Shown: piece by piece, positions 1-64,000 of the stretch
Numbering within the stretch: the stretch's first letter is position 1
Layout: every line of letters begins with the position of its first letter
IMG/VR virus record: IMGVR_UViG_3300020050_006168
Location: 1 to 64,000 of that record
Strand: one strand, 5' to 3'
From: a virus
Taxonomy: Duplodnaviria > Caudoviricetes
Length of the DNA stretch: 64,000 bases
The notes under the pieces: generated by a model
The model's input: only the letters and a program-made list of their open reading frames with translations
Database searches by the model: none
What the model was told of the DNA's origin: nothing
Program-made: the position numbers and the translations under genes

Positions 1-57
1 ATCTTAGGTGCATCTAATTGACGTTGATATTCGTATAAATTACGGTCTAAGTCCGCT

Positions 58-180
58 TTACTTTTTTTGTCCATGTCCCAACATTTTCTTTAGTTTAGCA
101 AATTTATTATTCTTAGGGTACACTTCTTTTAAATTGGCACCCATGGTAGAATTAGAGTTAGATCCTTTGTATTCAGCCAT
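58..180 (-). CDS. small basic hypothetical protein (40 aa)
   Basis: Manually translated: MAEYKGSNSNSTMGANLKEVYPKNNKFAKLKKMLGHGQKK*; ATG overlaps the stop of the upstream gene. Confidence 0.5.
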   Translation of the reverse strand: MAEYKGSNSNSTMGANLKEVYPKNNKFAKLKKMLGHGQKK

Positions 181-635
181 TATTTACCCTTCATCACATT
201 CTTTAATAGTTTAAAGGTATCAGGTTCTTGATCATAATAAGGATTAGGATCAATAGCTTCTGGTATTTCTTTTCTAATAGCTTCATATTTTTTAGCATAT
301 TTAGAATTTTTTATCTTATCAAATTTCTCTTCTGGTGTATTATGTCCTTGGTTCCATAGGCCAGCGGCTAAAGTCTCGTCCTTATCTGCCTTTTTTAATA
401 CTTGTTCTGCCATTTTCTGAGCCAGTATATTAGGATCTGTTTGTTCAGCCAGTGCTGGATAACGTTTCTTTAGTTCATCCATTGTATTAGGCATCATACC
501 ATAGTCACCCTGAGCTTGATCTCCGGCGTGAATACCAGATTCAATTACAGGATGGTCTGTGTTCTGTCCTCCAGAACTTTCCATTTTTCCTATGTAGTGA
601 AGAAACCTAGCAATGTCATTTTTATCAACTGGCAT
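180..635 (-). CDS. lysozyme-like / lytic transglycosylase-fold protein (virion-associated or endolysin)
   Basis: Catalytic-Glu-like 'KMESSGG' followed by 'AQGDYGMMPNT', the pattern of SLT/goose-lysozyme-like folds. Confidence 0.6.
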   Translation of the reverse strand: MPVDKNDIARFLHYIGKMESSGGQNTDHPVIESGIHAGDQAQGDYGMMPNTMDELKKRYPALAEQTDPNILAQKMAEQVLKKADKDETLAAGLWNQGHNTPEEKFDKIKNSKYAKKYEAIRKEIPEAIDPNPYYDQEPDTFKLLKNVMKGK

Positions 636-745
636 ATATATATCCTATTAGTAATATGTTAGTTAATAATGAAATACCTAGTATAATTTTAAATCTAACG
701 GGATTTATCATTATATTAGCGTTAATTTTACCTTGTTGAGTTTGT

Positions 746-1249
746 CTAAACTTGGCCATTTTTAACCTTTACTAAAAATTCATAAACTTCATCTGGTGCA
801 ACTAGATTGGGTTCAGTTTCTGTCCATTTACCATAAACTTCAGCTAAAATATAATATAACCACTCAGAGCAATTTATTCCGTCATTAAATGGATTAGATT
901 TTAAATTTATTTTAATCTTGCTTAATAATCTAACGATTGCCAATCCGATATTTTGATAAAATCCATAGTGTTCGCCAGCATTATTATGACAATCCACCAT
1001 AAGTTCTTTATAAAGTTCTTCAGATATTTCAATTTCAAATTCATAAATAATTATATTATGTTTTAAAAAATTAGTTTCGGATATGTAAGTTAATCCTTTG
1101 CCAACAGCATGAAATATAGTGTAGTCTTTATACATAGGTTGCTTAAATTTAAAATATGTATGAGAAAACGGCTTATTCATAAACTTTTGTATAGCCTCAG
1201 ACCCTATAGCAAATCCTCTGTGTCTAGAAAATCCAATTGTTACTAACAC
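746..1249 (-). CDS. permuted papain-like (NlpC/P60, YiiX/YebB-type) amidase
   Basis: His near the N-terminus (PFSHTY) and Cys near the C-terminus (GINCSEW), i.e. circularly permuted catalytic dyad. Confidence 0.65.
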   Translation of the reverse strand: MLVTIGFSRHRGFAIGSEAIQKFMNKPFSHTYFKFKQPMYKDYTIFHAVGKGLTYISETNFLKHNIIIYEFEIEISEELYKELMVDCHNNAGEHYGFYQNIGLAIVRLLSKIKINLKSNPFNDGINCSEWLYYILAEVYGKWTETEPNLVAPDEVYEFLVKVKNGQV

Positions 1250-1257
1250 AAAAACTC

Positions 1258-1734
1258 CTATAGACCAAAAGTATTTTCAAAAGTATTAATTTGATCAATA
1301 ACATAATCAAAAATATCAGAATACTCAGTGTAGTATAATTTTAATTGAGAACAAGAAGCCCTAGCGGTACCTAACGCACCAGTTTCCATTAGAGATTTAA
1401 CTCCAATCAATTGCATTAACATGGCGGTAACTTCAGCCCCAGTTCTCTTAAGTATTTTATTTCTAGCACCAATCCTATTAATAGCAGTTCTTGATAATTT
1501 AATACCAAAATCTGTTTTTTTATCATTTAATTCTATTTCAAATGTTTCTAAATCTGTATTCTTGGGCAATTCTAAATTATTACGATTTAAAACATAACCT
1601 ACTGTTGGTTGAGGTATGATGTCAGTTACATCAATAACCATTTCATTTTTATTTATAACGTCGATTAAATTTTCATCTAATATGTCAATAACGCTAGTAA
1701 CTATATTTTTATTAATTAATGCATATTTAGCCAT
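1258..1734 (-). CDS. putative tail fibre assembly / tail-associated protein
   Basis: N-terminal 'MAKYALINKNIVTSVI' typical of tail-fibre chaperone-like proteins; position in tail module. Confidence 0.4.
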   Translation of the reverse strand: MAKYALINKNIVTSVIDILDENLIDVINKNEMVIDVTDIIPQPTVGYVLNRNNLELPKNTDLETFEIELNDKKTDFGIKLSRTAINRIGARNKILKRTGAEVTAMLMQLIGVKSLMETGALGTARASCSQLKLYYTEYSDIFDYVIDQINTFENTFGL

Positions 1735-2277
1735 TTATAAATCCTTTTTACTTATATCTAAAAACTCTACATCAGCTCTTAATCTCGTGATATTATCATA
1801 TACACCAAGATGATTTAGATAAACACGGTCTCTATAAGTAACACCAAGCCTAGTTAAGCTTCCCTCAATCATTATAGACTCACCGCCATCAAAATCAGTA
1901 GGTGCCAATGACGATAACAATACATTATTATAGAAATAATTATTAGCAAGCTGAGTACCAGAAACCGTAGATATCAGTACTTCAGTCCAATCAGGAGCTT
2001 GCACTCTATAAATTTTAAACACCCCGGTTCCTGCACTTGCCACTGACGCATTAAATGTATCATACAAATATCCTATAATTTGGATATTATCAAAAGATTG
2101 TTCATTAAATTTTGCTGTTAGTTTTAAAATTAAAACACTATTACTTAATTGACTGTTAGGACCAAATAAAAATTGCCAATCAGGATCGTTGTTCACTATG
2201 TAACGACTATCATGATCCATTTTAAGAATCTGATTATCATCTTGATCTTGTGCTACAAATCGTCTACTAATAGGCAT
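1735..2277 (-). CDS. virion structural protein (tail-associated)
   Basis: Beta-rich, in translationally coupled structural operon. Confidence 0.4.
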   Translation of the reverse strand: MPISRRFVAQDQDDNQILKMDHDSRYIVNNDPDWQFLFGPNSQLSNSVLILKLTAKFNEQSFDNIQIIGYLYDTFNASVASAGTGVFKIYRVQAPDWTEVLISTVSGTQLANNYFYNNVLLSSLAPTDFDGGESIMIEGSLTRLGVTYRDRVYLNHLGVYDNITRLRADVEFLDISKKDL

Positions 2278-2279
2278 AA

Positions 2280-3632
2280 TTAATTTCCAAGTAGTGTAAA
2301 CCCTTTATTACCAACTCTAGTTACACCACCAACAGTCATTGTTATTTTAGCGGTGTAATGAGTTAAATCTGTTAATAATACTGCACTAACTGGAGTTATT
2401 TTAAATAGTCCATTAGAATCTGCAGTCAATCCTGATTCTGTTAATCCAGAAACCGCAACCCCATCTTTATCATAAATCTGATAACTAGCTGTTCCAAGAA
2501 TTGCAGGTTGAGCAACCTCTCCGGCTTTTAGTGCCCAGAATGTTCCAAGCAGTTGATTTAAAGCATTTATTGAAAATTGCGCTTTTACTGTAAAATCTTC
2601 AGATTGTGGTTGAATAGTAATAAAGTCAGTTCTGGTTTGTCCATCAACAATAATTGTTAATAGAACCGAGTACCCAGCTCTTGGGTCTATTGGTCCAGGC
2701 AAAGCAAAAGGGGTAATAGAATAGACACCGTTAACATCAGCGGTTATACCAGATTGAGATAAACCAGAAATCACCGAACCTGAGGCAGAATACAGTTGAT
2801 AACCCCCCACTCCTAAATTCGAAGTGACAATCTTCTCATCTTTAGATACCCAAAAACTACCAGTTACTGTATTTGTATTATCCCTATATGAGATACCATT
2901 AATTTCATATGTTGGTTTTGTTTCTTCAATCTTAACATAATTAGTTCTTGCTTCACCATCAACTGATATTGTAACGGATACTAAATAGTGATCTAAATTT
3001 TCTGTTAGTAATGATGATACGGGTGTGATAATATATTGACCTTGAGCATTTGCAGAAAATCCAGACCCCGACATTCCGACAATAGCAGTTCCTGCTTTAT
3101 TGTATACTTGATAACTAGCAGTTCCTAAAACGGCACCAGGTGCAATAGCTAAACTGTTATTCTTATCTGCCCACAGGGTTCCCCTAAATTGATTGGATGA
3201 ATCAATAGAGAACGCGCCTTGAGTTTGGTAGACATCAATAGCAGTAAGGATTCCTGTAGAAATAACATTTAATGAAATTATATTATTATCTCTATTATTT
3301 ACACCATCTATAGCTCTAACGCCAACATAATAAGTTACTCCGTTTTGTAAAAAACTTCCATCAGGTAAACTAAAAATATCATATTGTAGATTAGGCGTGA
3401 TAGCTATGATATTAGTTGTTGAAAATAAACCAGTAGCGGTAGATGCTTTTATGTAAACTTCATATCGAATTGGTGGAGTTGGATCTGTGGCAGCAGACCA
3501 GCCAGCTCTAATCTGTCCCCTAGATTCAACATCAAGAAAATTAATACCAGAAAATGTTGGTGGGTTTAAATCTACTATGCATGCACTACTAGTGCCCTGG
3601 TAGAAACTGTCACTAATTAATATATTAGACAT
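2280..3632 (-). CDS. tail/adhesin protein with N-terminal fibronectin-III-like domain and three tandem ~105-aa beta repeats
   Basis: FN3-like 'AGWSAATD..IRYEVY..GVTYYVGVRAIDG'; three repeats of 'G(T/S)(L/F)W..K...LG(T/V)(A/G)(S/G)YQ(V/L/I)Y...G...SG..A...G.(Y/F).ITP'. Confidence 0.6.
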   Translation of the reverse strand: MSNILISDSFYQGTSSACIVDLNPPTFSGINFLDVESRGQIRAGWSAATDPTPPIRYEVYIKASTATGLFSTTNIIAITPNLQYDIFSLPDGSFLQNGVTYYVGVRAIDGVNNRDNNIISLNVISTGILTAIDVYQTQGAFSIDSSNQFRGTLWADKNNSLAIAPGAVLGTASYQVYNKAGTAIVGMSGSGFSANAQGQYIITPVSSLLTENLDHYLVSVTISVDGEARTNYVKIEETKPTYEINGISYRDNTNTVTGSFWVSKDEKIVTSNLGVGGYQLYSASGSVISGLSQSGITADVNGVYSITPFALPGPIDPRAGYSVLLTIIVDGQTRTDFITIQPQSEDFTVKAQFSINALNQLLGTFWALKAGEVAQPAILGTASYQIYDKDGVAVSGLTESGLTADSNGLFKITPVSAVLLTDLTHYTAKITMTVGGVTRVGNKGFTLLGN

Positions 3633-3634
3633 TT

Positions 3635-5710
3635 TTAACTCTCTTTCAATCCAGGCCTAATATCAACACCAGGAGGAGACGTAAATGAATACCTAACTAA
3701 CGTACCTACTGTATTTGGAATAGTTCCTAGTGGTAACCAGGTTGTTCCATTATTTGTGGAATATTCAAAATTAGCAGCATTAGCTACTGTATTATTGTTA
3801 ATTAATAATGCATCAGATAAATCATATGCTCTAAAAAATAATTGTGGAACCGATGTGGAATATGCTAACTTTAATCTAAACGCGCAACGAGAAGGAACAT
3901 TATTATCAGAAAAATCATCACTAAATTCCCAATTAGTAGAAATTCCGTTATTTGCATCAAGCCCAATTAATAGCTCACTTACTTGTGCCGGGCTAGAGCT
4001 ACCTTCTGTCTGCATATTAAAAGATATTTTAAATTGAATCTGATTACTGCTGATAACTAAGGTATTTAAATCTGTATAGGAAGGGACATCAATCCATCCA
4101 CCAGAGACAGAACCAAATCCTGAAGTTCTATATTGTAATTTAATATTCCCAGTAGAATCCCACAGTTGTTCGTATGTTGTATAAAATTGTAATTTTGAAT
4201 TTAAATTGTCTAGGACCTTTGTTACTATATAAGAATAATCATTTGATGAATCTGATCTAAAATCAGAAGTAATGATACCTCTTTGTCCAATAGTATTACC
4301 TGCAGCAAAAATCCAGCCGTCTCGTCTAGTCAAAGCCGCAACAGTTACAAGACCCAATTCAACAGTATCAAAACTAAAGCCTTCATAGTATTGATTATTT
4401 AATTCACCAGTTATAGTTCTAATTACGTTATTTTCTAATTTTTTAGAAACGAATTTAGAAATATTTGTTACATAAATAGCTTGATCTAATATATTTGACC
4501 AGGTAGCAAATGCGGTAGTAGGTGCTGTGATTTGATTAACAGTACCTAAAATATTCGAAGTAGATAAAGATGCCCAAGCTGTAGCACCAGGAGTTAGTTG
4601 CGAAGTTAATCCTAAATATAAGGCAGTTGATGTTGCTAAAAATATACAATCATTACCGTTTAAAACTCCACCATTAATAGGAGAAGATACTGGAACTGCG
4701 TATTCTTCTGAGTCATTTGCTAATAAAGTTCCGGCTAAGGCTGGAAGATTGCCAGTTTTATGTACAAAATTTGAACCTGTTGTACCAAATGCCCTACCGA
4801 TAGCAACACCGACAGCAGGAGAACCAGTAGTATTAATCGAAGCACCTCCTGTTGTTGCTGATAATTCGTAACTAACACCGGCAACTGGATTTCTGACAAA
4901 ATAAGTAGTACCGACAGTTAACCCTGTAGGCAAAGGACCTGACGTAAAAACAACCGGAGTGTTTACTGCAAAAATGTGTCCAGTATCTGTAACAACTCCA
5001 GGAGATGCAACAGAAACATTCACTGTATTTGTGGTATACGTAGGGGATGTAGCAGTATCATATACATAATATTGGTGAGTTGCAGCAACACCGTTGTGCA
5101 CATACAGTCTATTAGTTCCTGAAACATAACTAGAACCAACAGATGCAATATTTAATTGTCCCGCTCCAATATTTGCAGGATCTTGTAAAAAATAAACCGC
5201 TTTTGTATTCGAAGCCGTTGCAAAAGGGATTGTTGTTCCTGCTGGAATAAAGTCTGCTTTATCAATATTATTAATTAAAAACACACCGCCATTAATAACA
5301 ACAGTTCCTGTAGTAGTTAAAAATAATTTCCACCCGGTGTTTGTTGCGTCATTTGTAACTCTTAATGATCTAATAGTATGTGTTGTTGCTGCAGTATTAG
5401 GAACGGTAACATTAATTCTACCTACGTAAGAAAAAGCGCCTGTTGCTAAAGTGAAATCGTATAATAAAATTGGTATATTACCGGCAGTAGGTGCACCACA
5501 AACAAAAAGTCTATTGTTATCAGTAACCCAAATAGCGCCAGTTGGTGTTTGTCCGGTATCACTAAATACATCTATGAATTTAGTTAAAGGGGGGCCAAGT
5601 ACTGTGTTCCCTGAAATGACTTTAGACGACACTCGACCCTGAATTGTGGTTCTGGTCTGGTCATATGTTCCACCAACAGAAGTTAACAGGTCGCTCTTTA
5701 TGAATCTCAT
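3635..5710 (-). CDS. tail fibre / receptor-binding protein
   Basis: 691 aa, Thr/Gly/Ser-rich beta protein; internal 'SPGVVT..GH..AVNTPVVFTSG.LPTGL..GTTYFV' module seen in phage tail proteins. Confidence 0.55.
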   Translation of the reverse strand: MRFIKSDLLTSVGGTYDQTRTTIQGRVSSKVISGNTVLGPPLTKFIDVFSDTGQTPTGAIWVTDNNRLFVCGAPTAGNIPILLYDFTLATGAFSYVGRINVTVPNTAATTHTIRSLRVTNDATNTGWKLFLTTTGTVVINGGVFLINNIDKADFIPAGTTIPFATASNTKAVYFLQDPANIGAGQLNIASVGSSYVSGTNRLYVHNGVAATHQYYVYDTATSPTYTTNTVNVSVASPGVVTDTGHIFAVNTPVVFTSGPLPTGLTVGTTYFVRNPVAGVSYELSATTGGASINTTGSPAVGVAIGRAFGTTGSNFVHKTGNLPALAGTLLANDSEEYAVPVSSPINGGVLNGNDCIFLATSTALYLGLTSQLTPGATAWASLSTSNILGTVNQITAPTTAFATWSNILDQAIYVTNISKFVSKKLENNVIRTITGELNNQYYEGFSFDTVELGLVTVAALTRRDGWIFAAGNTIGQRGIITSDFRSDSSNDYSYIVTKVLDNLNSKLQFYTTYEQLWDSTGNIKLQYRTSGFGSVSGGWIDVPSYTDLNTLVISSNQIQFKISFNMQTEGSSSPAQVSELLIGLDANNGISTNWEFSDDFSDNNVPSRCAFRLKLAYSTSVPQLFFRAYDLSDALLINNNTVANAANFEYSTNNGTTWLPLGTIPNTVGTLVRYSFTSPPGVDIRPGLKES

Positions 5711-5719
5711 TTTATCTCC

Positions 5720-6640
5720 TTAAACTATTACCCAAGGACTATTTGTCCTTCGATATTTATTTCCATCTAATACGTAATTAAAATCTCTTCTTATTGTAAT
5801 TCCCGGAAAAGTAGCACTTGTGTAATCAACTCTAGTGATTCTTTGTGTTTTTGTTCCGAAATCGGCGTAAGTGTAAGTATCTACTCTATCATGAGATTCT
5901 AACACTTGTTGTCTTTCATTATTAACAAAAGTATATTCTGTTCCACCAGCTAAGCCATCCTTAGTTCCAGAAACTTTAAAAGGTTCATTTCCTAAATTAA
6001 CACTTAAAGGTGATTGATCACTAGCAAAAACAACAGGAATTGATTGAGCTGAAACTTTTTGACCTTGAGTTGGTATTTTAGAATCAATACTAGAAATACC
6101 AGGCACCGTAATAGAATCTGTTATAGATGAAATTACTCTAATATTTTGAGCATCAGACGGTTCTGTCTTTTGTTGTAGTTCAGTAAGAACGCTAACTAGG
6201 GTAGTTTCTGTTGCCGCACCTAATGGTAATGGTAAATTAGCATTCATCAGATTAACATCAAGACCTGTTTTAGGTCCGGTTGTTGTGCTAGTAAAAAATA
6301 CACTACCATCGCCAAGTCTTATACTGTCTTCAGTATGATCAATAATAACAGATGCGTTAATAGATCCGTCTGCATTAACTGCAAGAATATTAGATCCATT
6401 TTTAATTTCAATTTGTTTATCAATAAGGTTTACATCAAGCCCATTTTTACCAGATAACTGAGTGCTAGTTAAAAAACTAGTTCCATCTCCTAATCGGATG
6501 CTATCAGTAAAATGATCAATCTCTACTTGAAGTCCTGGAGCAATAATTGCAGTGGCTGAAGTCCTAATAGTCTGAGTTACGGGATCATGAATATCTCGTA
6601 AAACATTTTCTCCACTAAGATTACTGGTAGGAAAAGCCAT
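5720..6640 (-). CDS. virion structural protein with internal duplication
   Basis: Two copies of 'IDH..DSIRLGDG..F.TST...(G/P)K.GLDVNL'; lies directly after portal. Confidence 0.45.
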   Translation of the reverse strand: MAFPTSNLSGENVLRDIHDPVTQTIRTSATAIIAPGLQVEIDHFTDSIRLGDGTSFLTSTQLSGKNGLDVNLIDKQIEIKNGSNILAVNADGSINASVIIDHTEDSIRLGDGSVFFTSTTTGPKTGLDVNLMNANLPLPLGAATETTLVSVLTELQQKTEPSDAQNIRVISSITDSITVPGISSIDSKIPTQGQKVSAQSIPVVFASDQSPLSVNLGNEPFKVSGTKDGLAGGTEYTFVNNERQQVLESHDRVDTYTYADFGTKTQRITRVDYTSATFPGITIRRDFNYVLDGNKYRRTNSPWVIV

Positions 6641-8655
6641 TATTTAACATTTCCCATTGCTTGTTGTTGAAGTTCTGGATTCTGTAATGCTTCTGCCGGT
6701 ACTGTAGGCATCTGCGGCATTCCTGGAGCTTCTGCAGCGCTAGGCACAGCACCTTCAGGCCCTTGCTGAGCATTTGGTGCCTGAGAATTATTCGGTTGGT
6801 TCTGGTCTGGAGTAGTAGGGGACCCGCCAACAGGACCAAGAGGTTGCTCACCAATAATTTGTAGTAATGATGGATCAACTTCACGTAAAAAAGTAATGTG
6901 TTCATTAATATGATTAAGAACTGAAGTTGTTAATTTCTGATCTTTTCTTAATTCTGGATCAGCTAATACTCCTCTGTGAGCTTTAATGTGTTTTAAATGC
7001 TCATCAATAGCTAAAGCTTGAATCTCATCTCCTGCTGAAAGTTTTTCATTCTCACTTTCAATTAAAAGAAGTTCTCTTTGACCTTCATCAGTCATTACAT
7101 CAAGTTGTCCTGTTGTAAGAACAGTGAAGTATTGTTCCGGAGTCTTTACAATTCCGTATTGGATAAGTTGAGATGCCATTTCCATTTTACCAGCAGTTGT
7201 TCTAGCAATTGGATTACCCATATCAACGATTACTCGATTAACTTGAGATAAATCATCGCCTGTAAACTCAGCGGCAACGTAAGAGCTGTTAGATTTACCA
7301 GCAATCATTGCGATTCTAGGAACTGCTGCGAAGTCTTTAAGCATATTAACAAGACCAGTACCAACATCCTCAATCAACTCAACGTATTGTTGTTGCAATC
7401 CTGAGATAAACTGTAATGCCATAGATTGAACTAGGGCCAAAGCAGTTCCTGATTTAAGAGAAGCTTCCGGATTACCACGAGCAACGCTGTTCACTCCTGA
7501 AATAACTTCCATTTGACTTTCTAACATTTGTAAGAAATCAAACACTTCTTTTGGTGTACTAGTGAGATTCATAGCTTCTGGTTTACCAGCTCCGCTATTA
7601 CCTTCAATAATATTTAATCCACCTTCAAGGCTTTTAAATGAAACGTCAGCATTACGAGGAATATAAATATTCTGAACACCAAACGCTTGTTGATTAGTTA
7701 GAATTGTGCTATATAAAGAATTAATTGCGTCTTGAATTGGCAATAAATCGAACATAGGTGTATAACCATATGGTGTACCAAGAATATCTGAAGGAGAAAT
7801 ACGGTATACTGGTAATTGTCTATATGGCATTGGGCTATCAATAAGAACTAGCTTACTATCAAGGAACATCATGTATCTACCTTCAGGCATAGACTCAGTT
7901 CTCTTGTGATAAAACTCATAAACTGGAACATCTGATGTATCATCAAAGGTGGACATCTCTAAACGAAACTTAAATAGATCGGATTTAGTTTGAAGCCCTT
8001 TAATTTTATCAGCAAGTTCTGGATATTTAGCGGCTAGATCAAATTTATTTTTAAAACTGCGACAAACAACCCAGTCATGGTTCTGACTTTCTTTAGTTGT
8101 GTCAAATACTACATCATATGGAGATAAGTTGTAGAATTCTACATCGCCTTCATAGATTGGTGTTCCCAATTCATCATTAATGTCGTATACTTCACCACCA
8201 GTAGCGTTCCAATCCATTTTAATATAACCAGTTCCAAGAACAATAGCATATTCAACAGCTTGTTGGAGGTTTCTTTCAAGTCTTTTTTCTCTCATGTAGT
8301 AATCAAGTAGCTGATTTGCCAGCTTTGCTTGAACTAATGATTTATAATCTTTATTTGTGGCTCTAGCTTGGAATGCTGGGCGATTTGCCGTGATCATTCT
8401 AAGGATGTGTTGAGCAATATTACGTAAATGATTGACTGCAAGCTGCGTAAGCTCACCTTGTTCACCGCTAAATTGAATTTTATGAGCACCGTTAATAGAA
8501 GAGTAGTATGCACCATGGTATGCGGTCCACATTTCTCGAACTTTGCCAAGGTATCCGTTATTATGCAACTCATTATACCATGAATTTGCCTTAGTTAGGA
8601 TAATCTCGGCGGTCTTATCCGCTTCTTGGGATGCAAAATACACTGTATTAGACAT
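6640..8655 (-). CDS. portal protein (head-tail connector)
   Basis: 671 aa, immediately downstream of terminase; helical N-terminus, 'GTGYIKMDW', 'SGVNSVARG', Pro/Gln-rich C-terminal tail typical of podovirus portals. Confidence 0.8.
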   Translation of the reverse strand: MSNTVYFASQEADKTAEIILTKANSWYNELHNNGYLGKVREMWTAYHGAYYSSINGAHKIQFSGEQGELTQLAVNHLRNIAQHILRMITANRPAFQARATNKDYKSLVQAKLANQLLDYYMREKRLERNLQQAVEYAIVLGTGYIKMDWNATGGEVYDINDELGTPIYEGDVEFYNLSPYDVVFDTTKESQNHDWVVCRSFKNKFDLAAKYPELADKIKGLQTKSDLFKFRLEMSTFDDTSDVPVYEFYHKRTESMPEGRYMMFLDSKLVLIDSPMPYRQLPVYRISPSDILGTPYGYTPMFDLLPIQDAINSLYSTILTNQQAFGVQNIYIPRNADVSFKSLEGGLNIIEGNSGAGKPEAMNLTSTPKEVFDFLQMLESQMEVISGVNSVARGNPEASLKSGTALALVQSMALQFISGLQQQYVELIEDVGTGLVNMLKDFAAVPRIAMIAGKSNSSYVAAEFTGDDLSQVNRVIVDMGNPIARTTAGKMEMASQLIQYGIVKTPEQYFTVLTTGQLDVMTDEGQRELLLIESENEKLSAGDEIQALAIDEHLKHIKAHRGVLADPELRKDQKLTTSVLNHINEHITFLREVDPSLLQIIGEQPLGPVGGSPTTPDQNQPNNSQAPNAQQGPEGAVPSAAEAPGMPQMPTVPAEALQNPELQQQAMGNVK

Positions 8656-8682
8656 TAAAACTCCTGAACTATATGTTATTCT

Positions 8683-10161
8683 TTACCATCTACGACCAAC
8701 CTTACGACCGGCTTTAGTTTTAAATATATTAACTATACCTTGTTCTAATTCTGTCTTAGGTTCACCGGCTTTTTCATTTGTAAATATAGAAGCGTGGCTG
8801 TTGGCAAGCTGGTAGTTAGCTGGATATGGATTTTTGTTAAAATTGATGTTTCGACATAGGTATTTTAAGGCGTCAACTGCATCGTAGTGACCCTGATCCC
8901 CACTTCTAGCGTAAGAAGTACGGGCTTTATTCCAAATTGCTGACTTTAAATGAAATATAAGCGTTTTACAGCGAGGATTTATGAATAATCGCTCAGATTT
9001 AAGCAACATTCGCATGTTATTAAGTGCAGCATCGGCATTATCTTTAAGAGTCGGGACAAAAGTAAGCTTGTGCTTAGCACCTAGATCATTTAATAGTATA
9101 AGATTGTTATTATCAGATACCCTTAAGTGAGGAATCTTCTGTTCTCCTGTTATGGGGCTTGTCCATATAGCCTGTTCTTTGCTCTTTATAAGCGCAGCAA
9201 GGCTATCTGTAAGCATTTTCTTACCAGATAGTACAATCTCATCCTCTACTATGATCTTGCCTTGTAGGAAGTCGTAATAGGCAAATAAACAAACAGTCAA
9301 ATCGTTTACCCCGATATCCATAGCAACATAGGCGTCATAGTACGCCGGTATTGGGTGAGGCTTCACTATCTTATCCTGAAGTTCTTGATTAAATTCAGGA
9401 ATTACTGCGTCTTCTTCAGAAGTAATCATCTCAACTAAATATTCTCTTCTAAAATCAACGCTCTCTTTACCGCCAAGAGCCTCAGCAATTTGATCAATAT
9501 CTGATGCATTCAACCTGGGATTGTCATAAATGGTTTTTTTAACAAATCTATTCTCGGCTTCTGCGTGTTTCATAAAGGTCATGAATGGATGATCTGGGGA
9601 CTTAGATGGAGTAGATGCCATTACAATCTTACCGCCAGTTGTTGTTGTGGTTGGGATAAGAATAGATTTAACGATATAATCTAGGTCATCACAGAACCCA
9701 GCTTCGTCTATAATGCATAAGTGGGCTTTATTACCACGAATAGATTCTGCGTGACCATTTTCAGTACCGGCCAATTGAATTTCACTACCATTAGCGAATC
9801 TAAAAATATGATCTTGAGTATTATATGTGGGTTTTAAATCATTAGGGCAGTCTGCAGTAATTTCTCTGATGAGAGGAGAGACAATTCGCTTAATGTCTTT
9901 AACTGTAGGTGCAATAAACTTAACAATTGAATATTTTTGTTTTAGACATTGTTCAATTGCAAGACTTACTAGGAAAAAGGTCTTACCTAACTGACGAGAA
10001 GAGCCAATCACGGTAATTTTATTACTACCATTGACTACGAAATCATGCATTTCTAGTTGATTTTTATCTAATTTCCAAGTAATTATAGCTCTACGCCATA
10101 ATTGATCTACAGCATCTTTTCTACTGATCGTCTTCTTGGGACTTCCTGGCGATTGCGACAA
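8683..10161 (-). CDS. terL: terminase large subunit
   Basis: Walker A-like 'SSRQLGKT', Walker B 'CIIDEAGF', coupling motif 'ASTP', RNase H-like nuclease 'AMDIGVND' and C-terminal 'DAVDAL'. Confidence 0.9.
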   Translation of the reverse strand: MSQSPGSPKKTISRKDAVDQLWRRAIITWKLDKNQLEMHDFVVNGSNKITVIGSSRQLGKTFFLVSLAIEQCLKQKYSIVKFIAPTVKDIKRIVSPLIREITADCPNDLKPTYNTQDHIFRFANGSEIQLAGTENGHAESIRGNKAHLCIIDEAGFCDDLDYIVKSILIPTTTTTGGKIVMASTPSKSPDHPFMTFMKHAEAENRFVKKTIYDNPRLNASDIDQIAEALGGKESVDFRREYLVEMITSEEDAVIPEFNQELQDKIVKPHPIPAYYDAYVAMDIGVNDLTVCLFAYYDFLQGKIIVEDEIVLSGKKMLTDSLAALIKSKEQAIWTSPITGEQKIPHLRVSDNNNLILLNDLGAKHKLTFVPTLKDNADAALNNMRMLLKSERLFINPRCKTLIFHLKSAIWNKARTSYARSGDQGHYDAVDALKYLCRNINFNKNPYPANYQLANSHASIFTNEKAGEPKTELEQGIVNIFKTKAGRKVGRRW

Positions 10162-10477
10162 GCTCGGCCTCTTTTATATTTCTATAGTCTTTATGGTCAA
10201 TCGTTTCTGTGGATTGATCCTTAATAAGACGTAGGTTTTTAATAAGAATGTCTAGACGTTTAACTTCATCTAAACTTAATTCTCGGTCTGCTGACTTTCT
10301 TTTAATTAATGAGATTTGTTCTATACAAATTAGTTCTTCAGGAGAAGATGCTGAGTGTGATGTATAGAGGACAGTTTCTAATTGCTTAATTTTAACTTTA
10401 AGAATATCATTTTCTTGACGTAATTCATCAACAATCTGTTCTTTTTGTTTTTTAGCAACTACTTTAATATCATCCAT
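10121..10477 (-). CDS. putative terminase small subunit
   Basis: Helical 118-aa protein directly upstream of and overlapping terL; positional inference only. Confidence 0.4.
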   Translation of the reverse strand: MDDIKVVAKKQKEQIVDELRQENDILKVKIKQLETVLYTSHSASSPEELICIEQISLIKRKSADRELSLDEVKRLDILIKNLRLIKDQSTETIDHKDYRNIKEAELVAIARKSQEDDQ

Positions 10478-10755
10478 TAGAAGAACCTTTTAAGTTCTTT
10501 TGCCATTTCATCTGGTCTAGTTGCATTTTTTACCATAATACCAGACATTTGATTCTTAATAGATTGAAGATCTTTAATGAATTCTTCACTAACATCAGGT
10601 TGTTTTTGAGAATCTTGATACATTTTGTATCCAACCATAGCACTAAATGTCATAATTGCTACCGGTAAAGCCACACTAGGCGATACAAACGGTGCAGCCA
10701 GAGATAAGACAACAAGCATCACTACCCGGTAATCCAGGTTTTTTAATTTTTCCAT
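10477..10755 (-). CDS. hypothetical membrane protein
   Basis: N-terminal hydrophobic hairpin; first gene of the late operon. Confidence 0.5.
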   Translation of the reverse strand: MEKLKNLDYRVVMLVVLSLAAPFVSPSVALPVAIMTFSAMVGYKMYQDSQKQPDVSEEFIKDLQSIKNQMSGIMVKNATRPDEMAKELKRFF

Positions 10756-10887
10756 GAAACGCCCTTCTTTTTGTATGAATTATTCTTGCGTTTTGCCACT
10801 ATATCGACTATATTAGTCATTCCTTATATAAAGGAGTTGGCGTTTATTGCGTAAACAAATCCATATACTATATGTTATTATTAAAGC

Positions 10888-10916
10888 TTGACAAGTTATT
10901 AATTATTTGATATACA
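10888..10916 (+). promoter_or_regulatory. sigma70-type promoter
   Basis: TTGACA-17 bp-TATACA with extended -10 TG; 45 bp before the ClpP-like ATG (RBS GAGG). Confidence 0.65.
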
Positions 10917-10961
10917 TAAAGACTAGGGACAATTACGTCCCCAAAATTATGCGAGGTTTTA

Positions 10962-11819
10962 ATGAAATTGTTACTTTTAGCCGCACTACTAGTTGGTTCA
11001 ATTGCTAGTGCCCAAGAAACCACGGTGGTGTTAAGTAAAAGCAACACTATCGTTATGAATAAAGTATTTGATACTGACACTGTTGCTACCGTAGCACAGA
11101 AAGCTTTGGAGTTAAATCAATCACTACCAGCAGGACAACCAATCAATCTAATCCTAGATTCACCAGGTGGAAGTATCTTTGCTGGAATTGAGCTTATTCA
11201 AAACTTAAATTCATTAGGTCGTAGAGTAAATACTATTAGTACCTTTGCTGCAAGTATGGGATTTCAAACCGTACAAGGCGTAAACGGTACACGATACTTA
11301 ACTAATAGTGGTACACTCATGTCACATAAAGCTAAAGGCGGATTCTCTGGAGAATTTCCTGGCCAACTTGATTCAAGATATCAATACGTCCTTGGTGTTG
11401 TTACTGATTTAAATAAAGTTGCAGTAGGTAGAACTAAAGGTAAACAAACTTTATCTAGCTATGATGCTTTAATCGAGAATGAGTACTGGTGCACAGGCCA
11501 ACGTTGCGTAGATGCGGGCTTTGCTGATGCCGTAGCTGCAGTTCGTTGTGATAAATCTATGTCTGGTTCACATGAAGAAACAATTGAAGTGGGTTCATTT
11601 TTTGGTATGAATTTGACAGCAGAAGTGGTACTATCTGATTGTCCTATGATTACAGGACCTTTAGCCGTTAAGATTAAAGTTGATGGTAAAGCGGTAAACT
11701 CAGTAATTAATAAACTAAATAGAGATCAAAAAGAAAAGATCTCAGAAATTCGTAAAGTGCTTACTGATAAGTTTTTATTAAAAGAACGTGGCGTAGTTAA
11801 ATATACAGAATTGAAATAA
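10962..11819 (+). CDS. ClpP/crotonase-fold serine protease with signal peptide
   Basis: 'LILDSPGGSI', catalytic Ser in 'AASMG', His in 'LMSH'; N-terminal 'MKLLLLAALLVGSIASA-QE' looks like a Sec signal peptide. Confidence 0.75.
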   Translation: MKLLLLAALLVGSIASAQETTVVLSKSNTIVMNKVFDTDTVATVAQKALELNQSLPAGQPINLILDSPGGSIFAGIELIQNLNSLGRRVNTISTFAASMGFQTVQGVNGTRYLTNSGTLMSHKAKGGFSGEFPGQLDSRYQYVLGVVTDLNKVAVGRTKGKQTLSSYDALIENEYWCTGQRCVDAGFADAVAAVRCDKSMSGSHEETIEVGSFFGMNLTAEVVLSDCPMITGPLAVKIKVDGKAVNSVINKLNRDQKEKISEIRKVLTDKFLLKERGVVKYTELK

Positions 11820-12835
11820 TGAAATTAATATTGTCCTTTATTCTTTTAATGTTTAGTAGTAGTGTTAGCTTAGCAGCATACAATACTAATCAAGAAGCTG
11901 AGCAAGATGCAACAAAAGCAATTGCTCAAGCTTTCTACAAACAGTCGGGAATAGAGGATAATGTGACGAATAAAGTAAAAGACACTATCCCAAAAAAATA
12001 CGAAGCAACAATAGCTAATGTTACTACAATAATCAGTACATTAGTAAGTCAGAAAGTTGAATTGAGATGGACGTTTTAATAAAAGCAAAAATGATGTTAG
12101 ATTCTTTAAAAGAAACTGACAAAAAACTTAAACACATTCAAGATCAGATTGATTTAAAACCGACGGATTTTGATAAAATTGAATATTTATTTGGACAAGA
12201 ATTTAATACAGCACTTCAGATGTCATCCACATTCGAAGCTCTTATGTTAGTATTAGATAATTTAGATGAAGATCACACTAGCGTTGTTAAGATGAAACAA
12301 CAAGCTAAAGGAATTATTGGAGGATATTATGATGTTAAATGAAGTATTACCAAAACTAGATCGAATGTTTAAATCTAGATACGGTAAACAATTTGCGGAT
12401 TTAAATAAAAACGTATACCCTACTGCAAAAAATGATAAAGGTAATTACGAAGTTCCCGTTGTTATTGTTGGATCTAATGGTGGAACTTTAATTAAAGGTA
12501 CTCCTGATGCGACACAATTAAATCCACCAGCACAAGTATCACTTCAGTTTCGTAATATGAAACCACAGACTCTTATTTATAGACTATCTATTCCATATAG
12601 TGAATGTGAAATTGCTGCAAATAAACCAGAATATTTTAATTATTTATTTGATGAGATTGTTTCAAAAGCCTTAAACAATTATAAAGTAACAGTTGGTGAT
12701 GAGAATAAAGCTAGATTTGGTGAGAGCTATTGTACTTATGATTCCCCAAGTGGAATCTTTAGACAATTAGAAGATACATCACTAGAGTTAAGATTAATGG
12801 GTTCATGGGCGTCAGGAGACGAAGCGTATGACTAA
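11819..12835 (+). other. three coupled hypothetical CDS (11819-12079 with signal peptide, 12067-12342, ~12330-12835)
   Basis: Overlapping start/stop codons, consistent with the ORF track; no family recognised. Confidence 0.6.
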
Positions 12836-13166
12836 GGATACAAAAAAAGATGCTGGTGGTAAAAAATATGATTCTCAAAAAGTTCCTATGGATTTAATTC
12901 CATACGAATCACTGGAAGAAATAGCAAAAGTATTGGCCGCTGGCGAAGTAAAGTACGGAACTGCAAATTGGACTGAGGGAATTGAAATACGTAGATTAAT
13001 TTCTGCAGCTATGAGACATTTAGGACAGTTTAATTCAGGAGAAGATTACGACGAGGAAACAAAAACTTTACACCTTGCAAACAGTGCTACTAATCTGCTT
13101 TTTGCTATATGGATGTATAAAAAGCGCCCTGACCTAGACAACAGATGGTCAAAAAAAACTATATGA
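12828..13166 (+). CDS. dATP/dGTP diphosphohydrolase (DUF5664-like)
   Basis: 'GGKKYDSQKVPMDLIP...VLAAGEVKYGTANW...AAMRHL...HLANSATNLLF'. Confidence 0.8.
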   Translation: MTKDTKKDAGGKKYDSQKVPMDLIPYESLEEIAKVLAAGEVKYGTANWTEGIEIRRLISAAMRHLGQFNSGEDYDEETKTLHLANSATNLLFAIWMYKKRPDLDNRWSKKTI

Positions 13167-13726
13167 TAGGTCAAAAATTTAACAAGATAACAGTCATAGA
13201 TAATTACCCAAGCTATAAATGGGTATCTAAAAAAACAGGAAAAATCACCAGTAAAAAAAGATATCTATGTTTATGTGACTGTGGTGACCAAGTTATTATA
13301 GCTGGAAATCATCTAAGGCAAAATAAAAGAATTTCATGTAAATCCTGTGCGTATGCTAATCGCAAACAGTCAGTAAGGAGACTATCTGCAGAAGAAAGAT
13401 GGTTTAGATTACATATTAAACAAAGAGAAAAACAAGGAATTAAAGTTGAGATAGATTCAAAACAGGCAGTTAATATTGCAAAAGATTCTTGTTATTATTG
13501 TGGAAATTTACCAAAAGAAGAAAAAATTTATAAAGGTAAATTCTCTAAAAAACAAAGCGTTTTTTTAAATGGATTAGATCGAATAAACTCTGACAAATCT
13601 TACACATTAGATAATATTGTATCATGCTGTTCAACTTGTAATTTTATGAAAAATACACAAACGCTAGACATCTTTTTATCTAAAATAAAACAAATATACA
13701 ATAAACACATAAAAAATAATTGTTGA
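13145..13726 (+). CDS. free-standing HNH homing endonuclease
   Basis: N-terminal 'GQKFNKITVI...YLCLCDCG', then 'CYYCG...GLDRINSDKSYTLDNIVSCCSTCNFMK'. Confidence 0.8.
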   Translation: MVKKNYMIGQKFNKITVIDNYPSYKWVSKKTGKITSKKRYLCLCDCGDQVIIAGNHLRQNKRISCKSCAYANRKQSVRRLSAEERWFRLHIKQREKQGIKVEIDSKQAVNIAKDSCYYCGNLPKEEKIYKGKFSKKQSVFLNGLDRINSDKSYTLDNIVSCCSTCNFMKNTQTLDIFLSKIKQIYNKHIKNNC

Positions 13727-13755
13727 AATAACTGACCTAGCTGAAAAGGAAAAAC

Positions 13756-14112
13756 ATGCAAATAAATAATAATGATTTTATTGTTGCTTATGATATTGAC
13801 GGAACTATGATTACATTACCTAAAGATAGTGATAGTACTGAATCAATAATGGCAATAACAGATCCATATACCGGTACTGTAAAACTTAGAGTTGCTTATT
13901 TACCACATATTGAACTTATGAAAAAACATAAGGAACAAGGGTATTTTATTAAAGTTTGGTCAAACGGGGGGTCTTTATGGGCAAAAACGGTAATTGAAAG
14001 ATTAAACTTAACACACATTGTTGATAGTATTGAAGCAAAACCTACTAAATATGTTGATGACTTAGATGTTAAAGAATGGTTAGGAACACCTATCTTTGTT
14101 AAAGAGGATTAA
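13756..14112 (+). CDS. minimal HAD-superfamily phosphatase
   Basis: Motif I 'AYDIDGT', motif II 'VWSNGG', acidic motif IV 'YVDD'. Confidence 0.65.
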   Translation: MQINNNDFIVAYDIDGTMITLPKDSDSTESIMAITDPYTGTVKLRVAYLPHIELMKKHKEQGYFIKVWSNGGSLWAKTVIERLNLTHIVDSIEAKPTKYVDDLDVKEWLGTPIFVKED

Positions 14113-14793
14113 TGAAATACGAAATTAAAGATCTGCAGAAGGCACTAGCCTTAGCTAAAGACATAACCGAGGTAGACTTAAGCTTTGATCCTAAAGATCG
14201 CCTTGTAATAGCCTTTACGGACCCAATAGGCGAGATTCCTACAGAAGTTACCATATATCCTATTAGAAATGAGTCTCCTTCTAAGTTTGCTGAAGTAAAA
14301 ACAATAAAAAGGCTTTGACAAATCACTATACTTTTGATATATTGTCTTTAGGAGGACTTATGTTTAAAAGTACCTTAATGATTCTAATGCTAACGTCAAC
14401 GGTAATTGCTCGTGCTCATACTACCTATGTGGATTTTATTACTGTCAATGGACAATCAGTAGTTCAAATTGAAAAAGCTGATAGATTATATCAAGTAGTA
14501 ATTCCTAAAGAAGATCTAGCTAATAAACTACCTAGTGATATTGTGAAGGATATATGTCAACGCACCAAATTATGCCAGTCCAAATAAGATCATATTACGC
14601 ACCCTCTTATATTAGAGGTATGGCTGTTTATGTTCATAAAGTTAGCAGAAGAGACAAAGATAAATTTGTCATGAATGTGGATTGGTACCGAAAAGACGAT
14701 GTAACAAATAAATTTATTAGTATGGATTTAAATCAAGATATTGTTATTGATCCAAAAACATTTGGAACAGAATGGAAAAAACTTGACATATAA
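14112..14793 (+). other. three small hypothetical CDS (14112-14318, ~14315-14587 with signal peptide, 14554-14793)
   Basis: Coupled ORFs; no family recognised. Confidence 0.5.
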
Positions 14794-15130
14794 ATTATGG
14801 GTTTACGGAACTCTTAAGAGCGGACATAGAAATCATGACTTACTTGATAATAGCACGTATTTAGGTGAATATCATGCACCTAAGGGATATAAATTAGTGG
14901 TCAGTGGGTTACCCTATCTACTAGAAGATCACGAGGGTGAGGGTGCTTATGGTGAGTTGTATGAAGTTAAACCTAGAACTCTTATTGAATGTGATAAATT
15001 CGAGGCACACCCTGAGTGGTACAAACGAACTCTTATTACAGTAATTAATGTTGAAACTAAAATGAAAGAAAAGGCGTATGCTTACATTTACCAAGGAAAA
15101 GTCGATGGAACTGTCACACGAAGATATTAG
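14741..15130 (+). CDS. gamma-glutamylcyclotransferase (AIG2/GGCT family); true start probably near 14783
   Basis: 'LWVYGTLKSG..NH', 'GELYEV', 'CDKFEAHPEWYKR', 'AYAYIY'. Confidence 0.8.
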   Translation: MLLIQKHLEQNGKNLTYKLWVYGTLKSGHRNHDLLDNSTYLGEYHAPKGYKLVVSGLPYLLEDHEGEGAYGELYEVKPRTLIECDKFEAHPEWYKRTLITVINVETKMKEKAYAYIYQGKVDGTVTRRY

Positions 15131-15914
15131 TGCTTATGTTCAATATGTAGATAACTTTGGGATGATTGCTCAAAGTAAAGAAAGTGGAGCCGATGGTGGA
15201 GATAGCGCCCACCGCTTTGGATTAATTATTGTATGTCTTAAATTACTTGGGTATAAAACATGGATTGATGGTACACCACTAGATGAGTATTATCGAAAAG
15301 CAATGTTTGAATATGAAGTAAGTAAAGATGTATATACAAGACATCCTGACAAAACAAAATGGTATAGCAATCCTTTAAATATGAGTAGAGATCAGTTATC
15401 TAGATTGATTCAAGCTATGATTGTTATGCATGATACAGATAGAATTAAAGGCGTTGCTAGTAAAATGCTAGCAAGATATGGATTTAATCAAAATATTTAT
15501 CCAAATCATGCAAGTCCAGGAGATGCTACATATAAAAAGAAAGTGGCTGATATCATTACACCGGGGCAATTGAGAGATATCATTAGTGGTGTTACAAATA
15601 ATTGGTTTGATAATTATATTTTAATGCCAGCTTTAGATCTATTTAAATTTGCCGATGTTTATTTTGCTAAAAAAGATGATGACAGGGCTAAACGTAAAGG
15701 TAAACGAACTGACTATTATGTAATGTTAGTTACTGATATTGCTGTAGCCAGAGCAACCAGAGATAATTTTGTACTAAGACTAGTGGCTAAAGCATTAGCT
15801 AAATCTGATTATAAGTCTAGCATTACTTGGATCTTTGAACCAAAGTGGTCAGATCCACCGATTGATAAACTATTATTAAAATTAGCAGAACGGTATATTG
15901 AAAATGTCGGTTAA
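15105..15914 (+). CDS. hypothetical helical protein
   Basis: Long ORF with enzyme-like motifs 'DGGDSAHR', 'YTRHP', 'NMSRDQ'; family not recognised. Confidence 0.55.
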
Positions 15915-16530
15915 GTTAATTCATTGTACTCCAGGCGCAGAGCAACTAATCGCATATTGCGCTAGGGTTAGCAGCAACAACCCCGACAATCCTGAATATG
16001 AAAAACTATTACGATATTTAATTAAACATAAACATTGGTCACCATTTGAAATGGCTAACATGTGTGTTGAGATTGAAACAACTAGGGGTATTAGTCCTCA
16101 AATCTTACGACATAGAAGCTTTTCATTTCAAGAATTTAGTTTGCGATACGCAGAAGCTACTGAATTTATTGAGTACGAAGCTCGTAATCAAGATGTAAAG
16201 AACCGACAGAATAGCCTAGATACAGTGAGTGATGAGGATAAAAAATGGTTTATGGATGCTCAAGAACTTATTAATATGGAAGCCAGGGATCTTTACAATG
16301 ATGCAATTAGACGTGGCATTGCAAAAGAATGTGCTAGAAATTTACTACCAATGAGCACAAAAACTAAGTTATACATGAATGGAAGTTTACGTTCTTGGTT
16401 ACATTACATTGATATTAGAACAGATATTGCTACACAAAAAGAGCATAGAGATATTGCATTGGCTTGTAAAGATATATTTACTGAACAATTTCCTATTATT
16501 TCAAAGGCTGCATGGAATGAAATCATTTAA
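15904..16530 (+). CDS. thyX: FAD-dependent thymidylate synthase
   Basis: 'HKHWSPFEM', signature '[17 protein letters not shown]', 'CARNLLP', 'QKEHR'. Confidence 0.95.
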
Positions 16531-17282
16531 AATATTTAAATATAAATTTTTAATAGAAATATCTTCTCCAAAATCTATTTGGTATCACAATATTAGAGAA
16601 ACTAATGATATACCTAATCAAAGAATGGATCACTTGTTTTCAATAAATAGAGTATATGCTAGAAAATATAAAAAATATATGTATACTATTTATATTGGAA
16701 GAGTTGCTATTTTATTTGCTAATACGGAGCAATAATGAAACGAAGTGAAATGATTAAATTTTTAGAAAATGAATTAGAATCACACGAAAATTATTCTAAT
16801 GGTTACTACGCTACAGTAAATGGTGGAGAACTTCTTTTAGCAAGACTTGAAGAATTAGGTATGTTACCACCATTAAATGATGGTCAAGCGTGTATTGTTA
16901 CTGAATGGGACAAAGAAGATGTCGAATAGGCAAGAAACAAATCAAGAACTAGTTGACATTCTTCAATACTTGGTAGAACTACAACCAGAGTTACGCTTTG
17001 GTCAAATCCTTTCTGTATATAATTTCATCCAAGATAATCCATTTTATGAAGAAGGAACCACTACATTAGATAGGGTTAAAGCTTCTTTAGAGAGATATCA
17101 TGGACTCGGGGACACCTAGTTTATGGGGAACCTGGGATTACTGGGAACCTGAACCAAAAAAAGACTTGACAAAGAAATGCTCATGTGAGTGCGGAACTAT
17201 TATAACATATGGTAAAGAGGTCCCAGAAGAATTTCACTCAGATTGGTGCCCAATTAAAAAGAAATTAAATGAAGACGTGTAG
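16517..17282 (+). other. four small hypothetical CDS
   Basis: Coupled ORFs ending at 16735, 16929, 17119 and 17282. Confidence 0.5.
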
Positions 17283-17874
17283 TAAATGTAGAATACATAA
17301 AGAGTTATATGAATTCGGAAAAGATTCACCAAGAAAAGACGGTCTTTCATATATGTGTAAACCGTGTAAGAATGAGTTCTCTAGTAAATGGAGAAAAAAT
17401 AATTCAGAAAAAGCGTCAAAAAGTGGTAAAAAATATCAAAAAAAGAATAGAAAATATTTATCTAAATATAGACTTAATTTAAGAAAAAACAATCCAAAAT
17501 CAAGATTAATCGAATCTATCAGAAATAGAGTATTAAATGGGTTGAAGAGAAATAAAATAAAAAAATCTTATAAAACAGTTGATTACTTGGGTTGTTCGTT
17601 TGAATATTTAAAAAAACATCTAGAAGAACAATTTACTCCAGATATAAATTGGGATAATTTTGGTTCTTTTTGGCACATAGATCATATAGTCCCTTTATCA
17701 TTTTGTAATGATAATGACATAGAGTTTATGAAAATATTAACACATTACTCCAATTTAAGGCCTTTAAAAAAAGAAGAAAATTTTAAAAAAGGTAATAAAA
17801 TTGACTTGACACTAGCTAATAGTTATGGCATAATTATTCCCGAGGCTTATCTTAATACACTTAGTAAGGAATGA
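17269..17874 (+). CDS. free-standing HNH endonuclease with N-terminal Zn finger
   Basis: 'KTCSKC...CKPC'; 'WHIDHIVPLS...HYSNLRPL...N..K'. Confidence 0.8.
   Translation: MKTCSKCRIHKELYEFGKDSPRKDGLSYMCKPCKNEFSSKWRKNNSEKASKSGKKYQKKNRKYLSKYRLNLRKNNPKSRLIESIRNRVLNGLKRNKIKKSYKTVDYLGCSFEYLKKHLEEQFTPDINWDNFGSFWHIDHIVPLSFCNDNDIEFMKILTHYSNLRPLKKEENFKKGNKIDLTLANSYGIIIPEAYLNTLSKE
17806..17834 (+). promoter_or_regulatory. sigma70-type promoter
   Basis: TTGACA-17 bp-CATAAT with TG extension, inside the 3' end of the HNH gene. Confidence 0.6.
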
Positions 17875-19401
17875 TGATGATCAACGCAAAACAAGCTAAA
17901 GAGGGAACTAAGATAGAGCGTTACATGAAGGAACGTTGTATGGAGATTGAACAATCCATTCTTCTTAGCATGGATCTTGGTTTATCCTATACACGAATTA
18001 ACAGTTCTCTACCTAAATCAATTCAGGATATGCTTGTTGAACTTGGCTATACAATTCTAGAACAAGAAGCTTATGGCACTAAAATTTATATCATAACTTG
18101 GGCAGATGCTAAAGAGGTGATGAAATGCAATTAAAAGATATTGCTACTGGTGAACTATATACTATTATTGAAGGAAAGATCTTGACAAAAGAAGAAGTAT
18201 TGAAGTATGATACTACAGCATCGTTTATTACGGCGGTGTCTGGTGATGTTGAGATTGGTGTAGTATTCGGCTACACTAAAGACGGCGACCACAGCCCTAA
18301 CAATAAATTTGAGGTAGTAAGTGAGTAATGGTTTAACTAAGTGGGAAGTAGTAATTCCTTTTTTTAATTATGATGGGGCTGTTGTTCCTCCCGGTACAAT
18401 AGTTTATGCATTAAGTGGAGAACCAAATACAGTCGGTCAAATTGAAATTGTTTATAAGATTGATGGGTACATATATGCAGCAAGGCCTCGTATTGAATAT
18501 CTTAAATTACATGAAGAATATAAAACAAATTTTAAACGACCTAAAGGAGTTCTAAATGACAAACGAACAAGTAACCGTAGCAATCTCAACATTAAATGAT
18601 CCAGGTACAGCAATGCTTATTGCAACAAGCCTAGTAAAAACTGCAGATCCTAAACAAATCAATGACTTTCTTGTTGCTGTAATTAAACGATCAGCAGAAG
18701 GTCATCATCAGTCTAGGGAGATTGCAGGGGCGGCTTTGATCCTATTAAACGGATTAAGCGATGAGTAAGCGAACCGGAGCCATTTCTATTGTTATGTTCT
18801 TATTGCTTGCTGTAGGCTTTGATAAGAGCTATAAATATATGGCACAACAAGGTTGTGAAGTTGGTGTATTAGCTTCTGTAGCACAAATGCGACCAGATCT
18901 TTATATGAAACTTGATGACATGGGTGCTGTTGATAACTTCGTTAATACATATTGTAAAGATGTGTTGAGGTTTGAATAATGTTTTTTTTATTATTTGCGG
19001 TTGTGGTAGCTGCATCAGTGTTTCCACCACAGCCTCCTTGCAATAAAGATTGCAGTGTTATATTAATCCCAAAGGAGAACCAACATGGCCCTCTTGATCG
19101 AATCCCTTAAGATCGCAGCAATAACAACCTTATTCCTAGCTACCATGTTTGGGCTGGTAGTATTTCATATAGTTGCCACCATTTTTTCCTTTACATTGTA
19201 ATACGATTGTGTTAGATTGTATTTGTGAAAAATTACAAGAAACCTAAATTCATTTTAAAAGATACTAAAAATAATAAATTATTAGAAGCTAAAGTTAAAG
19301 AAAGTTTAACCATTAGATTAAATAGATTGCTTAATTTAATTACTATAGATGAACTTACTGTAGGCCAAGCTGAAACAATTTTAAGAAACGGGGACAACTG
19401 A
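17871..19401 (+). other. cluster of ~8 small hypothetical CDS, several hydrophobic
   Basis: ORF track plus short ORFs read by eye (starts ~18979, ~19085, ~19225), all coupled up to the lon ATG. Confidence 0.5.
18182..18211 (+). promoter_or_regulatory. possible sigma70-type promoter
   Basis: TTGACA-18 bp-TATGAT. Confidence 0.45.
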
Positions 19402-21776
19402 TGTTAACGCTACCTGTAATTCCTTTACGTGACCTTATTGTATTTCCTACAACAATGGTTCCCTTGTACGTAGGTAGAGATAAGAGCGTTCAGGCCCTAC
19501 AACACGCAATGGGTGAAAAAACTCAAATTCTTCTTCTTACGCAAAAGATCGCTAAAGATCAAGATCCAACTGCTGAGTCTTTAAATACAATTGGTACTGT
19601 TGTTGAAATTGTTCAAAGTATTAATTTTCCAGACATGACTATGAAAGTTATTGTTCAAGGTATGTTTACCGCTAGGGTAAAACGTTTTAAACAAAACGAC
19701 CGATTCTTAGAAGTTGAATGTGAACAGATTTTAAAAGAAGAACCTTCTGATATTGAAATCCGTGCTGGTATGAAATCTGTGTCAGAGACAATTGAAGAGT
19801 TAGCCAGATATGACAAAAAGATTACACCAGAATTACTAGCACAAGTGAATGCCGCCACTGATTGGCAAGATCTTGTTTACATTGTTGCAGCAAATCTGAA
19901 CATTAAACTTGAAGCTAAGCAAGAAATTCTAGAAATTAATTCAGGTAAAGACATATTTGATAAACTATTATCCGTTATTCTTGGTGAACTTGAAGTCATT
20001 AAAGTAGAAAAAAAGATCCAAACTAGAATTAAAAAATCAGTTGAGCGATCACAAAAAGAATATTATTTAAATGAACAGCTTGAGGCAATTCAAAAAGAAC
20101 TTGGCGGTAAGGACGATCTTGGGCAAGAATTAGACGAATTGTTAGAAAAAGCTAAGCATAAAAAACTTTCTACTGAGGCTTTGGCTAAAGTGACTAAAGA
20201 GATTAAAAAACTCAAGCTCATGTCACCAATGTCAGCAGAGTCTACTGTTGTTAGAAATTACGTAGAGACTTTGTTATCACTTCCTTGGGAAGATTACTCT
20301 GACGAACAACGTGATATTACAATTGCTGAAGAAATTCTTAATCGCGACCACTTTGGTCTAGAGAAAGTAAAAGAACGCATCCTAGAACAACTAGCTGTGC
20401 TACAATTAAACGATAAAGCTAAGGGTGCTATTGTTTGTTTATCGGGACCTCCGGGTGTTGGTAAGACTTCTTTGGCTAAATCAATTGCTGAGGCTCAGAA
20501 TCGTCCATTTGTTCGCATTAGTTTGGGTGGAGTTAAGGACGAATCAGAGATTCGCGGCCACAGACGAACTTATGTGGGTGCAATGCCTGGAAAAATTATT
20601 CAGGCGTTTAAAAAAGCTGACAAAGGTAACCCACTAATCCTTCTTGATGAAATTGATAAGATGTCATCAGACTATAAGGGAGATCCAGCGAGTGCGATGT
20701 TAGAAGTTCTTGACCCAGAACAAAACTCTACGTTTCAAGATCATTACATTGATATTGAATATGATTTGTCTAAGGTTTTATTCTTTGCAACAGCAAATTA
20801 TATCCAGAACATTCCTAAACCATTGTTAGATCGCATGGAAATTATCAAGCTTGACGGCTATACACCAAAAGAAAAATTTGAGATTGCTAAAAAGTATTTA
20901 ATTCCTAAAGAAATTACCGCAACAGGTCTTGATAATATTAAAATTACATTCAAAGACGACGCTTTACAATTCTTAATTGAATCATATACACGAGAAGCTG
21001 GCGTAAGAAGCCTTGAGCGCACAATTGGTAAAGTATTTCGCAAGATTGCTAGAAAAGCTGTGTCATTAAAAACCGCTAAGATGAAGGGTTTTGTTATTGG
21101 CAAGAAAACTATTGAAGAAATGCTTGGTAACGAACGTATGACGCCAACACTTACGGCAAAAACCGATCAGATTGGTGTTGTAAACGGCATGGCTTGGACT
21201 GAATCTGGTGGGGACCTACTTCCTATTGAGGTTCTTATGATGCCAGGTAAGGGCAATATGCAAGTAACGGGCCAACTTGGTGAGGTTATGCAGGAATCTG
21301 CTAAGATTGCCATGAGCTACGTGCGAAGCCGCGCAAGCTTGTTTGGTATTGATAAAGGTTTTTTTGAAAAAAATGACCTAGCTGCTCACGTTCCAGATGG
21401 CTCTACACCAAAAGATGGACCAAGTGCTGGTATTGCATTGACAACCGCTATTGTTTCTGCTATAACTAAGATTCCGGTTAAGCGCCTAGTGGCAATGACC
21501 GGGGAAGTAAGCTTGACTGGTAAGGTAATGCCTATCGGTGGCTTAAAAGAAAAGGTTATGGCAGCACACAGAGCCGGGGTTAAGATGATTATCTGTCCTA
21601 AAGAAAATGAAAAAGATATTAAAGATATTCCTCAGGATGTTGTTAGTGATCTTGAATTCTTTTTTGCAGAACATGTTGATGAGGTTCTTGTCCGAGCACT
21701 GGCGATTAAGTCACCGAAGGATTTGTTCAAATTAAATAACGATAAAGAATATTCTATTAGGAGTCGATATGAGTAA
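19401..21776 (+). CDS. lon: ATP-dependent Lon protease (LonA, full length)
   Basis: N-domain 'LPVIPLRDLIVFP', Walker A 'GPPGVGKTS', Walker B 'LLDEIDK', 'RGHRRTYVGAMPG', catalytic Ser 'PKDGPSAG' and Lys 'IGGLKEK'. Confidence 0.97.
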   Translation: MLTLPVIPLRDLIVFPTTMVPLYVGRDKSVQALQHAMGEKTQILLLTQKIAKDQDPTAESLNTIGTVVEIVQSINFPDMTMKVIVQGMFTARVKRFKQNDRFLEVECEQILKEEPSDIEIRAGMKSVSETIEELARYDKKITPELLAQVNAATDWQDLVYIVAANLNIKLEAKQEILEINSGKDIFDKLLSVILGELEVIKVEKKIQTRIKKSVERSQKEYYLNEQLEAIQKELGGKDDLGQELDELLEKAKHKKLSTEALAKVTKEIKKLKLMSPMSAESTVVRNYVETLLSLPWEDYSDEQRDITIAEEILNRDHFGLEKVKERILEQLAVLQLNDKAKGAIVCLSGPPGVGKTSLAKSIAEAQNRPFVRISLGGVKDESEIRGHRRTYVGAMPGKIIQAFKKADKGNPLILLDEIDKMSSDYKGDPASAMLEVLDPEQNSTFQDHYIDIEYDLSKVLFFATANYIQNIPKPLLDRMEIIKLDGYTPKEKFEIAKKYLIPKEITATGLDNIKITFKDDALQFLIESYTREAGVRSLERTIGKVFRKIARKAVSLKTAKMKGFVIGKKTIEEMLGNERMTPTLTAKTDQIGVVNGMAWTESGGDLLPIEVLMMPGKGNMQVTGQLGEVMQESAKIAMSYVRSRASLFGIDKGFFEKNDLAAHVPDGSTPKDGPSAGIALTTAIVSAITKIPVKRLVAMTGEVSLTGKVMPIGGLKEKVMAAHRAGVKMIICPKENEKDIKDIPQDVVSDLEFFFAEHVDEVLVRALAIKSPKDLFKLNNDKEYSIRSRYE

Positions 21777-22134
21777 AAAAGTAACAGCACTATCAAAACA
21801 AACTGAGAAGTTAGCAAAAGAAATGTTAGATGAAGTAAAAAACATTAAAGACTTTGCTAAAGAAGAACTTCCTGTTGTCGCTAAGGAGTATGTTAGTTAT
21901 AGAACCGTATCTTCTGGTATTATGCTTATTCTCAGTATTATAGGACTTGGTGTTTCTGGGTGTCTTTTAACTGGTGGTTTAGCTAGTGAGAGTGATTTTG
22001 ATCCACGAACTTTAATTGGTGGTATCGGGGTTCTTGTTTGTTTTATTGCAACTTGTGTTAATGGTGATCTGTATTTGGAAGTAAAACTCCAACCACGTAG
22101 AACCGCAATTAAAGCTATTACCTCATTATTTTAG
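21769..22134 (+). CDS. hypothetical membrane protein
   Basis: Two hydrophobic segments; coupled to lon stop. Confidence 0.55.
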   Translation: MSKKVTALSKQTEKLAKEMLDEVKNIKDFAKEELPVVAKEYVSYRTVSSGIMLILSIIGLGVSGCLLTGGLASESDFDPRTLIGGIGVLVCFIATCVNGDLYLEVKLQPRRTAIKAITSLF

Positions 22135-22136
22135 GA

Positions 22137-22400
22137 GTGAACATGAGTAATTTAATTTTAGGATTGTGCTTTGTGTTGGCTGGGTGTTCTTTTAATAGTT
22201 CTTATACTAAATGTTTGAACTCCGTAAATAATGTAAGAGTTCACGATATCCTTAACATAAGGAATGGTTTATATCGGGATTGCACAATGGACGTTTACAA
22301 TAGAACTTTAGTTGGATTTAGTGGTTATATTACTTGTAAAGATAAATCTGAGGGATATGTATCTATTCGAGCTAATGAAGTTCTTCAGGAGTGTAAATGA
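22137..22400 (+). CDS. putative lipoprotein
   Basis: Lipobox 'LAGC' after a hydrophobic stretch. Confidence 0.6.
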   Translation: MNMSNLILGLCFVLAGCSFNSSYTKCLNSVNNVRVHDILNIRNGLYRDCTMDVYNRTLVGFSGYITCKDKSEGYVSIRANEVLQECK

Positions 22401-22648
22401 ATAAATCTTCCTTGATAAATGCTGCGACGCTAACGCTCGTCTCGCTGGCCGCGATTTCTTGTTCTAATGATAAAAGTCCTATTACGGTGCGTTACAGTAA
22501 TAATATAAACATAGTAATTACTGAATGTAAAAATAGTAGGGAAACCGTTACTTCAGCATTTGCATTTGAATGTGACAATGGTGCTACTTATAAGAGCAAT
22601 TCGGTATTACAATATTCTACCGGTGAAAGAGTGATGTTTTTTCCATAA
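22397..22648 (+). CDS. putative lipoprotein
   Basis: 'LVSLAAISC-SND' lipobox-like. Confidence 0.5.
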   Translation: MNKSSLINAATLTLVSLAAISCSNDKSPITVRYSNNINIVITECKNSRETVTSAFAFECDNGATYKSNSVLQYSTGERVMFFP

Positions 22649-23399
22649 TGAAATCTAATTATACAAAACCCAAATGGGCCTTATATCAAAATAATATTGT
22701 TGTTCATAAGCATCTTTCTGATTTTGAACAGATTCAAAATCTTGAACAAGCTATGGGTAGTATTACTTCTGTATTTAATCCATTTACTGGTGAAGTAGAA
22801 CTAAGACAATATCCTCCTGGTGGAATAGTATATAATCCATCAATAGGATCTGATTACGGAAACTATATTATGACTGAACATGGAGCTATGCCGGTTAGAT
22901 TCACTCAAAGACAATTAGAGGAATCTAATTATAATTTATTTAATCATATACCACCCGGCTATGAAGTAAGACAAGATATTCATTCAGATAATTATATTAT
23001 AATTCCTAGACCACCAAGATCTAGACCAGAACCAGAAATTAGACGGCCCAGTTTATTGCGACGAATAATTGATTTTTGTTGGTTCACATGACAGATCTAA
23101 TTCAACTATTCATTAATAATGGTGGAGGAGACTTCACCATTAGTAAATCAGATCGTATATCTTGGTTGACATACTCCAGTATGAAAAAAGAAGACTTCCG
23201 TCAGCTTGAAGAGCTTGGCTTTGTATTCCATAAACGAACTAAACGTACCAAGGTCGGAGAAGAAGTTCGGGGAAGGGTAGTCCCATTCTTATATTTCTTT
23301 AAAAAACTAGTTGACAAAAAAGTCATACCGTTGTATAAAGAAGAGGATGAGATCGTAATGAAAGCTCGTCCAAAGAAACCAACTCTTGGAACTTTATGA
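22648..23399 (+). other. two hypothetical CDS (22648-23091, ~23088-23399)
   Basis: ORF track; no family recognised. Confidence 0.5.
23311..23339 (+). promoter_or_regulatory. sigma70-type promoter
   Basis: TTGACA-17 bp-TATAAA. Confidence 0.55.
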
Positions 23400-23938
23400 A
23401 TGTTTGCTCACTAGATCTAGAAATGAACCAACCATCTGATACAATCATACAGATTGGTATTTGTATTGGTTCAACTAGAACTGGTGAAATTCATGTTAAG
23501 CGTCAATGGAATATTTACACAGAAGAAGTAATAGCTCCATTCATTACACAACTCACTGGTGTAACACAAGAAGATGTAGCCGCTGGTGTTTCCTTACTTG
23601 GAGCATATAATGAACTAGGTGAACTATACAAACAATATGACTGTTCTCTTAACTTCATATCATGGGGAGGCGGAGATAGCCAACTACTTAGATCGCAACT
23701 GCCTGAAGGAACCAAGTGGCTTTATGGCAAACGTTGGTTTGATGTTAAGACCTTATACCAAGCTTTTATTCTTGGAGCAGAGCGCCCAATCTCACCAAGA
23801 GCCGGACTTGCTAAAGCAATGATAAAGACTGGCCTTAAATTTAATGGAACAAAGCACACAGCTATGGATGATGCAACCAACACATTCCTACTTATGAAAC
23901 ATTTACTTGACAAACTTCCAAAGGATGTAATACGATGA
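23396..23938 (+). CDS. DEDDh 3'-5' exonuclease (ERI-1/KapD-like)
   Basis: ExoI 'SLDLEM', ExoII 'SWGGGDS', ExoIII 'HTAMDDA'. Confidence 0.85.
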   Translation: MNVCSLDLEMNQPSDTIIQIGICIGSTRTGEIHVKRQWNIYTEEVIAPFITQLTGVTQEDVAAGVSLLGAYNELGELYKQYDCSLNFISWGGGDSQLLRSQLPEGTKWLYGKRWFDVKTLYQAFILGAERPISPRAGLAKAMIKTGLKFNGTKHTAMDDATNTFLLMKHLLDKLPKDVIR

Positions 23939-24082
23939 AAAAAGAAACACTACTAATGGCAACAGTCGCTTTAGCTTCTATTGCAACAGCTACAGCTCTA
24001 TTGGGTTTTGCTGGTCAGGCATTACCTTTTGGCCTACTGTCTATCGTCACATATCTAGTTGCAATCCAAACAAAGGTTTAAT

Positions 24083-24433
24083 ATGAATAAAGATAAATAC
24101 ATTGAATTTGTAAAATCGATTGAAAAGCCAGCAGATACCATTAGCCTAGATGCTCAGCATAAACGATTGATCCATGCATCCCTAGGTATGGCTGGTGAAA
24201 CAGGCGAGACTGTAGATCTAATTAAGAAACACGTCATGTACGGTAAAGAACTAGATAACACTAAAGTAATTGAAGAATGCGGAGACATCCTGTATTACAT
24301 GGCTGTACTCCTAGACTCAGTTGGTAGCAATATTGATGAGGCTGTTGAGAAGAACTATGAGAAGCTGTCTCGTAGATATTACAAAGGCTCTTACAGTAAT
24401 GATCAAGCAATTGGTCGAGCGGATAAGACATGA
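24083..24433 (+). CDS. MazG-like nucleotide pyrophosphohydrolase
   Basis: 'LGMAGETGETVDLIKKH...EECGDILYY...N..KL..RY'. Confidence 0.9.
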   Translation: MNKDKYIEFVKSIEKPADTISLDAQHKRLIHASLGMAGETGETVDLIKKHVMYGKELDNTKVIEECGDILYYMAVLLDSVGSNIDEAVEKNYEKLSRRYYKGSYSNDQAIGRADKT

Positions 24434-26071
24434 GTGTAATTACTACAACCGCAGGATTTGGTATTGTGCTGGCTGCTACTGGTGGAATGAAATCATGTTC
24501 ACATCCATCCTATGAAGTCGGGGATTGCCTGTATTCAGTACAAAACGATATGAACGGAAATCCTCAACCATTTAAAGATATCGTTATTAAGATCACAGAA
24601 AAAAATTCTGAGGATTACTATTACACTTATGTCATGCTTGACGGGGTGCGTATTGAAGGTAATCTAATTAACCATGAACATAGCTTTGTTGAGAACACAA
24701 GCTTGTTTGTAAAAGGAGTGTGCCCATGAAATATTTATGCTTAGACCAAGCTCACTGCTCTATTGCAGTACTTAATGCACCAGATATTGAGATTGCAGCC
24801 AGTACCTTTAGAGAGATATTTTCTTTTAGTGTAGACATGAACGTGTTATGTTTTCCAATTGACGATGGTCAGTTGTTCTTTAACCTACAACAACCTATGG
24901 TATACTCAATTCCTTCTGGAGGTAACCTATGAGCTTAACAACAGGTCTTATTGTTGGATTAGGTTTAGCCGGTGGTCTTGGTGGTGTAAGTATGTGTTCA
25001 AAGCCACAAGTACCTAAGTATCAAGTGGGCGACTGTGTTCGTCATGTTGATAGCTTTGGAGAATACGATTCTAACGTAGTTAGAAGAATCACTAAGATGA
25101 ATGATACCGATTACGGTGTTATTGTATACCTATCTAGTGGCCATGAATACAAAGACACTAGCGATATCAGAATGACTGATAAGTACTATGGCAAGGTGTC
25201 ATGTCCATGAATATAACGCTATTAGCATATATTATATTTCAAATTATTGTTTCAGTATTTGTACTTAGAAACATTAAGAAACACGAGTACTCAGCGAGTG
25301 CTGCCAGTAAGATACTTAGTTTATCCGTAGTACCTGGACTTAACCTATTAATTCTATACATGGCAATAAAGGAAGAACTATGACAATAGCTGTTGTATGT
25401 AAGAACCAAGCAACATTTAGACGATATAAGAAAGCTCACCCAACCGACACTTGTGTCCATGTGTGGGAAGATTACGGAGTTGTAGCCGGAGTTGAGATAG
25501 ATAGCATCGTGATCCTACAGGCACACAGTGATATGCACTATTTAATTAACCGAATCCTAGTTCCTAGATTGCCTAGACAATACCGATATATACCAAGATA
25601 TGAACTAGAGCGACCTGAGGTAGCCGAGGGCGGAGCTACACTAGTAACCTACGCTACCCTTCAAGCGGCAGTTGATACAGACGTGACTCAAGCTACTGTT
25701 CCCCAAGGCTATGTGACATACAACGGAGATGATCAATGATTTACGGATATAAAACAGCAAAGCTATTAGAAAAGACTAGAGATGAAAACCGACAAGAAGA
25801 TAGGAACGCAGCTATACTTAGAACATTGACAACGACTATTTTACTTGTGTCAGCTTTGTTCTTATTTGGGTGTAGTAACAACTATGACCTTATGCTTAAA
25901 CAAAGTTCTACAGATACAGCTAATGCTATTTGTAATGATAAGGTTGAAATGTACTTAGTAGAAACCGATGGGTCTATTGTACTACGTTGTAAAGACGGTA
26001 GAGAATTTTACATAGATGCGTCTAAATTTTTATCAATCAATCCGAATAAACCTAAGCAGTATTATAAATAG
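24430..26071 (+). other. cluster of small membrane/lipoprotein-like CDS (24430-24729, ~24726-24932, 24929-25210, ~25207-25383, 25380-25739, 25736-26071)
   Basis: 24430 and 24929 are paralogue-like (Gly-rich hydrophobic N-terminus, Cys, then 'Y(E/Q)VGDC'); 25736 has 'LFGC' lipobox. Confidence 0.55.
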
Positions 26072-26081
26072 GTTATTAAAT

Positions 26082-26282
26082 ATGGAAGATAAAAAATTAT
26101 CCCGGTTTATTAAACTGGGCTGGGAACTGCTTGAGCATAAATGCCGCTACTACGTTCTTAGCCGGCCTACGATTCAAGACTATGATTACGACATGCTGGA
26201 GAAAGAATATGATGCTTTGGCAGATGAGCTGGGGCTACCTAACAGCGTAATACGTCCCTTAATGATGAACCGAGGTTATTAA
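26082..26282 (+). CDS. stand-alone NAD-dependent DNA ligase domain Ia-like protein
   Basis: 'LLEHKCRYYVLSRPTIQDYDYDMLEKEY' matches the LigA N-terminal H..RYY...P.I.D..YD.L pattern; no ligase core follows. Confidence 0.65.
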   Translation: MEDKKLSRFIKLGWELLEHKCRYYVLSRPTIQDYDYDMLEKEYDALADELGLPNSVIRPLMMNRGY

Positions 26283-26286
26283 CTAT

Positions 26287-26688
26287 ATGTTCCTAATAAA
26301 ATTTAGTCATGGTGTAGAAGTTGGTGCCTATAATGCTTATATGGGCCACTACGCGGTCACCAAGGACCCAGTGGTGCTTGCCATTGCTCAACAGGAATGG
26401 GAGCATATGAATGCCTTATGCGACATCCTGGAAGAGAACGGGGAGCGCCCTAGCTGGCTTATTTCAGGATTGTTCTGGTTGATTGGTACCACCGTGATGC
26501 TCTTGTGCCATGTGTCACCTAGATTCATGCTAAACCGGATAGCCCGCCTTTTAGAGCTATTTGCTGTATTTAATTATGAAATGCTAGCAGAGCACTATCC
26601 TAAATACAGGGTGCAGTTTTTAGAGATGGCTGTTACGGAACGTGACCATGAACAATATTTTGCCGGTGCTGGGGTTATTAAGTCATAA
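26287..26688 (+). CDS. Coq7/demethoxyubiquinone hydroxylase-like ferritin-fold di-iron protein
   Basis: Ligand spacing E (HGVEVGA..AY.GH), ExxH (EWEH), E (LLELFA), ExxH (ERDH), plus conserved 'RP'. Confidence 0.65.
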   Translation: MFLIKFSHGVEVGAYNAYMGHYAVTKDPVVLAIAQQEWEHMNALCDILEENGERPSWLISGLFWLIGTTVMLLCHVSPRFMLNRIARLLELFAVFNYEMLAEHYPKYRVQFLEMAVTERDHEQYFAGAGVIKS

Positions 26689-26943
26689 ATTGAAAAATTG
26701 TATGTCTTGCAGTATATCAATGTCATTCACATAAAATAACTCCTACCCCCCCATGGCTCGAACTGATCATCCTAGACTATAGACATACACCATAGACATG
26801 GCTCGCGTGTCGGCTAACTTGCTGTGCAACTTTTACTCGGTGTCAATCGACCAGACACTTGCTGATATTCCTGAGTGATTCCGAGGGGTTCGGTTGCATT
26901 CGGCCTCATATATTGTGTGAAAGTTTTGCACCGTGAAATCGGC

Positions 26944-26979
26944 TAAGTGCTTGAAATCACTGGTGGCACGGTCGCTGCA
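26944..26979 (+). promoter_or_regulatory. sigma54 (-24/-12) promoter with adjacent IHF-like site
   Basis: TGGCACGGTCGCTGCA at 26964-26979 (GG...GC with 10-nt spacing); TAAGTGCTTGAAA at 26944-26956 reads TTTCAAGCACTTA on the minus strand, 12/13 match to WATCAANNNNTTR. Confidence 0.6.
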
Positions 26980-27067
26980 TCGAGTGTTTGCAACCGAGGT
27001 CGCAGCTAGCATGGTGCTGGCTATGTACCACGGTCAACGGGCATTGACCCATACCAAGGAGTATATC

Positions 27068-27442
27068 ATGACAAACACTACTAAACAACCAGCTAACTGG
27101 ATTCATAGCTTTAACGTCGAGGGAGGTAGAGTATACGTCTCTGACAAGGGCGCTCTTAAGCTAGTTACTATCCAGCCTAATGGCATGGAGAGATTCTTAA
27201 TGTGTCTTATGCCTGCACAAGCTACATTCCTAGCTAATGCAGCAGGGGACATTGGCAACTTCCTAGTCTCTGACGAGTACAAGGCTATTGAACACAACAA
27301 AGAACTTAACAAGGAAAAGAACAAGATCTCGAAGCAAATGGAAACAGAAAAAGCTAAGGCATTGCGTACTGCTCAGGCTGCCATTGAGGCATTACAGCGC
27401 TTAGGAGTTAGCGTTGATCTTGCTAAGGTATCTGGACAGTAA
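27068..27442 (+). CDS. hypothetical early protein (124 aa)
   Basis: RBS AAGGAG before ATG 27068; beta-strand N-half and coiled-coil C-half; ends in SGQ. Confidence 0.65.
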   Translation: MTNTTKQPANWIHSFNVEGGRVYVSDKGALKLVTIQPNGMERFLMCLMPAQATFLANAAGDIGNFLVSDEYKAIEHNKELNKEKNKISKQMETEKAKALRTAQAAIEALQRLGVSVDLAKVSGQ

Positions 27443-27539
27443 TCAGGGCTTAGTTAGGGGATATTTTGAATGAGCCAGTATGGAAGCTGGCTTCTTCGCT
27501 AATGTATCCTAACGATACAGAATAACAAAGGCGGGTATT

Positions 27540-27752
27540 GTGAACAACTTTCAAACAAAGTGTGTTACGGCGTTCTTTGATCTGAAGTCAAAGGACCCTA
27601 AAGTAACCAGGATTGCTATTATTAATCTACCAAAGCCAGGCGTGGCTGTAGAATTAGTCAATGGTGATAAAGTATTTTATACAATGGCGGCCATTATGGA
27701 CCCAATTGAGCGGTTATTACTGGCACCAAAGTCTAGAATAACAGCCCAATAA
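27540..27752 (+). CDS. hypothetical early protein
   Basis: ORF track; GTG start. Confidence 0.5.
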   Translation: MNNFQTKCVTAFFDLKSKDPKVTRIAIINLPKPGVAVELVNGDKVFYTMAAIMDPIERLLLAPKSRITAQ

Positions 27753-27789
27753 GGCAGCGGTGTGGCTTAAAACGATTATATTCGAGATG

Positions 27790-27986
27790 AAGGTATATGT
27801 GCATATATTCAGCACCCTACCTTTAATAATCTCATTCTAGGATTAGACAGCCAGTCTCATCCTGGTCCCTATAGCGCATTTAGCTCGTACTGTCCAACGG
27901 TAGCGGCGTTCACTAGCGTGAATCGCTTTGCGGTCTTATAGGGTACCTCTTTATCCAACCCCGTTATATTAGTTATAGCGGGTTTT
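27790..27986 (+). ncRNA. candidate structured RNA ending in a terminator-like hairpin
   Basis: Nested stems CCCTATAG/TTATAGGG, CGCA/TGCG, TACTGT/ACGGTA, TTCAC/GTGAA; 3' hairpin 27957-27984 followed by T-run; no long ORF. Confidence 0.35.
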
Positions 27987-28018
27987 CGTCTCATTCTTTC
28001 GACAAAAGGAGAAAGAAC

Positions 28019-28150
28019 ATGGTGTCCGCGATTATTTACTTTACCTATGGATCATTACATAAAATCTATGATTCAACAGCCGATATGATGCAAGACATGG
28101 CCCGTCTCAAAAGAGATGGCTTTGATATCGTATCATACGAGTTCGAATAA
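28019..28150 (+). CDS. small hypothetical protein (43 aa)
   Basis: Strong RBS AAAGGAG; MVSAIIYFTYGSLHKIYDSTADMMQDMARLKRDGFDIVSYEFE*. Confidence 0.55.
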   Translation: MVSAIIYFTYGSLHKIYDSTADMMQDMARLKRDGFDIVSYEFE

Positions 28151-28320
28151 GGGTATAAAGGCCATGGTTATTACTGCTAATATACTCTACAATCGTACAT
28201 TAGCATGAAAGGATTGTTATGGCACTTGTGTTATCTACAGTGTTTATAAGCGTTATATACGGTTTGACACCCGCGATTATATTCTTAGGAATCTTTATCG
28301 TGGTTGCATTGGTACTTAAT

Positions 28321-28475
28321 ATCTGAACTACAGACGTAAGTTCATTAGATTAGGAATAGCCGGTTTCTTAAAGGTGGCAGGATTTAACACAGTCCTGTAG
28401 CGAATCTATAGGGTTCTAGGTGAGGATTACCAGCCTAATAGATCAGAATGGCCGCCTTGATATGTAGAACTATTA
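28321..28475 (+). ncRNA. candidate structured RNA
   Basis: Multibranch fold AAGGTGG/CCGCCTT enclosing CAGGAT/GTCCTG and ATCTA/TAGAT + TAGG/CCTA; flanked by further hairpins; intergenic. Confidence 0.3.
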
Positions 28476-28734
28476 CGGGCATTCTATTAATACTATATGT
28501 TATTCTTTAGGAGATTATATGGGTATCACTATACTATGCTTTGTATTTTCTATAAGCTTCCTAGCTACTGACAACATACATACAAGTACATACATGGTGT
28601 GTGTTTCATTCTTGCTTATGGCTTTGATTCATTTTCTTATGCACATGGCAAACAAGGAATAGTTATGAACTGTCAAACCTGCGGTAATGAATATAATAAA
28701 GAATATGGAAGCTTGCTTTCAAGAAAGGTAAGAT

Positions 28735-29284
28735 ATGAAATTAATAAGAGCAATGTGTTTAGCTATTAGTATTATATTTATATTAACTGTTACAACTATT
28801 TTAGTTGTGGGATCAATTACGCTTTTACTATATGCCGTAAAGTCGCTAGCATTATTGATTGTTTTAGTAACATTTACCATACTTACTATTTTTTGTTATG
28901 GTTGTATAGAAAACTAAGAGGGATTATGAAACTAACACAGATTCGTATCAACCAGCTAATGGATAACCTAAGATACTATTATCTCTTTGAGATGTGGGAA
29001 TCTTATGACTTGACATTCGAAAAGCTTAGAGTGAATAATGTATTCCTAAACCACACAGGAAAGGATAATAACCAATGCCCAATTATAAACTATTCTTCCA
29101 GCACACTAAAGAAACAGAGCTAGTAATCTATGAGCATGATCTGCTAGAACACATACAGGAAGCTCGCTTATCTGTCATGGATAAGTTTGTTGACTTCTAT
29201 ATTGAACCTTATATTGAATACGTTGGACCTGATGGATACTATCTAGACAGTGAAGGAATCTTTCATTACATGGAGGTTAAGTAA
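28735..29284 (+). other. three small hypothetical CDS (one very hydrophobic)
   Basis: ORF track 28735-28917, ~28926-29123, 29075-29284. Confidence 0.45.
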
Positions 29285-30606
29285 TGGAAATCTCAAAGCT
29301 TATTGGTTGTGTCAATGTGCCTGTTAGATTCGGACCTACTGTATCAGATCATTACGGAGCAATAGATCATTTAAAGAATGGCGTTGCAATCCTAATGTCA
29401 GTACAAAAATACTATAGTCATAATCAAGTACAGTTAATGATATTTCATAACAACGAAGTTAGAAATATTATTGTCAAAGGTGACACTAAGATAGCCAGGC
29501 TTAGAAAGAAGTCTGATCTTGAATCAATCTTAAGATCATACTCACGTCAGACCAAGACTAATTATAGTAAACGTCTTGACAAAAAGTCTATGAGACTTGG
29601 CTCAGACCCTGAGTTATTCATTGAACATAACGGACGTGTGGTCCCTTCATTTGAATACCTACCTTCTAAGAAGACACCTATTGAAAGTGAATACAATCAG
29701 TTATACTGGGATGGATACCAAGCTGAGTTCACTACACGAGCAGACACCTGTCTGTCATGGGTAGTAGACTCTGTACAAAATGGATTAAAACAAACCCTTA
29801 GACAAGCACGCATGGTTAATCCTGACTATAAGATCTCAACACAAACTACAATGGACATACCATTTGCTAGATTAGAAACTGACAAAGACGAGCATGTAAG
29901 CTTCGGCTGTATGCCTAGTCTCAATGCCTATGGCATGAAGGGTATCACTGGTGATGGTAGGAATGTAGGGTTTAGATCAGCCGGTGGGCATATACACTTT
30001 GGTCTTGTTGACGGGATGTTTATACAAGAGAAGAAGCTATCTGTGGAGCAAGCAGACCGCATTGTTAAGGCGCTAGACGCTGTCCTAGGGGTAGCATCAG
30101 TGTCTTTGTTTGCGGGCTATGACAACCCTGTTAGACGCACCATGTATGGGTTAGCTGGTGAGTATAGGTTGCCGCCTCATGGTCTAGAGTATAGAGTTCT
30201 TAGTAATGCTTGGATGTTTCATCCCCTCACTATGAACATTGTATTTGAACTTGCTAGGAACGCAGCTATCTTTGGGTTCAATGGATTCATTGGTAACTGG
30301 GAGCATGATGAAGCCGAGACCATTAAGATCATTAACACCTGTGATGTAGAGGGTGCAAGAAAAGTATTAGAGAAGAACAAAGATGTTCTTAAAGGTATCA
30401 TCCAGGCACGCACACTATCTACTGAATCAGACATGGTAGTTGATATGATTATGAAAGGTGTCGATGCTTACTTACCTAACTTCAAAGATGTTGAATCTAA
30501 CTGGCATCTTAGTTCGGGTAAGTGGGTAGGACATTGTGAAGCTGAAGGTTGTAACATCTCTAACTTCTATGCTATGATTAAGAAACAACAAGCCAAGGTA
30601 GGATAG
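29284..30606 (+). CDS. phiEco32-like COOH-NH2 ligase type 2 (glutamine synthetase/GCS fold)
   Basis: 'RLGSDPELF', 'DGYQAEF', 'FGCMPSLNAY', 'RSAGGHIHFG', 'RRTMYGLAGEYR...HGLEYRVLSN.W'. Confidence 0.85.
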   Translation: MEISKLIGCVNVPVRFGPTVSDHYGAIDHLKNGVAILMSVQKYYSHNQVQLMIFHNNEVRNIIVKGDTKIARLRKKSDLESILRSYSRQTKTNYSKRLDKKSMRLGSDPELFIEHNGRVVPSFEYLPSKKTPIESEYNQLYWDGYQAEFTTRADTCLSWVVDSVQNGLKQTLRQARMVNPDYKISTQTTMDIPFARLETDKDEHVSFGCMPSLNAYGMKGITGDGRNVGFRSAGGHIHFGLVDGMFIQEKKLSVEQADRIVKALDAVLGVASVSLFAGYDNPVRRTMYGLAGEYRLPPHGLEYRVLSNAWMFHPLTMNIVFELARNAAIFGFNGFIGNWEHDEAETIKIINTCDVEGARKVLEKNKDVLKGIIQARTLSTESDMVVDMIMKGVDAYLPNFKDVESNWHLSSGKWVGHCEAEGCNISNFYAMIKKQQAKVG

Positions 30607-30607
30607 T

Positions 30608-32787
30608 ATGATGTTGGCAGTTGGTCCTGTGTATTACTTTGAAACGCCTGATTATATCAAGGCTCACTTTGTAATTACAGAAATATTTTCACAGCCAGAA
30701 GAAACATTTGATCCAGAATTACCTTCAATGGCACATGAACCGATAGCAAAAATTAAAATAGTTGATGGCGGAAGTAAAAACCCTAATAAAAATTGGTGGG
30801 AAGTAGGAATGATACATCATCTAACAACCAAAGATTGTATTCAAGGTAAGGTAACAAGACTTATTAAAACAAATGTTAACCGAAACAAAACAACAATGAA
30901 ACAAAGGAGATAATATGTATACATTAATGGAAGCAATCGCATCAGGACGTAAGTTTAAACGAGCAGGATCTACTGGAGCCTATGGTATTCCAGCTACCTT
31001 TGGTCACGGTGATGTAGTCGCAACAGACTATGTGCTAGAACCTGCGGCTATTACGCTCTCAGCGGCTGACCTTGCCACGGCATGGGATGAAGTAGCAGAT
31101 GAGTTCACTAACGTAAAGCCATCAGCCAGCAGCCCGCTGTTTGCTAAGCTTGTTGCTGCGTTGTTTGAATAATCCGTTACAAGTAGGAGATACCTTTACC
31201 TGGGGTAGTGGCTGTGAGCACTATGTTGTAACTAGGATACTAGGTGATGGTTACTTTAAAGCTGCCATCTATTATTCCTACAGTACATTTCGTGAAGAAA
31301 TAACATTTAGTAAGTCATTTAATAATGACCACATGATTCTTCTTCAAGGATTAAGACCTGGTATCAGACCACCAAGTAAGAGCAATTATAAAGGGAGGAA
31401 GTATGCGCTTCGCATTGGCAGATGAACCAGTTGACTATCAGATTACAGTTCATTATAATAATTACATTGCTCACTACGGAGCCTACTTCCTAGATCATCT
31501 TGAGTATGTGAATACATACATGGCTAGAGAGTCTGTGTGTAAACAGTTCCCATTAATGCACGGGTTCATTATCACATACGGATATGATAAGCTTATTACA
31601 TTTCATTCTATGATCAGTGCATCTAAGGTAGTTGCTTCATGATACAAGTAAGATCATGGGACCAGATCAAAGCAGGAGATACATTAATCTATTATGATAA
31701 GACAGATGAAATGGCATTTGATCAAAGATACTATTATATAATCTTATCTGTATCAGATAACTATTACATACAGGAAGCTAGAAGATTTGATGGTATCTAT
31801 AAAGGTACGGCCAACACTAGAAGAAAAGAAGATATAGAAGAACGAATTAAAAACGGCCATGTGTTTTTTAAAGATAAGAGTAACAACAAGAGGAGTAAGT
31901 ATGGGTTTAAGCCGACGCCTCGTAGGAATGTTTAGGATATTAGATCCTGACGACAAGCTTGAACAGGTATACTATGGATGGATTGTAGTAGGTGATGGTG
32001 GTGACGTGTTCTATACATCACATGATGAACATCTTAGTCCTGATAAGTTTGTATCTCAATATGTATTAGAAGAACAATACAGTATGGATGTATATGATGC
32101 TGAAGAGGATGAGACAAGTGAACAGGAGTTTGACATTGAGGTTATGATCCTTAATCAGAACACAATGCATCTACATAACTTAAGTATTGAATCATGGAGA
32201 GAACTTAGATACGCTGGTGACTACGGACACCTTGAATGGTTAGAACAATTAGCTCTTAACAAAGTAAAAGAATTGCAACCTAAAGAAGATGAAGAGGATG
32301 GTGTATATGGGAACTAAAGTATTGGAAGAAGATAGCAAGACCGGCAGTTCACACATTGTGTCATTGAACTACGAGATTCCTAAGTATCAAATAGGAATGA
32401 TTGTTGGGTTCAATAATGTAGATCCTTCTCAACCTGATAAGATGATTGAGTCTGAGGTAACAGCTATTCAATCCTCAATAGATCTTGATAAGGAAGGTAA
32501 CATCGTAGAGAATCATGCGTATGAATTATCTAACGGTATGTTAATCCTTGAGGAAGATGTTGAGTATTACTTTCCTTTGGATGATGAAGATGAAGTATAA
32601 TATAGGTGATGTAATTAAATTTAAAAAAGATGGTTTTAGCATACAAGATCATTTTGAATTGATTGAGAAATACAGACTGGTAGATTTTGTAGGTAAAGTT
32701 ATACAGTCAGAGCTAGTACGTCCTAGAACCAATGTTCCAAAACAAAAGGCGCAGCTATCCCTATATATCCGTAAGATCAATACCTAA
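30608..32787 (+). other. run of ~8 small hypothetical early CDS, several with SH3/KOW-like 'xGD' starts
   Basis: ORF track; 'LQVGDTF', 'IKAGDTL', 'YQIGMIV', 'YNIGDVI'. Confidence 0.5.
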
Positions 32788-32963
32788 GCTAATGTTATAG
32801 GTATAGTGTAATCTCTCTATAGCCTTGAGAGATACTTGTTTCATTTTACTACAGAGCTACCCGCCGGATTCGCAATTGAACGGTAAAAGATAGGTGCCTC
32901 AAACTAGGTAACAAGTTACCGGACTCTAGCCAATACATTCCAATAGGTGGATATGAATACGTT

Positions 32964-33455
32964 TCATTTCTTCCCCGTATCCATCTCTATTAGACAGCCT
33001 CTAGAATCATCCCCCAGAACCATGCAGTTTTCAGGACCGCTTCCTATTTCAATCTGGGCTTTAGGTTTATAGATCTTTGCTGGTTTAAAGTATGGGCCTT
33101 TCATTCCACATACTTTGTCTAAACATCTTTGTAAGGATTTGTTATCATAAGCTTTAACTCTGAACACTTTGTATCCAGTGCTTCTATACTTCTTATCTTT
33201 CTTTATATCTTTTTTCTTTTGTGCTTCAGTATCATGTATACTACCATCAACTTCAATAATATACTTATACTTTCTGTTGATAACATCAGGAATGTAGCAA
33301 GCAAATGGAACATTAAACTCATCGTCTATTGTTCTATATGGAAGGAAGTGAGACATGAACCAACGCTCAGATCTAGGTATGTTCTGTCTTATCTTAGCTG
33401 CGAATTGTTTTAGTTTTAATCGCTTTAATTTAGTTGACTCTCTAACCATTGTCAT
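32964..33455 (-). CDS. DUF559/Vsr-like PD-(D/E)XK endonuclease, inverted relative to neighbours
   Basis: 'RSERWF', 'YIPDV', 'IIEVDGSIHD', 'QKKKD..KD..Y...GYKVFRV'; RBS GGGGAG before ATG 33455. Confidence 0.75.
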   Translation of the reverse strand: MTMVRESTKLKRLKLKQFAAKIRQNIPRSERWFMSHFLPYRTIDDEFNVPFACYIPDVINRKYKYIIEVDGSIHDTEAQKKKDIKKDKKYRSTGYKVFRVKAYDNKSLQRCLDKVCGMKGPYFKPAKIYKPKAQIEIGSGPENCMVLGDDSRGCLIEMDTGKK

Positions 33456-33467
33456 CTCCCCGTAGTA

Positions 33468-33496
33468 TCTATAACACAACCCTTATGTAATGTCAA
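33468..33496 (-). promoter_or_regulatory. sigma70-type promoter for the inverted endonuclease
   Basis: Minus strand TTGACA-17 bp-TATAGA with TG extension. Confidence 0.55.
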
Positions 33497-34274
33497 GGAT
33501 AATTATGCAAGAACACTTAGCTAAGATTATGATATTAAATAAAGAAGATCAAACAAAGCTCATGCCTTTTTTTAGTATTGGTTATGTGGATGCTGTTGGT
33601 ATACCAATCATCCTTAATAGAATTGAAGCACAAAAATATTATTTTTATTCTTTACGCGTACAGAACAATCATGTAACCTTTAATGAAGTGTATTTAAAGA
33701 ATACACCAGAGGTTACTTTCTTATTACAAGAAATATTTAATAGATCAACACAAACTAAATCTAACTTTAAGTGGGGCAGGAATGTACATAAATAGAATGG
33801 CTTGTGTTCCAACAGAACTATTATACACTATGAATCTTATACAGAAACAAGAAAGCTATAGTGAAAAAATGATTCTTCATGTTAAGGAACGATGCTCTGA
33901 ATATGTTATTATTTGTTGGGGCTATACAATAAATAAGTTTAATAACGATGTTCATGTATTAGATATTCCAGTGACAGAAGTGTTGCTCAATAAACTATTA
34001 CATACTTATGAAATGAAGGCAGCCCATGATACTAAAACCAATTTTAAATTTAAAAGGAGTAGCCATGTCTGATAGAACTAGAGTTTTTGTTTACAAACGA
34101 AGCGATCAATTCTCAGTTGATGTAGTAGTCAACGAGCTAGCAGCATCTGTTGTGTTCAGTAATATTGTTACACCAGAGAACTCTCCGGCTGCTGTTAAAG
34201 AATTGTTTCTTGAGGAAGCAGAGAAGGCTGTGACTAAACAACTAGAGGGAGACAACTATGCTCAAGGGTCTTGA
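33490..34274 (+). other. three small hypothetical CDS; the first two share a C-terminal TK(S/T)NFK motif
   Basis: 'QTKSNFKWGRNVHK*' and 'DTKTNFKFKRSSHV*'. Confidence 0.55.
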
Positions 34275-34710
34275 GTTAGAAAAGGAAAAAGAATATCCGT
34301 TAGATGCAAAGCCTGATGGCACGGTTATTCTACCTGTAAACCTTCAAGGTATCATGGAGTTTGGTTCTGCTTATCGTAGATTCAAATGGTTGTATCCTGA
34401 AACGTATAAGAAGTATGTGGCTGATTGTATTGAGGGTGTTGTATTTCCTGGCAGTGTTCGTATGTATAAAGAGAAAGGCCAGAACATTATCTTATTATAC
34501 TATAAGCTATATGAAGTGGGTGACATGAAACAATTTGAAACACCAAGACTTGACACTCAGTTGTTAACTTGTATTCATAATTTGTTTCAGCTTGACATAC
34601 CAGGAAACAAAGTGTATGCTCCACCTATCAGCTATGAGTTAACTATTCAAACCATCATCAAACAATTAGAAACACACAAAGATTTTAAATGGATTGTGTT
34701 GGGAGATTAA
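34258..34710 (+). CDS. divergent macrodomain (Poa1p/DarG-like)
   Basis: 'LDA...VILPVNLQGIMEFGSAYRRFKWLYPETYKKYVADC...V.PG' follows the LDA..vn.VN..G.Mg.G.A..FK..(F/Y)Pe..k.Y...C pattern. Confidence 0.55.
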   Translation: MLKGLELEKEKEYPLDAKPDGTVILPVNLQGIMEFGSAYRRFKWLYPETYKKYVADCIEGVVFPGSVRMYKEKGQNIILLYYKLYEVGDMKQFETPRLDTQLLTCIHNLFQLDIPGNKVYAPPISYELTIQTIIKQLETHKDFKWIVLGD

Positions 34711-34711
34711 T

Positions 34712-35197
34712 ATGAAGTTAGTTATTGAAAACATTAAACAGTTTGGTGAACACAATAAAAATATTGTGAACAAACTTAAAGAATATATTGAACTAAGATT
34801 TAAGAATACTAATATTGTTTGCACTGAAATCATTGGTATGAATGTAGATCTTGAAGGACAAGAAGATACTCAACGCATACTGGTCGTTAAGGGTTTTGAT
34901 AAAGAGAATAAGTTTCTTAAATCATCTAAGACTAATATGATTAAACTTAAAGAAGGAGACAGTCGTATTGCTAAGTTTGGTAAGGCAACATTAGATAGTC
35001 ACCGACTAACAGAGAAACAGTATAACGAATTACTTAGAATATTTAATGAACACTTAGATAGCATTGGTATTGAATGTGATATATATTTACAAGAGTTCCA
35101 AGATGATCCTATGTCTATGACATACATCAGAAAAGATAATCAAGTTGTAATTAAAGAATGGTTGAAGCCAAAATCATTTACTGAGGAGAACGTATGA
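34712..35197 (+). CDS. hypothetical protein
   Basis: ORF track; coupled to the amidoligase gene. Confidence 0.55.
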   Translation: MKLVIENIKQFGEHNKNIVNKLKEYIELRFKNTNIVCTEIIGMNVDLEGQEDTQRILVVKGFDKENKFLKSSKTNMIKLKEGDSRIAKFGKATLDSHRLTEKQYNELLRIFNEHLDSIGIECDIYLQEFQDDPMSMTYIRKDNQVVIKEWLKPKSFTEENV

Positions 35198-36471
35198 TTA
35201 ATATTAAGCACGAGATTGCTAGTAAAAATAAAGACGATAGCTTCTCAATCCATAGAAACATTGAGATCTTTAGTAAGCTTAATAAGATTAAAGCTTTAAG
35301 GAATAGAGATCGTATTGCTATTGAACATATGAAAGATGACATCAAGGGAATGCGAGATGAATTAAAATACAATCTGTATTCAATTAATCTATTAACATTT
35401 AAATCAAAGAACTTTATCTTTGAGTATCTGTTAGATGCAGATAGCTTAGATAGATTTAGACCACGCAAAGTAGATGAGAAGCCAATTGATTATTTAAAAG
35501 CTAGGTATAAAGAATTGATTCAGGCTAAGTCTGAACATCTTAAACAGATTAAAGAATACAGAGCTAAGACAAAACGATTAGACGAACAGAAGAAACAAAC
35601 GCTCGGCTTTAATTATAGCATGACTGGTGGTGTGTTTAATAAACCAGGACAAGTCATTGCGCTACAGTCCGTAGAGAATCAGCTTAGTCGTATTGGCAAA
35701 GCCAAGGCTCCTAACAAAGAAAGCAAGAACAAGTATGTGGGTATTGAACTTGAGTTAGTTGCTAAGGTTAATCGTAATAAACTCAATGAGTTATTATGTA
35801 AAGCTTTCCTAGCTGGTTATGTTTATGTTAAACATGATGGTTCAATTACTATTGAGAATGATGGTGAGTATCCACATGAGATTACTGTTCTATGTAAAGA
35901 ACAAGATGTTTCTAGTGTAGTCAATAGGTTGTGTGCTGTTCTTAATAGCAAAGAAGTCGGGGCTTATGTAAACAATAGTTGTGGTCTTCATGTTCACATT
36001 GATTGTCGCAATAGAAAACCTAATGATGTTTACAATAATGTAACAAGATGTTTACCCCTTCTTAAAAAGATGGTACCGCAGAATCGAATCAACTCGCAAC
36101 ATGCCACTAGATATTGTAAGATGAATCAAACTTCTTCATGGGATGATGCACAGAACAATGATAGATATATGGCAGTCAATGTTCAATCGTATAGAAATCT
36201 TAAGACGATTGAGATTCGTATGCACAGTGGTACAACTAACGCAGCTAAGATAATTAACTGGTGCAGCATCCTATGCGGCGCAGCTAATCATCCTACATTA
36301 TTAGACAAAGATATCTCAACTGCTTATGAGTATACAGATGTCATTGGATGTAATGGTAAGTTGACTGGGTATATGTTGAAACGAATTGATTTGTTCACAG
36401 GTAAATTGTCTACGGCAATTGACACAAGAACAGATCATTTCTTTTATGACAATGTTGAAACAGCAGTATAA
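35194..36471 (+). CDS. putative amidoligase (Amidoligase_2-type COOH-NH2 ligase) with long N-terminal coiled region
   Basis: 'VGIELEL', 'KHDGSI', 'HEIT', 'NSCGLHVHID', 'RYMAVN', 'TIEIRMHSGT'. Confidence 0.85.
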   Translation: MINIKHEIASKNKDDSFSIHRNIEIFSKLNKIKALRNRDRIAIEHMKDDIKGMRDELKYNLYSINLLTFKSKNFIFEYLLDADSLDRFRPRKVDEKPIDYLKARYKELIQAKSEHLKQIKEYRAKTKRLDEQKKQTLGFNYSMTGGVFNKPGQVIALQSVENQLSRIGKAKAPNKESKNKYVGIELELVAKVNRNKLNELLCKAFLAGYVYVKHDGSITIENDGEYPHEITVLCKEQDVSSVVNRLCAVLNSKEVGAYVNNSCGLHVHIDCRNRKPNDVYNNVTRCLPLLKKMVPQNRINSQHATRYCKMNQTSSWDDAQNNDRYMAVNVQSYRNLKTIEIRMHSGTTNAAKIINWCSILCGAANHPTLLDKDISTAYEYTDVIGCNGKLTGYMLKRIDLFTGKLSTAIDTRTDHFFYDNVETAV

Positions 36472-36485
36472 GAAAGGCATAACCG

Positions 36486-37592
36486 ATGTGTAAAGTATTA
36501 ATGATTCCGGCTATCAAAGAAGATAAGAGAAAAGAAACTGAAGACTTCATCTATGTTATGTCACAGATCATGACCAAGAATAACAATGATGGTCTTGGTT
36601 ATGCAGCAATTGATGATGAAGGTAAGTTGTTTGGCGAGCGTTGGTTTGTAAACAACATGGCATTCAGAGACCCTAATGAATTTAAACGTACAGAGTTTCA
36701 AGCTCATCAGGATAGAGCTAGAAGTATTGTAGACAAATGGGGAGACGCTCTAAAGAAGATGCGCTTCGGTGCTTATGAACCGTTTGTGTTCACTGGTAAT
36801 AAGGAAGATGTATACAATAACTTTGGAGAAGATCCTAAGTTAAGTAGAGCGCGAGCTATTACTTTGCATACACGCTATGCTACTTGTGAAAAGAACCTGA
36901 CCAATGTTCATCCCTTTGTTGATCAAGACACCAGCGTTATTCATAACGGTGTGATTAGTAATCATAAAGAGTTTGATCTTAAGTTATCCACTTGTGATAG
37001 CGAGAGTATCCTTATCTCGTATCTTGATAACAATGTAAACAATGATCCGACTGGTGCATTTCATAATGAGAACGGTGTGAAAGAAATGGCCAATGCTTTA
37101 GATGGTTACTATGCAACGGGTATCTTTAGTAGAGATGTTGACGGCAATCGTATCCTTGATGTAGTCCAATGGAACAATCGTAACCTCAGTGTGTGTTACA
37201 TCTATGATCTTGAGACTTATGTTATTGCTACTTCAGATCATGATATCAAGGAAGCTTGTAAAGAACTTGGCTACCTACACGATGGCACCATTGATTTGAA
37301 TGAAGGGTTCTTAACTAGAATCAATCCTTTCAATGGCGAAGTAATGTTGCAGGTTAAGTTTGAAAAAGAAGTTAAGAAAGTAGAACATAAAACATACCCT
37401 GAATACAAACCATGGGAGCAATACTTTAAACAGAACGAAGAGAAAACTAAAGTGTTACCACATAGACATCACCAAAAAGTATCTAACATAGATCAAGCCA
37501 CAATGAATATGCTTAGACTTAAGCCAACAATTAAAGAATTAAATGAGAGAGCAGTAGAAGAATTTAAAATGGCATCAGGATATTGGGAGTAA
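36486..37592 (+). CDS. class II (Ntn) glutamine amidotransferase
   Basis: N-terminal nucleophile Cys2 'MCK', 'NNDGLG', 'HTRYAT', 'NVHPF', 'HNGVI', 'CDSE'. Confidence 0.9.
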   Translation: MCKVLMIPAIKEDKRKETEDFIYVMSQIMTKNNNDGLGYAAIDDEGKLFGERWFVNNMAFRDPNEFKRTEFQAHQDRARSIVDKWGDALKKMRFGAYEPFVFTGNKEDVYNNFGEDPKLSRARAITLHTRYATCEKNLTNVHPFVDQDTSVIHNGVISNHKEFDLKLSTCDSESILISYLDNNVNNDPTGAFHNENGVKEMANALDGYYATGIFSRDVDGNRILDVVQWNNRNLSVCYIYDLETYVIATSDHDIKEACKELGYLHDGTIDLNEGFLTRINPFNGEVMLQVKFEKEVKKVEHKTYPEYKPWEQYFKQNEEKTKVLPHRHHQKVSNIDQATMNMLRLKPTIKELNERAVEEFKMASGYWE

Positions 37593-37595
37593 ACA

Positions 37596-38390
37596 ATGCA
37601 CAAACTATTCATAGCTCCATACATCATGGGGTCTGAGTCAGCAAGGGATCTAGCAAGGTCCCTTTCTTGTTTCAGGATTGACGGTAGTAAGAAAGTATAT
37701 GATGCTCATATTATTAATTGGGGCAGGAGTGACCTGCATATTAATGGTAGTAGAAATAGAATCATTAACTCACCACAAGCGGTGGGACTTGCTGCTAATA
37801 AGATTGAAACATTCAAGACACTGACTAGAGATGGTGTGCCTTGTGTTGACTGGACACTTGATAAAGAACAAGCAAGACAGTGGTTAGATGATGGACACAT
37901 TGTCTATGCTCGCACTAACGTAAATGGTTCTAGTGGTGATGGCATTGTTATTGTAGGTCAAGATGATTTACATTTCCCATCAGCTAGGTTATATACAAAA
38001 GGATTTAATAAGACACATGAGTATAGAGTTCACGTTGCCTTTGGTAGTGTGATTGACTATAGTAAGAAGCGTAAGCGTAATGACATTGCAGTTAACCCAT
38101 ACATTAAGAACTTTGATAGTGGTTGGGTGTTCTGTCGTGATGGTGTGGCCTTACCTGAATCAGTATCAGATACTTGTATTGCGGCAATTGATTCCCTCGG
38201 TCTTGACTTCGGTGCGCTTGATGTGTTGTATAAAGAACGAGACAACCAAGTTAAAGTGTTGGAAGTAAACACAGCACCAGGTATTGAAGGCACCACACTT
38301 ACTAAGTACACAGAAGCATTTAAGATTCATTGCCCACTAACTATTAACAGGAGACAATATGGACAAGATAGATTTAGTTTACGCAGATAA
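37596..38390 (+). CDS. ATP-grasp peptide ligase (RimK/phiEco32-like)
   Basis: 'AANKIETF', 'GSSGDGI', 'EYRVHV', 'DFGALDV', 'VLEVNTAPG'. Confidence 0.88.
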   Translation: MHKLFIAPYIMGSESARDLARSLSCFRIDGSKKVYDAHIINWGRSDLHINGSRNRIINSPQAVGLAANKIETFKTLTRDGVPCVDWTLDKEQARQWLDDGHIVYARTNVNGSSGDGIVIVGQDDLHFPSARLYTKGFNKTHEYRVHVAFGSVIDYSKKRKRNDIAVNPYIKNFDSGWVFCRDGVALPESVSDTCIAAIDSLGLDFGALDVLYKERDNQVKVLEVNTAPGIEGTTLTKYTEAFKIHCPLTINRRQYGQDRFSLRR

Positions 38391-39072
38391 AGTTCCTATG
38401 TCTACTGACAATCATATAGGAATTGAGATTGAGTTTGTATCTAAGATGGACCCTGATACAATCTCCGACATGATTGTTGATCATGATTTGTATATGAACT
38501 GTACATTAAAAGAAGATGGTAGCATTGATGAGTACTTACCTTCATGCGGTTATAGTCCATGCGACTGCGGCGATCCTGAATGTACAGAGGTGATAAGCGA
38601 TACTGATTGTGTCGGACATGAGCTAACTGTTTTGTGTACAGAAAAAGATCTAAGCTTTATTTTAAATAAAGTAAATAACTTACTTATCGATTGTGGTGCT
38701 GAGGTAAACAAGTCATGCGGACTTCATGTTCACATTGATTGCCGGTCCAGATCCTATAAGCAAGTCGTATCTAACTTCTTATCTAAACAAAAAGAAATGA
38801 GAAAGATGGTACCTGATGAAAGAAAAGTTAGCGGCTACTGCAAACCATTAACAAAGAAAGATCTGAAGATTAAAGATCAGACCTTGCTGTCTAGGTATAA
38901 AGATATTAATATCAGATCATATCCTAAACTTAAAACAATTGAGATTAGATTACATGAAGCAACGGTAAACACTAAAGACATTATGTCATGGTGTAAATAT
39001 CTTATTGGTGTAGCTGATAAGAAGAGAGTGAGTAAACAATATGTCAACACCCGAATTAAAAAATGTTCTTAA
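38359..39072 (+). CDS. second putative amidoligase (paralogue of 35194-36471) with Cys-rich insert
   Basis: 'IGIEIEF', 'KEDGSI', 'HELT', 'KSCGLHVHID', 'RYKDIN', 'TIEIRLH'; insert 'CGYSPCDCGDPEC'. Confidence 0.85.
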   Translation: MDKIDLVYADKVPMSTDNHIGIEIEFVSKMDPDTISDMIVDHDLYMNCTLKEDGSIDEYLPSCGYSPCDCGDPECTEVISDTDCVGHELTVLCTEKDLSFILNKVNNLLIDCGAEVNKSCGLHVHIDCRSRSYKQVVSNFLSKQKEMRKMVPDERKVSGYCKPLTKKDLKIKDQTLLSRYKDINIRSYPKLKTIEIRLHEATVNTKDIMSWCKYLIGVADKKRVSKQYVNTRIKKCS

Positions 39073-39262
39073 TTACATTAGAGAGAAAGGCAGTTGCACT
39101 GAGACAGAGATATGGAATCAGTTTGTTAAGTCAGACGCAATTGAAGAACGAACAAGAGTAATGAAACAATTAATAACACTAGAACAAAAAGGATTAATCA
39201 ATTATGGAACAGATCAAAAAGGCTTTTCTTTTATTAACTATCACAACATTTCTTATCAGTAG
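39041..39262 (+). CDS. small winged-helix-like protein
   Basis: 'VLNYIREKGSCTETEI...QLITLEQKGLI' pattern. Confidence 0.4.
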   Translation: MSTPELKNVLNYIREKGSCTETEIWNQFVKSDAIEERTRVMKQLITLEQKGLINYGTDQKGFSFINYHNISYQ

Positions 39263-39680
39263 TGGATGTGCTAGACACACAGATGCAACAACTTCACAAG
39301 AGGAAGCCGACACAATGGCAAGCCTTGCTGCTAGAGTGATGACATTAGAATCACAGATCGGTACACCAACTAGCGGACTTCAAGCTATGATTAATAGTAA
39401 TACTGTACAGCTATTAGAATTACAGAGCAATCATAACGTAACAAGTTTGATTGATCCCTGCGGTGATGGACCAGGTTATGATGAGATCTTCCTTAGAACA
39501 TCTACTGGTAAAATCATTGCTAGCTTTAGTGATAGCAGCTCGGGAACAAACACTAGGTTCGCTGAGTTAACTGCTGGCGGTCCTTATCAAACAACAGATG
39601 GTACTCATTGTACATTCAGTGTTGTTATGGGTAGTGGTGGACTAGAAGTTGTATCAACACCAGCAACCGTGGAGTACTAA
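39204..39680 (+). CDS. putative lipoprotein
   Basis: Signal with 'ISSGC'; C-terminal 'LIDPCGDGPGYDEIFLR...YQTTDG..C.F' domain. Confidence 0.55.
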   Translation: MEQIKKAFLLLTITTFLISSGCARHTDATTSQEEADTMASLAARVMTLESQIGTPTSGLQAMINSNTVQLLELQSNHNVTSLIDPCGDGPGYDEIFLRTSTGKIIASFSDSSSGTNTRFAELTAGGPYQTTDGTHCTFSVVMGSGGLEVVSTPATVEY

Positions 39681-39881
39681 TGATCTTAGTTAAAGACATT
39701 GAGAAACTACAAGAACAATTAATTAAAGCAGAAGAACTTATCAATCGTATTGGTATGTTAAGTATGGGAGAGCTAGCATACACAGCAGAATTCACAGAGA
39801 AAGTTAACATGATGGTAAGAAAGTATTTAAAAACAGAGCAGACCTTTGAACAGTTTGCTCCTAGACTTAAAGGAAAATCAA

Positions 39882-40082
39882 ATGAAACTAAATAAGAAAA
39901 CATTAATTCTAAGTATGATTGATAAAAATTTAACCTCGCGTAAACTTGCAGAGCTAGCAGGCATTCCAGAATCGTCTGTGTCTAGAATCTTAAGACAGAA
40001 ACACAGAGTCAATCCTTTAACAATTAAAAAATTAGCAACAGCTCTTAACGTAACCAGCGAACAACTTATTGAGGAATACTAG
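39882..40082 (+). CDS. XRE/Cro-C1 helix-turn-helix regulator
   Basis: 'LTSRKLAELAGIPESSVSRIL...TIKKLATALNV'. Confidence 0.85.
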   Translation: MKLNKKTLILSMIDKNLTSRKLAELAGIPESSVSRILRQKHRVNPLTIKKLATALNVTSEQLIEEY

Positions 40083-40223
40083 TATGTTAACAAAAATTTT
40101 TATCGGTGCAATTCTTGGTTGGGTTGCATATAGTATTAGTAATGACTGGGTATATTCATTGGCTTGTTGGTGGGGCTACGTTGTAGTATCATCAACACTA
40201 GATCATATGTATGTTGGTGCCAA

Positions 40224-40946
40224 ATGATTAGATGGATTATAGGTGCAGGACTTATTGTCTTTGCTGTTATAAAGGCAGATGCTCAAGAACTTAGAGTATT
40301 AATGCTTGACTCAGGTGTACCAGAAAAGCTAGCAACCTATTCAACTATTACAGGATCAGAGCTGTCTCCTTATGTGTTTGCTAAACATAAACATTCAAGC
40401 GCTGTCTATCAAATGATTATCTCAGGAGAAGGGCAGACCCCATCCTGTTTAAACATGAGAGTAGACTGGTGTTCATGGTATACTAAATCTTTAGCTGACG
40501 GTAATAGATATATAAACTGTTTGAGCAAAGCTGTTGATGGTAACTACGATATTGTTAATCTATCATTGGTTGCTAACTATATGGACAGAAGAGAACGAGA
40601 TCTTATAAGTAAGCTAAGAGAACGTAGCATTGTTGTAGCTGCTGCTGGCAATGAAGGATGTAGAGCTGGCTTATATAAATGCAACGCTTATCCTGCCGCC
40701 TATAGCAGAGGCCCAGCCGATAGTGTTATTGCTGTAGCTGCTACTGATATAACAGGTAAGGTGTTTGACTTCTCCAATAGAGATGATACCGGATTAACTG
40801 TTGACTTCTTAGGAGAAGGATATTATTATATGAACGGTGGATACAGTCACATGGTTGGTACTAGCATGGCTGCGGCAATGTATAGTAACAAACTAATTAA
40901 AGAAATGTGTCCTTCTAGAAAAGGAGCATGGGTTGGGAAAGAATAA
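40224..40946 (+). CDS. subtilisin-like (S8) serine peptidase with signal peptide/anchor
   Basis: Asp 'MLDSG', His 'KHSSAV', oxyanion 'VAAAGNEG', Ser 'GTSMAA'; hydrophobic N-terminus 'MIRWIIGAGLIVFAVIKADA'. Confidence 0.8.
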   Translation: MIRWIIGAGLIVFAVIKADAQELRVLMLDSGVPEKLATYSTITGSELSPYVFAKHKHSSAVYQMIISGEGQTPSCLNMRVDWCSWYTKSLADGNRYINCLSKAVDGNYDIVNLSLVANYMDRRERDLISKLRERSIVVAAAGNEGCRAGLYKCNAYPAAYSRGPADSVIAVAATDITGKVFDFSNRDDTGLTVDFLGEGYYYMNGGYSHMVGTSMAAAMYSNKLIKEMCPSRKGAWVGKE

Positions 40947-41961
40947 AGATTTCTATAAGATGATGGATAGATCAGAAGCTGCTATTGCTAAAAGGCTTGC
41001 TGCTAATGGTAAGATAGGAAAGAAAGGTTTACCTCCAGACATTGAACTATTAGAGGATCGAATCATTCAACTAGAAAAAAGAGAGGAAGATTTACTAAAT
41101 GAAATTAAACAACTTACTGAAGTTCTATATGAAGAAAAACGTAACAGTAAATACGCCACTGGTTTCAAACCATGGCCAACAGTTGATTTCGAAAGCTCTT
41201 CAGGAATATCAACTCAACCAAGTATTCGGGTTAGATGATTGTGAAGACTATGATTCATTGTGCTACTATATTGCAATGCTAGAAGAAGAATATCTTAAGG
41301 GGATTAAGTGACATCAATTATTATATACACATTATTTTTAGTGGGTAGTGTTTGGCTAACGTGTGCCTGTATCTATTATGTGTGGCAACGATTAGTATTT
41401 AAGCTAGACCACAATACATCCTACGATAGAATGATTGGGGTGTTTGATGAATAGTGAAGAGCTAGCTAAAGTATTATTAGAAAACAAACCCGAGCTTGTG
41501 TACATGATCAATCCGTATGTACATAAGTTTATCTATACTTATCCAGATAAAGATAATCTATTTAAAGAATCTGTTTACATCAAAGATCTTAAAGATTTTG
41601 TTAAGAAGCAATTGCTGGATAAGACTATTAAGATTATCAATTACACAGCTTCATACGAAGAACTATCAATCTTGTTTGAAGATAATAATATTGATAATAT
41701 AATTAGGAAACAATATATGAGAGAGTTCTTATATAACTAGGAGAGACATGGCATATTTTATTTTAATTTGGATTGGTTATTTATTATACAGTTTATTTAA
41801 TAGGAAGTAATATGATTAGATTTTTTTTAGGATTATGTTGTTTGACTATGCTCAACTTAACACTGAGTTTATTATTCAATGGTCATTACCTAGTATTGAT
41901 CTGGTCATTCCTTTCCGGTTATTTCTATATTAGATTTTACAATAGGTTCTTACATGAATAA
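40933..41961 (+). other. several small hypothetical CDS
   Basis: ORF track 40933-41238, 41435-41740, ~41811-41961. Confidence 0.45.
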
Positions 41962-42472
41962 ACAATTACTAGATGAGTCCATTAGTTACTACTATGATTA
42001 CTTAGTACGGAAGCTGGCCACTAAACAGTCAAAGGATGAGTGCCGTGAAGCATTGGCTGGTGCGTATGTATCAATGCTTGGTAAAGATTTACAAGTAACA
42101 AATAAACAACACTGTTGTTCATTACTGTTTAAAGAATCTATGTTTATTCTTTATAGACGTAAGGATAGACAGATGTATTTTGAAGATATGGATGCAGTAG
42201 AGTGGGCTACTAATAGCACCGCTGAGAGTAGCGCCATAATTAAATCACAATTAAATTACATTAAAAAGAACGCAAGTAAAAACTTGTTAATTTATGCTGA
42301 GCTAGGTAAGTATACTACGGCAGCCAAAGTCCTTGGTGTTAATCCAATAACATTACGCCAACAACTCTATGTTGAGATGGCAGCTCTAAGAGATTCACTA
42401 CCCTTTAAATTTATACATGATCCATCCAATAACTTCAGCTATTATAAGCAAGAAGATATTGACAAAGTATAA
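41954..42472 (+). CDS. putative ECF-sigma-like transcription factor
   Basis: Size (172 aa), region-2-like 'ECREALAGAYVSML' and region-4-like HTH 'YTTAAKVLGVNPITLRQQL'. Confidence 0.4.
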   Translation: MNKQLLDESISYYYDYLVRKLATKQSKDECREALAGAYVSMLGKDLQVTNKQHCCSLLFKESMFILYRRKDRQMYFEDMDAVEWATNSTAESSAIIKSQLNYIKKNASKNLLIYAELGKYTTAAKVLGVNPITLRQQLYVEMAALRDSLPFKFIHDPSNNFSYYKQEDIDKV

Positions 42473-42487
42473 CTGATGTGGTACATT
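42459..42487 (+). promoter_or_regulatory. sigma70-type promoter for RNR
   Basis: TTGACA-17 bp-TACATT with TG extension. Confidence 0.6.
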
Positions 42488-42514
42488 AACCTTGGAAATT
42501 AACCAGGGAGAAGA

Positions 42515-44368
42515 ATGAATAAAAGCAATCAATTGTTATCAGAGATTGTAGCATTTAGAACTTATGCTAAACACCTACCGCATCTAGGTAGAAGAGAATC
42601 ATTATCTGAAACTATTAATCGTAATATGTGTATGCACCTTGACAGGTTCCCTAAGTTGTCAAGAGATATCATTAAAGCATATCAACAAGTACATGATCTT
42701 AAAGTGATGCCAAGCATGAGAGCTATGCAATTTAGCGGAGATGCTATCTTAAAGAATCACGCAAGACAATACAACTGTTCCTATACGCCAGTCAATGACA
42801 TAAGAGTATTTGGTGAAATACTATTTCTTTTATTGTCAGGTGTCGGTGTTGGGTTCTCCGTTCAGAAACAACACACTAATCATTTACCAAAGATTACACA
42901 ACCAAAAGAAGCTGGGTTCTTTGTAGCCCAAGATAGTATTATGGGATGGGCACAATGCGTTGATCTATTGTTTGATGCGTATATGCTTGGTCGAGTTAAG
43001 CCCCGATTTGATTTTGGGGATATCAGACCGAAAGGAAGTTACCTTGTTACAACAGGAGCAAAAGCCCCAGGACCAGAACCCCTTAAGAAAATGTTGGAGC
43101 TGGTTGAATCTAAACTTAAAGTTGCTATTGGCCGTAGGCTTTTACCTATTGAAGTCCATGACATTATCTGTATTATCTCTGACTCAGTATTGGCTGGAGG
43201 TATTAGGAGAGCGGCTCTTATTTCTTTATTCGATAGAGACGACAAAGCAATGCTTACCTGTAAGTCAGGAGAGTGGTGGAACACAGCACCATGGAGAGCA
43301 AGAGCAAATAACAGCGCAATCCTGCCAAGATCAGAAGTAACTAAGGAAGAATTTGATTACATCTTTTCTATGTGTAAAGATAGTGGAGCTGGTGAGCCTG
43401 GGTTTAGCTGGACATCAAACACTGACTGGGGCTACAATCCTTGTCACGAGATCGCCCTTAATCCTAATCAGTTCTGTAACCTTACTACAATTAATCAAAC
43501 GGGTATAACATCCGAAAAGGATTTCTTTAACAGAGTCTATGCTGCTACTTTAATTGGAACACTGCAAGCATCATATACAGACTTTGATTATCTTCGTCCT
43601 ATATGGAAAGAGACAACAGAGAGAGAGGCATTGCTTGGTGTTAGTTTTACAGGTATCGCTGATTCTAGTACTAGCGTGGATGCAGATCTACTCAATAAAG
43701 GTGCTGCTCTCTGCTTGGAAGTTAATGAGAAGTATGCCAAGCGATTGGGAATCAATGTTGCCGCTCGTACAACTACGATCAAGCCTGAAGGATCAAGTAG
43801 CTGCGTCCTTGGTTCTTCTAGTGGTATACATGCTCGTCATGCTGAGTATTATATTCGCCGTGTTAGGATGAATAAGGATGACGCTCTTGCTGTATATTTA
43901 AAGAACGCTATCCCTGATTTAGTTGAGGATGATGTGTTCTCATCTAGTGGTGTAGTTGTTTCTATTCCACAAGAGAGTCCATTTGGTGCTCACACTAGAC
44001 ACACTGAAACAGCAGAGAGTTTATTTAAAAGATCAATGCTATATAATAAGAACTGGGTTGCACCAGGATATAGAGATGGTGACAATCAACACAATGTATC
44101 TGCAACTATTAGTGTTAAAGATAATGAATGGGATTCATTACGTGAACTAATGTGGAAGAACAGAAAAGACTACGCTGGTATTTCATTACTACCATTTGAT
44201 GGTGGTAATTATAAGCAAGCACCGTTTGAAGATTGCACTAAAGAAACTTATGAGGAAATGACTAAGCTTGTTAAAGAGATTGATCTGAAACAAGTTAGAG
44301 AATCTGATGATAAGACTGAACGAGTAGAACAAATTGCCTGCGGGCCAGGCGGATGTGAGATAACATGA
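42515..44368 (+). CDS. nrdJ: class II (adenosylcobalamin-dependent) ribonucleotide reductase
   Basis: 'YNCSY', 'GIRRAALI', radical Cys in 'YNPCHEI', 'FCNL', 'TTIKPEG', C-terminal 'CGPGGCE'; no NrdB partner seen. Confidence 0.88.
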   Translation: MNKSNQLLSEIVAFRTYAKHLPHLGRRESLSETINRNMCMHLDRFPKLSRDIIKAYQQVHDLKVMPSMRAMQFSGDAILKNHARQYNCSYTPVNDIRVFGEILFLLLSGVGVGFSVQKQHTNHLPKITQPKEAGFFVAQDSIMGWAQCVDLLFDAYMLGRVKPRFDFGDIRPKGSYLVTTGAKAPGPEPLKKMLELVESKLKVAIGRRLLPIEVHDIICIISDSVLAGGIRRAALISLFDRDDKAMLTCKSGEWWNTAPWRARANNSAILPRSEVTKEEFDYIFSMCKDSGAGEPGFSWTSNTDWGYNPCHEIALNPNQFCNLTTINQTGITSEKDFFNRVYAATLIGTLQASYTDFDYLRPIWKETTEREALLGVSFTGIADSSTSVDADLLNKGAALCLEVNEKYAKRLGINVAARTTTIKPEGSSSCVLGSSSGIHARHAEYYIRRVRMNKDDALAVYLKNAIPDLVEDDVFSSSGVVVSIPQESPFGAHTRHTETAESLFKRSMLYNKNWVAPGYRDGDNQHNVSATISVKDNEWDSLRELMWKNRKDYAGISLLPFDGGNYKQAPFEDCTKETYEEMTKLVKEIDLKQVRESDDKTERVEQIACGPGGCEIT

Positions 44369-44649
44369 AGGTAAAAGATTTTATTACACTATTACAGACA
44401 CTGCCTCAGGATGATGAGCTATTATTTGAGGGGCACTACGACGAAATCCTAGGAGATCAGTATCACGGCGACATGCCGTCTATAAGTTATCAAAATGTGT
44501 ACGTTAGTAAATCTAAGACAGGTGACCTTTCGTATCAAAGTGATATTTCTAACTACAGAACTGGTGATGTAAAACAAATGCTCGTTTTAAGCTACACAAA
44601 TGATGAACCATGCTTGTATCTAGTCAAACATACTGAAGATGAAGTGTAA
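44365..44649 (+). CDS. hypothetical protein
   Basis: 'MKVKDFITLLQTLPQD' common phage small-protein start. Confidence 0.55.
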   Translation: MKVKDFITLLQTLPQDDELLFEGHYDEILGDQYHGDMPSISYQNVYVSKSKTGDLSYQSDISNYRTGDVKQMLVLSYTNDEPCLYLVKHTEDEV

Positions 44650-44693
44650 TATATGCGATCCGGCAAGAGATTCGCTTTCCAGCAGGAGCTTTC

Positions 44694-45077
44694 GTGACAA
44701 GAAAACAGAAACTACAAAAGAAAAACTGGGCAGCCAAGGGTAATGAACGACATTACGACTACCCGTACAAGAAAATCTACGGTATTCTAGTAAGATCTGC
44801 AAAGAAACGTGGCATCCCATGTAACATTACATACAAACAGTATGTTAAGTTGACAGAAACTAAGAACTGCCATTACTGTGGTGATGAATTGTTATGGGAA
44901 AAGCACGGAGAGTCGGCTTCACGTACTAATGTAGATAGAAAGAACAATAATTTAGGATACAGTGTAAAGAATTGTATCCCAAGTTGTCCTAGATGTAATC
45001 AATCAAAGAACATTCACTTTACATATCCTGAATGGTATGCTATGACTGAAGTATTAAGGAATAAAAAAAATGAGTGA
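44694..45077 (+). CDS. free-standing HNH endonuclease
   Basis: 'SAKKRGI', 'CHYCG', 'VDRKNNNLGYSVKNCIPSCPRCNQSK'. Confidence 0.8.
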   Translation: MTRKQKLQKKNWAAKGNERHYDYPYKKIYGILVRSAKKRGIPCNITYKQYVKLTETKNCHYCGDELLWEKHGESASRTNVDRKNNNLGYSVKNCIPSCPRCNQSKNIHFTYPEWYAMTEVLRNKKNE

Positions 45078-45679
45078 GCCAAGAAAATATAGGGAGTTTT
45101 GGATTGCAGACACTACTCGCTATGGCCATGTGAGCGACAACTGGAGTCCCATTTGCGGAGAAGACCCAAAAGACAGCGTTGGATATGAAGGAAATACTTT
45201 GCACGTCGTCGAAATCTCAGCACTCCATGAAGCCGAGCAAAAGATTGATGAGCTTGAGATTCAAGTCCACGACTTAAAAAACACCAGTCCAGTAGAGGCT
45301 TTAAGGGCATTGCGTGAAGTTGATAAAATGAAATTAGATAGAGCCAATAAAATGCTTGAGTATCTGGCGCGGTCTTTAGAGGATACAAAACAATATGTAA
45401 ATGAAAACACTGAGTACACAATTAACCAAGCTCTTAAATACTATGAAGAATGGAAATCAAATGGGAAAAATTAAAGAACATTTATTAACACTAGATGATT
45501 TACATGAACAAGCAGAGGGTGATCTTGAGCGAGTGCTATTTCATAATCAACAACTAAGAGATCGAATTAAAAGTTTAGAACTTGAGCTTGATGAATATAG
45601 AAACGCTGTTGGCTGGGCATTAAACCAGGAGACGCATTTGAATATGCGTAATTGTCTTTTAAAAGTTTGGAATAAATGA
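45070..45679 (+). other. two coiled-coil hypothetical CDS (45070-45474, ~45461-45679)
   Basis: ORF track. Confidence 0.5.
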
Positions 45680-45843
45680 AAAGCATTAAAGGTAAGAACG
45701 TAATTATTATATCAGGAGACTACAAGGGAGCCAAAGGTTATGTGACAACAGACTTTGGTAATATAGTAATTGTTCAACCTAATGAACTTAATATAGATCG
45801 CAAGCCTTTCTTAAGGAAAGAAGTTAAAGTAATTAAACCTTGA
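45676..45843 (+). CDS. small KOW-motif protein (55 aa)
   Basis: Manually translated MKSIKGKNVIIISGDYKGAKGYV...; matches KOW G..V.I..G..KG..G.V. Confidence 0.6.
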   Translation: MKSIKGKNVIIISGDYKGAKGYVTTDFGNIVIVQPNELNIDRKPFLRKEVKVIKP

Positions 45844-45867
45844 CAAATATAAATAATATGGTATAAG
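45840..45867 (+). promoter_or_regulatory. sigma70-type promoter for recombination/replication genes
   Basis: TTGACA-16 bp-TATAAG with TG extension; RBS GGAGGA follows. Confidence 0.55.
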
Positions 45868-45882
45868 TATTAATGGAGGACC

Positions 45883-46962
45883 GTGGCAAATAAACTATCG
45901 CATTCAGCTATTGGTCGATACAAGATGTGCGGGGAGAACTATCGCCTACACTATCAGGAACGTATTAGACCTAATGCCACGACAGGCCCATTAATATTTG
46001 GAGCTGCTCTTGATAACGCTCTTAACGTTCTATTAACAGATCCTAACGGATCAGCGGAGCAAGTCTTTGAACAATACTTTACAACACAAAAGATCAACGG
46101 TAAAGACATCCATCTTCCAACGTCTACACAAATTATATATCACAAAGCGGATTACGATGCAGATCTCATTACTGAGATTGATGTTAAGATCCTTGAAGAC
46201 TATGCTAAGGAAAGCGGGCTACCCGGATATACAGATCACCTATCAGCTATCAAAGAAATAAGAAAGAAGAAACAACTAACAGAACTAGAACAAAGCTATC
46301 TTAATTTTACTACATGGTTATGTATGTTTAATAAAGGTAAGCTAATGATTAAAGCTTACAAGGATAAGGTGCTACCCCACTTAACCGTGGTTCATGAAGT
46401 ACAGCGAGAATTCTCCTTGACAAATGGATCAGGAGATAGTATTATAGGTCTGGTCGATCTGATTGCTGATGTTGAAGGACACGGCACAGTTATCCTAGAT
46501 AACAAGACAGCGGGTAGACCATACGATAGAGCTAGCGCTAAGAATAGCGAACAACTAGGACTTTACCTACATGTCTTAGAAGAAGAATATAAGACTCGTA
46601 AAGTAGGATACATTGTTCTATTAAAGAATGTAATTAAGAACAAGGTTAAGATTTGTACTAAGTGTGGATACAATGGATCTGATACTTCACATAGTACTTG
46701 TTCTAACATGATTGATGGTGAACGATGCCATGGTGAGTACCATGTAACTATGTCCCCTGAGATTGGCGTTCAGATTATAGTAGATGATATGGCTGAAGAT
46801 ATTGAAGCCACGGTAATTGCGGAAGCAGATGTAGTAAACACAATGATTAATGATAAACAATTTAATAAAAATACAGAGTGTTGTGAGAAATGGTACGGCA
46901 GTCGGTGCCCGTACTTCGATCTATGTCACAATCAAAGCATGAAAGGCTTGGTTAAACTATGA
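45883..46962 (+). CDS. PD-(D/E)XK (RecB/Cas4-like) exonuclease
   Basis: 'LSHSAIGRYKMC', 'IGLVDLI...ILDNKT', 'QLGLY', C-terminal 'CPYFDLC' and internal CxxC. Confidence 0.8.
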   Translation: MANKLSHSAIGRYKMCGENYRLHYQERIRPNATTGPLIFGAALDNALNVLLTDPNGSAEQVFEQYFTTQKINGKDIHLPTSTQIIYHKADYDADLITEIDVKILEDYAKESGLPGYTDHLSAIKEIRKKKQLTELEQSYLNFTTWLCMFNKGKLMIKAYKDKVLPHLTVVHEVQREFSLTNGSGDSIIGLVDLIADVEGHGTVILDNKTAGRPYDRASAKNSEQLGLYLHVLEEEYKTRKVGYIVLLKNVIKNKVKICTKCGYNGSDTSHSTCSNMIDGERCHGEYHVTMSPEIGVQIIVDDMAEDIEATVIAEADVVNTMINDKQFNKNTECCEKWYGSRCPYFDLCHNQSMKGLVKL

Positions 46963-47387
46963 GTATGTTCTTCGATCTTAAAAAGAATAAAGGTAAGAAT
47001 CGTAATAAGCCCAAGGAAGAGGTTGTTGAGTTATCCACAGCAGATCCTGAGATCCTTGCTGAAGAGGACGTGGCTGCCCTATTAGACAGTTTAAATGATG
47101 AACCAGAAGCAATGGTTATCTTACCAACAAGTTCAGCGCAAGCCCCGGTAGTTATTAAGTCTGAAGATGTAAAAATTGTAGATTCGGGTAAGACATTTAA
47201 AGCCTATGGTCTTTGTCATAGTGATAAAGATAAAAAGGTTATGTTGATTTCTATTGACTATAATCCAGAAACAGGATATAGTAAGGTCGTATCAGTTGAG
47301 CCATATACTGATAATGTACCAACAGCATTAAGTAAATTAAACAGAGTAATAAGTTTACGACTATTAAAAAAAGAAGAGGTATACTAG
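46959..47387 (+). CDS. hypothetical protein
   Basis: ORF track. Confidence 0.55.
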   Translation: MSMFFDLKKNKGKNRNKPKEEVVELSTADPEILAEEDVAALLDSLNDEPEAMVILPTSSAQAPVVIKSEDVKIVDSGKTFKAYGLCHSDKDKKVMLISIDYNPETGYSKVVSVEPYTDNVPTALSKLNRVISLRLLKKEEVY

Positions 47388-47929
47388 TGATTAAATCAGA
47401 CAGCCTAGCTAAGTTAGCACCAGCACTATTGAAAGCACAGAAGTCAATGGGTGTTGCATTAAAAGATTCTAAGAATCCATTCTTTAAATCTAAGTACGCA
47501 GATCTTAATTCTATTATTGATGCAGCTATCCCTGCCTTGAATGAACAAGGTATTGCTGTATTGCAATCACCATCAATGGCATATAGTGATCATGGTAAAG
47601 TTGTTTCAACTATTGAAACAGTTTTATTACACGAGTCAGGTGAATACATTGCCGGTATTTCTGAAGTGGTAGCAGCTAAAGCTAATGATCCACAAGCCGC
47701 AGGATCAGCTACTACATACGCTAGACGTTATGGATTACAAGCTATGGTTACACTTAAAGCTGAAGACGATGATGGTGAAGCAGCAATGGGAAGAAAGTCT
47801 GATGGCCCTAAGCCTGCATACTTGGCTAAACCTGATGTTCCCGCTAAAGTATTCGGAGGTGAACCAGCACAAGCCAAAGCTACCTTTTCTAAAAAAGCTA
47901 TTGTTAAACCAACAGAGGATGATATCTAA
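47387..47929 (+). CDS. erf: ERF-family single-strand annealing protein
   Basis: 'KDSKNPFFKSKYADL', 'HESGE', 'PQAAGSATTYARRYGL......EDDDG'. Confidence 0.9.
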   Translation: MIKSDSLAKLAPALLKAQKSMGVALKDSKNPFFKSKYADLNSIIDAAIPALNEQGIAVLQSPSMAYSDHGKVVSTIETVLLHESGEYIAGISEVVAAKANDPQAAGSATTYARRYGLQAMVTLKAEDDDGEAAMGRKSDGPKPAYLAKPDVPAKVFGGEPAQAKATFSKKAIVKPTEDDI

Positions 47930-48333
47930 TGGAATTACCGGAAGAAACAATCAATGCTATTGAAGCTGGAATAGAACCTAAACCAAAGTCTACAGATCCT
48001 ATGGACAGTGATGAAGTAGCAATTGCCGCAGGTCACTACGGTAATATGTGTAAATCAATTAAAGGCTATGCCCGTGCCATGGGTGGCAAAGGTCTTGCCC
48101 GCGTAATGGTTGCTCTTGCTGAGTTTCCTTATGCGCAAGACTACCCTAAATTTAGATCAGATGCTGAGCAGAAGTTATTCACTTACATGCTTAGTATTCA
48201 ATCAGCTAAAGCCGTCATTGCTGAGGCGCTTAAGCCAAGCATGGCGGCTCTCCAACAACAAGCAGAAGATGGTATTGTAAAAGAAGAAATGACAAAACAA
48301 CAAGGAGAATCGACAGATGGCAACGTGGACTAA
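47929..48333 (+). CDS. hypothetical protein
   Basis: ORF track. Confidence 0.55.
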   Translation: MELPEETINAIEAGIEPKPKSTDPMDSDEVAIAAGHYGNMCKSIKGYARAMGGKGLARVMVALAEFPYAQDYPKFRSDAEQKLFTYMLSIQSAKAVIAEALKPSMAALQQQAEDGIVKEEMTKQQGESTDGNVD

Positions 48334-48550
48334 AGTAGGAACTTTGCGTAAAAGCAAAGCCGGTGGTTTATATATTAAAGTAGAAGGTGATGTATCTCTT
48401 AAAAAAGATTCGTCTCTATCACTACAGGACCCGCGAAAGAAGCTCGATGCTTCAGTAGCTGCTGGTCGTATGACGGCTGATGAAGCTGAAGGACGTAAAG
48501 CAAAAGTTCCTGAATATATCAAATACGAAATTTATTCAGTAGAAGATTAA
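48317..48550 (+). CDS. small putative ssDNA-binding protein
   Basis: 77 aa, basic/aromatic beta strands, located between erf and primase-helicase; positional inference. Confidence 0.35.
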   Translation: MATWTKVGTLRKSKAGGLYIKVEGDVSLKKDSSLSLQDPRKKLDASVAAGRMTADEAEGRKAKVPEYIKYEIYSVED

Positions 48551-48556
48551 ATAATT

Positions 48557-48617
48557 GGGGAAGCTGTCTGGAAACAGACCCTGGACTAGGATTGTCCAAC
48601 TCATGCCTTCCCCTCCA
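48557..48617 (+). ncRNA. tRNA-like 61-nt element ending in CCA (not a canonical tRNA)
   Basis: 7-bp GGGGAAG/CTTCCCC stem + T + CCA; GTCTG-GAAA-CAGAC arm; TGGAC-TAGGATT-GTCCA arm; no T-arm. Confidence 0.45.
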
Positions 48618-48623
48618 AGCCGC

Positions 48624-48651
48624 GCCTCAGGGCTTTGTTCTGGGGCTTTTT
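48624..48651 (+). terminator. Rho-independent terminator
   Basis: 10-bp hairpin GCCTCAGGGC-TTT-GTTCTGGGGC (three G-U pairs) followed by TTTTT. Confidence 0.6.
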
Positions 48652-48669
48652 CTTAGAGGGAGAAATGAA

Positions 48670-50610
48670 ATGGCCGTTGAGTATGTTCGTTTATCTGAAG
48701 GTTTAAATTCATACGAGTTAGTTCCTTCAACTGATAATATCTTTAATCGTATTAAATCTTTTGAAAAAGATTATTACGTATCTATTTTTAGATACAATGA
48801 AGAACAATTTAAATATTGGAAAGAAAATAAAACAGTAAGCGGTATTAAAGATGTTGTTACTAATAAACTATTTTTTGATTTCGATAATGAAAAGAACCCG
48901 GAAGCCGCTAGACAAGATGCTATCACTCTTGTATCTAGACTACTAAAGACTGGGATTCCTGAGAATACAATTCAAGTTGCCTTTAGTGGTAACAAAGGGT
49001 TTAGCGTTGAGGTTGCAACAACTGACGTTATGTCTCAAGAACAATTTAAGAATACAACATTTGCTTTAGCTTCTGACTTAGAAACATTTGACACAGTGGT
49101 TAACGACCCTCAGCGAATTGTTCGTGTGGTAGGAACTAAGCACAACAAATCTAAATTATATAAATTACCAATGACAGTAAGTCAATTATCTGAATTGGAC
49201 ATTCCAACAATTAAATCAATGGCATCAGACTTTAGTAATGTTGATGAGGATATTGTTAATAGCTGGAAAGAAGTAGAGCTTCCGTCATCAATTAAAGAGC
49301 TACAGTATACAAAGAAAGAAGAACCAGTTGAACCATCAGGTCAGACTGAAGAGGTCGATCTACGTCTTAAACCTAAGTGGATGACTGAAGCTAAGTTTGC
49401 TTTACAACAGGGTATGTTTAATGACGGTGAACGTAATGAAGCCTGTATGATTCTTGCATCTACGTATAAGAACCAGGGCTTCCCAAAAGAGATCACATAC
49501 AGAATCCTAAAAGGAACTCTTGAACTAAGAGCTAACCGCTTAGGACATAAGGACTACGACAAGAAAGAATTATGGTCTACGGTAATTGAACTAGTGTATA
49601 GTCCTCATTGGAAAGGTGGAATGTATTCATATGAAACAACCCCACTATTACAAAAGGTAACTAAACGTCTAGGTCTTAAACCACCTAAGGACGAAGAACA
49701 ACCATTAGTCACTCTAGATAAAGTAACAGATCTATTTAAACGGTTTGCTTTAGACATTGATAAGAATACAATTAAACTTGGTATTCCAATGATTGACAAT
49801 AATATTAAAGTAACCACGTCGATGCTCGTTGGTGTCCTTGCTGCACCTAGTGCGGGTAAGACCACGGTGAGTTTGAATATTCTTAATGCTGCATCCAAGT
49901 CTGGTATCAAGTCTGCGTTCTATTCTTTGGATATGGGTGCCCCACTTGTATACCAACGATTGATCCAGAGACATACTGGATATCAAGGTAAGCACATCTT
50001 TGATCTATATAAAACCGGATCGGCTGACATTAAAAAGTTTGAACAAACATTAGAAACTGAATATGCTAATGTTAAATTTTGTTTTAAGTCTGGTATTAGT
50101 GTTGAGGATATGCGAGAGTTTGTAATCAAAGAACAAGAGAAGTCTGGAGATAAGATCCGATTGCTTGTTGTAGATTATCTTGAATGTATCCAAGGTACAT
50201 TCTCTGACGCTACTGCTAATACAGCAATGATTGCGCAGAAGCTTAAGGATCTAGCCAATGAACTTGAGTTATGTATCATTCTATTACTTCAGCCTCAGAA
50301 ACACGCAGGAGACCCGTCCGCTGAGCTTTTAAGTTACAGACAGATCAAAGGTTCATCTGCTATTGAACAAGCAGCTAGTGTTATCTTTACCCTATGGAGA
50401 CCAGGCTTCTCAGCTAAGAATCCTCAGGATGATAAGTTTATTACTTTTGCTGTAGTTAAGAATCGTATGGGATCACTTGCTTCATTTGATTTCTCATGGG
50501 ATGGGCTCACTGGTAATATTGATGAGCTTGGCGATGAAGAGGCCGAGGAGTTAGACAAACTTAGAAAAAGGAGAGCCCTTGAAAAAGCGCAAGCGGACGG
50601 CGGAATCTAA
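48670..50610 (+). CDS. bifunctional AEP-type primase / DnaB-like (SF4) helicase
   Basis: AEP 'FFDFD', 'SGNKGF', 'QRIVRVVGTKH'; PriCT-like 'GERNEAC'; helicase 'AAPSAGKT', 'VVDYL', 'IEQAAS', 'KNRMG'. Confidence 0.85.
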   Translation: MAVEYVRLSEGLNSYELVPSTDNIFNRIKSFEKDYYVSIFRYNEEQFKYWKENKTVSGIKDVVTNKLFFDFDNEKNPEAARQDAITLVSRLLKTGIPENTIQVAFSGNKGFSVEVATTDVMSQEQFKNTTFALASDLETFDTVVNDPQRIVRVVGTKHNKSKLYKLPMTVSQLSELDIPTIKSMASDFSNVDEDIVNSWKEVELPSSIKELQYTKKEEPVEPSGQTEEVDLRLKPKWMTEAKFALQQGMFNDGERNEACMILASTYKNQGFPKEITYRILKGTLELRANRLGHKDYDKKELWSTVIELVYSPHWKGGMYSYETTPLLQKVTKRLGLKPPKDEEQPLVTLDKVTDLFKRFALDIDKNTIKLGIPMIDNNIKVTTSMLVGVLAAPSAGKTTVSLNILNAASKSGIKSAFYSLDMGAPLVYQRLIQRHTGYQGKHIFDLYKTGSADIKKFEQTLETEYANVKFCFKSGISVEDMREFVIKEQEKSGDKIRLLVVDYLECIQGTFSDATANTAMIAQKLKDLANELELCIILLLQPQKHAGDPSAELLSYRQIKGSSAIEQAASVIFTLWRPGFSAKNPQDDKFITFAVVKNRMGSLASFDFSWDGLTGNIDELGDEEAEELDKLRKRRALEKAQADGGI

Positions 50611-50875
50611 GCTATTAAAAACTTTTAAGAATAGATTTGTTACAATTAGTATTAAAGATGTAAAGATTCGTAGCGCAAGGGGCTCGTTATCTAATACGGC
50701 TTTTGTTGGTTATTTAGTTGACGAGGACAAAGAAAACCTGTATCTTAGTCAAGAAGAGGATGGCAAGATCTACGCTGCTATTCCTAAAGAACAAAACGCG
50801 GGCATCACTGCAACTGACGAGATTGCTTTTCTTATGGAAAACATTGATGTACCGGATGATCAAGGAATTCAATAA
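50579..50875 (+). CDS. hypothetical (Sm/SH3-like beta) protein
   Basis: ORF track; 'GYLVDEDKENLYL' strand pattern. Confidence 0.45.
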   Translation: MKKRKRTAESKLLKTFKNRFVTISIKDVKIRSARGSLSNTAFVGYLVDEDKENLYLSQEEDGKIYAAIPKEQNAGITATDEIAFLMENIDVPDDQGIQ

Positions 50876-53343
50876 TGTCTTTTGTTGTAAATACAAATGA
50901 ATCTTTTCAGGATGTGCTGTCTTGTTTACAGGACGGCATGAGCTTCAAACATTTAAAAGATAACGTATATAAGATTGGCCAGACTGATCTTGAGTTTACA
51001 AAAGAATACAAAGATCAACTTGATCTACACGACATTATCAATGGTAAGAATAAAGAAAACAATATTGTAAACATATCAGTTGATTCTGAATATAGTAAAG
51101 TATATGTATTCAAAGAAATTGATGGTAAGGTAACTCATGATGCGTTGCCTTATCGCCATTGGTTACTAGCTAAGAATAAACCTAATGATTCATTTAAAGA
51201 ACTAAGTGGCAGTCAGCCATTTAAATATTATAAAGATTACGATTCATTTGAATTTCTTACTGCGGTTAAAGCTAAGACCTATGGTCCTAATTATTTTACC
51301 ATTCAACACCAAGCTGAAAACTTTATGATTAGAAATGGTCATACATATTATAAAGGAATGAAGAGTTCAGATGTATCTATGCTATCATTTGACATTGAGA
51401 CAACTGGACTAAGTGCTCATACATCATCATTACTTCTTATTACTAACTGTTTTAGGAAACAGGGTGAGTATACAAATAAGACTTTTTCTATTGCAGATTA
51501 CTTAGATGAAGCTGATATGATTGATGCTTGGGTGGGTTGGGTTAATCAAATGAATCCATCGATTTTAATTGGCCATAACATTGTAATGTTTGATATTCCA
51601 TTTATTGCAACTAGATATGAACTAACGACATCTGGAGAGAAGCTTAGACTTGGTAGATTAAACACCGAGCTTGAGATTGAAAGCCGGGCTAGAGAGCTAC
51701 GCAAAGATGGAAGCCAAACTTATACATACCATCGTATTAATTGTTTTGGTCGTGAGATTGTAGACACATTCTTTTTATCAATCAAAGCAGATATTGCCCG
51801 CAAGTATGAATCATATGGTCTTAAGTCCATAATCAAACAGGAGGGCCTAGAAGAAGAAGGACGCGAGTTCTACGATGCTAGCAAAATTGGAGCTAACTGG
51901 CACATACCAGAAGAAAGAACTAAGATCATAGCTTACGCAGAAGCAGATAGCCGTGACCCGATTAAGCTGTTTGATCTTATGTCGGCGCCATTCTTTTATC
52001 TTACTCCACACATTCCTAAGCCATTTCAAATCATGATTGAATCAGCAACAGGTTCACAGATCAACGCATTGATGGTTAGGTCATACCTACAAAAAGATAT
52101 GAGCGTTGCCCAAGGTTCTGACTCAGTTGAGTTCGAGGGTGCCATATCATTTGGGAATACAGGAATCTATGACAATGTATTTAAAGTTGACGTAAGCTCG
52201 CTATACCCTAGTGTAATGAGAGTATATAATATTTATCCTGAAGGTAAGGATTATAATAATCATTTCTTAAAGATGCTTGAATACTTTACCGTTGAACGAT
52301 TAAAGAATAAGAAGCTTGCCAAAGATACCGGTGATAGATTTTATGATGACCTACAGAATGCACAAAAGGTTGTAATCAATTCTGCCTATGGATTTATGGG
52401 AGCCAGAGGACTAAACTATAATCATCCTAAAGGCGCCGCTGACGTAACTCGATATGGAAGAGAAGTAGTTACTAAAGCCTGTGTCTGGGCAACAGGACAT
52501 ACATTAAAGAAAGCAGTTAAAAAGATTGTCAATGAAGGCAAAGAGAATGAAGAGATTGAATACCATTGGGTCATGGGAGATAAGGTTGCCGAAGGTAAAG
52601 GATACATTATATCCAACTGCGATACAGATTCCATTTCGTTCACTTGTGGTAAGGATCTTACTAAAGATGACCGGGCCAGCATCCTCACAGATCTTAACAG
52701 TAATTTCCCAAAGGGGATTAAGTTTGATGACGATGGTTACTATCCTCGCATTGTTATTCTTAAGGCTAAGAACTACATTCTTTTTGATGGCACTAAGATT
52801 AAGCTTAAAGGTAGCTCCATTAAAGATCAAAAGAAAGAGCCAGCTTTAAAAGAGATGATGGATAAAATGATTCATTGTCTTGTATTTAATACTGCAGATA
52901 ATGTAGTTAACATTTATAAAGAATATATTAAAGAAGCGTATAAGCCAACAGACATTAAAAGATGGGCAGCCAAGAAGACAATTACAAAAGCCATCCTTAA
53001 CTGCGCTAAAGACCCTGAGGCAAGACTTAATGAACGTAAGGTATACGAAGCTGTTAAAGCATTACCCGGCCTTCAGGAGGGTGATAAGGTTTATCTATAT
53101 CCATGTATCGTATCTTCTAGTACAGAGACTACAACTCTTAAGAATGGCAAGATTAAAGAAAAGGTTAGTAAGGTTGTTGGCTTAAAAAATGTTTCTGATT
53201 GGACTCAAGATGAAGATAACAGTAAGCTAATAGAACGTGTTGTGGATACTGTTGATATATTTTCTAACATTATAGATACAGATAGCTTTATTAATTATAG
53301 TCAGGCTAAAAATAAAAATAGCTTGACAGAACTAGTTTCTTAG
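50875..53343 (+). CDS. polB: DNA polymerase family B
   Basis: Exo 'SFDIETT', 'GHNIVMFDIP', 'YAEAD'; polymerase 'DVSSLYPS', 'QNAQKVVINSAYG', 'NCDTDS'. Confidence 0.95.
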   Translation: MSFVVNTNESFQDVLSCLQDGMSFKHLKDNVYKIGQTDLEFTKEYKDQLDLHDIINGKNKENNIVNISVDSEYSKVYVFKEIDGKVTHDALPYRHWLLAKNKPNDSFKELSGSQPFKYYKDYDSFEFLTAVKAKTYGPNYFTIQHQAENFMIRNGHTYYKGMKSSDVSMLSFDIETTGLSAHTSSLLLITNCFRKQGEYTNKTFSIADYLDEADMIDAWVGWVNQMNPSILIGHNIVMFDIPFIATRYELTTSGEKLRLGRLNTELEIESRARELRKDGSQTYTYHRINCFGREIVDTFFLSIKADIARKYESYGLKSIIKQEGLEEEGREFYDASKIGANWHIPEERTKIIAYAEADSRDPIKLFDLMSAPFFYLTPHIPKPFQIMIESATGSQINALMVRSYLQKDMSVAQGSDSVEFEGAISFGNTGIYDNVFKVDVSSLYPSVMRVYNIYPEGKDYNNHFLKMLEYFTVERLKNKKLAKDTGDRFYDDLQNAQKVVINSAYGFMGARGLNYNHPKGAADVTRYGREVVTKACVWATGHTLKKAVKKIVNEGKENEEIEYHWVMGDKVAEGKGYIISNCDTDSISFTCGKDLTKDDRASILTDLNSNFPKGIKFDDDGYYPRIVILKAKNYILFDGTKIKLKGSSIKDQKKEPALKEMMDKMIHCLVFNTADNVVNIYKEYIKEAYKPTDIKRWAAKKTITKAILNCAKDPEARLNERKVYEAVKALPGLQEGDKVYLYPCIVSSSTETTTLKNGKIKEKVSKVVGLKNVSDWTQDEDNSKLIERVVDTVDIFSNIIDTDSFINYSQAKNKNSLTELVS

Positions 53344-53367
53344 TATAAAACAAAAGGTGGAGGCATA

Positions 53368-53532
53368 ATGTCTTATTATCAATTCTGTAAAATTTTACGT
53401 GACAATGGCTGGCAATCTATTAAATTATATAATAGCAATGAGACCTGGCATAAAGATGGTAACACAAAACAAATTAGTGTTACTGATGTTATGTCTAAAA
53501 GTCTATTAGAAGGCTTTGTTAATTATGTCTAA
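53368..53532 (+). CDS. small HicA/dsRBD-like protein (54 aa)
   Basis: RBS GGAGG; MSYYQFCKILRDNGWQSIKLYNSNETWHKDGNTKQISV...; HicA-like 'L...GW' but lacks the GSH motif. Confidence 0.45.
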   Translation: MSYYQFCKILRDNGWQSIKLYNSNETWHKDGNTKQISVTDVMSKSLLEGFVNYV

Positions 53533-55060
53533 AAAAGAATTACTTAAAAAGGGTAAGACCTTTATTGTTGCTAATGGTAGGTACCCAACTAACCCTGAGC
53601 TTATTGCTATGGGTATGGCCAGAACTACAATGAGAGATCAGTTTGGTAATCTTGCTGGTTACCTAGATGAATTATATAAAGAATCTAGAAACCTCATCTT
53701 TGATTTGAATAAAGAAAATATTAAAGATATTAGTACTAAGAAGAATAAAACATTTATCATTACTACTGCGGTTACTGGAGATAAGGTTGAGCCTAAGGCG
53801 CTAGCATCTATTAATACTTTCTGTAAGAAGTTTAATGCTAAGCTTATTGTTCATGTAGCTAAAGGAAAGAAAGCCTTAGGTCAAACACTGGACCCTGCTT
53901 TACGTAACTATGATATCTGTCTTAAAGAGATTAACCTAAATACAAATGTAAAACTTATTCCTGTGTTTCAATCTAGCGGTAAGTCAGACCCGGCTTCAGG
54001 GGGCTTACCTCGTACTGGCAAAAGAGATAGTAGTATTATTGTTGCATCTCCTAAGCAACGTCTATTATATACAGCTACTGGTATTGATAAGCTTCCTCAT
54101 GCCATTATGGGTACTGGTGCTATCACTAGACCAGCATATGAACGAACTGCTATCAGTGGTTACATGGCAGAGTATGATCATGTAATGGGTGCGGTAATCG
54201 TTGAGATTAAAAATGATGAGATCTTCCACTTCAGACAAGTACAATTTGATGAGCACGGGGGATTCGTAGATCTAGGAACTTATGTTCGTGGTAATAAAAT
54301 TACTAAGATGAAACCTAGTGCTATGGTACTCGGTGATTGGCATAGTGGTAAGTGCATGGCTTCTGTTGTTAATGCGTCTAAAACTATTACAACACAGCTA
54401 GGAATCCCTCGTTGGATTTTACATGATATTTTTGATGGTGGTAGCGTTAGTCATCACAATGAAGGTAAGCTATTACTTCTAGCAATGAAAGCTGGAAAGC
54501 AAGAACTAAACTTAGACATGGAGTTAAACAACTTAACTCAAGATTTAAAATGGATGACTACATTCTTAAAAGAAATTGTTATTGTTAAATCAAATCATGA
54601 TGAGCATCTGGAAAGATATCTAGATGAAGGTAGATTTATGAAAGACCCGGCTAACACAGAACTATCTATTACATTAGCTGGCGCTATGTTAAAAGGTAAT
54701 AGCCCGGTTCAATACTACGTAGAGCAAGGACTTAAATCAGATAAACTAATTTGGCTTAAGAGAGATGAGTCATATATGATTGCTGGTATTGAGTGCGGCG
54801 CTCATGGTGACAAAGGAGCCAACGGCTCTAAGGGTAGCATTGGTTCATTAGAGAAAGCATTCGGCGATTGTGTATTCGGTCACGCTCACACTCCACAGAT
54901 CCTAAGAGGTGCTTGGTGTGTAGGTACTACTACAGACACACATGCGGACTACGGAGCAGGACCTAGCAGTTGGATGAATACCCATTGCTTGGTATATCCA
55001 AATGGATCTAGACAAATGATTAATTTTATTCAAGGTGAATTTACAATTAGGGATTTATGA
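53525..55060 (+). CDS. T5 A1-like protein with calcineurin-like metallophosphoesterase domain
   Basis: 'IVASPKQRL', 'TGAIT', 'GAVIVEI...FHFRQ'; metal motifs 'LGDWH', 'HDIFDG', 'SNHDEH', 'HGD', 'GHAH'. Confidence 0.7.
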   Translation: MSKKELLKKGKTFIVANGRYPTNPELIAMGMARTTMRDQFGNLAGYLDELYKESRNLIFDLNKENIKDISTKKNKTFIITTAVTGDKVEPKALASINTFCKKFNAKLIVHVAKGKKALGQTLDPALRNYDICLKEINLNTNVKLIPVFQSSGKSDPASGGLPRTGKRDSSIIVASPKQRLLYTATGIDKLPHAIMGTGAITRPAYERTAISGYMAEYDHVMGAVIVEIKNDEIFHFRQVQFDEHGGFVDLGTYVRGNKITKMKPSAMVLGDWHSGKCMASVVNASKTITTQLGIPRWILHDIFDGGSVSHHNEGKLLLLAMKAGKQELNLDMELNNLTQDLKWMTTFLKEIVIVKSNHDEHLERYLDEGRFMKDPANTELSITLAGAMLKGNSPVQYYVEQGLKSDKLIWLKRDESYMIAGIECGAHGDKGANGSKGSIGSLEKAFGDCVFGHAHTPQILRGAWCVGTTTDTHADYGAGPSSWMNTHCLVYPNGSRQMINFIQGEFTIRDL

Positions 55061-55578
55061 GTTATCTACAGGATGACCTTAAGAAGTTAATCAAGTATGC
55101 TCAAGGCTTGGGACTCAGGGTTGTGATTAAAGATTATGATGGATCAGGTGATGGTGCTGGCTGGACAACAGATGGCACTGAGATTACATTGTTTAAATGG
55201 AAGAATCAAACTGTAACGCGAATGATCCTTAATCTACTACATGAACTTGGACATCATATGTCTTGGGTATATTCTGGTAGAGCTAAAGATAAAAAGATAG
55301 AGACGGCTCTTGATCTGGAAGATCAAAGAAAAAGTAAACATTCGCCAGTTATTCCTAAGAGATACCGTAAGCTTATATATGAATCTGAAGTAAAGGATGC
55401 TGAATACAGAGAGCAGATTGCTTTAGAAGTAGGATTACGCATACCAACTTGGAAAGTAAAAGCAGATAAAGACCTTGACATTTGGTTATATAAGATGTAC
55501 TATGACACTGGAAATACTCCAACCATGAAAGACTCTAGTGCTAAATACAAAGAACTAAAGGATAAATACCGTGGATAA
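55057..55578 (+). CDS. ImmA/IrrE-like HEXXH metallopeptidase
   Basis: 'LLHELGHH' after a 'GAGW...I.L' strand; later 'ESE..DA' third ligand region. Confidence 0.65.
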   Translation: MSYLQDDLKKLIKYAQGLGLRVVIKDYDGSGDGAGWTTDGTEITLFKWKNQTVTRMILNLLHELGHHMSWVYSGRAKDKKIETALDLEDQRKSKHSPVIPKRYRKLIYESEVKDAEYREQIALEVGLRIPTWKVKADKDLDIWLYKMYYDTGNTPTMKDSSAKYKELKDKYRG

Positions 55579-55746
55579 AGCTATTCAATTTAAATTAACT
55601 TTTCTTGATGGTAGTGATGTAATTTGGACTTCTAATTCATCAGTATTACAATACGCAATTGCCGATCTTATTTCAAAGAAGTTCTATAATGTTGATGATA
55701 TTCATTACAACGCCAATCATTTGTTTAGCTGGGAAGTAGTTAAATA

Positions 55747-56034
55747 ATGCCTAAGCGCAAAGAGCGAGATGGTATTGAATTTTGGAGAGGTAAAGTTCGT
55801 GAGCTTCAAAAAGAAAACATTGCATTAAAGAAACAAGTTCGTCAATTACAAAAGACAGAACATCTTTATGAGGATGTTATATTAGGAAACAAAGATGCTG
55901 CGTTTGAAGAAAAGGTTTATGAACCTCATTGTATTCATTGTGGCAAAGGTAGAATTAAAACATTAAACATACTGGATAGAATATTTCAGGAATGTGACGT
56001 CTGTGACTACAGGAAGAAAATTGGTGGACCATGA
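55747..56034 (+). CDS. coiled-coil + Zn-ribbon protein
   Basis: 'CIHCGKG...CDVCDY'. Confidence 0.55.
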   Translation: MPKRKERDGIEFWRGKVRELQKENIALKKQVRQLQKTEHLYEDVILGNKDAAFEEKVYEPHCIHCGKGRIKTLNILDRIFQECDVCDYRKKIGGP

Positions 56035-56393
56035 AAGCATTTAATAAAAGAGCCTTTGTCCTGTCAGGACTTAGACGTATGAGCTACCGATGGCCGTCCA
56101 GATACCTAGCACAGAAAGCGGCTAAGGTTGAACGAGGCTTATACTTTTGTAATATATGTGGTTGCATTGATAAGAAAAAGAACTTTCAATTAGACCACGT
56201 TATTCCTGTCATACCTATTGAAGGGTTTGGAGATGGAGTATCTTGGGACTGGAACCAGGTTGTAGAAAGAATGATGCCTGATGAGATCTCAGGTTACCAA
56301 ATGCTTTGCAAGGGCTGTCATCAAATCAAAACTAAAGAAGAGAATCTTAAACGAGTAGACGTACGTAGAGCCCGTAAAAAAGAAAATGCTTGA
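56031..56393 (+). CDS. HNH endonuclease (T7 gp7.7-like)
   Basis: 'CNICG...QLDHVIPV...QMLCKGCHQIKT'. Confidence 0.75.
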   Translation: MKAFNKRAFVLSGLRRMSYRWPSRYLAQKAAKVERGLYFCNICGCIDKKKNFQLDHVIPVIPIEGFGDGVSWDWNQVVERMMPDEISGYQMLCKGCHQIKTKEENLKRVDVRRARKKENA

Positions 56394-57133
56394 CATTTGG
56401 CCTGATTCTTGCTATACATATCATGAGGTGTGTATGGAATCTATTCTTGCTAAACTAAGAGCCTGGGCTGATCGTGGTGTCAGTATGCCTATCATACGTG
56501 ACCCAGTTACTGACATGCCTTCTATTACTCTTACATTCCCCTATATTGCATTCGCATTAGCAGTCCATGCAGTTATCCAGTTACTAGGAGTTAATACTCT
56601 CTACGGTACTGTAGCTGCGTTATTGCTGTGGCTTATGGCTACAATCCTATATTTAATTAGAAAACTAAATAAAGTCAAACTTGACGTTGATGATCAAAGC
56701 TTAGAGCTAGAAGGTGGTGACAGTGAACAAAAGTCTTAAATCTCTATTAGTACTTATTGCTATTGGGGCTGCAGGGTATGGCGTAGGCCGTTACTTACAG
56801 CCAGCTAAAATTGTTGAAGTTGAAAAGGTTGTGGAAAAAGAACGTAAGAGTGTTGAGACTGTTGTGAAGGAAATCATTAGACCAGACGGTACTAAAGAAA
56901 CACAGACGACTAAAAAAGAAGTAACTAATAAAGAACGTGATACAGATAAAAGTAAAACAATTGAAGCATCTAAGCCTCAATACTTTATTGTTGCTGGCTA
57001 TGGTCTAACTCAAAATGCTTATACACTTAATGCTAACAGACGAATTTTAGGTAATATCTATGCTGGTGTCTATGGTACATATAGCGAATTATCTAAGGTC
57101 AATGCGGGGCTTACAGTAGGATATGAGTTCTGA
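56386..57133 (+). other. two membrane-associated CDS (holin-like 2-TM protein ending 56739; signal-anchored protein 56714-57133); possible lysis functions
   Basis: Hydrophobic helices; the second has an N-terminal anchor and C-terminal alternating beta strands ending in Phe ('VGYEF'). Confidence 0.4.
56390..56418 (+). promoter_or_regulatory. sigma70-type promoter
   Basis: TTGACA-17 bp-TATACA with TG extension. Confidence 0.55.
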
Positions 57134-57916
57134 TAAGTCAGTAAGTGATTTACTACAGATATTAAATGATTCTTCTCCTCATGCTGATCACGTCACTGAG
57201 GTTGAAAGATTCATTGCCGATATGCAGATAGAACATTCTGATACAGAGAAGGTTCATGCATCAGTTATCTATTGGTTTTATATGAAATGGAAAGCATCTG
57301 GTGGTGGTGAAGAAGGGATTCTTTTAAATCGGTGGAGATTCTTTACCAAGTTTATTAAGTACTTTCAGAGGGGAAGACACAGGAGTGTGTTTTATAAAAT
57401 AAAGAAAGAGAAGTTTTTAGTTAGTAGAGCAGAGAAGAAACTAATTAAAGCTGATTTTAAATCTGAAAGGAAACGAGCCAAGTGGCGAAACGCACAAAGA
57501 AAACAAAGAGCACGATTAAAGCTAAGAAAAAAAGAGATCTTAGAAAATACCCAGGACTAGATAAGACCTTATTCTCTAAGATTAAACAAGAGTATCATGA
57601 CATTGATTATGCTCATAAACTAAATGACAATGAAAAGAAATGGCTAAGCCAATTCATGGAAGAAGACTTAGGGGCACAACTTAATCCTGATACACTAAAG
57701 AGTAAGTATAATCGTAAGGCTCTTAATAAAACAAAGACTCAACGTAAGGGATGCTTTGATAGAAACAATCACAGGAATGTAGATATATACGGGGTTGGCC
57801 GGGCTACTGGTAGACTAGCGGATATAAAAGCGCCAGCAATTGAATCTTACCTAGAAGAGCAAGATCAAGAAAGCTACGAAGACTATCTTATTAAAAAGAT
57901 AGACAGATCTAAATAA
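57123..57916 (+). other. two basic hypothetical CDS (57123-57560, 57482-57916)
   Basis: ORF track; Lys/Arg-rich. Confidence 0.55.
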
Positions 57917-58181
57917 GACCCATTTCTCTTAGGAAAGTTGCAACAGCAGCAATTCCGATAATAACTCGGATTGTCCAATTGATCCTATTGTCAGAAGTTT
58001 CTACTCTAACAACTCGATCTTGTAGTAACTTAACTTGTTCATCAGTCATGTCACTGCGTTTAATATGATGAGCAATATCACTGGTGTTTTGTGCCATAGT
58101 GATTTTAACTTCAGTCATATCTTCCTGAACTTTATCAAGCTTACTTTCGAATCTTTCCATTATCTCATTGAGCTTCATCAT
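57909..58181 (-). CDS. XhlA/holin-like coiled-coil + C-terminal TM protein
   Basis: Coiled coil followed by 'WTIRVIIGIAAVATFL'. Confidence 0.45.
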   Translation of the reverse strand: MMKLNEIMERFESKLDKVQEDMTEVKITMAQNTSDIAHHIKRSDMTDEQVKLLQDRVVRVETSDNRINWTIRVIIGIAAVATFLREMGLI

Positions 58182-60306
58182 CTGACTCCAATAATTGTCT
58201 GAAGGCTGGTTGCTGCATAAGTGTAAACATAACAGCTTTTCGTTTAGCTGCTGGTTGATCTATAATATTTCTAATGACTGGAGCAAACTTACTGTTCTTG
58301 CTTTCCAATTTCATTGCCAATTTATTTAATTGATCAGGCACCATATCATAAAGGGCTCTGCCCATTTCAGGCAATCTAGTTTTATCAAATACAGCAGAGG
58401 CTTTACCAGCACCAGATGCTAAGTATAAAGACTTACCTCTAGCGTTAAATGGTAATAGAATATGATTTTTTACATCAGTAGCTAAGAAAGACTCAGACTG
58501 AGCTGACTTCATTAAGTATTCTTTTTTAGATAAATCCATAAGCTTAGCGGTTACTTGCTCAATTTTATCAGCGTCAACTATTCCTTTATTTGCTAACTCA
58601 AGAGCAATGCCCTTAGCAGTTTCAATACGTCTACCCTGATTAGTATCTGGATCTTTAGCCATACGTAAGAACATATCTTTAATCTTTTCAGCAGCAGTAA
58701 TCTGTGCTTTCTTTAGATCATCACCTTGAATACCACCATGATCAATACCAATTTGAGCTTTGATATCACCAAGGCTTGATCGTAGTCCATTAAGTTCAGA
58801 TTGAACCACTGGGTCCATTGCATTCTCTTTAGCAAGACCTTTCATAGTTAATCCTGTGTCAGCAAGAACAGCATTCTTTCTTGTTGAATCATTCCCCATA
58901 TTAAATAGATCAAAAATATCTTGACCTTTTTTAGCTACTTCTTTTAAAGTATCGGGATCAAGCTCTGGTCTACCAATAACTTCTTCTGTTCCTGTCGTAA
59001 CACCAGGTTTAATCTGTTCCGCTTTAATTTGAGTTTTACCCGTAGGAGTAACAACCTCACTCTTAACGTATTTCTGCCCAGTGATAGGATCAATTTCTTG
59101 ACCAATTTTAGGGTTGTACCCTTTGTCATAAGTACTTTTTATTTTATTAAATATCTCTTCTTCTAGTTCTAATTTATTTCTAGAAGGGTCACTGTCAACA
59201 ATATCTTGAGCATATTTGGAAGCAAGGTTTCTAATAGTAGCATCAGACTCTACCTTACCTTTACCAAGTTTATCTTGTAATTTTTGAGTAGCATTATTAA
59301 TACCATCTAAATCATTAACAACAGATGTCTCTTTATTGCTTACTTGACCAACAGCATTAAGATATTCTTCAATCTCAGCTCTACCTCTGTCATAATTTTT
59401 ATCACGAACTTTAACATTATCTAATGCTTTAGTTACTTGGTCTCTGAATTCTTTAAAGTTTAAACTCTTACCTTGCGCAGCGGCTTCTTTATACGCAGCA
59501 TCGTATCGTTCACTAACAGCTTTTCCTAGATCAGTAGTCATCATAGGAATGTATTCATTTTTAATTGTATTGAATAATCCCTCAGTTGTCTGAGTTAGAT
59601 TTTGAGGAGTGTTGAAATTAGGATCAGCTTTTGCGTAGCTAAACATGTCAGTAAGATCTTTACCGTACTTAGATCCTGTCCAGAAATCTTTAGTTTTACT
59701 AAGACCTTTACCAATAGCACCCATTCCGGCACCCATTACACCACCGATACCAGCACCCTCAAGCGTATCTACACCAGCGTCCTTAACTTTACCTAGGTCA
59801 GTAGGGTCAGTTAGATCTGCTTCAGAAGTACCAAGACCAAATAGTCCGCCAGCAATAGCACCTTGTTTAGCTAGGGCAGCAACACCAGTAGCGCTTCCTG
59901 CACCAGGAACTGGGACAGCTAAGCCACCGGCTAGATTACCAGCAAGGTATGTAAGAGGATTTTCTTCTTCGGCTTGTTTGTAATTAGATCTTGATTCATC
60001 TCTGTGTTTTTTATAGTTATCAACCATTGATGTATCGCCACCAAGTAAATCCATAAAAGATTCACCACCTCCGGTAAGCTCATCAGCAAAGCCAAAGGTT
60101 GCCCCCTGCGCTGCGCCACGTAGCCCAGATTCGGTTTTAGATATTGGTTCAATCTCTGGCTCAGTTTCTTTAACGGGCTCAGCCTTAGGCGTGCTAGGGC
60201 CTGAGTGAAGGGCTTTAAGTTCCTCATCTGATAATGCAGAATAATCAATAGGCTCACCATTGTGTAGAGCTTTTAATGTAGCATCAGATAATTTACTATA
60301 ATCCAT
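58165..60306 (-). CDS. internal virion / DNA ejection protein
   Basis: 713 aa helical protein with 'GLRGAAQGATFGFADE' and Gly/Ala-rich membrane-like segment. Confidence 0.6.
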   Translation of the reverse strand: MDYSKLSDATLKALHNGEPIDYSALSDEELKALHSGPSTPKAEPVKETEPEIEPISKTESGLRGAAQGATFGFADELTGGGESFMDLLGGDTSMVDNYKKHRDESRSNYKQAEEENPLTYLAGNLAGGLAVPVPGAGSATGVAALAKQGAIAGGLFGLGTSEADLTDPTDLGKVKDAGVDTLEGAGIGGVMGAGMGAIGKGLSKTKDFWTGSKYGKDLTDMFSYAKADPNFNTPQNLTQTTEGLFNTIKNEYIPMMTTDLGKAVSERYDAAYKEAAAQGKSLNFKEFRDQVTKALDNVKVRDKNYDRGRAEIEEYLNAVGQVSNKETSVVNDLDGINNATQKLQDKLGKGKVESDATIRNLASKYAQDIVDSDPSRNKLELEEEIFNKIKSTYDKGYNPKIGQEIDPITGQKYVKSEVVTPTGKTQIKAEQIKPGVTTGTEEVIGRPELDPDTLKEVAKKGQDIFDLFNMGNDSTRKNAVLADTGLTMKGLAKENAMDPVVQSELNGLRSSLGDIKAQIGIDHGGIQGDDLKKAQITAAEKIKDMFLRMAKDPDTNQGRRIETAKGIALELANKGIVDADKIEQVTAKLMDLSKKEYLMKSAQSESFLATDVKNHILLPFNARGKSLYLASGAGKASAVFDKTRLPEMGRALYDMVPDQLNKLAMKLESKNSKFAPVIRNIIDQPAAKRKAVMFTLMQQPAFRQLLESDDEAQ

Positions 60307-61802
60307 TATAATCCTCGTCTTTTTAACTCAGCAGCAACCGCATCTTTATCAACGTTCTTTTCGATATTAGATGTTGGGTTAGATTCAAATATATTCTCAG
60401 GCAATCCTTGTTGCATTAACATTAGTTTCCAAGCTTCAGGTTGTTTCTTGGCAAGATCAGCATACGATGAAAGCATTTTTTGTGCTTCTCGTTTGATTTG
60501 GGTATCAGCTAAAGCTTTTTCTCTTTCTACAGTTTCCATCATCTTATCAACAAATTTAGCTTGGCCAGCTCCTTTTGGTATATTAGATATATAAGATGTC
60601 AATTTTGAAATATCACCAGAAATACTTTTAGGTATAAGTTTATCAGTGCCCGAAATAGTAGCAGCACCTTGAGAAAGCATTGCATCAAGTGATTTTGCTA
60701 ATTCAACAATTTGAGGGTTAGTCATTTGACCCCTAGGTTGTTGATTTACTAATGTTTCTATCGCCTCAGAAGAACGTAAAATATTACCAGATTTACCAAA
60801 AGCGGTACGTCCTGAAGCAATAGATGCTGTAATCATTTTATTAGCTTTGTCTAAACGACCAATATCTACATTTTCTTGTTTTGATTTAGCCTGTTCCGCT
60901 TTAGATGCATTACGGTCTTTAGCCATCTCTTTACGATTTTCATTAGCTTCAAACTGACTTACCATATTGGCTAAGTTATTTTGACCAAACAGATCTTCTA
61001 CTTGTTTACTAGACATTGTATTAGTTACTTTGGATGCTAAGTCTTTTCTACCAATTCTAGTTAAAGAATCAATTACCGAAGCTCTAGCTACCTTAGATAG
61101 TTCGCTATTAGGATTACGTTGAGCATCAGCATCACCGGCTTCGGCCCTAGCCTTAGCAATATCAAGATCAAATTTAGTATTCTCTTTAGTTCGTTTTTCT
61201 CTATCAAGGAAATCACTAAGATCCATTTCTGCAATCTTTTTAAGACCATCAAATTTACCTGGCTCATAAGCTAGGTGTCCTTGACCGGCAATAGCTGTAC
61301 CAATCCTGTCAGCAGACTCGGCTAGTTGTAAATTACGAAGCTGATCTTTTCTATCGGCTTGTAATTGTTTCATCATATCATCAGCCGTTGGTGCTTGTGG
61401 TACCGGTGGTTGAGCAAGAGGTGGAACTGGGGCTGGTGATGTATCAGGTTGTGGCATAGGAGGAGCCATGTTAGGCTTAGCCATAGGCTTCTGGTCAAGT
61501 ATAGAAGGCATGTCAATGGCAGGAGCTGTGTCGTATGAAGGTGCTTTTAGCGCAGCCATAGACTCCATTGTTGTAGGAACAGGGGTTGCAAGTGCATTAC
61601 CCTGAACCATATTAGATTCAGGGGACTCAGTGTAATTATACAATGGAGCCTGAATTCCAGGAGGTGATAACATAGGACTAAGAATAGAAGGCTGGTCCTT
61701 CATAGGGTCCATAGGTGACATAGGGTATTGTTGGTTCTGAGCCTGGGGCTGAGAACTCTGACCTAGAGAACCTAATAAGTTTTTAAGAAAATCTAAATCC
61801 AT
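60306..61802 (-). CDS. internal virion / ejection protein
   Basis: Pro/Gln-rich N-terminus, helical C-terminus; in ejectosome-like operon. Confidence 0.5.
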   Translation of the reverse strand: MDLDFLKNLLGSLGQSSQPQAQNQQYPMSPMDPMKDQPSILSPMLSPPGIQAPLYNYTESPESNMVQGNALATPVPTTMESMAALKAPSYDTAPAIDMPSILDQKPMAKPNMAPPMPQPDTSPAPVPPLAQPPVPQAPTADDMMKQLQADRKDQLRNLQLAESADRIGTAIAGQGHLAYEPGKFDGLKKIAEMDLSDFLDREKRTKENTKFDLDIAKARAEAGDADAQRNPNSELSKVARASVIDSLTRIGRKDLASKVTNTMSSKQVEDLFGQNNLANMVSQFEANENRKEMAKDRNASKAEQAKSKQENVDIGRLDKANKMITASIASGRTAFGKSGNILRSSEAIETLVNQQPRGQMTNPQIVELAKSLDAMLSQGAATISGTDKLIPKSISGDISKLTSYISNIPKGAGQAKFVDKMMETVEREKALADTQIKREAQKMLSSYADLAKKQPEAWKLMLMQQGLPENIFESNPTSNIEKNVDKDAVAAELKRRGL

Positions 61803-61804
61803 AA

Positions 61805-62806
61805 TTAAGTTGCCTTTCTGGAAAAGGCAGAGAGTAGAGGGTTCTCTTCATCTTTTTTATCTTTAGCTAAAGATGCAAATCCTGTGCCAAGTCCACTACC
61901 AATTCCTGAGTACATTTTAGCAGTATCCGTAGCTTGGCCTGCATTTAGATTAGCCATATTTTGGTATCCAGCAGAAACTCCACCAGCTTTTTTAATAGCA
62001 TTATCAAAGTTATTCTGCTCAAGACCTTTATTAAATTTCTGTTGATCATTTCTTGTATCGACATTTTTGTTAGATAAATTCTGATTAGCAGCAAGATTAA
62101 TCTCTTGTGCTCTATTACCTCTATCTACATTTCTCATTTGAGAATTAGTTCTTTGGTTGGCATTGAACTCAGCAATAGCATCTTGTTTACCGTATAGATC
62201 TTTTTGTCTACCATAGTCGGCTTGCTGTAAGGTATTACCTAGAGATCCCGCTCTGTCAGAAGCATCTAATTTTCTTTGTGCAGCAATAGATGCAAGTTGT
62301 AATGCTTGTTCTGATGCTTGATTAGAACTTCCTTGAGCTGAAGCTAATTGTGCTGCAAGCTCATCACCAGATCCACCCATACCACGAGCTGCTCTATTTT
62401 CTAAGATAGCTTTTTGATTGGATGTATTCTGTTGATTGGATTGATTTAACATACTTTGTAATTGAGCACGGTCTACGTCAGGTAGTCCTTGCTCAGCAAC
62501 CTGAGACATTTTAGCCAATGCAGACATAGTTGCTTCGTTATACTTAGGATCGAGATTTACGTTCTGTAAAGCCGTATCACCAAGCTGTTGTGTAGTTTCA
62601 GTAGATGGAGTTAAGTTACCTTGAGATTGGTACTGTTCTAAAGCAAGACGCATCTTTTCAATATCAGGAAGATTAATATTAGTATACGCAGCAAGCGCTG
62701 CTTTCATATCATTTTCAGAATTCTTTTTAGCTCCGGCAGCAGCTTCGCTACCCAAGATTCCAGATACTATTGGTAAGCCTATTGAGGCAATTGTAAGTGG
62801 GTCCAT
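61805..62806 (-). CDS. DNA pilot/ejection protein (P22 gp7 / T7 gp14-like architecture)
   Basis: 'MDPLTIASIGLPIVSGILGS.AA' start; Gln/Asn/Ala-rich helices; Gly-rich C-terminus. Confidence 0.55.
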   Translation of the reverse strand: MDPLTIASIGLPIVSGILGSEAAAGAKKNSENDMKAALAAYTNINLPDIEKMRLALEQYQSQGNLTPSTETTQQLGDTALQNVNLDPKYNEATMSALAKMSQVAEQGLPDVDRAQLQSMLNQSNQQNTSNQKAILENRAARGMGGSGDELAAQLASAQGSSNQASEQALQLASIAAQRKLDASDRAGSLGNTLQQADYGRQKDLYGKQDAIAEFNANQRTNSQMRNVDRGNRAQEINLAANQNLSNKNVDTRNDQQKFNKGLEQNNFDNAIKKAGGVSAGYQNMANLNAGQATDTAKMYSGIGSGLGTGFASLAKDKKDEENPLLSAFSRKAT

Positions 62807-63936
62807 TATTTTCCCTTATATTCTGGCGGTAAACCGCGTAATTGATTTAAACCGTCCAATAAACCTTGTCTGTGAGTATTCCATTTGTCTTCAGTTGCTT
62901 GACGATTGGCAACGGTACTATTAACCATATCTTGTTTACCTTGTCTCATTGAATCAAGATAACTTTGAACTTCAGCTTGTTGTTGTTGTGGAGTTAATTC
63001 TTGATAGTAAGCCTTTTGTCCATTTTGATTAGTAAATGTTCTATCTCGGCTATCTCTACTAGTCATAGCAGCAGTTGCTACTTGATTTTCTAATTGTTTT
63101 AAATAAGTAGGGTCATTTTTTAAACCACTAACAGCGTTTTGTCCACCATATAAAGAATAATCCCCACCGCCATTTGCTTGAGAAATTATTTGTTTTATAT
63201 AATCATCTTGGACTTTAGTATCTTGTTGTTCTTTAGTATTTAATGGATCAGTAAAATAACCATTTTGATTGCGAGAATTTAATCTTTCAATTTCAATTCG
63301 TTTTTGTTGTTCCATATTCATATCGGCATTAACATTACCTTTACGTGTAAGATAATTATTATATCCTTGTCCAACTAAAGTTGATTGTAGATTATTTAAT
63401 AAATCCAATCTCGCTTTATTATTAGCGGCAGCACCAGAACCAGCTCCACCACCTAAGCCTAGACTATTTATTAGACTACCGGCAAGTTGACCCGGAGCAC
63501 CGTTTAATCCACCAAAAATTCTACCTAGATCTGAATTACCGAGAGCATTAATGCCCATAGCAACACCAGGTCTAGCTATCATTCCACTAACATCAGTCGC
63601 GACTTGTCCTAAATTAGCTCTTTCTTGATTTGTATTTTGAGCATTAACTGCATCCATACCGTTAGCACCTAAATAATCCGCTAGATTAATGCCCATTCTT
63701 GCGTTAGCAGTCGAACCACCACCAAAAATAGAACTAGTTCCTTTATCAGAACCTTCTCCATAAATATTAGCACCTTGTGAATATTTTAAGAAGTTATCTT
63801 GTGCGTTATTTAACATAGATCTTAATGAATCTTGACCTTCTTTAGCTTTTACTGCAGACTCTAGATCGGATTCTTTTGTTAATTTAAGTTGACTAGGATC
63901 AAAACTAAACTTACCATCAGAACCAATACCGCCCAT
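62806..63936 (-). CDS. internal virion protein
   Basis: Gly/Asn-rich, in same operon. Confidence 0.45.
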   Translation of the reverse strand: MGGIGSDGKFSFDPSQLKLTKESDLESAVKAKEGQDSLRSMLNNAQDNFLKYSQGANIYGEGSDKGTSSIFGGGSTANARMGINLADYLGANGMDAVNAQNTNQERANLGQVATDVSGMIARPGVAMGINALGNSDLGRIFGGLNGAPGQLAGSLINSLGLGGGAGSGAAANNKARLDLLNNLQSTLVGQGYNNYLTRKGNVNADMNMEQQKRIEIERLNSRNQNGYFTDPLNTKEQQDTKVQDDYIKQIISQANGGGDYSLYGGQNAVSGLKNDPTYLKQLENQVATAAMTSRDSRDRTFTNQNGQKAYYQELTPQQQQAEVQSYLDSMRQGKQDMVNSTVANRQATEDKWNTHRQGLLDGLNQLRGLPPEYKGK

Positions 63937-64000
63937 AGCTAGTTTAGCTAAAGCTTCGTATTGTTTAACGTCTTGTTTATTAGCAACGTCCTGAAATCCT

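Follow-up and report, generated by a model that had tools for sequence, protein, structure and literature searches.

The window analysed here is a 64,000-nucleotide stretch of the complete, terminally repeated 82-kb genome of a phage that belongs to an uncultured lineage with genomes of ~76-90 kb. The early, co-directional gene arm of this phage contains a block of close-set and overlapping genes that encode amide ligases and associated proteins. The block is listed below with its downstream neighbours and two related genes that lie further upstream.

14741-15130, + strand: GGACT/AIG2-like gamma-glutamyl(amine) cyclotransferase (PF06094 7.1e-20, 72.2 bits, cut-off 22.8)
29284-30606, + strand: COOH-NH2 ligase type 2, long 440-aa form (PF14395 4e-11, 43.1 bits, cut-off 25; phrog_3815 2.6e-38)
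34026-34274, + strand: conserved 82-aa ORF, first gene of the tightly packed block (same-position homologues in 8 lineage loci)
34258-34710, + strand: macrodomain of the DarG/TARG1/Poa1p type (family A1), 150 aa (predicted structure and profile matches)
34712-35197, + strand: A2, a 161-aa alpha/beta ferredoxin-like protein (AlphaFold2 model, pLDDT 80.3)
35194-36471, + strand: long Amidoligase_2, 425 aa (PF12224 2e-14, 54.5 bits, cut-off 22; phrog_2443 1.5e-18)
36486-37592, + strand: stand-alone class II (Ntn) glutamine amidotransferase-type enzyme, 368 aa (GATase_6 7.7e-7, 29.6 bits, cut-off 27)
37596-38390, + strand: RimK-like ATP-grasp ligase, 264 aa (phrog_2599 8.7e-66)
38359-39072, + strand: short Amidoligase_2 paralogue, 237 aa, ligase core only (PF12224 3e-15, 57.2 bits, cut-off 22)
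39041-39262, + strand: winged-helix-like protein, 73 aa, overlapping the end of the short Amidoligase_2 gene (weak, sub-cut-off Penicillinase_R match, 1.3e-3)
39204-39680, + strand: lipoprotein-like protein, 158 aa (hydrophobic N-terminus ending Ser-Gly-Cys, lipobox-like by eye)
40164-40946, + strand: S8 subtilase with a signal-peptide-like N-terminus by eye (PF00082 1.3e-12)

The original prediction had named five of these enzymes and the distant GGACT, and Pfam and PHROG matches show that all are real and correctly placed. It had also described the last four ligase-block genes as contiguous, which they are: from 35194 to 39072 they are separated by a 14-nt spacer, a 3-nt spacer and then a 32-nt overlap, and a search for terminator-like intergenic sites between block genes found none. 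Every sampled lineage locus with an ATP-grasp match has a core of Amidoligase_2, Ntn glutamine amidotransferase and RimK-like ATP-grasp enzyme, and the core gene order is common to 17 related loci drawn from Logan, NCBI, JGI and IMG/VR. With the COOH-NH2 ligase and the second Amidoligase_2, the ligases of this phage number four.

A single block of five to six genes, as first envisaged, did not hold up. The COOH-NH2 ligase gene is found 4.6 kb before the core, and searches of the near-complete sister genomes G001 and G002 did not detect it; GGACT, whose match spans positions 2-106 of the 120 in the PF06094 profile, is encoded 20 kb upstream, was found in G000, G001 and G002, and was not detected in the near-complete sisters G003 and G004. 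The COOH-NH2 ligase and GGACT are optional, unlinked members of the set. Since each is undetected in some near-complete sisters, a fixed multi-step pathway that uses all of the parts is unlikely. The COOH-NH2 ligase has 1432 homologues, many from 82-90 kb contigs, and relatives in 304 isolate phage records. Its N-terminal 100 residues are variable and are followed by a conserved core (~residues 105-345), and its catalytic and core motifs are present in at least 95% of 61 sequences.

Lineage homologues of the amidoligases, amidotransferase and ATP-grasp enzyme, 9-18 per alignment, were compared for signs of catalytic degeneracy, and in each alignment the motifs are invariant. The amidotransferase begins Met-Cys, and the intact Cys2 noted in the original prediction is invariant in 14 sequences, as are HTRxAT, HPF, IHNG and STCDSE. 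Its nearest solved relatives are the N-terminal domains of GlmS and PurF, and it could serve either as an ammonia donor or as a gamma-glutamyl amidohydrolase, two roles that its sequence does not separate. In the ATP-grasp enzyme, the motifs EYRxH, GLDFxAxD and ExNxxPG are invariant among lineage homologues, as are residues E223, N225, D209 and R144. A profile of this family matches RimK-type alpha-L-glutamate ligases in the PDB (1.2e-10 to 1.8e-9), with ~180 residues aligned to the RimK-type structure 7qyr. Like RimK and MptN, the phage enzyme keeps the Mg/ATP motifs (E-x-N, the upstream Asp and the Arg in EYRVH). It differs from RimK, however, in being shorter, in having an invariant Arg that aligns with the ATP-binding Lys of 7qyr, and in scoring below the family cut-offs: its best NCBIfam match, MptN, is sub-threshold (1.3e-11, 44.1 bits, cut-off 350), and its match to rimK_fam (TIGR00768) is far under the cut-off (2.1e-10, 40.4 bits against 143.4). 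Relatives of the enzyme occur in 313 isolate phage records, and its identity to the proteins of PA11, CW02 and phiM6 is 36-42%.

The two Amidoligase_2 proteins are ~30% identical to one another, and in the long form the motifs GxExE, CGLHVHxDxRxR and ExRxH are invariant. The long form has a basic, helical N-terminal extension of ~135 residues (net charge of residues 1-135, +5 to +17 in 10 homologues) and a conserved Gly-rich stretch, followed by the glutamine-synthetase-like ligase core. Short forms cluster together within the lineage clade, and by tblastn both copies match the single amidoligase of PA11 or SU7. From this clustering, the second Amidoligase_2, which is the fourth ligase, is judged to be an old duplication inside the lineage. 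The possibility that it is an added function acquired from elsewhere was considered and ruled out on the same grouping. No close solved or characterised relative was found for Amidoligase_2 or for the COOH-NH2 ligase, and glutamate as the substrate of either is therefore an assumption.

These families point to a known phage gene set. The amidoligase ('gamma-glutamyl amide') cassette of the phiEco32/LUZ24-PaP3/PA11/RIO-1/CW02 type was predicted from genomes in 2009 (Iyer, Abhiman, Burroughs and Aravind 2009; Hardies et al., see PMC4819975). As the original prediction held, our locus resembles it: COOH-NH2 ligase type 2, Amidoligase_2, the Ntn class II amidotransferase and the RimK-like ATP-grasp enzyme are shared by tblastn with the cassettes of PA11 and the phiEco32-like SU7, a GGCT-type enzyme also belongs to the set in phiEco32-like phages, and the genes sit in the early/middle arm beside replication genes. 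Several features differ from the canonical cassette. Only the Amidoligase_2/amidotransferase/ATP-grasp core is contiguous here, while the COOH-NH2 ligase and GGACT are remote and dispensable in sisters; Amidoligase_2 is duplicated into long and short forms; the gene order is different; and two accessory genes, those for the macrodomain and A2, are new. The class-I (C26-type) amidotransferase is missing, with zero matches to PF07722 across the entire phage genome where control genomes matched, and tblastn and hhalign detected no counterparts of PA11 gp003, gp006 and gp009 or SU7 gp084. The description of the set as expanded is thus apt for the four ligases, but not for the class-I amidotransferase and the canonical accessory proteins. 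On this sequence comparison, we consider the locus to be a lineage-specific variant of the known phiEco32/LUZ24-type cassette.

A search of the literature for a named product of the cassette found none, in agreement with the original prediction. The same gene set in Phage-ZRK32 (amidoligase, amidotransferase, 'glutathione synthase' and gamma-glutamylcyclotransferase) was interpreted in eLife 2024 as auxiliary metabolic genes for stimulating nitrogen, glutamate or glutathione metabolism in the host (PMC10945688). We regard this as extremely unlikely for our phage. The evidence in that study is indirect, the enzymes here are only remotely akin to host housekeeping enzymes, with zero NCBIfam or PDB matches above curated cut-offs, and they are phage-specific families among early takeover genes as opposed to copies of host genes.

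The two genes immediately upstream of the core, A1 and A2, are lineage-specific partners not previously reported with the cassette. A2 has no known family, and searches of PDB and BFVD with it gave zero confident matches. Its stop codon overlaps the start codon of the long Amidoligase_2, and it lies directly 5' of a ~400-455-aa Amidoligase_2 in all 14 A2-carrying loci, three distant members included. All 121 cluster representatives of the A2 family are stand-alone proteins (55-169 aa, mostly 130-160). At the C-terminus is a semi-conserved Ser-Phe-Pro-x-Glu-like tail that is missing in two members, with no invariant acidic residue.

This arrangement bears on a rival explanation, protein modification, in which the RimK-like ATP-grasp enzyme and PafA-like GS-fold ligases would place a glutamate or peptide tag on a protein of host or phage origin, such as one that serves in the ribosome or in defence. 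In that scheme A2 would act as adaptor or substrate, with editing or removal of the tag left to GGACT and the Ntn enzyme. The nearest characterised ATP-grasp relatives (RimK) glutamylate a protein C-terminus, and Burroughs et al. suggested that related ATP-grasp enzymes of phages act on proteins (PMC4431377). The small size, translational coupling and constant position of A2 fit this explanation, the basic helical extension of the long ligase could dock a macromolecule, and the phage also possesses a full Lon-like protease (phrog_15585, 2e-294). However, A2 lacks the invariant C-terminal acidic residue, searches of other lineage members and of canonical cassettes did not detect it, and the RimK family also holds small-molecule ligases such as MptN. 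We judge protein modification to be unlikely, if tenable.

The second partner, A1, has an AlphaFold2 model (pLDDT 86.5) for which Foldseek against the PDB returned 174 matches at E <= 0.001, including the DarG macrodomain 5m31 (E 2.1e-9, TM 0.68); its structure also matches Macro clusters in the ESM Atlas. Its profile matches 5m31 at 3.3e-5, and its match to NCBIfam antitoxin_DarG (1.8e-4, 20.9 bits) is under the cut-off of 250. The protein shares the predicted fold of DarG, TARG1 and Poa1p and the pattern VN..G.M..G...FK..FP. In contrast to these macrodomains, to which it is only ~20% identical, it has an altered Gly-rich loop and adjoins the ligase block as opposed to DarT. The catalytic Lys of TaqDarG is K80 (PMC5179494), and Lys83 of A1, placed by motif, lies at the expected strand end and is kept in 8 or 9 of the 14 family members. 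The Gly-rich loop is not conserved across the family, whose members, closest relatives aside, are only 15-27% identical to the A1 of this phage. A1 adjoins A2 on the upstream side in 12 of the 14 A2-carrying loci; L024 has no A1, L035 encodes it at a distance of 5 kb, and searches of L007, L013 and L041 did not detect it.

A macrodomain beside the ligases raises the idea of nucleotide or nucleic-acid chemistry, in which the block and the macrodomain would target a molecule derived from ADP-ribose or NAD, or else DNA or RNA that is ADP-ribosylated or aminoacylated, for instance to extend an adduct of the Mom type or to neutralise a signal of host defence. Favouring this, the macrodomain keeps its place 5' of A2 and the ligase despite the low identity within its family, NAD-salvage genes are inserted between the amidotransferase and ATP-grasp genes in L006, the long ligase has its basic N-terminal extension, and the same phage genome encodes an HNH-Mom fusion (77600-78199). 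However, the macrodomain is separable from the block, its family does not uniformly keep the putative catalytic Lys or the Gly-rich loop, and Mom does not track the block, being undetected in the sister genomes G001 and G004. Neither HMM nor hhalign searches detected an A1-like protein in canonical cassettes, and phages are already known to carry DarG-like antitoxins on their own, as counter-defence genes independent of any such block (PMC11825919, PMC13309987). We hold this explanation to be highly unlikely. A narrower proposal makes the macrodomain and A2 dedicated subunits of the ligase block, with the cassette working on an ADP-ribose- or nucleotide-bearing substrate; the cassette might, for example, glutamylate, amidate or otherwise cap either a target bearing ADP-ribose or an immune signal derived from NAD. 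We find this improbable, but if true it would give a concrete counter-defence role to a long-unsolved phage amidoligase cassette.

Downstream of the core, the 73-aa winged-helix-like protein has a same-place homologue in four other lineage loci, and a partial homologue of the 158-aa lipoprotein-like protein in L005 carries DUF7151. The S8 subtilase is kept 1-5 kb 3' of the block in at least seven lineage loci. Besides the macrodomain, the counter-defence or repair genes of the neighbourhood comprise, in relatives, NAD-salvage genes in or beside the block and RtcB and SAM lyase near it. By association only, the macrodomain and the NAD-salvage neighbours make the region look like one for early host takeover or counter-defence.

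Exported proteases and lipoproteins had been proposed to neighbour the ligases. The protease is borne out by its Pfam match, while the export signal and the lipobox are recognised only by eye. Among the roles that the original prediction listed as plausible is one in the cell envelope, in which the ligases and amidotransferase would amidate or lengthen surface structures or the stem peptides of peptidoglycan and thereby exclude superinfecting phages or predators. An ATP-dependent ligase paired with an amidotransferase resembles peptidoglycan amidation by MurT/GatD, and the lipoprotein-like gene and the S8 protease lie 0.1-1.1 kb 3' of the block. A cell-envelope role has also been suggested for phiEco32 (Iyer 2009, as cited in PMC10580990). 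However, the conserved block contains no Mur-ligase, flippase, transpeptidase or membrane protein, the ligases show no export signal by eye, and variable genes separate the S8 gene from the block in relatives. The link to the cell wall or surface receptors draws only on the S8 protease and lipoprotein-like gene, neighbours that are missing from canonical cassettes. We consider an envelope role highly improbable.

The glutathione (gamma-glutamyl) cycle (GshA, GshB, gamma-glutamyl transpeptidase and GGCT) and the gamma-glutamylation pathways PuuA/PuuD and EgtA/EgtC use the same fold combination as the cassette, namely a GS-like carboxylate-amine ligase, an ATP-grasp ligase, an Ntn-type amide-cleaving enzyme and a cyclotransferase. 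No phage protein is detectably orthologous to members of these systems, however, and the likeness is one of logic as opposed to membership. All of the chemistry proposed for the cassette is inferred from family membership. Within that frame, the most likely function is to build a Glu/Gln-based amide product step by step with ATP, early in infection, with an overall logic akin to the gamma-glutamyl cycle. We speculate that two or three GS-fold ligases would couple an amine acceptor, which may be a small molecule or a protein, to a carboxylate that they activate with ATP, most likely glutamate's gamma-carboxylate. The RimK-like enzyme would next add an amino acid, most likely glutamate, onto a terminal alpha-carboxylate. 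The Ntn enzyme would either supply glutamine-derived ammonia to amidate a carboxylate or cleave a gamma-glutamyl amide, and GGACT, where present, would take gamma-glutamyl groups off amines. We hypothesize that the locus is probably a variant cassette that makes a short product of this kind early in infection, for host takeover or counter-defence.

The amidoligase cassette is among the most widespread phage enzyme sets without an identified product, 17 years after it was first predicted. In this lineage, Amidoligase_2, the Ntn amidotransferase and the ATP-grasp enzyme form a constant trio, while genomes can do without the COOH-NH2 ligase and GGACT, which narrows the minimal set for reconstitution. 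A2 neighbours the ligase wherever A2 occurs and may act as adaptor or substrate, and A2 and its macrodomain-fold neighbour could be used as baits or ligand probes for the acceptor. If that acceptor is a component of host defence or translation, the cassette would represent a new class of phage takeover chemistry.

The enzyme genes of the window constitute the known phage amidoligase cassette, the set carried by phiEco32/LUZ24-type phages. All of the genes named in the original prediction were found at their assigned positions, with Pfam or PHROG matches to each family, and tblastn against Pseudomonas phage PA11 and phiEco32-like SU7 recovered the same four families in their cassettes, so the cassette family had been recognized correctly. 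The genes are listed here with A1 and A2, which lie directly upstream of the long Amidoligase_2:

14741–15130, plus strand: GGACT/AIG2-like cyclotransferase (72.2 bits, cut-off 22.8)
29284–30606, plus strand: COOH-NH2 ligase type 2 (PF14395, 43.1 bits, cut-off 25; phrog_3815 at 2.6e-38)
34258–34710, plus strand: A1, macrodomain gene
34712–35197, plus strand: A2, orphan-family gene
35194–36471, plus strand: long Amidoligase_2 (54.5 bits, cut-off 22)
36486–37592, plus strand: class II (Ntn) amidotransferase
37596–38390, plus strand: ATP-grasp ligase (phrog_2599 at 8.7e-66)
38359–39072, plus strand: short Amidoligase_2 (57.2 bits, cut-off 22)

The last four genes (35194–39072) are contiguous as claimed, with spacers of 14 nt and 3 nt followed by a 32-nt overlap. 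We saw none of the catalytic degeneration that the original prediction had named as an outcome that would refute it, since alignments of lineage homologues show the motifs to be fully or almost fully invariant. This applies to Cys2, HTRxAT, HPF, IHNG and STCDSE of the amidotransferase (14 sequences), to GxExE, CGLHVHxDxRxR and ExRxH of both Amidoligase_2 paralogues, to EYRxH, GLDFxAxD and ExNxxPG of the ATP-grasp, and to core residues 105 to 345 of the COOH-NH2 ligase with its motifs (61 sequences). Amidoligase_2 had no solved relative by sequence. The short form also carries a Cys-rich insertion (38500–38560, residues ~60 to 75) with four Cys within ~14 residues, which may form a small metal-binding knuckle; relatives differ in both the length and the sequence of this region, and the insertion is not conserved.

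Relatives of the ATP-grasp and the COOH-NH2 ligase occur in 313 and 304 isolate phage records, respectively, with nearly the same host distribution. A passage in one paper refers to the cassette as Iyer-2009 amidoligases, possibly for cell-wall modification (PMC10580990), and the same set has been described elsewhere as nitrogen-metabolism auxiliary genes (PMC10945688). Literature coverage, which stopped short of the primary 2009 paper, returned no identification of the cassette's product, and the cassette does not come up in the HIDEN-SEQ paper. Modification of the cell envelope, the surface target raised in the original prediction, found no specific support here and we consider it unlikely; auxiliary metabolism is the least likely reading and strikes us as very improbable. 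The lineage also departs from the canonical cassettes in its surroundings. An S8 protease gene is conserved downstream, with variable genes between it and the block, whereas PA11 and SU7 have no S8 gene alongside. Canonical cassettes in turn include phage-only accessory proteins that have no detectable counterpart in this phage: hhalign of A1 and A2 against PA11 gp003 and gp006 and SU7 gp084, none of which has a Pfam match, gave probabilities of at most 1%. A search of the whole genome for a class-I (C26) amidotransferase found none, while control genomes were matched.

The record to which the window belongs is 81,975 bp long, carries direct terminal repeats and has a completeness rating of 100%; the window covers its first 64 kb. 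Megablast found no near relative of the region among isolate phages, and the family-B DNA polymerase shares only ~25–27% identity with its Salinibacter and Nostoc phage counterparts. The left end of the window carries minus-strand terminase and portal genes, and the block sits inside a co-directional plus-strand arm (~10.9–58 kb) of replication and nucleotide-metabolism genes, including ThyX (15898–16530, Thy1 at 3.4e-45), ribonucleotide reductase, Erf, primase-helicase, the polymerase and a Lon-like protease. A 278-aa ORF (15078–15914, plus strand) without a Pfam or PHROG match overlaps the 3′ end of the GGACT gene and extends into ThyX. A lone minus-strand gene in the arm (32964–33479) has a DUF559 product (Vsr-like endonuclease; Pfam 1.1e-10), possibly a mobile or homing enzyme; the gene holds a similar position in the related locus L008 and lies on the minus strand ~8 kb upstream of the block in another, L007. 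Sigma-70-like sites were not enriched in the window (55 observed against 59 expected from shuffles), neither of two terminator-like sites was intergenic within the block, and no RNA genes were found by Rfam at the gathering threshold or by ARAGORN. Matching sequencing runs came from activated-sludge, freshwater and digester metagenomes, with no RNA run among those listed; their shares were small (≤0.24), and we claim no habitat for the phage.

Long Amidoligase_2 homologues are few (49 in a word-index search), and among the longer contigs that carry them many measure 57–87 kb. Seventeen related loci, drawn from Logan, NCBI, JGI and IMG/VR assemblies, were scored with HMMs built for this analysis; in IMG/VR, a single-protein scan found no relatives and an alignment-based scan recovered them. 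All loci except L013, a ~90-kb relative in which the ATP-grasp HMM gave no score, have the long Amidoligase_2 followed by the Ntn amidotransferase and then the ATP-grasp, and most of the 17 have a short Amidoligase_2 after the ATP-grasp. In a maximum-likelihood tree the lineage amidoligases form one clade (support 100/100), separate from the canonical-cassette amidoligases retained by a filter of E < 1e-10. Short forms (93/89) and long forms (83/77) group separately within this clade, with three short forms (L010_13440, L008_1060 and L041_6502) outside both groups on long or unresolved branches. On this grouping, the "fourth ligase" is the product of an old Amidoligase_2 duplication inside the lineage.

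Several other Amidoligase_2-like genes turned up in these searches. L008 has a third, very divergent ORF (1072–1695, 207 aa) on a long tree branch, in the position occupied by the COOH-NH2 ligase in the window. Bacterial homologues are solo genes whose surroundings give no functional hint. One of 327 aa and ~29% identity, in an apparent prophage of Hymenobacter norwichensis (L096:7514–10780), directly follows a holin and a GH19 endolysin-like gene, and solo copies likewise occur in several other Hymenobacter, Prevotella and Oscillibacter genomes. A 1762-bp contig binned as Candidatus Saccharibacteria (L094) encodes a lineage-type amidoligase (HMM 2e-68) and amidotransferase (4e-102); the contig is probably phage DNA wrongly assigned to a metagenome-assembled genome, so we do not take it as evidence of a host.

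The set does not form a single expanded block, and neither the COOH-NH2 ligase nor GGACT is a constant component of it. We compared five near-complete genomes, that of the window's phage (G000) and four sister genomes (G001–G004). Both genes are present in G000; G001 and G002 have GGACT with the COOH-NH2 ligase undetected, and G003 (100% complete) and G004 have the COOH-NH2 ligase with GGACT undetected. Where found near the block, in the window and in L012, L035, L041, L139 and L140, the COOH-NH2 ligase lies 1–5.5 kb upstream. In L013 (5105–11398), GGACT is followed by two genes of unknown function and RtcB, and next to RtcB lie COOH-NH2 ligase paralogues of 451 and 465 aa in tandem, with GGACT a further 3 kb upstream. 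With a third amidoligase copy at its end, this locus is expanded beyond that of the window.

Of the two new accessory genes, A2 is the more tightly linked: it adjoins the long Amidoligase_2 upstream in all 14 A2-bearing loci, and in the window the A2 stop codon and the ligase start codon overlap. An exhaustive profile search returned 121 cluster representatives, all stand-alone proteins of 55–169 aa (mostly 130–160 aa). Three distant members (E 9e-17, 6e-13 and 2e-8) each lie 2–9 nt upstream of a ~410-aa Amidoligase_2 and directly downstream of an A1-family gene. The A2 model, of moderate confidence (pLDDT 80.3), is alpha/beta and ferredoxin-like. There was no significant match in the PDB (Foldseek, best E 0.06) or BFVD (best E 0.04), the ESM Atlas gave no usable match, and a wide VIA-align search gave generic ferredoxin-like matches (best Z 5.9). 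The main rival to the reading we favour below is that the ligases tag proteins, A2 serving as the adaptor or as the substrate, which we regard as possible though rather doubtful. If the ligases tag proteins, the Lon-like protease could matter. Its ORF (19401–21776, plus strand, 791 aa) matches phrog_15585 at 2e-294 over nearly its full length, and AAA+ ATPase and ATP-dependent protease families more weakly.

The A1–A2 pair upstream of the long Amidoligase_2 is conserved in the lineage, and A1 is the looser partner: it is undetected in L024, 5 kb downstream in L035, and without A2 in L015. The predicted structure of A1 (pLDDT 86.5) is a macrodomain, with DarG, Poa1p and TARG1 as best Foldseek matches (E 2.1e-9, TM 0.68; 174 matches at E ≤ 0.001). 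A sequence profile independently matched DarG macrodomains at 3.3e-5, NCBIfam gave antitoxin_DarG below cut-off, and an ESM Atlas structure search agreed. By motif, Lys83 is at the expected position of the TARG1/DarG catalytic Lys, which is essential in TaqDarG (K80; PMC5179494). Among 14 family members Trp145 alone is invariant, and the Lys83 equivalent is kept in 8 or 9. A search for DarT gave no match in the genome, and likewise none in control genomes. Stand-alone phage DarG-like antitoxins are an established form of counter-defence (PMC11825919, PMC13309987), as are NAD-reconstitution pathways (PMC13464706).

The block sits among takeover and counter-defence genes, an association rather than proof, and its region in relatives is rich in genes of this type. 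RtcB, a SAM lyase, an SprT-like gene and GNAT occur near it, L140 has a PRPP-synthetase-like gene after it, and L009 has an NAD-salvage set 6–9 kb upstream. A similar set, with an additional NMNAT-like gene, lies between the amidotransferase and the ATP-grasp in L006 (12486–15517; GCA_034680565.1) and comprises DUF3307, the NMNAT-like CTP_transf_like gene, a Pribosyltran phosphoribosyltransferase and NAMPT. We rejected NAD amidation as an idea, given that NARP3 is a PnuC/NadR pair unrelated to the block enzymes. A role linked to nucleotides, ADP-ribose or DNA would fit the linkage of the macrodomain to the block, the basic N-terminal extension of the long Amidoligase_2 (net +5 to +17 over 135 residues) and a Mom-family domain that lies in the genome beyond the window (G000 77600–78199; PF25680 at 5.2e-36), whose 416-aa open frame is in line with an HNH-Mom fusion. 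However, the macrodomain is separable from the block and shows no conservation of its active-site residues, and Mom is uncorrelated with the block (two genes in G002, a weak match in G003, undetected in G001 and G004), which weakens such a role to the point that we give it little credence. Mom co-occurrence was rejected as a DNA-modification lead for the same lack of correlation.

What the analysis shows is the identity of the enzymes, their intact motifs and their conserved coupling; the mechanism we propose beyond this would follow from family chemistry. The GS-fold ligases would use ATP to activate a carboxylate, which is then joined to an amine. RimK- and MptN-type ligases add glutamate to the terminal alpha-carboxylate of a protein or of a gamma-glutamyl cofactor tail, and these alpha-L-glutamate ligases are the nearest characterized relatives of the ATP-grasp (RimK 1e-10, MptN 1.3e-11). 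The stand-alone Ntn amidotransferase may deliver ammonia or cleave gamma-glutamyl amides; because its nearest solved relatives are the N-terminal domains of GlmS and PurF, sequence does not separate donor from cleaver. GGACT, where present, would take gamma-glutamyl groups off amines. The folds combine as in the gamma-glutamyl (glutathione) cycle, and for this reason the reading we favour is that a short Glu/Gln-based amide product is built and edited step by step on some acceptor; together with the identity of the cassette, we consider it fairly likely. We conclude that the set is a variant of a known phage cassette. Its value is that a minimal core is defined, that there is evidence for a dispensable COOH-NH2 ligase and GGACT, and that A2 and the macrodomain-fold protein are new accessory proteins that offer concrete experimental handles.
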